A stretch of 35,875 nt of DNA. Source: Atractiella rhizophila (lineage: Eukaryota). The notes beneath the pieces are model-generated. The model was not told the DNA's origin. It saw only the letters and a program-made list of their open reading frames with translations, and did not search any database. The stretch covers positions 62,001-97,875 of the forward strand of contig MU271309.1 of NCBI GenBank assembly GCA_021432655.1, in the 5' to 3' direction. Made by a program: the position numbers and the translations under genes. The number at the start of each line of letters is the position of its first letter. Position 1 is the first letter of the stretch. This document shows, piece by piece, positions 1-35,875 of this stretch.

Positions 1-369
1 TTCCTTTCGTCGAGACTTCAATTGGCAGCTTGATTGAGTCCATTGAATGCACAGAGCCGAAAAAAAATGAGGGGTAAATGAGATTTAAAAGCACCATGCC
101 ATCCCCAAACACTCTGTAAGACCTGTCGGATCCAGCAAAGTGAAGAAACAATATTGAGGTGCCAGCGACATAGCCCAGACCCCACAGGGTTAAATAAAAG
201 TCTCGTCGTGTGTGAGTCATGCCTTTTGAGGTCAGACCGACCGTCGATCATCGATCACAAGTGAATGTGACGTGGACGATAGATTCTAGTAGGACAGCAA
301 TGCTATTAACTGAATGACTGATTGTAATTAAACAACTGAAGGGGAGTGGAGGTAGCTTTGAATAGAGGG

Positions 370-1433
370 TAGGGATGCACAACGGGGCGTGACGGGTCCG
401 GAACCCGTACTTCGTTCCCATCTTTTTTGGCGTGCGTGGAGCTCACTAAACACGTCTCGAACCGCACGCATTTTTGACGGGAACACGTGCGGCAGACATG
501 AAGAAGTGTTCCCGTCTTCGTACGCCAACACATCTCCTAACGTGGCTCCAGATTTCTATAGCTGTGCAATTTATGTAGCATCTTTTAGTCAACCAGGCCA
601 GGTAGGCTGGCTCATCAAGAACAAAGTGTCGATAGAAGGCAGCAAACCATCTTCCTCCAACAACTCTTGTTCTTCCTCACCATCGCAGCTTGACAGTACA
701 AAACGGTGGCAACACTCTCGTATTCAGCAAAACTTACGCAGAAGGCTAATCAGCATATGAAGGCGTTTCAAGAAGATGAGGACTTGCAACCAAATATCTG
801 ATTTAGTCTCCCTCCGCTGGTCTGGATGGAGGATCCTCTGGAATCTATCGTACAAGGTTGAAAACGGATTTGAAGGAGTGGTCTCAAATGGCAAGGGATA
901 TTCTGTCCATTCATGGTTTGGGTTTCCTTCATTCGTCTTCTTATTCAATTCTGAGGCTGATTATTCATTTTTAGGCTGTTCGGTAGCTGTGGAATGCATC
1001 TTCAGCGGAGCATGAGATATGACAGGGATCTGCCGCACACGCCTCAAGTCCAAGACTGTTCAGTCTCTCATGGTTCTTAAGGCTCAGCTATGATTGGAGA
1101 GAGATCCAAAGGCAAAGAAACTAAAGGCAGGCCTGGCTGCCATTGCGAAAGGAGCTTCAAGTTGACAGGTTGAAAAGTTCTTTATACATACATTCACATC
1201 TTGACTTCTCAGCTTCACTCAATGTGCTTTATTTTACATTATCTAGCCTAGTAATGTCAACATTGCATGTTATTACATGACGTGAGGCGTGTGCCGGCTA
1301 CAAACCCGTTACCGCCACCTTTGACGTACGACTCAGCAAATGGAACACGTCTCGCCGTACCCACCCGCATTCACTTGACATGACGAAGCTCACGTTGCCA
1401 CCTACACACGCCATGCCACGTTGTGCATCCCTA
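370..1433 (+). mobile_element. Non-autonomous (internally deleted) hAT DNA transposon, both ends intact
   Basis: TIR TAGGGATGCACAACG at 370-384 and its exact reverse complement at 1419-1433 (extends to 22 bp with 2 mismatches). Perfect 8-bp TSD ATAGAGGG at 362-369 and 1434-1441. Subterminal ACGGG/CCCGT motifs; contains a hAT C-terminal fragment. Confidence 0.95.
690..1165 (+). pseudogene. hAT transposase C-terminal dimerisation-domain remnant
   Basis: Reads DLKEWSQMARDILSIH, intron 916-974, then GCSVAVECIFSGA*DMTGICRTRLKSKTVQSLMVLK. This matches the hAT MARDxLxxP..SxxxERxFS..RxRL pattern but has in-frame stops. Confidence 0.88.
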
Positions 1434-2364
1434 ATAGAGGGTGCCAACATGGCATACTTGTCCGTGGGACTATTCATGATCCTGGAGGAGGAAGCGGCGA
1501 AACCGTTGGATAAGTGAATCAGAATAATGCCTCTGAAAATGTGGTCAAGAAAAATTGTTTTCATAACGGTCTATCCATGCATCTGTATTAATGACCGCTC
1601 GTCCCTACCCAAGAATGGACAGGAGTTGGCGCACCTTCCGCCCCAATTTGATTGCATGGTCCATAGTCACCGCCTCCCTTCCTCTGGCTCGCTCATTCTG
1701 TTCCTGACAACCTGCCGAATGTTTCCTCTTCCCCCCTCTCATTCGTCAGCTTCTCTTCTTCGAAGACACACCATCCCCATCCCCAGTTGTCCCATCATTC
1801 TCGTCGACTCCTCATCGCTCCCCCATCTGCATATCGTCCAGTAAAGCTCCTTATTCTTCCGGTTAGGAAAGAAGGGACTCCTGAATTGTGGCGCACGCGG
1901 TTTCCGGTGTATTGTATTGTATTGGAGGGAGAGAGGCATGTCCTTCTCGATGAAAAGTAACGCTGATGAGCAACCATCGTCGATGGTTGTCTCAGGCGTT
2001 GTGCAATTATTTCATTGTTTATTGGCTATGAGCGGCCGTTGATCTCGGCTTCGTTGATATTCTCTCAGTGCTACTACAGAGGGAGTATGAGGAGTCGTTA
2101 GCTCGCCACTCCTTGCCGCCACTTGCTGGAGGTATAGTGAGTATGTTGCCTGCGAAGGAGAGGTATCGTTTCGTTTGTAAGTTCTTAAATGTGGAAAAGA
2201 AGGTATCGAGCATACCATTGTGTGTAAACTTGACTGTCAAGCTGTCCTCTTACCCACACAACTCTCCATGCCATAAACCCCTTTCGCCCGTCTTCCTAGT
2301 CTCGATGAAGACCTGAACGGTAAAATCAGCTAACAATGGAGAAAGGGATGGAAAAGGAACAAAG

Positions 2365-2553
2365 TGACAAATGTATTAGCACTGCGAAGTGCGAGATAAC
2401 AATGAGTATAAGTCTCGCACTTGCAGGTTTACAAGCTTTTATAACAGAGAGATACCTGTGGCAAAAGATTGGCCACAGTTCCAGAAAGTGCTCAAAGGAA
2501 ACTAAACGCGCAAGTGCGTAAGTGGCGAAAGGAGGAGGCACACGATTCTGTCA
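2365..2553 (-). mobile_element. Solo LTR, family A, copy 1 (189 bp)
   Basis: TGACA...TGTCA ends; flanks CAAAG (2360-2364) and GAAAG (2554-2558) form a 5-bp TSD with 1 mismatch. Near-identical to 20433-20675. Strand inferred from TATAAAA on the minus strand. Confidence 0.85.
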
Positions 2554-3122
2554 GAAAGGAGCACCAGCGAGAATTTTTTCGGAGAGTCCTAGAACACTAA
2601 AGGATAGACAACATCTAGTATGAGCTGGGTAGATGATAGTATCGTAGACGGAGTTTGGGGAAGGGATAGCCCCAACAGCCAAGCGATATGAATCTCGGAT
2701 CCTAGAGCCAAACTAAATTCGTTGATTGTCAGTATCCATGGAGGAGAGAGCGAAAGCTCTTGAAAATCGATGTCTAACCCTTTCATCCTGTCTTCGTCGC
2801 CCGAGATGAAACGAAACGGCAGTGAGTTTCGCAACTTCTTGCCGAATCTAGCCGTGCCGCTTTTGCATGCAATGTGACCCAGCTTTTCCGATGTACGTTA
2901 CCTACTTTTTCTGTGTCTACAATCTTGTACTTTCTACAGATCTGGTACCTACTCTTGCCAGATACGAGGAAAGGAAGTATCCCCTCGACGTGCTCAGCTA
3001 ACAAGTCGACCGAACTTGCTTGAACAGTTTCATACTTCGCTGCTGCTGTGGAATGGGTGCAATGTCTACTCGTTTCCTGTCCTCCTTTTGGAGTATTACT
3101 TCTCCTGCAGGTTAGGGACGAT

Positions 3123-3130
3123 TATAAAAG
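3123..3130 (+). promoter_or_regulatory. Putative TATA box of the Zn2Cys6 relic
   Basis: TATAAAAG about 50 nt upstream of the ATG at 3179. Confidence 0.4.
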
Positions 3131-3178
3131 ATTCAATCATTATCATGATGCATGCAAGTCACCACCGTGTCTAACCTG

Positions 3179-3900
3179 ATGTCCTCCCAAGGCGAAAGTA
3201 GCACGAAGAAGGGACGGCAAGCGTATAGTTGAGAATTTTGCCGCCGTCGAAGAGTGTGATGTAATAGGTAAAGATTACTTACTGTTGTAGACGACTGATT
3301 TATTGATGTGTATCAGACTTTCTCAATGTAACCAATGCACGGCACGTAATATCAAATGTGTATGGTCCGAAGGAGGTATACATCCTTTAGCTCTCGTGGC
3401 AGAAGATGACTAACAACGCTTCTAGTAATACCGTGAGTTTGGATTCTCCTTTGTCAGATTTTCCTAACTATTCGTGAGTGACGTAGGACTGGTGCAACAG
3501 CACAAACAGTGGATGATATAAAAAGAGACGTGGGCCGTTTAACGGCTCAGCTTATTGGTGAAAATTTCGAGTTACAACGAAGTCGTTTACAGCAAGAAAC
3601 GGGGCTGTTTCTGTCACCACTTCACCTGGATTGGACGCTTTGGCGACGCTGGCATTTGCTTTTCGAGAAATGTGAAATCCTGTCGCAAAGACGAATTCTG
3701 CGACGTCGGCACTCACACCCCCTGACATATCATCGAGTCTTCAACTTGATGATCAACCGGAGGATGTGGATTTGAACGACTTCCTGGAAACACTGAAAAG
3801 TACAGCGACAGCTTCAGATCCTGCATCGATGACGAACGAAACGCAAAAGGTGCTAATACACAAAATACAGGAGCCTTTTGCTCTTGATTATTCTTTGAGA
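3179..3900 (+). pseudogene. Zn(II)2Cys6 (GAL4-type) transcription factor pseudogene
   Basis: Splicing intron 3268-3316 gives MSSQGESSTKKGRQAYS*EFCRRRRV*CNRLSQCNQCTARNIKCVW, i.e. C-x2-C-x6-C-x5-C-x2-C-x6-C with the first Cys and one Arg replaced by TGA. Further stops follow, then a coiled-coil-like segment (DDIKRDVGRLTAQL). The 3' limit is approximate. Confidence 0.85.
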
Positions 3901-4195
3901 GTTTGAACTAAGCTCACATCGGTACATTCTAACTCTTTTCCTGACTTCATAAGTAGATAATTTTGTTCTAAGTGTTTGAGATTTCTTTGCTTTCTATGTA
4001 TGGAAGCATGTAGAGTAAATGTACTCCAATGTCAGTGAAACTTTAACAAATATTGGGGAAGTGAAGCGTGATTGTTCCGTAAAATCCTTTGACGCATCCC
4101 CTTCGCTAGCATGCTTCTTGGCTTTCTGTTGCAGACCAAACCTCTTGTCCGTCTGGTCGTGAAGTTTATCTTCTATCCTATACTCTATCCACTAC

Positions 4196-4670
4196 TCTAA
4201 AGATTCATCAGTTCTTGGCATGAGTCATAAGACGCACTTTTGAGCCCTCACACCTCCCTCAACATACACAATAGAATGAAATGTATTATACCATCATATC
4301 CCATATGCTTGCCCCTTTCTGAACCTACAAGGAAATTTTATTCTGAAAGGGTTGAAAAATGTGTTTTGTAGTGGACTCGAACGCTGACAACGGTCACAGT
4401 AGGGTTCAAGGGGCCATGCCCCTTGCGAGTGGATTGGAGGGCCTGAGGGACGAAGGCCGCTGATACACTTTTTTATTTATTCCTCTAAGATTCATCAGTT
4501 CTTGGTGTGAGTCATAAAACACACTTTTGAGCCCTCATACCTCCCTCACCAGGCACATTGAAATGAAATGAGGTACACCATCTTACTGCATATGTTTGCA
4601 CCTTTCTGAAAGTGCAAGGAAATTTATTCTAAAGTCATGAAAAAAAGTGTTCCCTCCTGGATTTGAACCA
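4196..4670 (+). repeat. Diverged direct duplication of a ~190-bp unit (about 4196-4385 and 4483-4670) with a hairpin-containing spacer
   Basis: Both units share AAGATTCATCAGTTCTTGG..TGAGTCATAA..CACTTTTGAGCCCTCA..CCTCCCTC..AATGAAATG..CAAGGAAATTT. The spacer holds the hairpin CAAGGGGC-CAT-GCCCCTTG. Confidence 0.85.
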
Positions 4671-4761
4671 GTTGAAGAGGCCCACAAAGCCGATAATGCC
4701 GTGCGCAGCGGCCCCGCAAATTTCATGCCGTGCCGAAAGTGCGCACGCGATTTCTACAGCG

Positions 4762-4806
4762 TGTTTTGGGTTTTCTTGTTTTGGGTTTTCTTGTTTTGGG
4801 TTTTCT
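4762..4806 (+). repeat. Tandem repeat, 15 bp x3 (TGTTTTGGGTTTTCT)
   Basis: Three exact copies read directly. Confidence 0.95.
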
Positions 4807-4919
4807 CAGGTAGTGCGCCAGAAGAACATGTTTGCCTACTATGAGGGGAAGAAAGTGAACACATGTGAGTTGGAATATACTCCGTTGCATTATGTTCTCA
4901 TGCCATCTTGGAATCATCA

Positions 4920-7900
4920 TGTCCCGTCCTAAGAAAAAAAAATGGTGCAAACCAACGCATCCATGCTCAGCAACAAAGGCGGGAGGAGAGCCCATCGGAT
5001 ACACCTCAGGTTGCTCCACCTTCGCTCAGAAAGATGTCATGCAGGATTGCTGCAGCGCTTCCAGGTTACACAACTGACACCACCTCAGCATTTGACCCGT
5101 CAAATTTGTATGCAGCAACAGCAGGAGGATGAACCTCCTAGAGGACGCCGACGCGGATGGCAGTCAGACCCTCCACCTTTATGTGAAGAATTCAATGACA
5201 GTTCCTCTGATGGACAACAAGAAGGAGTATTTGAGAAGACTAATCTGCCTGATCAAACAGTGGTAGCTCCTTGGGATGCAAGACGAGATCAGCATCCTTT
5301 TCTCACATTCAATTACTTACCAGACACAGTGGAGGCAATCCGACTTTGGGGCTGGAATGAATCTCGACGATACAATAGGCCAACAGGTCATGGCATAGGA
5401 GAAATTGCAGTGCTTCTCATCGGCGAACAGTCAGGAGCTATGGCAGGTATCACAAGGGACATTGTGGTTAAACTTCGACATCCTGATGGTCAGAGTTTCT
5501 TTGAGAGAGTTAGTGATCAGATTGCCAACTATCTTCCTCTACGCTTCCCACTTTTGTTCCCCTACGGCGAGCAAGGTTGGCACTCATACATCCCCCTCAG
5601 TCATGGAGATCTGCTTCTACGGGGTCCACGAGAAGATATCGAAACGATGAAGGACGAATAGTTGGTAATATGGAGAACAGAAACACATTACTCAGATGAA
5701 CTATTACTCTTACTTGCTTCACCTAAAGAAGGACACATTCTCTCTAATTCACCATGGTGGCCGGCTCTTTCAAGAATTGGTTTGTGATGCTTATGCTCAG
5801 ATAGAAAGTGGATGATTGAGGTTCCTGAGGTACAATCAAGAACTTCTCCGAACTGAGTCTTATGCTGGACTTGGCGATGCATTAGAAGATGGTCGAGATG
5901 CTGCAGATGTTGGGAAGCGAACCATTCTACCATCGTCACACACAGGAAGTCCCCACCAGATGAACCAGCAATGCCGATTGTCGGGAACCGGGTTCACCTG
6001 CTATCTTCACAACTTTCACTTACAATCCACGGTGGCCAGAAATCACAGAAGCTCTCCTTCCTGGGCAAACAGCTGCCAATCGACCAGACTTGGTCTCTAG
6101 AGTTTTCAACGCAAAGGTGAAGGCTTACATGCAGGACATCAAGGATAACTCAATCTTTGGACGGTCAGTCGGCTTTGTCTGGGTGATTGACTTTCAGAAA
6201 CGCGGTCTCCCCCATGCTCACATCCTCATCATCCTCAATCCTGAAGATACCATCAGGGATGTTGAGGCGATCGACCACATAGTATCTGCCGAATTGCCTG
6301 ACAAGGATAGAGACCGTGAATTGTTCGAGATTGTCTGCAATCATATGCTTCATGGACCCTGTGGAGATATCAACCTAGATGCTCCATGCATGATAGATGA
6401 TCCTAAAAATCCTGGAAGAAAGATCTGTGGCAAAGGGTTTCCGAAGCCATTCGTAGAAGAAACAGAAACAGGCATCAATGAGGATGGCTATCCCACCTAT
6501 CATTGCTGTAACAATGGACGTACCTTTCAGAAATCGTGGAATGGATTCATTTACGACAATTGATGGGTCGTGCCGTTTAATGCTTATGTCCTTTGTCAGT
6601 TTACAGCTCATATCAATGTGGAACTCTGCATCTCCATCAAATCAGTCAAATACCTGTTCAAATACATCTACAAAGGAAATGATCGGGCACAAGCTGTCCT
6701 TCATAGTGCCCGAGGTGATGTTAGGGTAGTGGATGAGATTCAAGAGTACTTGGATGCTAGATTCATCGGATCTTCTGAAGGTAAGTGTTTAGAACTACTC
6801 TGAGATGATGTCAGGGCTTATTTGATACAATTTTACAGCCTGTTACCGGATTTTCCACTTTACTTTACACCAGCATTTTCCTGTGGTTATTCACTTGGCA
6901 GTACACCTTCCTGATCGGCATTCTGAGACCTTTAATCCTCAGGATGAGTCCTTGGGTGACATTCTCGGCAGGAACAACATTGCTAAAACAATGTTGACGG
7001 AGTTCTTCACCTACTGTCGGGAAAACCCCAACATTACTGAAGACCTTACCTATCCTAAGGCTCCTCAATTCCTTACCTGGAAGTCAGGCTCATGCTCTTG
7101 GAAAATCCGGGAGAAACAAGAAGCTATCGGCCATATCTACTATGTTGCGCTGTCACAAGGGGAGTTATTCTATCTCCGAATGCTTCTGCATCAGGTCGCC
7201 AGCCCAAAATCTTTTGAGCCTATCCGAACAGTAGAGGGAACTGTCTATGAAACTTTCAAGGCTACATGTGTGGCTCTTGGGCTATTAGAAAGTGACGAAG
7301 AATGGGATTATTGTCTCAATGACGCCAGCACCATCAAGAATCGCTTTGCGATGCGATCTCTGTTTGTCTACATCCTGCTATTCGGAGTCGCCAGCGAACC
7401 CAGAAGATTATGGGACAGCCATCATGAGCAACTCAGTGACGATTGTAAACACCTTCTACGGACAAAATATGGTGTACACGATCCAACGAACGAACAAATT
7501 ATCAGCCTCTGTCTCCTCGAAATTGAAGATCTCCTCCAGGCTCATGGTAAATCCCTAAGTGACTTTGGACTACCACATCTTGCAGAGCGACTACAAAGAT
7601 GGGGAGGCGAGACAAGGATTATTGGAGAAGAACTTGCATATGATCGACCACTACTTCACGCACATATTCAGACAGAGTTACCGTTATTAAATCTGGACCA
7701 ATGTCATGCTTATGACGCGGTTGTAGAAGCATGGCAAAGTGGAAATGGTGGATTATTTTTTATCGATGGGCCAGGAGGGACTGGAAAGACTTTTGTTGAA
7801 AACCTATTACTCGCTACAGTGCATTCAGCGGGGAAATTGCGCTGGCAGTGGCCTCTTCCGGTATTGCCGCTATTCTGCTGGAAGGTGGACGAACGGCCCA

Positions 7901-8287
7901 TACTCGCTTCCGGATCCCATTGGACATTGAAGCTGATTCCGTCTGCGGTGTTACAGCTCAAAGTGATCACGGTCGACTTTGTCGAGAGGCAGAATTGATA
8001 ATTTGGGACGAAGTGGGAATGAGTCATCGATGGTGCTTTGAAGCAGTTGACCGGATGCTGAGAGATATATGTAAGGTGGATGTGCCTTTTGGTGGAGTTA
8101 TTTTGGTTCTTGGTGGTAAGTGAATCAAGTCAAAGAGTTCATGTCTGATAAATAATTAGGCGACATGCGACAATGCCTCTCAGTCATCCCCAAAGCTTCA
8201 CATGTGCAGATCGTCAATGCATGTGTCATCAACAGTCCCTTTTGGCCAGCAGTTCGAGTCCTCCCACTCACAGTAAATATGCGCCTG
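4920..8287 (+). pseudogene. Helitron RepHel (HUH replication initiator plus PIF1-like helicase), degenerate
   Basis: N-terminal YNRPT..EIAV..RDIVV..PLRFPLLFPYGEQGW; ILPSSHTGSP; FTYNPRWPEI; RPDLVSRVF. Rep motifs FQKRGLPHAHIL (HUH) and HINVE..KYLFKYIYKG. Intron 6781-6838. Walker A GPGGTGKT near 7768-7791; IIWDEVGM; PFGG..GDMRQ; ends at VNMRL. Several stops and frameshifts. Confidence 0.96.
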
Positions 8288-10099
8288 CTCCGTCGTCGGG
8301 CCAAAATGAGCACGGTGCGTTTGCTTATGGGCCAACCATTACAAAGAGACAGGGGAGCTTCCAGTGTCCAATAGAGGTCAGTCCATCTGTTTATTGTCAA
8401 GTGAGTGCTCATGATACATTGCAGGAAGGCATGTAAAAACATTTAAACTGCTTAATGATCCAGAAAAATGTGAAAATCTCCGTACCTGGCTCCATACAAA
8501 TAAGTGGTCAATGGATCCAACAAAGCTTGCCCAATTCCACGTCAACATGATGGTCCTGCTCGCGCTGGAAAAGTACGTGAGGCAAACAATCCGAAAGGAG
8601 ATTCCACAAGGGTTGAAGAATTATCTTGATGTGGAGCTGTTTCCTGGCATCCGATTCAAGCCGGGACCAAAGGGCATCTCACTGAGGACGGGCAAGAAGA
8701 TGGTTGAAGAAAGAAGGGTTTAAATGGACATACTACAAGAAGGGCCTGTACTTTGAGTATGTCTGTTGCTGGATTTGTGTTGTGGAGTGTGGCCTGATTT
8801 CCTTTGGAGTGGTCACGAGCGACCAGATATTGTCAAGTACCGGCAAGAGGTTTTCATTCCCAAGTTTGAAAGCTATATCCCGCTGCTCCACCGATAAGAA
8901 GTGGGAAATGTGATGAAAGAAGTTGTCAAGGATCTTGCCCCCGATATCCGCCGAGTTGTCCTTGTCTCTCACGACGAGTCAACTTGTAATGCGCATGATG
9001 GCAAACACTTCTCATGGGTGCTTGATGGGCGAAATAACCTTCTAAAGAGGGGACAAGGTCGTGGTCTGCACCGATCAGAATTTATTTGCTCGACTAAAGG
9101 ATGGCTGGAGGAAGCTAGGGAGCAGCTGGAGTATGGGAAGAATCATGAGGGATATTGGAATGCTGAGAAACTGGCTGAGCGGGTTTGCATTCTTTCCTTG
9201 TGTATGTGCTGTTGTCAGTTGATGATTGTGTGTCCAGGTTAAGAAACAGTTCATTCCGGTTTTTGAACAGTTAGATCCACAAGACCAGGCGGTTGTCATT
9301 TTCGATAACTCAACTGGCCATGCAGCTCTCGCAAAGGATGCCCTGAACACTAAACATATGAATGTCAACTCTGGTATGTACTTTATTTACTGGTGTCATC
9401 GTATGGCATTGCTTACCTTTTATCAGACGGGGCACAAGCAAAGCTGAGAGATGGCTGGTGGGTGGATGCAACTGGGAGAAGACATGTCCAGCAGATGGTT
9501 TGTGACGATGGAGCTTCCAAAGGGATGAGGGTTGTCTTAGAGGAGAGAAACCTGTGGTTGCAGGGGCTGTGGGGGAAATGCAAGAAAGTTGCTGACCATT
9601 GTAATGATCACAAGTGTTGTGCAGGTAAGGTTCTCCCTTTGACTTTGAAAGTTTACTTACATTTGTGCTAGAGAGATGGCTTGCAGCCCAGCCAGATTTC
9701 TTGGAGCAGAAGCCGTTTGTACAAGAGATTCTGGAGCAGAGAGGCCATTATTCAATTTTCCTCCCAAAGTTTCATTGCGAGTTAAATTTTATTGAGGTTT
9801 TTGGGGAGCAATGAAACGATATATCAGAGGTGAGCTGCCAGGTTCCCACCTGCCTGCTTTGTGGCTGACATATGGAAACAGAGAATTGTGATTATACCTT
9901 TGAGGGATTAAAGCGAATGTTTCCAGAAGGTTTGGGGTCAGTGCCATTGTCAATAATACGCAAATTTGAGCATCGGAGCCACCGCTGGATTCAAGCTTAC
10001 AAGGAAGGAAAGAGTGTGATTGATGCTGAATATCAACAGAGGCAGTACTCTTCGCATCACAGGATTCCTGAGGCACGAGCAGCTCGGGAAGATCAATAA
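8288..10099 (+). pseudogene. IS630/Tc1/mariner-superfamily DDE transposase with long D-E insert, 5'-truncated
   Basis: WANHYKETGELP, LHTNKWSMDP, first D in VSHDES, GYWN, second D in IFDNSTGH, KGMRVVLEER, CCA..QPDF, and E in LPKFHCELNFIE. Introns at 9374-9426, 9625-9671 and 9830-9881; 1-nt frameshift near 9800. Confidence 0.9.
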
Positions 10100-10429
10100 T
10101 TTGCAATAAAGCCATATATTTGAATTAGAGTCAGATAATTTTCTTATATACAGATAATAATGGTATCTGAACCACTCTTCTTCGCCTCAACAAACTTCTC
10201 CCCCAGCCATACCCAAGCGGTCAATCCAAAAAAAAAATTATTCATAATTTGGAATTGTGCATCATCAACTGTCATCAATGAGTCATGGTCCGTCACACTG
10301 GTTGCGACTATAGTGCGGGTCGGCTCGTCCCAACCCAAAGTGCACATCAAAAAGTCAACTGCGGGAAGAGGTCCAATTCACTATTCCTCTTATAGATAGT
10401 ATATTTAGGTCCCTAGGATCCAATCTGTA

Positions 10430-12615
10430 AGACAGAATTTGGATAGCTTGCCTTCACACGAAAGGGTGGACGTCAGACCCACAATTCAGGAAAGTGATGT
10501 TCCTCTAAATGATCAGCAATACCCTGATACAACGACTGAGCCTACGTTCACACATATGCGTCCTAGCATTCCTCCTGAGCCACCTTCGTTCCCTCCATCG
10601 ACCTCGACTCAAACGGTCCCACCTCCTCGCCATTCCACGCGAAAAAGAATCCCGAATAAGCGTATCTTCAATGATGACTACGTGGTTGATCCGAAATACA
10701 AAGACATCTTGCGCCTTGCTTCAACCACCTGCGCTGAAAGAAGCGCTGTGTCTCCTGAGAGCTTGAAATTGGGCACTTGCATGGGGGCCAAGCACGTAGT
10801 GGTGGACGTCAGACCCATCCAACGTGAAAGTGCCTTCGCTTCGCATGATATGCACGTTGCTAACAGCAGTTCTCCCCTCGCGGTTCGGGTGGATGAGCTC
10901 TCAAAAAAGGACGTACAAGAAGCAATTCGCAAACGGCGCCAGACAACCCTCTTCGTCCAAACAACCTGCCTTCGACTCCGTGGACTACATGTTCTCAACG
11001 CGAGCGCTACAAGATCGTGGCTGGACCCTACGAGAGCCCCGTAGTCTCAAGGAGGCTCTAGAGAGCAATGAAGGTCCTGATTGGCTCCAGGCGTGTCGGA
11101 ACGAGTGGGAGAAACAGTTCCTAAACAAAACCATAGAGGGTGAGCCGATAGAGCTTCCTGAAGGAGAAACAGCTACACCTCTCACGTGGGCGTTCTGACA
11201 CAAATATGGTTAGAAAGCCTAAAAGCATGTATCTGCGTCAGGGGAGACCTTCAAACTCCTACTGGGGATCCAACTTTCGCTCCAGTAAGCAACGGTGAGA
11301 CGATTCGCGGAGTAGTTGCCCTTGCTGCTCGTGAAGACCTATCCATCTATCAAGCCGACTACGAAACTGCATTCCTTAACTCCCCAATAGACACCTCAAA
11401 GACCTGAATCTACATTCGTCAACCCCCTGGACTAGAGAAACCTGGAACAGAAGGGAACGTATACCTTCTAAAGAAAGGACTATATGGCCTGTTGGAATCA
11501 GCTCGTCAGTGGTTCGACACGCTCAAAGAAGACCTCCAAACGAAAGGTTGGACTCCCCTATGGTCCGACTCCTGTGTCTTCATGAAGAGGGTAGACGGCA
11601 AGCTCTACATCTTAGTCGTTTACGTTTACGACATGCTCTTATTGGGGAAGGATCGAGGAGTTGTCCAAAGACTTTAGTAGGAGCTAGGACCTCATTTGCG
11701 ATACGAACACTTGGGAAAGTTGGGAAATTTCTTGGAATGGAAGTTAAACGGGATTGGGAGAAGCGCACGATTAGCCTGACTTAAAGAGTCTACACGGCGA
11801 CAATTTTAGAGAAGCTTGGATTCACGAACAGCTACGCGAGTGTGCCTGCAAATCCAAAAGCGAAACTGGAGCCATTCGATGGCGTTTGGACTGAAGAAGA
11901 ACTCGCCAACAAGCCTCACTGGTCTTTCCTGGAGGCCACCGGATGCCTCAACTGGCTTTCAATTTGCACACGGCCAGATATAACGTATGCACTCTCAAAC
12001 GTCCAGCGATTTGCAGCCAACCCGGGTCCAAATCATTCTAAGGCAGTCAAACAAATCTTCCGTTACCTCAGCGCAACCTCGAATAAAGGTTTGCTATTTG
12101 ACGGCAACGATCGGAGACCCCTTCACGCATACGCTGACGCCTCCTTTACCTCTCTTCTTCTCTCTCTCAAGTCGCAAGAAGGTCGGCTCACCATGCTCTG
12201 TGGAGCACCCATCACTTTCAAATCAAAACCACACACAGTTGTCGCCCTTTCTTCTGGAGAAGCAGAATATGGCGCTGCCGCAAAGGCAACTGCAGACCTC
12301 TTGTGGACGAGAGGTCTTTTCGACGAACTAGGAGCCCTAGGAAGCGTCCATAACGTGTCTCCTGGAGAAGAGATCCCTCCAACGACTGTCTTCGAAGACG
12401 ATCAGGCGGCAATAAAGATCTCAACAAACGGCGTTCACCACGCGCAAAGCAAGCCCTTCCTGCTTTGCTATCATATGGTAAGAGACAATGTGCAAAAAGG
12501 CAACATCGTACTACGATACATACACACCAAGCACCAGATTGCCAACATTCTCACGAAACCTCTCTCAAAGGATGTCTTTCACCAATGCATATTCGCCATT
12601 GGAGTACGGGACATC
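10430..12615 (+). mobile_element. Ty1/copia pol fragment (linker, reverse transcriptase, RNase H), degenerate
   Basis: PRHSTR linker; EPRSLKEAL; TFAPV; QADYETAFLN; LKKGLYGL..SARQW; YVYD in place of YVDD; TRPDI; YADAS; VALSSGEAEY; QIANILTKPL. Stops and frameshifts; no gag, integrase or flanking LTRs seen. Confidence 0.95.
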
Positions 12616-12619
12616 GGAG

Positions 12620-12965
12620 AGCGCCTTACTTTCACCGAGGATCTAATTTTTTTCGACAAAACACTTGCATTGCAACTTGCAATAATATCTTGGAGAAGAC
12701 ATTCGAAAAATGCATTTGGCCACACACCTTGTTTGTCCATCCCATCATTTCTGCATGTTGTCGCATTTTCTGTTTTCTTACTTTCTTACTTGGTCTGCTC
12801 AGCATTGGGAGCGAAGTAGATTCTCATGTTTCACCTCTTTATTCTCAATCTGATACAGTACAATAGGAAACGCTTCGGTGTTGGGAACCTGCCTAAGACA
12901 GCTGAACAGTTTCTCGAACGGCATAAGTGTTCAAGCAACCCCTATTGCAATGGTTTGGGAATGCC
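12620..12965 (+). pseudogene. Alpha-kinase (eEF2K/MHCK-type) C-lobe fragment
   Basis: NAFGH resembles QAFSH. FGVGNLPKTAEQFLERHKCSSNPYCNGLGM (12871-12963) resembles the FGxGNLG..F..H-x-C..C..L zinc-binding tail of alpha-kinases. Confidence 0.65.
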
Positions 12966-13950
12966 GGATCGACTGGCGATTACATCAGTACCCTCCGTAA
13001 CCCCAGTTATCGATGATATTATTGACGATACTCCTGCAAACTTGCCACTATCCTCGCCTCCTCCCATTCCAAATCGAGTGACACAGGTCACGGTCGAGCC
13101 AACCAGTATGCCTGCTCTTGTTTGCTGTCTCTTACTAAAATACCAACCCTGAGCTGCAGTAGCCGAATTAGCCCGTAAGCATACAAGCCGCCATCACCTC
13201 ATCAATAGTACTCACTGAGGTTTTAGAATTCTATCCATCACTTACCAGATCATTCTTTCGCTCGGTGGAAGAAGGGCATGAAGGTTTCCCAATGCAAGCA
13301 CCCAGCCAGAGGGCCACAGCCCTTCGATATGCTCTGGAACAAGCGGAGTTCCCACCAGATGCCTCACACGACAACTGTGGACGGTGGTTTCAAGATCTTG
13401 TTGGCAGTCATCCCTGGAAGCTCGTACTGAGCAATTGGAGTGAAACCGGAAACATTGAATACCTTCTCTCCCTCCTCGCTAATTTCGCACGACTTGCCAA
13501 GATGGAGAGCGTCATATGCCCCCTCAAACCTGTGATGGAAGTCACACTTGCAGAGGTTGCTCGGCTCTGTAACGACCTCTGGTTTAGCTTGATCCCACGT
13601 CAGGTCTGTCGTTTGGTCCTTCATTTTCGATATTAAAGGTGATGAACATGTTTAAAGGCTACTACGGATGCTCCTGAAAACCACAAGCGTAAACTGGCTG
13701 ATATGTTGGAAGGGACAATCCCAACCAATGTTGACTTAAGTACTTGTGTTCTTCGCCTCCTATGTATCCGAGTTGATAGTGTTAGGTCAAGTTGATATTC
13801 CAGCGACCCTCAAATTGCTAAAACGTAATGACCTGCAGGTGCGTCTCTTCTTAGTACAACAAAGCCTCATACTAAATACGAGAGCAGAATATAACAAAAG
13901 CCAACCGCACAGCCGCAGTTGCTGCATCTCGTGCTGTATTCCTCCCAGCT
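12966..13950 (+). pseudogene. Intron-containing coding remnant of unknown function, possibly continuing the alpha-kinase gene
   Basis: Pro-rich linker in frame with the kinase tail, ORF 13265-13636 and GT..AG intron-like gaps; no motif recognised. Confidence 0.3.
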
Positions 13951-14460
13951 AACGTGAGCAATGAAGTCCTTATCTTCAATTTGGTCCAACACTATCACAA
14001 CTACGCTTGTTTGCACGGCATGGAGTGAGAATCTTTGTTATTTCTGCACAAAGTCGGACTCAATTTTGTTTCAGGTCATACGAAGGCATGTGGGTGCCCG
14101 CAAATAACACGGAGAGCAATTGAGCACGACTCTGATTGCTCTCCCTTTTAGTTTTCTTCATCTTTTGGCTTATACCCGTGCTCTGCTGCTCGCTTTTTCT
14201 CTGCTGCTAATCAAAGAGTTTTTTCAGTCCTTCTTGTAGCAGAGTGTACAATGCTTGGAAAGAAATCAAAATCCAATTCCAGATCCTTGAGTTCACATTA
14301 CACTCATTCTAGTTCCAAGCGAACTTCTCTTCCCGTCACCAAAGCATATGCTGCTGTTTCCGATGCTCTCCACACCTGCACACTGTGATTACGCGAGAAT
14401 ATCTATATTATTGCATTCTATGTTCAATTATCCAATTGTAAATACTATCAAACTCTGGAA

Positions 14461-15500
14461 TCACATGGTGAACAACAAATCTGTGTCGATTGGATGACAA
14501 GCCAAAAGCTGAGGTTTCTGACTATACTTCTCCTTGAGTTCCTCCCTGATCGTTTTGAGCAATTGCAAGTAGCTTTGTTGGGGATACTTGGTCAAACTGC
14601 ATGAATGCGTAACTGTTGCCCCGTTGACGTCGTGAGAAAGAACGAGCTGTGCGAACGCGAACCTCATAAATCCAGTAGCCTCTCCTTGAACCTGGTATCC
14701 GCGCTCGTCTGATCGTCCCCGCAACCGCTGAACATGATAACCTTTCACACCTGTCAACCACAGCTTTCGTTTAGGGGGGGGACATACCTCAGCAGGAGAA
14801 GTATTGTTTTTGATCGTTGCCTCGTGCGCCGTATCCGCCTTCTCTGCCATCTGGGTAATCTGCTTCGTAGTCTCTAAAGACCTCTCCGTCACCAGCAAGA
14901 TAGCTCTTTAGAGCCTCCATGGCTCCACCTCCTGTTTGATCGAGGACACGACCGTAGGGTTTTTTGATCTTGCCCTCAGTAGAATACATATACAGCAGGT
15001 CGAGGCAGAACCAGAGTGACAGCAGTCGAAGAGCCTGCTAGAATCTTAATCAGGTTGGCCTGGGAACGTATTTAGGACGATGCATACGCAGTAAGACGAC
15101 ATCCAGCAGGAAGTAGTCTAACGAGCAGGTCGTGAATCATGTCGTCGACGATTGCCCCTCTTCGATGGAGTCAACAGGACAAATGGTCTCATCAGCACCT
15201 GAGACCAGAATCGTGAGGCTACGGTCTATCACGTTAGAATGAGATGAGAACGAACCATCCTGCTAGTCACCGTCCCCTGCGCCACCACCCTGGCCGAGAA
15301 CTTGAGCTCCATGCCTGGAATAATGAAATACCAGACTGTCGTTCCGCTGAGCATCTTGTACCGACCACCTAGCAGCACATTAACTGAATGCTCAGGGGTG
15401 TCCAGAACATGTTTCATAGCTAGGATAATACTTCTTTCAGTAGGTCGAAAATTTCCTTCGTCCATGGTTTATCCAGGAGTACCAAAATGTCATCGTCTTT
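14461..15500 (-). pseudogene. Fragmented ORFs of unknown function
   Basis: Consecutive minus-strand ORFs 15229-15465, 14789-14989 and 14461-14898 with protein-like composition; no family recognised. Confidence 0.25.
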
Positions 15501-16189
15501 CAAATCGTAGCCATATATCAAAAATCTAATCCCTCCAGAGTTAGACATCGTCTGATGCCCCAAATTGACCAACCTTTTCATGTTTCGGCATCATTCCAAC
15601 TTCCGCGCAACTCAGCCTTTGTTCCCACATAGTCAATGCCAGCGCAAACTCCCTGGTAACTCCTTCACCGTCTATCCCAATCAACCCATTGCTCATTGAT
15701 CCAGGTCCACTACTTCTCACTTCCTCTTCTTCAATCTCGACGACGATCTGTTCGGCGCGGCACATCGCTTCCTCCGTCGCTAGTTACAGATGGCGGTAAG
15801 TAGCTCCCATTCATCATTCTCAGTCGATGTGATGGGAGTGACGGCAGACGGCGGAGGCGAGGAGATTGTCGTAAGTTTTGAGGTCGATGGATAGCTTTAG
15901 AGTGGTGCTGGCTGAGAGGGCAGAGGCAAGGCAAGTGAAAAGCTGGTGAAAACCCCGGCTGAATCTTCGGTTGAGCAGTGGCCGTCAGATCAGCATAGCC
16001 CTATGTCCCTCCATAATGGACAGTGTGAGAGTGAGAAGTGAGGGCAGAGAGAAAACTACTTACAAACAGACCACAGTGGATAAGGAGATTGATCCAAGAG
16101 GGCGTTGTAAGTGCTTAACTTTGTATGAGCATTTACTAAGCCATTCCTGAACACCTCCGGAATAGTAGGACACATCTCTCCTCCAAACA

Positions 16190-16651
16190 AACGACAAGGC
16201 CAGCACTTTCTTACACAGCAAAACTCATGCAGAAGGCCAATCAGCGAATCAAAGCAGTCTAGAAGGATGAGAACAAGCAACCCAATATCTGGTTTAGCCT
16301 TCCTCTGCAGGACTAGCCAACGGATCTCTTAGAGGTTTACCGAGCGAGGTCCAAGACTGACTTGAAAGAGTGGTCCCAAATGGCAAGGGATATTCTTTCT
16401 ATTCCTGGTTTGACTTTTACTATTATCTATTCTGGGTTTCAAGCTGACCAGCATGATTGCACAAAGGATGCTCTGTTGCTGTTGAGCATGTGTTCAGCAG
16501 AGCGCGTGACACGATCGGCATCTGTCGTGCATGCCTTAAACCTGACACCATCCAAGCTCTCATGGTTCTTAAGGCTCAGTTGAAGTTGGAGAGAGATGAG
16601 AAGACGAGGGAACTGAAGGTAGCCCTGGCTGACACTGCTCTAGCTCAATAA
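16190..16651 (+). pseudogene. hAT transposase C-terminal remnant related to the element at 370-1433
   Basis: LKEWSQMARDILSIP, intron 16408-16466 (same position and 59-nt length as 916-974), then GCSVAVEHVFSRARDTIGICRACLKPDTIQALMVLKAQL. Confidence 0.88.
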
Positions 16652-16810
16652 GGCATAAGTCTTGGATCTGGTCTTCAGAAGGTGCAGCGATTCCGTAAAC
16701 TGTTTGCAGAAGATGTGTACAATCGTCATTGAGCTGGTCATAGTGTCTTCGAAACAGCTGTAATGGTTCGCTTGCAACTCCAAAGACCAAAGACAAAAAG
16801 AGAATGAATT
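16632..16810 (-). pseudogene. Second Helitron RepHel fragment
   Basis: FGVASEPLQLFRRHYDQLNDDCTHLLQTVYGIAAPSEDQIQDLCLIELE aligns by eye to FGVASEPRRLWDSHHEQLSDDCKHLLRTKYGVHDPTNEQIISLCLLEIE in ORF 6883-7998. Confidence 0.85.
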
Positions 16811-17019
16811 GCTGATCCTCGTTTGGTTGCATTTCCATCTTCCAGACACAAGTCACCTTCTTGTTCCCGAATGTTCTAGAATAATGTCTCTACAAGTATA
16901 TAAAGGCTCAAAAAGGCGAAACAAGAATCATTGCAGTTTCCACAATTACAACACTGTATCTTTCCTCCTGCATTGCATTATCTGTTTTCGTTTCCGTTCG
17001 TTGTGCTACGGTAGCGTAC

Positions 17020-17201
17020 GGAGTGGGAGTGTTGAAGTTATTATGTTTCCGACTTTCACTTTCTTTTTGTTCGCATGAGTTGGCTATCGCATCCTGTATC
17101 AGTTCCGCCCGCTCCCGTAGTTTAGTCTGTTTTCAGCTACCTGAGGTTCATCTAGATATCTTTTCTTTGTTCTGTCACTCTGATGAACCTCAGGTTCAAC
17201 A
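17020..17201 (+). mobile_element. Polypurine tract plus 3' LTR of a probable copia-type retrotransposon (LTR 17030-17201)
   Basis: GGAGTGGGAG directly precedes TGTTGAA; the segment ends TTCAACA (7-bp perfect inverted ends) and has an internal 14-bp inverted repeat. Confidence 0.7.
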
Positions 17202-18191
17202 TATCTCTGTTTTCATTTCAATTTGAAGCCTTGCTCTTACATTGAGGTCTTGTCCGATCTTGATTTTGATTTATTGGTTTATATGCCCCTCCCCCCCTTT
17301 AGTCATCGCGACGTCAGTCATCCCTTCATCGCTATTGGGTACTGCATTTGGTTTCGTTAGGGGAAGTGATGTTGACTTTTGGTGATGTAGTTTACATTGG
17401 GTTCCCAGAGCTACGTTGACTACAGTCTGACAGCTCTTTAATATGACTACAATGACAATAACAAAAAACTTATAACAAAACGGAATGTACTTTTCTGCTT
17501 GGAGTGGTGCCTTTCTGCGTTCAAATAAGACATGAAAGGGGAGGGAAACATATTTGTTGACGCGCATATCAACTTCACAGCATCTGAGGCGTCATTTCGC
17601 CGCCTATCCAACCATCAGCTCCGCTCCTAAGTGTAGACAACAAACGATTTACCCTCGCTCTCTCTGTGCATATCTATCAGAATTTCGGCTGTTCTCTTGA
17701 CGATGTCTCCATCGGGCAAAGAAGCTGTATTGGCAGGGTCGAGGAAGAAGTCTCGAAGGTTTTCCCACGTTAGCAGTTGTACGTGACCACCTGGGTTGGA
17801 TGGATAGACGTATATGCCTTCGTGGGAGAAAGACAGGGGAGAAGGTTCTGTTTCTACATATGGAAAAGAAACTCAGCTTTTTGAGGAGGTGGGACGGAAA
17901 AGGCTCGCGAGAAAACAAGCTCATGAGTTTTCAGTGGCTGGAAATGCCTTTGGTGGTTGATCTTGCTGATTGCGATGTTTTGAGAGGCAATAGCTCGAGT
18001 AAGAGCCTGTTTATATGCAGTGTCGCTCGTTGAGCTCGTCTACAGTTCGTACGGGAGCTACGCGTGAGCGAATCACAGACAACGTCAGCTGACAGGTACA
18101 CCGCAGCAAACAAACCTCTAAACCTCTCAATGAAGAGAGCCTGAGTTGGGCTCATTACGTTGAATATGATAACCCCAAAGCATTAGTCTGT

Positions 18192-18223
18192 AAGTGTAAG
18201 ATGCCAGAAGTGTAAGATGCCAG
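18192..18223 (+). repeat. Tandem repeat, 16 bp x2 (AAGTGTAAGATGCCAG)
   Basis: Two exact copies read directly. Confidence 0.85.
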
Positions 18224-18569
18224 GGTGAGCTCACGCTGCATATCAACAACGGAGTGTGCAGACAAGTACAGAAGCAAAATTATTAAAGCGAAAATGCACA
18301 CATACGCAAGAACAAACGTTGGGCGCCAAACGGCGCCGTCGTTCCTCAGGCATCCCCCTGACGCCTGAAAGGAATTTTTTGCCCCTTGAACTGAACCACA
18401 GCGCGACTGTAGGGAGCGAGAGCTCGCCTATGGCGAGCACTATGAAACAAAATAGAGAAGATATCAACATGGTGAATGTGTGAGCCTTACATGATAAAAT
18501 GTATACTCTGACCAAGAGTCGAACCCCGTGAGCGGATTGCGTCGGGATCTGCCTCGGAGATGAACAGAC

Positions 18570-18681
18570 CAGGGGTCGGAGTCAGTCGGAGTTAAAACTG
18601 GTCGACCAGTTTTAGTTTTGCACTTCACAAACTGGTCGACCAGTTTTGGACCAGTTTTAACCCCGACGATCTCCTACCCTG
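18570..18681. repeat. Fold-back / MITE-like element with nested palindromes
   Basis: Perfect 22-bp palindrome TAAAACTGGTCGACCAGTTTTA (18593-18614) and an 18-bp copy (18629-18646). Outer imperfect inverted ends CAGGGGTCGGAG / CTCCTACCCTG. Confidence 0.7.
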
Positions 18682-18690
18682 ACGCGAATC

Positions 18691-19628
18691 ATGTTTGACG
18701 TTTGCTCAGCAGACACCTCAGCTGAACTCTCCAAACTTGCAGCCTCAGGCTCCCTTCAACCCCCTCGCAAGTTCATTCCTGTCACCCATCTCGACTTCTA
18801 TGGTGGCGACTTGGAAGCGGTCAATCCTGTAATCGTCTGTGATGGGATGCACACGTTTGGGTTGGAAGAGAAAGAGCCAGAGCAAGTGACTGGCACTAGG
18901 AAGAGGAAGAGGAGCACTGCAACTGTGCGACAATCAAACACTCAGAAGTGGCGCAATAGCGTGAAGGACTATGGAGATAATACGAGGATGGTGAGAGGAT
19001 TCAGAAAGATCGCTCCTTTTATTGACCATGACGCGCCGACCGAAGCTAGGCGTGTCAGCTCTTTGTTCCCTTCACATGTGACTAACTTTTGTTCACAGGC
19101 TGCATTCCACTTCTCTGAATCCCGACGCCCAGATGTACGCCTTTTCTTCCGTTCGTTCATTGGAAAGGCTAAGCACTCACACCCTTAATAGTGGAAATCC
19201 ACGCAAGAAGCGATGCGTGGTCAATGATCGTACCGATGTCCCAACCGATGACTCATTACAAAGTTCGTCTCTGCTACCCCTTGATAGCAATTTGCAGCTG
19301 ATTTTTATATATGTGGGAAAGTGAATCATTCCAATCGTGGAGATGACAGCAAAGAGCTTACTCGGTCCCTTGTATCCTCGATCGCGATCAAGCGGCAGCA
19401 GAACACGTTCGTCTTTATCCACACATGGCCACCAGATACTTATTTACAAATCTTTTCGGAAACAGATTGGCCGCTCGCCGATCGTGTGCCAAGAAACAGG
19501 AACATATCAGGTTGCTCGAGCAGGAGGTGAACAAGTTGATGCACGAGAGGGACACGTGGAAGCAGAAAGCTGAGATGTCCGAGGAGGAGTTACAGTGCGC
19601 CACTGGTGCAGACGCGCTCGGAGGGTGA
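18691..19628 (+). pseudogene. GCN4/CPC1-like bZIP transcription factor paralog, probably degenerate
   Basis: Splicing intron 19407-19465 gives IAIKRQQNTLAARRSCAKKQEHIRLLEQEVNKLMHERDTWKQKA (compare GCN4 KRARNTEAARRSRARK). The invariant N-x7-R arginine is TGT (Cys) at 19485-19487. Upstream exon has GFRK..DAPT. Confidence 0.8.
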
Positions 19629-20432
19629 AGCAACAGCTATATGGGATTTTTTTCCTTATGGCGCGAGGACGCCATTTTGTCTTGTGAAGGACTTGGAGAA
19701 AGAATGGCTGTTTAACGAGCGTTTGTGTTGGTGGTGGGATTTTAGTGTAATAAGATGTACAACCCTCATCATTAGCCCAGTGCTCAATCCAAAGTGGGAG
19801 TGTGGTGCAGTCCCTCACCACTGCAACCAGATGCCTTCCCTTGCCGGATGCCTTCCACAACAAACCAACTTGAAACCTCATCCTGATCCCATTCGCTGTT
19901 ACGTCAACCCGTGTCAGAAATTCACAAGCAGCCATGTCCCCTCCCACCAACGATGATTCAGTTGGCGGTCTCGTCCGACACTCCTTAACGTTCTGGCATT
20001 TGACTGAATCTGTCCTTCGAGATGACGAGTAGAAACAGATAGAGGATGTTGATTCCAAGGGTCTAAAGGAATGCATTACAACGAAGTTATAATTGGTTTT
20101 TTATATCTTGAGGAACTTGGCAAAACAAGAGAAACGGCAAAGGGGAAAGAAAACTAGAGCCACAAATGACAGTGGCACGAATGCAGCTTAAAACGGTGCC
20201 AAACTCTGACAGAGGATGGTACAATCGATTTCATGGTGCGGAAGTGAAAGAGACAAATTGCAGATAGCAGTGGAGAAAGAGAGTTTTTCGTACTCCTCGG
20301 AGACACCGATCCTCATCTCCTCCGCTCAACTCTCCATCCGGCCCTCTCCGTCAAACTCCATACCATTCCACAACGCCAGTGAACAGCTCAGCATCGTTTT
20401 CTTTTCACTCGCCGCCTTTTAGACGTCCATGG

Positions 20433-20675
20433 TGACAAATGTATTAGCGCTGCGAAGTGCGAGATAACAATGAGTATATGTTGCATTTAGTATGTAAGGA
20501 AACTACATTACCTGCGAAGTGCGAGATAACAATGAGTATAAGTCTCGCACTTGCAGGTTTACAAGCTTTTATAACAGAGAGATACCTGTGGCAAAAGATT
20601 GGCCACAGTTCCAGAAAGTGCTCGAAGGAAACTAAACGCGCAAGTGGCGAAAGGAGGAGGCGCACGATTCTGTCA
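20433..20675 (-). mobile_element. Solo LTR, family A, copy 2 (243 bp)
   Basis: TGACA...TGTCA ends; perfect 5-bp TSD CATGG at 20428-20432 and 20676-20680; internal 29-bp direct repeat and a hairpin. Confidence 0.92.
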
Positions 20676-21111
20676 CATGGCCCCATCAAACTGCAGCTAC
20701 TATTGGATTTGCCACCTCAGGCCACCAACGCACTTGCAATGGGACGCTAATTCCGACCGCTCATTAGAGCAGGGTTCAAGTCCAGGGGCAAATGCAATTT
20801 TTTCACCTCCTCAGAATAAAATTTCACCGCAGGCTCTGAAAGGGGCACACATGTGCAATAAGATGGTGTAATTCATTTCGTTCTAAAGTTGATAGTGAGG
20901 GAGCATTGAGCGTTCAAAAGTGCATCTTATGACTAGCGTTTTTAGAGGAAAGGCTTCATTTAGGATCAGAAAGAATGCCCAATCTGTAATGCCTTTGTCA
21001 CGAAAGGCCATCTCTTCAAGCACCAACGATTCAATTACCGCTGCCGGTGGAGCACGAGTAGATCTGACGGGTACGTTCGCTGCTTTGCTAAGCCATGTTG
21101 CTCCGCTAAAC

Positions 21112-21127
21112 TAGGCTTGGTATGTGG
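21112..21127 (+). mobile_element. Displaced hAT TIR (5' end of the element at 21393-30454)
   Basis: TAGGCTTGGTATGTGG versus TAGGCTTGGTACATGG at 21393. It is preceded by CGCTAAAC, the reverse complement of GTTTAGCG that precedes the other TIR. Confidence 0.85.
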
Positions 21128-21132
21128 TTTTG

Positions 21133-21308
21133 TGTGAGACTCTACTGCAAAAAGCGAGTTCCTTTAGCTCGACTAGAGCGAGAACTAAGAGGCTCAATCA
21201 ATAAATGAGAGCTTAAACGAGAAGGAGAGACAGGAACCAGCTTATGCTAGCCACATTGAAGTGTAGGGCCGCTTATCAAGCTATCCGGGTTGACCATTGT
21301 ATCTCACA
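21133..21308 (-). mobile_element. LTR-like element, family B, short copy (176 bp)
   Basis: TGTGAGA...TCTCACA ends; reverse-complement match to 30460-30482 and 30974-31106. Confidence 0.85.
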
Positions 21309-21644
21309 ACTGTAGTGACCGTGTGCTGGGGGTTCCGGAGGAGGAAGTTGTTCGGCGAATGGTATGTTTTACCCACGCTCCTGCGTTTAGCGTAGGCTTG
21401 GTACATGGGGAACCCGTGGCCGCAGAGGTTGTTCCGGGAGGTTTTGGTGCTCTGATGCCATCCCGTACCCGCCCTCGAACCCTCAAGGGTTTCCCCGTCA
21501 TTGCAGGGCATGACCGGGGGATAGCTGGGAGGGGACGGGAGTCAACGGGTCCACGGGACATAGACAGGATGGGGAGGGGGCAATATTATCATTATCAAAC
21601 ACTTCTGCAACTCATTCACCTTTGTCAATCAATCAATTAATCAA

Positions 21645-24400
21645 TCACCATCCTTCCGTTCTGTGCTCCGCCTCCGCCGCCGTCTTTCTTGCCACCTCCG
21701 CCGCCTTCCTCTTCCTCTTGTCATTCTGTTTCACGGCTTCAAATAACTCCTTCATTGGAGGCATGAATCCATCCTGCTCCCACAGCTTGAGCATCATAGC
21801 CAAACGAAAGATGGGGTCCGACAATTGATGACAGAAGTAAGAAACTGTGAAACGACCCGCTGAAAAGGCACGCTCAACATCCACCGAAGTTGCTAGCAAG
21901 TTCAATGAAAGTAGGAAACAGAAGTGAAACTGCATACCTGGGACTGCCATAATATCCAGAGCCATCTCGTGGAACTTCAAACGGAAATGCTCCTTCGCAT
22001 GCTTTGCTTCCCGCCATTGCTGAAAGTGGTACTTGAGGCCGTCCAATTCTGTTGTCCCAAAACCATCCTGTAGGGTCTTGATAGGCAATGGGACACCTTT
22101 GAAGAATTCAGCAAGGTAGTCGGCAGTAGAGTTGTCGTCCGCATCATCGATCATTGCGTCGAGTGCGTACAAGGTCCGAGCCTTCTTTCGGGGACGTGGC
22201 ACAGATGTAGATGCCTGTGAGCAGCGGCTCCTGCCTCAGTTGTGGAAAGCAAAGCATACAGGTTGGACGCACTGGGTTACCCATTTCGACCTTATAATGC
22301 TCTCGCTGAAACTCCTGCAAGCTATCCATGGCTTCCGTTATCCAAGCCTCTTCCCAATCCAACTTTTTATGGTATGCAGCACGACGGTTGGGATGAAGCC
22401 CTAGAGTATCTGTCAGCTTCAGTGCTGAAATGTCTGAGTAGGAAAATATGCAAAGAGCCCATAGATAGATCTTAGAATCTTCGACTACTTTCAGAAAATA
22501 TTTGTCCAAAACTGTCTGTGCAGTTGCAGCACCGGCTTGGATGGCAGCATGCTTCTCAGGAATGTGAATTTCGCCGGCAAGCTCGTAAGTTTCGTAAAGG
22601 CGAGAAATGTGGACGCTGATATTATTGAAGAGGGGAATGATGCTGGCTAAATTAGAGAAGTTGGCCCTCCACATCCAGTCCGTTGCCTGTTTGAAACAGC
22701 TAGGACAAAGTATTAGCTTCTTAGATCAAAGACAAATAAACAGGAAAGACACACTTGCAGAGTCGGATTTGCTTGTTCCATAAGTTCCCACTCCGTTCTC
22801 GTTAATCAGCAGCGTTCAAGTTTTAAGCTTGGTTTACCACAAAGATTTCGCAGTGCCTCTTTCAAGTCTGATAGTCGATCAATCATCGCACCTTCACCAT
22901 TCCAACGTGTGGGACAAGCCTTGACAAGGTGTACAGGAGATAGAAACTTCAGAGGTCCTTCGGGATCCTCCTTTTGAAGAGCGACAATCTCATCATCAAG
23001 TTTGCTTCTGAGCCCATCGTTCAATGCCGTCCTTTGGGCCAGACCAGCAAGCTATTTCATTAATTAAAGGCAGAATTCAAGGAAAGTGAATTGTTGAAAG
23101 ACAATCACTCAGAGGCGTACCTTTGTGAGCATGAAACGAGACTCTAATTCCTCCTTCGCAGAACAACTTGCTTTCGACGCAGCCTCTTCTTGAACTGCAT
23201 CAATTGCCACCGCCTGTGCTTGGGTTTCTTCACTTAGATCTACGGCAGAAGCATCAGAAAGTTACAGCATTTGACTAAACTATACCTTCTAGTTCTGCCG
23301 CTTCTGTGAACCCTGACTCTCTGAGTTCTGCTTCTAATCGTGCTAATGCGACTTCATCCGCCATGATGGAAGTCCCAATACCTGCCACAACCCGCTTCTT
23401 CATAACTGCCTTCTTGAACCTGCTCAAGAATCCCTAGACATTTTACTATCAATCAGTCCACCTTTCCATTTTACAGATGAAACTATTACCTTTGCTACTA
23501 AGTTGAGTATTTGGTCTAAGCATCTCACCCGTAAATCCGCTCTCCAAAGAAGCATCTTCGGATACTTGACCTTGTTTTCCATTGCCAGCGTAAATGTATC
23601 GTTGTTAGATGCGCTGTCGCATGCTGGAGCCATGACCTGTGCACCACGTTAACTCAGGAAGAAAGACTCTATGCACAGACGTAAACACGCACCCTCTCAC
23701 GCATCATATGAATCCAACAGGTCATAGACCAAAGCAGCAATGTTATCTCCCGAATGAGAATCAAGAACACTGTTGCTGTGTTGGTTGCCACAATGAGGAG
23801 ATTCATACGGAATGAAACCAAGAGCAAGTTTCTTCCCATCCCCACGTTCACGGAAGTGAAGGTACACGAGGACATAGCTAAAGCCTTGAGGAGCTGTCCA
23901 ACCATCCAACATAATGAAAAATTTCCCAGGAGCAGCATCGATAGTGCGTTAGTATTCTACGTGAGATTAGAACAGGGTACATACCGAAATTCTTGCCTTC
24001 ACCTTCGCACACACATACCCCTGTAAGTATTTCGCATCCTCTACTATTCTGTGACGATCAATGTTTGGAACACTCTGTGATCCGGGCGTTCATGATAATG
24101 AACATAAACACTCGGCTTGTCGCTGTTCTTGTGAACTTTGGACCTTCCTCAGCGCTGGATGTCGAAATCTATTGTGATATCAGCAGGAAAATTAGGATGA
24201 AGTATCGGAACAGACCAACCAATGATCTCGTCATCCTTCCAACCTTCAAAGCTGGTGTCCATCTCGAAGTCGACCCCTCGTGGTAGTTCTCTCGAGCATG
24301 CTTTCGAGGGACCTGCGAATGGAGTCTGATTCACTGAGATCATCATCTGACGAGTCAAGCTTAATCGCAGTGAGTTTTGAGGATCAGGTGTTCGCAGGGG
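21645..24400 (-). pseudogene. hAT transposase, degenerate, multi-intron
   Basis: LDGWTAP (D1); CDSASNN (D2); RCLDQILNL (CxxH His lost); KACPTRWN; LHP; EMALDIMAVP..ATSVDVERAFSAGR (E). Confidence 0.93.
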
Positions 24401-25242
24401 GGCTGATGCCCTGTCAAGTTCGGTTTGGGATTTTGGACGATTTGGGACGATTCTGGCTTTATTAGGGAACAACTGGGAGGCGCTGCAGGAGCCGTGTGGC
24501 TGCGCGTGCCGCAGCGTCAAACGATGATGGGCTCGATCATAAAGATGAGATTTGGGGCTGGATTTGGAGGGGAATTGGAGTTTTTGGGACAGCAGTGAGC
24601 GTTACTGGTTATCAGATATATCAGAAGTGGTGACATTGCCTTTTTTGCATGGGCTACTAAGTGAGTACATCTATCTTGTCTCAACCTCATTCGGCTTTCG
24701 CATAGCAACAATGCTCCCGAATTGGGGTCAACAGAAAGAGACGCAAGAGCCTAGAGGCTACAATGAAAAGTGCGTCGTTCTCATAGGCAGCGTGTGTACA
24801 TTAACTGGATGTTGCACCTCCTCCTTATCCTCCGGTCAGCTTATGTCCCAGTCCGTTTCATACTCTGATAGCGCTGGGAGTCTCTAGTAGGTTGTATTTG
24901 CGATCTTCTTCTTCCCTCCTGTGACTCTGGTCTCATATTTATTGCAGTAGGCTCCTCTGCCATGACCATGGTGGTCACCACCAAACGACTATATTTAATG
25001 ACCACGCCTGGATAATGCCGGTCAGTGGTCTGCTCATCGTTCGAAGCGGCTTGCTGATAAACTTGGACATTGCTACACACAGAGGATGCAGCCAGCACCA
25101 GATGGAGACTACACTGTCGCTGCGCCAAATTGATTCTTCGCTCTAAGGTGTGTCGTCCTTTCTCTTCTCCTACCGACTTGCTCACGCTGGACGCTCTAGC
25201 AGCACGCATTCCCCTTTGCGAAACCCCAACCCCCCGCAACCG

Positions 25243-25259
25243 CCCCCCCCCCCCCCCCC
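25243..25259 (+). repeat. Poly-C tract (C17) in a C-rich segment
   Basis: Read directly. Confidence 0.9.
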
Positions 25260-25474
25260 GGGGCCCCGGCCACGAAACCTGATTTTGAGGGAAGCACTCA
25301 GTGTGATTCGGGCTATGTTCAAAATCAACGGACTAAGTGTACTTGAGCTAGAAAGATTGTGGCTTACGTAGATCAGAACAGCGGTCGCTTGACAGTTAGG
25401 AAATGGAGATTAGGACTATCTCGCAGATGAAGTGAGAGTCAAAGTATTACAATCTAGACCGTTGGAATGTACAA

Positions 25475-26519
25475 TCAGTCTGTTTCAATTCCTGAGCCAC
25501 TCAACCTTTCCACAATGAACCAATCACCATACCACGGCCTCGGAATAATGGCCACAACTTCCTCTACCTGTTTAACACTAATTACCTCAAAGTCACCTGG
25601 AAGTGCAGGCTGGCACGTTATAAGGACTCCGAAAGGGTCATGTCGTCGATAACCTCGGTAAGGATGGATTAGCGCAAGTGAGTGGGACAGAGTCCCAACC
25701 TTTAGTTGTAGGAAATATATAACTTCGGCGTACTCAATTGAAATGACAGGAGGTCCAGCACGGTCAACCTCGGGGAAAGTAAGCCGCTTGTATTTGACAT
25801 TGCGGCTGATGCAAACGTCCTCAGAGGGCCGCTGGACCTCTTTCCACTTTGAGCGGACAATCTCATTATTTGGTAGCTGCAATCTTGCCCATTTGACAAA
25901 GCAACCATTCCAAGCATCAGATAGGTGCCAGTGTGAAAGATAAGCCTCGACTGCTGAGCGCTCGTCAGAACAGGATAGTTGCACATCCGCCTCACGAGCA
26001 CGTAGGAAGCAGAAAGAATTTCCGAGAGGGGCGGCACCGCGGGGAGGAGGTCTTTGAGTCTGAGGAAGGATAAGGGCTGCATCGATAGAGCGGATTGCCT
26101 GACACTGAGCTTGGCGCATTGTTTCCTGTGCCAGATTTTCATAAGGTCTTGAATGCTGACGGATTCGGGATCCTAACAGTCCAATCGTGCGCTCCAACAT
26201 CCACTGTGTGATGTAGATGAAGGGTCCCACTCGTCGTGTTTGTTCACAAAGGTGGAGTAGTTTGTGAACAGAAGGACGGCAAAAATGAAGCCTTTTGATG
26301 TCGTTCTGATAGTAAATCTGTTCAAATTCTACGACAAATTCGATTATCAGCTTCTCCACTGAATTGAGCACTCAATAAACCAGCATCCCTAGACTTTTCC
26401 AAAAGCCGTTGAGCCCTCTCATGTTTAAAAGCAGTTGAGCGCTTGACCTCAGTCAATATTCCTCCACAAAATATCTCACAGTCACAATAATACGTCCCTT
26501 CATTTGCCGTTGTATCCAT
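25475..26519 (-). pseudogene. CACTA/Tnp2-like transposase with the central catalytic region deleted
   Basis: N-terminal YCDCEIFCGG..VKRSTAFKH (C-x-C..C..H) joined out of frame near 26375 to the C-terminal FEQIYYQ..SVHKLLHL..GPFIYITQWMLERTIG..PYENL..KWARLQLPN..SRNVK..YAEVIYF. HxLxH..GP..ER is typical of Tnp2-type transposases. Confidence 0.75.
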
Positions 26520-26661
26520 TCTATCTAAATCATTTGGGTTACACTGACCAATATCTGTTTTTACATAGTTCGCTTCCGAATACATACCATGTGATGCACT
26601 CGAGCGAGACTCCTTAAATCCTTCTTTCAAAATCAGCATTATCTATCCTTCCTTCCAACCC

Positions 26662-28980
26662 ATGGATCCCATGGACGACATTCTTTTTCCTGGAGCTCAA
26701 AATCATTTGAGCGAAATAAGCGGTTCAAAGGGGAAAGCAGAATCAGGTAATGTTTTTTGGCATATCTCTTTTCTTTTTCTCTTCTGACTGAATTACCAGG
26801 CAATCAGCTCGGTGAGCTTGATGACCTATTCATGGGCAGGCGTGCAGACGAAATGTGGAGTCAAGATGCTAATACATGGCCATCCACACCGTCCTTCAAT
26901 TTCAAGCCGAATTTGCCGCCCCAGAGCTTTTCCCCTACTGAGATGGCTGCAATTCGAAAGGCTAACCAGACGACGCTCTTGGAAGCTGGGAATACTGTTG
27001 TGATAGAACTTCTGTTGAGGATTAGGTATTTAGAAGGGAAGATTGAGACCTTGTGAGTCTTTCTTCTTTATGTAGTTCTAAGCGGGCCAATGGGAACATT
27101 TATTGCAGGGAAAAAACAGTTGCCGTTCCGCTCAACTCTCAATCACCCATCATTACGGCAGGACCATCCACTTCTTCCACACCATCCTCACTCTCCAACA
27201 CTCCCACACCATCCTCACTCTCCAACACTCTCCGCTCACGCCTCCTTTGTGGTACAGGAATAATCACCGTGCCATCCAGTTGGCAGCAATCTGACTATGC
27301 GTATCAGTCGATTTCGCCGACACGTCCGGACACGATTCCAGAGCATCTTTGGCTGGAAAACCTTTGGAATGCATGGAAAAAGGCACAGAAGGAGTCCGGT
27401 AAGAAACCAGGGAAGCTGACCTGGCTAGTCGACGAAGAATGTAACCGCCCTCACCGATTTCCTGTCACAAACAAGCTATCGCCTTTCGGTGTGGAGAAAT
27501 GTCCATCGAACGGGTCAGGAAGGAATGATTGGTGTTATGGAATCTCTTCACCCTGAGCTCACACTGTGTGGTGATCATTTCAAAGCCCAATTCTTCCTGC
27601 AGGAACAGTTGAACGAGGTCCATAAGTTATGGAGAGAGGAGGATGGATTGGAGCCCAAATTTACGAGGCTGAAAGGGGAGGCACCTGACGGATTAGAATC
27701 CTCATTAGGGTCTCGACCATCGACTCCTTTGCCAGCTTCTTGTGCTGGTGTCACACTAAAGTCGTATTTCTCTCTATTCACAATGGAGATTGAGCTTATC
27801 TTAGTCTCCTGCACACCTGTTTGGACAGGCGGAAGCCTAATAAGCGAGCGCGAACAAGGTATGCCATCTTCTAGGCATCCACATCTAGCGTGACACTAAA
27901 CAGGGGAACAGCTTTCATGCATCATTGCAAACCGCGGAGACGATTGCCTTGAGAGATGAGAATCTGAATAGCGAGCCTGGTGAACCCGATACCATGGAAG
28001 TGGACATTGGGAGTGGTATGCTTGGTTCAATGTGTTCATAAATTCGGTTGATTCAGTGTGTATAGCCCAACCTGGTTACCTTGGTCACTCTACTTCAGTA
28101 GGCTCTACACTGTTCTGCAATGCCTTTCGAATCATCGCTAGGTCATGCTACCATCTCAAAATAGTGGGAATTCCTCGAACCCAGACACAAATGGAGATGG
28201 CTTAACAAGAACTCCAGGTGTTTGCCGTCCGTCCTTTTGCGAGCACACACCCCCCTTATCCCAGGCACTTCTAATTCCTGCAACTCCCTTGCCTGTACCA
28301 CCGGCACCTCCAGATGCCCCATCTCTCGCCACACCTCCGCGTCACTTATCCTGTCCACAGGCGACTAACCAACGTCCTCTTCTTGGTTTTGTTGATGAAA
28401 TCCGGGATGACCCTTACACATTGTGTTCTTTCGTTCCATCGACCGTGCTTTACTTCTCTTTCTCATTATCCTAAAGGGTCTTACTCCACCAGCACGAGCT
28501 ACGACGCCACCAGGAGTCTCAGTCAGTCATAATAAAGTTAGGAAAGGACCCGGGTGATTTTGGTAAGCACCTTGTTTCCATCTTCTGTGCAGTTCCATGA
28601 CTGACAAAAGACGTCGCCTCACTGTTCCTGTCAAGTCGTAGCCTCCACAAGCAGAATTCCACTCACACCTGGAGCCATTCCTATCCACATTACGGCCTGC
28701 AGGAACAACTCAGAAACCACAATTGGGAACGGAATGGACCTAAACCCGCTTAGCGGAACATCGACAACTAGATTCCCACTCGCACCTCCACTCCCAATCA
28801 TCCCCCTCCACGTTGGAGCCCATCAGAACAATTCCGAACATACCAACAGGGACAGAATCAATGTGAAGCCACCAGGCATCTCCCCAGTAAGTTTTTACTA
28901 ACTGCTTACTCTTACCATTCTGACAGCGGGCAATCAATGTTAGCATCCGATGGTGCTGACAGCGTCTCAGGATCACAATC
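26662..28980 (+). pseudogene. Multi-exon accessory gene of the 5.3 kb element, function unknown
   Basis: ATG at 26662; intron 26747-26799; coiled-coil-like IELLLRIRYLEGKIETL; S/T/P-rich linker; WNAWKK; ESLHPELTLCGDHFKA; low-complexity tail. The 3' limit is uncertain. Confidence 0.5.
27177..27230 (+). repeat. Tandem repeat, 27 bp x2, in frame (TPSSLSNT)
   Basis: CCACACCATCCTCACTCTCCAACACTC twice. Confidence 0.9.
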
Positions 28981-29253
28981 ACAATAAAGGGCAGTACGTC
29001 TGTTTCTATATCATGTCAAGGACACAAGACTGATGCTAGTCTGTGGCAGGGCTGCATTTCTTCGTTATCGACAGAACGAATGGCGAGTAGAAAATCCGGG
29101 TGCCCCGCTCCCTCTCCCAGCGATGTTCAAAGCCGAGTACAAACAGCTCAGTTCAAAGGAGAAAAATGTATGCCTTCGCACTCCATAGAGCCCGTTGTGA
29201 TGTTTGAGCTACCTTTAGAGCTGGAACAAACTGGCCAGTCAACAACAGGCTCC

Positions 29254-29289
29254 CTCAACGGCCTCAACGAACTCAACGGCCCCAACGAC
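29254..29289 (+). repeat. Degenerate tandem repeat, 9 bp x4 (CTCAACGGC)
   Basis: CTCAACGGC CTCAACGAA CTCAACGGC CCCAACGAC. Confidence 0.8.
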
Positions 29290-30459
29290 CTCTGTTCTCG
29301 CAATGCAATCTTCCGGACCGAATCCCTCTTCCCCAAGACCCACGTTGCATCATCAATCGTTTCCTCATCCTGCCAAGTGATGTTACTGTTGGCACTATGG
29401 ATCCCGCTGTGATTTAGGAGAGAGATTACTATGGTATGGGAGTATTGGGCAATGATATATTTGATTGCAGAGAAGGAGCTCTACCCAAAATGTATATATT
29501 ACTCCCACTTTCATCCACGGATCCCAAAAGAGTCCCAAAAGCGCCTTTAGCTGTGCATTGCAACTGAGTAGACTCATTGCACCAGAAATCCCAAAACCTC
29601 CAGGACAGGTCCAAAAAGTCTACGTGATGGGACAATTTGGGAAGGTTCCCAAAACCGTTCCAAACTGTCCCAAGACCCCAAACCGAACTTGACAGGGGCT
29701 GATGACTGGTGTCTGGGCCCACAGAATCTTTTCGAGTGTACTTGGACATGATGTGATGTCTGACAAGAAAACAATGAGTGATTGCCAGGAGCTCATTCCT
29801 GTTTTTATACCTTTGCAGGTCAGGTTACGGCCGATAGAGACCATGCTCCGCTGATTGCAAGGTCAATCAGACAATTTCATCAGCAGAGCACCTTCCATGG
29901 AAGCAGTATCTCATCCGCGATGGACTCGTCCGAAGCAGGCACTGAAATTCACAATGTTATAGCAAGGGCAGACACATTCAAATCCATTTGCACGACTCAG
30001 CAACTGAGGAGCAATTGGGTAGTATGCATTCAACTTCATGGAGAACATCGTCGGAATCACATAATTCTGTTAATATTGTCATCCGGGTTCTTTCAGCAAC
30101 AAATTGTATACTAAGCTTTTCATAGCTCTTTCTCCAATGCCCGCGTAGAATCGAGTAGAAGGCATCAAATTCTCTCCCCAGTTCAACCAATGACATAAAA
30201 GAAGGAGTCTCGGCCTTTACTTTGAAACGGGGGCGAAGCATACATCTTCTTCATGAGAGGATCCAGCGTGAACTGGTTGCACTCATAGCTTAGTTGCACA
30301 GTTTCGGGTCAAACCCGCGGGTTGCCACAGGTTTCGAATTGGCAAATGTGTTTCCCATCCCCTTCCCTTCCCCGGAAGGACTTTCCCACCGAACCCGTGG
30401 GATTCCCATGAAGGGAAGGGGATGGGCGGGCCATAGGTTCTGACGGGATCCATCCAAAA

Positions 30460-31106
30460 TGTGAGATACAATGGTCAACCCGCTCACATGCGGCAATACC
30501 TTCCTATTCTGGAAGCGGCTCCTGCCTAACTTGGAAGTCACATTGACCACTGTATACCTCACAACTCCCCCGTCTCTCTACACCTCTCCTGTCGGCTCCA
30601 AGCGTGTACAATTGATCGGGAGAAGAAGGGAAGATAACTACATGGTATCTTAGCCTTATCCAGAAGCTGGAAGGCAAGATCCGTCGATTCCCTGGTGAGC
30701 CTTGTTTGATTCCCTTCAGCTTCCTCTTCGTTCCATGCTTTCCGACTATTCTATATTTCTATCTACTCATGTATTATGGGTTTTCCCGCGATGTTGTTTG
30801 ATCTTTTATCCGATTCATTGGCCTATAAAGAGGCCTCACTTGTTAATGTAAAATCATCTTATTCCTCATCATCTTACTTCACACTCACAGCAGAAAGCGC
30901 GGTAAGAATCGAGGTAAGCTCCCCGGGCCGAAGAAGCGCCCCTGTAAGATTCATTCTCTTCGTTCTGAGACCAGATAGCTTGATAAGCGGCCCTACACTT
31001 CAGTGTGGCTTGCATAAGCTGGTTCCTGTCTCTCCTTCTCGTTTAAGCCTCTTAGTTCTCGCTCTATCGAGCTAAAGGAACTCGCTTTTTGCAGTAGAGT
31101 CTCACA
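30460..31106 (+). mobile_element. LTR-like element, family B, long copy (647 bp)
   Basis: TGTGAGA...TCTCACA ends; TATAAAG near 30824; both ends shared, inverted, with 21133-21308. Confidence 0.82.
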
Positions 31107-33329
31107 CGGAACTGTGTATCGTATTGGGCTGTACAGTAAATCCCAGTGCCAGTTTGACAAAACAGTTGGACTGGGACCTGGAGTTTCAGTCCCATGGAGT
31201 TGCGGTTTGGAAGATGTCAAAACTTAGTAAAACTGATAAAACTGGTTTAAAACCTATTTGCGAGTGTCGTAAATAATGCGGCTCCCGTTTGCGTGTGGAC
31301 GCGCACCTTCTGCACAGAACAGCAGCAGTCAAGCTCTTCGAGAAGTATTAGCTTGCCACCAACTTCCATTAATCTGATTGTTTTGCTATCTTTTCATCAT
31401 CCCCCAGCGCCTCCTGCCGGTCGCTTTGCCATTGTCACAACGGCTCGCTTTGAGAGAAGAAGAGCAGTGGTATTTCATTCAACTATTCAGTCAAATCAAC
31501 AATTACCTTCTTTCCAATGCTTTCCTCCTTTGCCCCTCCTTTGCAGTCACAATCACCTTCTTTGACCTGGTTGGCATGGCCACGGCCATGGTGGTTATGG
31601 AACTGGTGCTGGTGTTGGAAAGGAAGGAGATCTGGGAAGAAAGGGAGGCGATCTGGCGTCCCAACTGTGCAACCTGCATATTCGTGCGGTTGCTGGTTGC
31701 TGCGATAGAGCTGGGAGAATGGGGAATGATCGGAAACTGTGAGTTGCTTTAGCTGCTGATGACATATGTGCTTGGAGACTGGAACGTACATTTATGGGCA
31801 ATCCCTTTTTTAACATTATCCATTCTCCTCCGTGGTCTCGAAGAATGTGAAGAGTCAGAATGCCATTATCAAGGTGAAAGATAAGCTTGTAGCCACAGAG
31901 TACACAGTGGGCTGTATCTACGAAAAAATTCTGCCATGACATTCATCGACTGTTTCCTGGTCAGAGTTCTTGACCTTGTAGAACACGCCAAAGATTGAAT
32001 TCCTTCTCCACACGCCTACGTAAGCAGAACATTGCATTGAAAGAGCGACGTACTGTTTTGTCTTTCTCATATTGATATAGTTGTGGTCGACATGGTGAAT
32101 TACAGGCATTGCGGTATTCTGTAATAACTGGAAAGAGCACTGAAATGACGGATGGTGGAGGGAATTGTGAAAAGACATCAGAGTCTATCATCTTTTATAT
32201 AGCACTTGCATCCGAAGAACTTCCAGTCTTTAAATATGAGCCAGGGAAGTTCAGTACCCATTTTTCTCTCCTTCTTGATTCTAGGTTGTCTCCCTGGCTA
32301 GCACTGACGTTGTACATAAGGTCAGTGCTTCCGTACTACTTCAAGGTCCACGGAAAGTATTACGGAGCCACAGGAGACTCGAGGAGGCACCGAAAGTGTC
32401 AAGGAACTCCCAAACATTGCAAAGGCGTAAAGTAGAACACATCCATGAACTTCTACAGGCAAAAAGTATTGTGGAATTGTGGAAGCTGGTTAACCCACAT
32501 TTTGTAAGTTTTACCTGCTTTAAAAGACGAAACGACAGCGTGACACGATGCAACCAACAACCACAAGTCGCCGACCTCCTAGTGTGCGAAACACTCCCCG
32601 AAGGAGTGATCCTGTCTACATCTACGAAGCGCCAAATGAGGACGCCCGTCGGAAGTTGCCTCAACCCACCCCATCACCTTCTCGGCCAGTTGCCCCCCTA
32701 ACTCAACACGCAACTTCAACTATTGCTAGTGCTAGTTCGGGGAAGGTGTTCTCGATTTTTGCCCCTTGTGCTCCAGCGATCAGCACCGGAGAAATGGGGT
32801 CAATTTCTTTGGGTCCGGTCAGTTTTTCTATTCCCCATTGACACCATGGATGTTGATAACTCTTACATTTCCAAGGCACAACAACTTACACCAACTACTA
32901 CCTCCGATGGCGTTACACGGTCAAGTCACACAGAAGCCATGAGAGGCACTGGTAGCAATAGCATGAGGAGGAAGAGGGAAGCTGTCCAACCAGCAGCAGA
33001 CGTATGCTCCTTGTTTCCTATGCACTCCGAGCCCGCTTTCTAACATGATTCCAGCGTCTGACGAAGAAACATAAGAAGTGTGGCGCTCAGGTATCTGTTT
33101 CATCAATTTCAATTGCCTAAGCATAATATATTCAAAAACAGCGCTCAAGTAATGCGGTTTTACCTCTTGACGATAATGAAGGCCTCAATGCGGCTGTGGC
33201 TGAGGGATCGGATGATAACATCCCGTCATTTCCTTCAAAGCGGAGGGAAAAGTACTATGAGTGGTATAAGGTTCGCATCCTCCTTATGTTTGATGCTTTT
33301 GCTAAGTGGGATGGCTGGGTCACTCGTCT

Positions 33330-35875
33330 AGGAACTCTGCCAGTTCAATGGATTCAGCGAGGCAAAAGGTAAAATGGTTCCGAAAATTGAGTAAGAGTGT
33401 ATCTTTTGCAGGTGCGATCATCACTTGCTCTGTTTTATAGTCTTCACTAATTTCAGTACTGATATTTGTCTGTCAGTGTAAAGATAATCATCGAGAAAGG
33501 GAACACCGGAAACTTGAACAAACACATCCAGTGCTGGCGTCACCGTTACTCGACGGCTGCTCAGAAGCTCAACTGCGCGCCAAAGAAGCCTGAGCCCAAG
33601 TTGAAGAAAGGCTCTATTGTGAAGTACAAAATTGGGAGGGACAGACTTATGGATGAGTTCAAGGTGTGTTTTACTTAAGTCGCTGGTTGTTTTCAATGCT
33701 GAGTCCTCCTGCTTAGTTGGTCAACAATAGAATTGCACTTACTTGGGATTCTTGGACTCCCAAAAGTATGCAGTACTCATTCATGGCCGTCTTTGCCATT
33801 TGGATAGATGCCATGTGGAACATCAAGGTAAACTATTCTCAGCTCTCATTTCCATGTTAGTTATCTAATCAAGCTCATTGATAGATCCGCTTGCTACGTT
33901 TCCCTCGACTCCTCGGTCGACATTCAGCTGTCCGGTCTAGTCTTGTCATATGGAATGTGCTCCGAAGCCGTGGCATCCTCGAACGGGTATGTCTTCTCTC
34001 TATTACCATTTTTCTGGTTCTCAGGACTAGCCAAATATCGACACTCAGCGGAGACAACACAAACGTCAATCCTGCGACTATAAGGAGTCTTGGGGGACTC
34101 TATTACGATGCCAATCTCACGACTTTCGATGCTGACAATGCCTTCATTGGTTGTCCACTCCATCGAATACACCCCACTGTCTCCAAAGCCCTTCGACATC
34201 TCGGTCACATTGACGATGAAACGACTGATTCCTTCGTGACCATGCGTCAAGCTATGCTCTCCGTTATCTTTGAGGTCGAAGAAGAAGATCCTGGTCAGGA
34301 GCTAGCGAATAATGAGGAAGATACTGGCCCAGCACACATTGATTCGGATATTCAGGAAGAAAAGGATGTTCAAGAGGCGAATGATGTTATTGCGATGGAG
34401 ATGGATATTCGGGAACCAGTAAATGGTGCTGGGAGGGGGTTGCGATCCATGGTGCCACCTCGCCTGAGAATGGCCAACCGCTCTCTCAGTTGGAATCGGC
34501 TGGGCAGGAAGGAGTTGAGACTCCGCTCAAACCACTGGAGAAGGTGAGCTTATGTGTCTAAGCAAAATGATCTTCGGATAGATATCTGACATGTTCTCAG
34601 CTTGTACTCGTTTCTGGCGCTATTGTTCGAACGCCTCAACACCGTGAAGCGTTCTCCACAATTGCTAAACTCAGCCTCCCTCCTCCAATCGCGACCCTCT
34701 TGCCAGAACATCCCGTAGACAACCGGTGGAATGGTACCCATAATTATCTGGATTGGGCAATAATCATTAAAGCAGTATGTCTTGATCTCTCCTTCCGACT
34801 TCCATGGTATTGGGCTCAAGATGCAAGGAACAGGCACTCCAGATTCTTTGCCGCAAGAATGACTTCCGCCGTTATGCACTCACTGACCGGGAGTGCATCA
34901 TGTTAGAAACATTGCTCAAGGAAATACTTAACGTAAGTCATGTTTCAGCCCTCCGAACCAGAAACTGCAAACTAACTTGCCAAAAGCCGTTTCATACCGC
35001 AACTGGGTTTCTATCCCAAGAAACGGAACCGACTTTGCCTGTCATATACATCGCTTACTCTACGCTCATTGCCCACTTTCGTCACGTCTTGGCAACGGGC
35101 AGACCAGCTGAGCTGGAGTGGGACTCTACTTTGAAGGAATGTGCAGTTAAGATGGCAGCAAGGTTAGAAGAAGATTGGACCTATTACAAGAAGAATAAGA
35201 ATGTTCTGTTGGCAGCATGTGCGTATTATTCTTTGCGAAGCCTCACTTTTCACTTTCTTTGATTCCATCCACTGATGATTCTTCTACAGATTTGCACCCC
35301 GGCATCCGCTCCACGTTCCTCCAAAATGAACAGATGTTCACCCACGCTGAGGCTGTAGAGGTCCATCGAATGATTGATACCACATTCGCGCAATACGCTG
35401 CGAAACATGCCACCTTGCTGCCAGCCATCCCGTCTCACCAACATACCTCGCCTTCCGTGATTCCTGTTTCAGGGACTATGTTTCAACACCGCTCTCACAT
35501 GTCAGCAAGCTCAACTCCCTCTTTCCGCAACTGAGCAGCAGCGGTACGACATCCTCATGCTCGAGCCGTACAAGAAGGATACCTCAATTTTATTGTGGTA
35601 TAAGGTATTTTACTTCGCCTCTACTCTTGGCATCCATGTTGACGTCTTCTTCTCAGACACATGAGAAAGATTTCCCTATACACTCATTGATGGCCCGAGA
35701 CATCTTCCCCAACCCCGCCTCCAGCATGATACCGGAGTCATCTTTCTCCATGTCAAGAACGACAACAAGGGATAACCACGGGAAACTCAAATCACAATCA
35801 GTCTCGACTTTCATCAGCCTGAGACTGTGGAGAAGAGAGGGTTTGATTACTTTGGAAGGTGATGAGGAGGAGATG
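33330..35875 (+). pseudogene. hAT transposase, nearly full length, degenerate, running to the window end
   Basis: BED-finger-like GNTGNLNKHI..H; DSWT..YSFMAV (D1); SGDNTNVN (D2); GCPLHRIH (CxxH); VDNRWNGT; KPFHTAT..PTLP; LHP; FP..LMARDIFPNPASSMIPESSFS (E). Frameshifts and introns. Confidence 0.92.

What the first reader, a model, noticed from the sequence alone, without database searches (positions are those of the whole stretch)
21104..31111. ~9.15 kb inversion between inverted LTR-like copies, supported by two independent displaced TSDs
Seen: two hAT TIRs (21112, 21393) face the same way, and their 8-bp flanks CGCTAAAC and GTTTAGCG are reverse complements. The short LTR's outer flank TTTTG (21128-21132) is the reverse complement of the long LTR's inner flank CAAAA (30455-30459). 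Flipping 21309-30459 restores inverted TIRs, a direct 8-bp TSD and a direct 5-bp TSD, and returns the subterminal repeats at 30290-30454 to their TIR. It yields a ~3.8 kb hAT once nested inserts are removed. The second LTR site shows no TSD (ACAGT versus CGGAA), so the mechanism may not be simple crossover between two independent insertions.
Basis: partly seen in the sequence, partly recalled or inferred. Interest (0 to 1): 0.8.

Follow-up and report, generated by a model that had tools for sequence, protein, structure and literature searches.

The report
Small inversion splitting a fungal transposon
A 9-kb block of dead transposon DNA in a fungal genome was flipped between two opposite-facing copies of a short retrotransposon-like repeat, a clean but ordinary example of a known way in which repeats rearrange chromosomes.

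Summary
The inversion is real in the assembly and its direction is now shown. Seven of seven related hAT copies with an aligned 5' end join TIR..TTTTG directly to the sequence now at 30454 on the minus strand. A sister copy on contig C203, about 3% diverged, has the left flank running into the hAT body unflipped. The LTR-like family makes 5-bp TSDs (10 of 15 other two-ended copies perfect). The second site lacks a TSD because DNA was lost there: the right flank starts 22 nt inside another repeat, and neither reciprocal junction was found. The two LTR copies are each other's closest relatives (2 substitutions in 133). Best reading: crossover with conversion between inverted solo LTRs, plus a separate deletion at site B (0.62). 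Rivals are integration-coupled inversion (0.15), template switching (0.13) and misassembly (0.07). No raw reads were available to test the breakpoints. All but 84 bp of the flipped block is transposon DNA. This is the known 'exchanged TSD' kind of inversion; interest is low.

The parts
17388..20758 (+). Left flank: a low-copy repeated host segment. The C203 copy joins its end (20758) to the hAT body at 30274 on the minus strand through a shared ACC, which is the unflipped orientation.
21104..21111 (+). hAT 8-bp TSD, outer copy (CGCTAAAC)
21112..21132 (+). First 21 nt of the hAT 5' end (11-bp TIR 21112-21122), left outside the inversion; 21128-21132 is one copy of the 5-bp LTR TSD. It matches 18 of 21 to the 5' end of copy L091 and 14 of 21 to this element's own 3' end.
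21133..21308 (-). Short LTR-like copy (first 23 nt fused to last ~153 nt of the unit); left breakpoint repeat
21309..21384 (-). Single-copy DNA that lay just beyond the hAT 3' end; its end reads ACAGT against the LTR 5' end (left side of site B)
21385..21392 (-). hAT 8-bp TSD, displaced and inverted copy
21393..24408 (-). hAT body and 3' end (TIR 21393-21403); broken, intron-split transposase; 419-bp deletion at 24083/24084 relative to intact copies
24409..29697 (.). Nested 5289-bp TIR element (ends CCCTGTCAAG) with a 7-bp TSD GCTGATG at 24402-24408 and 29698-29704; holds a remnant with a weak DUF4218 match and a second, intron-rich gene
29705..30454 (-). hAT 5' subterminal region, carried to the far end of the inversion
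30455..30459 (-). 5-bp LTR TSD, displaced and inverted copy (CAAAA on +)
30460..31106 (+). Long LTR-like copy, 647 bp, TG..CA ends, 7-bp terminal inverted repeat, private 19-bp and 1-bp deletions; right breakpoint repeat
31107..32912 (+). Right flank: a second repeated element whose first 22 nt (present in the C25 and C103 copies) are missing here (right side of site B)

Best explanation
A real intrachromosomal inversion of about 9.15 kb (21309-30459), made by non-allelic homologous recombination between two oppositely oriented copies of a ~670-bp solo-LTR-like family. Steps: (1) a hAT inserted at 21104-21111 with an 8-bp TSD (shown); (2) the region was duplicated to C203 (shown; order inferred from ~3% divergence); (3) a 5.3-kb TIR element inserted into the hAT (shown; C203 has the empty site); (4) one LTR copy inserted 21 nt inside the hAT 5' end with TSD TTTTG, site A (shown); (5) an opposite-facing copy sat 84 bp beyond the hAT 3' end, site B. 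It is a hybrid left by a deletion between two same-orientation insertions, which removed the TSD partners and the first 22 nt of the neighbouring repeat (loss shown, cause inferred). The 23+153-nt fusion of the short copy may be the scar of that same deletion (inferred); (6) crossover with conversion between A and B flipped the block and swapped the flanks (outcome shown, mechanism inferred).
For: Family join confirmed in 7 of 7 copies with an aligned 5' end. 6 of 7 copies with both TIRs have perfect 8-bp TSDs. C203 carries the left flank (3.3% substitutions over 2.6 kb) and the hAT pieces (3.1% and 3.4%) in unflipped order. The LTR family makes 5-bp TSDs: 10 of 15 other two-ended copies perfect, 1 with one mismatch. 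All four LTR-host junctions are exactly at element ends. Site B loss: 2 of 2 paralogues of the right flank carry 22 more nt upstream, and no reciprocal junction was found. The two copies differ by 2 substitutions in 133; only 13 of 325 pairs among other copies are that close, as conversion at a crossover would give. The class is described: exchanged TSDs (PMC2775673), inversion by crossover between inverted Ty elements (PMC9879454), TSD-less solo LTRs from unequal recombination (PMC7251063).
Against: It needs about three insertions of one modest family (46 matches) near each other, or one irregular integration. The diagnostic test for ectopic recombination, chimeric copies, is not met: the long copy shows no switch of nearest relative and the copies look like sisters, which PMC2775673 associates with hybrid-element insertion. 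Site B has no exchanged TSD. No internal retrotransposon region was found for this LTR family, so 'LTR' rests on structure. The C203 copy has itself lost both the TIR and the TSD by deletion, and two closer copies of the left flank (C2, C262; C2 at 1.9%) diverge at about 20775 and carry no hAT there. No listed contig piece bridged 21308/21309, 30459/30460 or 31106/31107 (26 pieces shown, 1604 not shown).
Confidence: 0.62

Rival explanations
1. The inversion was made by the element's own enzyme. Either two sister LTR cDNAs integrated crosswise at sites A and B, or the unit is a non-autonomous cut-and-paste element: it first made an adjacent deletion at B (precise end against a truncated neighbour) and then an inversion to A by hybrid-element insertion.
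For: The copies are near-identical sisters sharing a rare allele (1 of 26 other copies). All four ends are precise. Loss at B begins exactly at an element end. No internal retro region was found. PMC2775673 states that hybrid-element insertion gives identical rather than chimeric copies. Irregular retroviral integrations with flanking deletions and inversions are described (PMC5041404).
Against: The unit looks like an LTR: TG..CA ends, 5-bp TSD, a TATA-like box followed by a pyrimidine-rich tract (seen; the LTR reading of these is recalled), and only a 7-bp terminal inverted repeat. Conversion over a 650-bp repeat would also make sisters. In PMC5041404 the irregular end is often truncated, whereas here both B ends are whole. 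Most other two-ended copies have normal TSDs.
Confidence: 0.15
2. One LTR at site A only; a single break-repair or replication template-switch event copied it to both ends of the flipped block, deleted DNA at B and produced the short fused copy.
For: It explains sister copies, the missing TSD, the 23+153 fusion and the lost 22 nt in one event. The 14 nt after the long copy match the site-A flank at 7 of 14 and the intact family's flank at 10 of 14 (noticed after the fact). The LTR 5' end has an inverted partner at 30543-30555 that could form a hairpin.
Against: It needs two switches exactly at the two element ends, which is what integrases do and repair rarely does (inference). The sequence that originally followed ACAGT is unknown, so microhomology there could not be tested.
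Confidence: 0.13
3. Assembly artefact: the block was flipped, or the long LTR mis-joined, at the shared repeat.
For: The breakpoints lie in inverted repeats. The assembly is fragmented (1998 contigs) and the window ends at its contig's end. Raw reads were not available, and three of four junctions had no listed bridging contig.
Against: The longest exact match between the two copies is 40 nt. The long copy is at most 94% identical to any other copy. The window has no N. A mis-join should leave reciprocal junctions elsewhere, and none was found. One contig of run X4 covers 20831-21179 with 3 other letters and no gap, across the left junction (weak, being a contig and not a read).
Confidence: 0.07

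Closest known systems
Galileo-generated inversion 2z3 of Drosophila buzzatii (Delprat et al., PMC2775673; passages read)
   Same: Two copies of one TE family in opposite orientation at the breakpoints, with a TSD copy displaced and reverse-complemented.
   Different: There both TSDs are exchanged and both copies are chimeric; here only site A shows the exchange and chimerism was not seen. That is a cytologically mapped inversion made by a DNA transposon; this is 9 kb, LTR-like and inside a TE nest.
Ty1-Ty1 and delta-delta recombination in Saccharomyces cerevisiae (PMC9879454; passages read)
   Same: Crossover between inverted LTR-element copies on one arm inverts the DNA between them; direct copies give deletions and solo LTRs.
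   Different: There the inversions are described between full Ty elements after induced breaks; here the repeats are solo-LTR-sized, one is reduced to 176 bp, and the event is historical.
Solo LTRs without TSD from unequal recombination (PMC7251063; passages read)
   Same: A solo LTR with precise ends and non-matching flanks, as inferred for site B before the flip.
   Different: Described for plant genomes; here the deleted interval and the partner insertion could not be recovered.
Hybrid-element insertion / aberrant transposition (as described in PMC2775673) and irregular retroviral integration (PMC5041404)
   Same: Inverted, near-identical copies at the breakpoints, with nearby deletion.
   Different: The first needs a cut-and-paste transposase, not shown for this family. 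The second often truncates one element end, which is not seen at site B.

Membership tests
TE-mediated inversion by ectopic recombination | Homologous copies in opposite orientation at both breakpoints | tested here: met
TE-mediated inversion by ectopic recombination | Exchanged TSD at the first insertion site | tested here: met
   TTTTG / CAAAA
TE-mediated inversion by ectopic recombination | Exchanged TSD at the second insertion site | tested here: not met
   ACAGT versus CGGAA; loss of 22 nt of the neighbour; no reciprocal junction found. This lowers the claim of a simple two-insertion crossover, not the claim of an inversion.
TE-mediated inversion by ectopic recombination | Both copies chimeric | tested here: inconclusive
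   Only about 176 nt are comparable; the copies are sisters (2 of 133) and no switch of nearest relative is seen in the long copy
TE-mediated inversion by ectopic recombination | Non-inverted arrangement exists as outgroup | tested here: met
   Paralogue on C203 and 7 family copies; no allelic unflipped copy from another strain was found
hAT superfamily (the split element) | 8-bp TSD | tested here: met
   This copy; 6 of 7 two-ended relatives perfect
hAT superfamily (the split element) | Short TIRs | tested here: met
   11 bp identical at both ends here; the same TIR in relatives
hAT superfamily (the split element) | hAT transposase with C-terminal dimerisation domain (PF05699) | tested here: inconclusive
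   Atlas feature hits at 0.94-0.95 to PF05699 clusters, 10 of 10 best family hits agree; direct Pfam scans of the intron-split pieces gave no hAT hit
Solo LTR of an LTR retrotransposon (the breakpoint repeat) | TG..CA ends and 4-6 bp TSD | tested here: met
Solo LTR of an LTR retrotransposon (the breakpoint repeat) | A parent element with the same LTR, PBS, PPT and gag-pol | tested here: inconclusive
   None among the fetched copies. A truncated Copia on C197 and C4 lies between the two halves of an old copy and seems nested in it, not its parent. Only the best 40 of 55 candidates were scored.
CMCT / EnSpm-CACTA (the nested element) | CA..TG ends in most cases and 2-5 bp TSD (PMC12730594) | tested here: not met
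   CCC..GGG ends and a 7-bp TSD
CMCT / EnSpm-CACTA (the nested element) | Tnp2-type transposase | tested here: inconclusive
   DUF4218 at E 2.7e-5, below the curated cut-off (its link to CACTA elements is recalled); Atlas hits are unnamed fungal clusters

The most novel reading that the evidence does not exclude
The inversion was written during integration itself, without homologous recombination: two sister LTR cDNAs were joined crosswise at sites about 9 kb apart, or the element's chromosomal ends were re-used by its own enzyme, first for an adjacent deletion and then for an inversion. That would be a retroelement counterpart of hybrid-element insertion in a fungus.
Probability: 0.12. Interest if true: 0.6.

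Novelty: new member of a known kind. Interest (0 to 1): 0.25.

Why it matters
It shows that repeats of 650 bp or less can flip kilobase blocks inside fungal transposon nests, and that this can kill a DNA transposon by parting one end from its body. It is a tidy case for dating nested events from TSDs and paralogues. It matters little for host biology: apart from 84 bp, the block is transposon DNA. It would matter more only if the integration-coupled reading held.

Tried and rejected
(1) Reciprocal junctions for site B: the start of the right-flank repeat occurs exactly only on C25 and C103 (2 exact of 9 matches at up to 1 mismatch). LTR end followed by ACAGT: 0 matches. 0 of 21 5' flanks and 0 of 34 3' flanks among fetched loci fit. 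An incomplete assembly weakens these blanks. (2) What followed ACAGT originally: 21309-21392 is single-copy; a translated search with the adjoining frame found only itself; two metagenome pattern scans found 0. (3) An open frame runs on both sides of the hAT site (26 and 65 codons) with no Pfam hit; not treated as a gene. (4) Target preference of the LTR for DNA-transposon ends (both sites lie 21-22 nt inside an element): not seen by eye in the 20-nt flanks listed; rejected. (5) Copia on C197 and C4 as parent of the LTR: its own leader differs and it appears nested; rejected. (6) Mosaic structure of the long copy: not found. (7) Read check: all four runs are contigs; X1 and X2 are one sample and may be the assembly's source; X3 holds a small share; no opposite-strand joint between 21132 and 30459 among the 15 joints listed, 26 not shown. 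Inconclusive. (8) C2 and C262 as outgroups: they leave the window's sequence at about 20775 and say nothing about orientation. (9) Earlier scan notes near this place, by words or by LTR sequence: none.
Full report
Setting. The window is the last 35,875 bases of contig C130 of a 51-Mb eukaryotic assembly in 1998 contigs. It is a nest of transposon remnants, with a PIF1-helicase match at 6826-7995. A protein in the window falls nearest a cluster that is mostly Basidiomycota, so I call the host a fungus.

Observation. The 11-mer TAGGCTTGGTA lies at 21112 and 21393 on the same strand. CGCTAAAC lies at 21104 and, reverse-complemented, at 21385. A 176-bp copy (21133-21308, minus) and a 647-bp copy (30460-31106, plus) of one repeat face each other; the short one is the first 23 nt joined to the last ~153 nt. 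TTTTG outside the short copy is the reverse complement of CAAAA inside the long one. The other two flanks (ACAGT, CGGAA) do not match. The block is 9151 bp and the hAT pieces add up to 3787 bp.

The split element. Searches of the own genome found the family. Of eight fetched full-region copies, seven have both TIRs; they are 4275-4299 bp long and six have a perfect 8-bp TSD, while L091 does not. All seven begin like L091, TAGGCTTGGTACACGGTTTTGGATTCCGTC. So the 21 nt at 21112-21132 (18 of 21 identical to L091, 14 of 21 to this copy's own 3' end) belong directly in front of the sequence now at 30454 on the minus strand. The window pieces then follow the intact copy L086 in order: 30452-29693, 24408-24084, a 419-bp gap, 24083-21392. 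The transposase C-terminus resembles PF05699 clusters by Atlas features, but direct Pfam scans of the intron-split pieces gave no hAT hit.

Direction of the change. Contig C203 carries a sister of the whole region. It matches window 17388-19924 with 3.3% substitutions and the hAT pieces with 3.1% and 3.4%, so flank and hAT were copied together. In C203 the flank at 20758 joins the hAT at 30274 on the minus strand through a shared ACC and then runs 30277-29695, 24408-24084. That is the unflipped orientation, shortened by a deletion. C203 lacks the nested element and keeps part of the 419 bp. Against this: C203 has lost the TIR and TSD themselves, and two closer copies of the flank (C2, C262; C2 at 1.9%) leave the window's sequence at about 20775 and hold no hAT there.

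The breakpoint repeat. It has 46 matches in the genome. Of 15 other copies with both ends scored, 10 have a perfect 5-bp TSD, 1 has one mismatch and 4 have two or more. L008 adds another perfect case, and the L029 and L030 flanks look like one shared insertion with a TSD offset by one base. No parent with an internal region was found. A truncated Copia (gag, integrase and RT domains) on C197 and C4 sits between the two halves of an old copy and appears nested in it. 'Solo LTR' therefore rests on TG..CA ends, the TSD length and a TATA-like box; the last is my reading from recall.

Site B. Both paralogues of the right flank (C25, C103) start 22 nt further upstream at a shared end with unrelated DNA beyond it. 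In the window those 22 nt are gone and the LTR end abuts the remainder. Neither reciprocal junction was found. DNA of unknown length was thus lost at B. The simplest source is two same-orientation insertions fused by a deletion, which is how TSD-less solo LTRs are said to arise (PMC7251063, passages). The 23+153 fusion of the short copy may be that scar. This step is inferred.

Relationship of the two copies. In the shared part they differ by 2 substitutions in 133 and are each other's nearest relatives; 13 of 325 pairs among the other copies are that close. They share one allele seen in only 1 of 26 others. The long copy shows no switch of nearest relative. Delprat et al. (PMC2775673, passages; its Figure S1 not seen) use chimeric versus identical copies to separate ectopic recombination from hybrid-element insertion. 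By that test this case is not shown to be recombination. For a repeat this short, conversion at the crossover would also homogenise the copies (inference), so the test does not decide. Rough order from substitutions: hAT insertion, C203 duplication (~3.2%), nested element (1.9-2.6% to its nearest copies), LTR pair (~1.5%). The counts are small.

Misassembly. The longest exact match between the copies is 40 nt, the long copy is at most 94% identical to others, and the window has no N. Four public runs were laid, all as contigs. One X4 contig covers 20831-21179 with three other letters and no gap. No listed piece bridges the other three junctions, but only 26 pieces were shown and 1604 were not. 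The artefact reading is unlikely but not excluded.

Mechanism. Best: crossover with conversion between inverted solo LTRs after or alongside a deletion at B (0.62). Rivals: inversion made by the element's own enzyme (0.15), one template-switch repair event (0.13), misassembly (0.07). Shown: the inversion's outline and direction, the TSD exchange at A, the loss at B. Inferred: how B lost its TSD and which machinery made the flip.

Comparison. It works like the Galileo 2z3 inversion and like inversion between inverted Ty elements (PMC9879454, passages). It fails one defining feature of the simple case, the second exchanged TSD. TE-linked inversion breakpoints are also reported in cod (10.1101/2025.01.09.631634, passages). 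Irregular integrations with deletions and inversions are known for retroviruses (PMC5041404, passages). Crossed synchronous L1 insertions appear in 10.1101/2024.08.27.596794 (listing and start of abstract only). Seven paper searches were read as listings only and were not aimed at this locus, so I make no claim that it is unpublished. No supplements were opened.

Verdict. Observation confirmed, interpretation supported, a new instance of a known kind. Only 84 bp of the block is not transposon DNA. Interest 0.25.

Noticed in passing
window 24409-29697: TIR element with CCC..GGG ends and a 7-bp TSD (empty site on C203). A left end on C1892 and a right end on C773 also have matching 7-nt flanks (pairing across contigs is inferred). 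Weak DUF4218 match. PMC12730594 gives 2-5 bp TSDs and mostly CA..TG ends for CMCT elements. 13 ends found in the genome, one preceded by GACAGGG as if in tandem (L137).
   Followed up: partly
window 26892-29698: Run X4 contigs skip many 44-75 nt stretches, most with GT..AG ends, so a gene of the nested element family appears to be spliced. The run's type is not on record and the contigs may come from other copies.
   Followed up: no
window 31107-35875; L095, L106 (C103): C103 shares the first 92 nt of the right flank but carries window 33297-34699 in the opposite orientation: either both ends of that element are alike or there is a second rearrangement. The frames near 34786-35259 look hAT-like to me from recall; Pfam gave no such hit.
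   Followed up: partly
window 30460-30570: The first ~20 nt of the LTR-like unit have an inverted partner about 85-105 nt in, present in 7 of 8 copies printed; a possible 5' hairpin.
   Followed up: partly
window 20433-20675 and 20048-20212: Two small insertions in the left flank: a 243-bp high-copy repeat flanked by CATG-like duplications, and a 165-bp unit that occurs as a direct pair about 480 bp apart on C203, like a TRIM LTR. Both are absent from the C203 sister flank.
   Followed up: no
L156 (C294), L145/L157 (C197), L150/L158 (C4): Copies of the LTR-like unit are interrupted at about position 190-195 in several contigs; on C197 and C4 by a truncated Copia whose leader has a repeated block around a GT..AG stretch, like the module in earlier notes.
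   Followed up: partly
window 370-1433: A 28-nt inverted pair (370-397, 1406-1433) starting TAGGG bounds a ~1.06-kb unit, part of which recurs at 16201-16638.
   Followed up: no
L024/L025, L152/L153, L121/L123: Several multi-kb blocks occur on two contigs at 98-99% identity or with identical match scores (C6/C294, C81/C5, C2/C262): recent segmental copies, large mobile units or haplotypes.
   Followed up: no

Follow-up and report, generated by a model that had tools for sequence, protein, structure and literature searches.

The window, a stretch of 35,875 nucleotides of Atractiella rhizophila DNA analysed here at its full length, harbours a transposon-like element with CCC-starting ends, a Tnp2-like gene and the same seven bases on either side. 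The question raised by this locus is whether the seven bases are a genuine target site duplication (TSD) and, if so, whether the Tnp2-type enzyme or some other transposase is responsible for it.

Boundaries of the element and its empty sites

The element occupies positions 24409-29697 of the window (5289 bp; the A. rhizophila assembly comprises 51 Mb). The features assigned to it and to its flanks are as follows.

22996..24408, minus strand: left flank, multi-copy host repeat, which resumes at 29698-30452; the element is inserted into the reading frame of the repeat
24402..24408: left TSD, GCTGATG, 7 bp; single in empty paralogous sites
24409..24429, plus strand: left (A-end) terminal inverted repeat (TIR), 21 bp, perfect, CCCTGTCAAG...; similarity extends to 24447 at 82%
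24424..24590, plus strand: A-end subterminal TT(T)GGGA(C)-like motifs, five copies, putative transposase-binding sites
25475..26371, minus strand: C-terminal part of a Tnp2-type transposase, 64% identical to residues 502-797 of P0001, the transposase of a sister copy
26369..26370: breakpoint of an internal deletion, 2240 bp long by comparison with copy L028, showing 2 bp of microhomology (CA)
26371..26642, minus strand: what is left of the 5' part of the transposase gene, including a Cys-x-Cys-x2-Cys motif (ORF 26322-26642)
26751..27893, plus strand: second gene in divergent orientation, probably spliced, of no named family; tblastx identity of 39-50% with sister copy L021 (E 8.5e-30)
29520..29673, minus strand: B-end subterminal TTTGG(G)A-like motifs, seven copies
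29677..29697, minus strand: right (B-end) TIR, 21 bp
29698..29704: right TSD, GCTGATG; single in empty paralogous sites

The preliminary description of this DNA had proposed perfect 21-bp TIRs starting with CCCTGTC, and both ends were indeed located and are fully complementary over 21 bp; over 39 bp the complementarity of the ends amounts to 82%. Short TIRs accompanied by subterminal repeats are expected of EnSpm/CACTA elements (clade CMCT). GCTGATG, reported earlier on both sides of the element, could be compared with sites from which the element is absent, as the surrounding host repeat (window 21645-24408 and 29698-30452) is present in at least nine other copies, and the insertion breaks its 5' reading frame. 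Seven paralogues, out of nine other places listed for the repeat, were fetched, and in all seven the element is missing, the left flank passes directly into the right flank and the 7-mer occurs once.

With symmetric ends, 7 bp is the only TSD length that fits the window copy exactly. A run of G residues beside this copy also permits readings of 8-10 bp if the right end is shortened, and an 8-bp TSD had been entertained previously. However, in paralogue L279 (95% identical) GCTGATG is preceded by C, not by G. Since the 7-mer is single in the empty paralogues and C stands in front of it in L279, the duplication is fixed at 7 bp and the 8-bp reading is disfavoured; in agreement with this, no match at k=8 was obtained among the group 1 ends described below. 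TSDs of 8-10 bp with asymmetric ends were rejected on the basis of the empty sites and of the lack of census matches at k=8-10.

Several other repeats were noticed in the window. The minus-strand ORFs of the host repeat carry what we take to be hAT-like motifs, with no Pfam match. A TG...CA-bounded, solo-LTR-like repeat lies at 30460-31106; a second copy, shorter and in inverted orientation, is found 9-10 kb off at 21127-21308, and positions 4933-8123 hold Helitron fragments with matches to PF14214 and PIF1 helicase. The region 10409-12819 is, judging by its motifs, presumably a Copia-like pol remnant (no Pfam match at the thresholds used), and the fragmented ORFs at 8415-9671 contain motifs which we assume to be those of a DDE transposase of no assigned type, again with no Pfam match.

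Length of the target duplication in related elements

A census of TSD lengths was undertaken for the relatives of the window copy, referred to as group 1 and defined by at least 58 ends of the CCCTGTCAA type, from which 1653 pairs were compared for reverse-complement matches of the flanks. For k from 2 to 10 bp, the matches numbered 57, 32, 6, 0, 1, 11, 0, 0 and 0, and the numbers expected from the observed base bias were 64.7, 24.5, 10.1, 0.06, 0.26, 1.30, 0.02, 0 and 0, respectively. The excess is therefore seen at k=7 (11 matches versus 1.30; a uniform base composition would give 0.10 and overstate the significance) and not at k=2-4. All of the 11 matches pair complementary A and B ends within one subfamily (145 such pairs), and among the 11 facing pairs located on the same contig, six are exact at 7 bp (0.009 expected) and one more has a single mismatch. 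The preliminary description, which maintained that no 2- or 3-bp TSD fits and proposed that TSD length be tabulated for other TIR pairs, is thus borne out by the copies found elsewhere in the genome.

Exceptions were also recorded. The element at C171:16748-22376 has a 6-bp TSD, and that at C119:62950-71349 shows either 9 bp with one mismatch or 7+2. Two facing pairs, on contigs C1 and C187, have no TSD, and their ends match ends on other contigs. In the near-complete copy on C187 (L068, G000:C187:27100-34040), the left flank corresponds to that of an end on C16 and the right flank to that of an end on C1, a pattern suggestive of misassembly or of copies having recombined. At two further places, G000:C315:15341 and 22894 (L076) and C83:4989 and 20207, the two ends are complementary and their 7-mers match, but both lie on the same strand, that is, one end has been inverted together with its flank.

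The flanks themselves are symmetric. Across 57 distinct group 1 flanks, the palindrome correlation reaches 0.96 at k=7 and does not exceed 0.28 at any other k; T occupies position -5 in 40 flanks and A position -3 in 39, and at positions -7 and -1 G or C predominates. The resulting target preference, SWTNAWS, is palindromic and centred on the 7 bp, with weaker preferences about 5 bp further out.

These data bear directly on the suspicion that the boundaries have been misplaced and the element is an ordinary EnSpm with a TSD of 2-3 bp, or that its ends are asymmetric and its TSD measures 8-10 bp. Although the G-run of the window copy permits the longer readings, and CCC-ended animal TRC elements are given 2-bp direct repeats in the available portion of DeMarco 2006 (PMC1636069), we consider both versions extremely improbable: the 7-mers vary from insertion to insertion and are single in empty sites, neither k=2-4 (no excess) nor k=8-10 (no matches) offers an alternative length, the symmetry of the flanks peaks at 7 alone, and the copies on C5 and C13, which have no flanking G, still show 7 bp.

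The trait also extends to three further Tnp2 groups of the genome (groups 2, 3 and 4), which are 23-24% identical to P0001. The 33 ends of group 2, of the CCCTGGAA (CCCTGG) type, gave six matches at 7 bp, including one that is internal and spurious; of the six true facing pairs, four match at 7 bp and two are without TSD. The terminal 18 bp of these ends (L119:523-540 and others) form an imperfect palindrome. For group 3, with CTCTATG ends, two matches at 7 bp were found among 16 ends. In group 4, with CCCTGTG ends, one of two pairs matches at 7 bp and the other, on C33 (L115/L183), shows a 4-bp match only. A search for the ends of three further families, L122/L123/L124, L126 and L117, located none. 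At G000:C3:250900-250955 and C1270:1381-1415, an element of one 7-bp group is inserted no more than about 55 bp from the end of an element of another.

Metagenomic data were scanned as well, with agaricomycete-like homologues, and yielded 80 loci, 45 of them with CCCAG-type ends. Among the 13 facing pairs with both flanks, three are exact at 7 bp (L214, L220, L250), one matches at 2 bp and nine at no length; matching 7-mers on different contigs were counted as chance, and three rows without a full flank were dropped, including L198, which matches on its six available bases. The ten pairs with no 7-bp match are probably due to collapsed repeats. The palindrome correlation of the metagenomic flanks again peaks at k=7 (0.94).

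As a comparison, one Tnp2 element of the genome with CACCG ends (L133:564-6788, G000:C112) is bounded by a 4-bp repeat, TATC, the only pair among nine ends of this kind. The earlier characterization of the window copy as a CCC-ended, CACTA-like element with a 7-bp duplication therefore stands, although the trait is wider than that and belongs to a fungal Tnp2 clade with CCC or CTC ends. The atypical integration stagger proposed for it is likewise common to its close relatives and to divergent Tnp2 groups.

The transposase and its association with the ends

An undeleted transposase, the recovery of which had been recommended, was found in sister copy L021 (G000:C602), a 6999-bp element with 23-bp TIRs of the same kind, the TSD ATCTAAG and an open frame of 797 amino acids, P0001. 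The protein matches PF02992 (Transposase_21, Tnp2) at 41.9 bits (cut-off 28.6), and alignments reveal conservation of its residues D143, D234, C253/C258, D355-x2-H358, H536/H540 and E560; the spacing of the Cys pair is C-x4-C in group 1 and x2 in groups 2-4. The motif set described for CMCT transposases consists of D-D-E, C(2)C and H(3-4)H (PMC12730594), and P0001 fits it, as the conserved residues are those of the set. A search of PDB sequences returned unrelated weak matches only. The AlphaFold2 model of P0001 (pLDDT 85.6) has as its best Foldseek matches RAG1 (E 1.3e-9), ProtoRAG and HzTransib (E 1.5e-4), so that a RAG1/Transib-like fold is predicted, and no P or hAT structures are among the fold matches listed for the model. 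Those homologues of the transposase that carry a name come from fungi, and sequenced agaricomycetes contain homologues in abundance; searches aimed at plant and animal reference transposases likewise gave fungal proteins only among the named matches, and a scan of viral contigs produced no relative.

In the window copy, the frame at 25475-26371 retains H-x3-H and the catalytic Glu and is without both Asp; it has a match to PF13960 below the cut-off (E 2.7e-5), and the PF02992 domain has been deleted. The other side of the 2240-bp deletion is confirmed by copies L026 and L027, and the 5' remnant shows 44% identity to L021 over 39 amino acids (tblastx). Because the 2.24-kb deletion took both catalytic Asp residues, the window copy is, by its sequence, non-autonomous. 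Within the element, 3' of the transposase gene, positions 25228-25267 comprise a long stretch rich in C and, after it, a short GGGGCCCC palindrome. The protein of the second gene has no Pfam match and bears a weak likeness only to unnamed Basidiomycota clusters (score 0.93, low recognition); conceivably it may play a TnpA-like accessory role.

The preliminary description had further assumed that the Tnp2-like gene belongs to these TIRs, and had named its location in a separately bounded nested element as the contrary finding. Near-identical copies join the gene unbroken to either end, and a search for an inner TIR pair within the element found none. This evidence also weighs on the proposal that a different enzyme with a 7-bp stagger (a fungal P-like, hAT7 or Kyakuja transposase) moves the ends, with the Tnp2 gene carried as cargo or representing a nested element. 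A stagger of 7 bp lies within the 7-8-bp range of P, hAT7 and Kyakuja, Pfam may miss fungal P-like enzymes, and hAT7 and Kyakuja are named as makers of 7-bp TSDs in Kojima 2025 (PMC12730594). However, the Tnp2 gene is found within all four end types and within the metagenomic elements, and the end type tracks the transposase subclade. The 47 ORFs (at least 150 amino acids) of seven bounded elements matched only PF02992 and PF06869 in Pfam, with no P-, hAT- or KDZ-type transposase and, as in P0001 itself, no PF18759 (Plavaka) among them. Furthermore, the hAT7 consensus ends listed in the accessible part of the supplement to PMC12730594 start with CA, and Kyakuja is without TIRs according to the same paper. 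The intervention of a different enzyme is consequently judged very improbable.

The relationships of the transposases were assessed by a quick IQ-TREE tree of 26 rows and 580 columns (20 rows from a 48-row FastTree run and six new ones), rooted on two DWF-motif fungal Tnp2 proteins and restricted to in-genome and database fungal rows. In this tree, a single clade unites all 7-bp groups with their homologues at an SH-aLRT of 92, below the 95 mark and hence a level classed as neither shown nor rejected; L133 with its relatives sits apart from it and the DWF-motif elements also fall outside. The alternative in which group 1 joins the CAC type is narrowly rejected (p-AU 0.044), having been named post hoc, after the tree.

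Taken as a whole, we regard it as highly probable that internal deletion has reduced an original of about 7.5 kb to the non-autonomous copy in the window, and that the element is of a fungal Tnp2/EnSpm-type (CMCT) lineage whose own transposase makes the 7-bp stagger. A role of Tnp2 as the mover is suggested by the tracking of subclades by end type, by the copies that tie the gene to both ends and by the restriction of ORF matches to PF02992 and PF06869; as the maker of the stagger, it is inferred from this association.

Relation to known transposons and significance

RAG and Transib use a 5-bp stagger and CAC ends, and their excision goes through hairpins at the flanks. By analogy with these and with CACTA elements, a dimer of the Tnp2-type transposase would bind the TIRs and the subterminal TTTGGGA repeats and excise the element, probably via flank hairpins. 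A symmetric and probably bent target would then receive the two 3' ends at points 7 bp from each other; its central T-N-A may serve as the deformable step, and host repair would duplicate the 7 bp. A deleted copy such as that in the window would be mobile only in trans, and the rare 6- and 9-bp cases may represent slips of the stagger or later indels. The 5-bp TSD of Transib/RAG was not encountered (no group 1 match at k=5), and the ends are CCC or CTC, not CAC. RAG1/Transib structures (PDB 6cg0, 6b40, 6pqx) are the best structural matches of the predicted model, with about 10% identity and a TM of about 0.4-0.6.

Among described transposons, the EnSpm/CACTA elements of the CMCT clade (PMC12730594) share with the present ones PF02992, D-D-E, the Cys pair, H-x3-H, short TIRs, subterminal repeats and a second gene. 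However, CMCT lineages generate TSDs of 2-5 bp (2-3 bp in EnSpm/CACTA) and have mostly CA..TG (CACTA/CAC) ends, as opposed to 7 bp and CCC/CTC here, and their Cys pair is C-x2-C, in contrast to the C-x4-C of group 1. Plavaka A/B (Kojima 2025, PMC12730594) also belongs to CMCT and occurs in basidiomycetes, but has TGT..ACA or CATCA..TGATG ends and 2-3-bp TSDs, neither of which was seen here; the Plavaka loci of the genome are situated elsewhere. Fungal CAC-ended EnSpm elements (the rust EnSpm families and Cryptococcus CNIRT6) have Tnp2-type DDE transposases as well, yet their CAC ends and 3-bp TSD, as presented in the available portion of PMC12139950 (3 bp for CNIRT6, TA for CNEST), set them apart from the 7-bp clade.

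The ends are also reminiscent of animal TRCs (SmTRC1, Aedes, Tribolium), which, in the portion of PMC1636069 at hand, combine CCC termini with Transposase_21; the Aedes TRC TIR given there, CCCAGTCAAC, is closely like the CCCAGTCAAA ends of the metagenomic elements. A Cnidaria-rich PF02992 cluster was matched with a score of 0.97. The likeness to the TRCs is one of ends and domain, and their 2-bp direct repeats differ from the 7 bp found here. Finally, hAT7 (PMC12730594) provides a precedent for a fungal sub-lineage marked by a 7-bp TSD, but has a hAT transposase and CA ends.

The literature searches revealed no 7-bp EnSpm, including the portions available of PMC4455052, PMC3227409, PMC12477816 and bioRxiv 2025.02.11.637652. 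The earlier suggestion of a candidate undescribed lineage thus holds for the literature searched, Repbase, which has fungal CMC entries, being outside that scope. It is compatible with our explanation, and affects novelty only, that the clade already figures in Repbase as fungal EnSpm with 7-bp TSDs. This could be argued from the 28 fungal CMC entries mentioned in the accessible part of PMC5751038 and from the abundance of homologues in sequenced agaricomycetes. Nevertheless, we think it rather unlikely: a Repbase curator in 2025 gave CMCT 2-5-bp TSDs in the same paper that named the 7 bp of hAT7 (PMC12730594), and in its supplement, as far as available and for TET-carrying families only, 29 of 30 tabulated EnSpm rows begin with CAC and none with CCC.

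As the element works like an EnSpm/RAG1-fold transposon but departs from the published EnSpm/CMCT termini and TSD length, we take it to represent a widespread, probably undescribed 7-bp-stagger variant of EnSpm/CMCT. A bolder view, which we put forward as a tentative possibility, is that these elements make up a CMCT lineage in their own right, as yet without a name and equal in rank to Plavaka, ESTA or Lanisha. Its defining features would be a catalytic motif of the DGAQ type (replaced in some families by DGAA/DGAS), CCC/CTC ends, the 7-bp stagger and a palindromic target spanning about 17 bp, and it would be abundant across Basidiomycota. If so, the stagger range of RAG1-fold transposases would extend to 2-7 bp, and if the CCC-ended animal TRCs were its sister group, a switch from 2 to 7 bp would have occurred with nearly unchanged ends.

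Superfamilies of DNA transposons are diagnosed in part by the length of their TSD, with 2-5 bp stated for CMCT, and annotation that relies on structure would overlook a large 7-bp fungal clade or assign it wrongly to P or hAT, above all where copies are non-autonomous. RAG1-fold enzymes would form a natural series of 2-, 3-, 4-, 5- and 7-bp staggers, in which the determinants of active-site spacing and of target bending could be tested directly; for an assay, one copy offers both ends and an open 797-amino acid frame.
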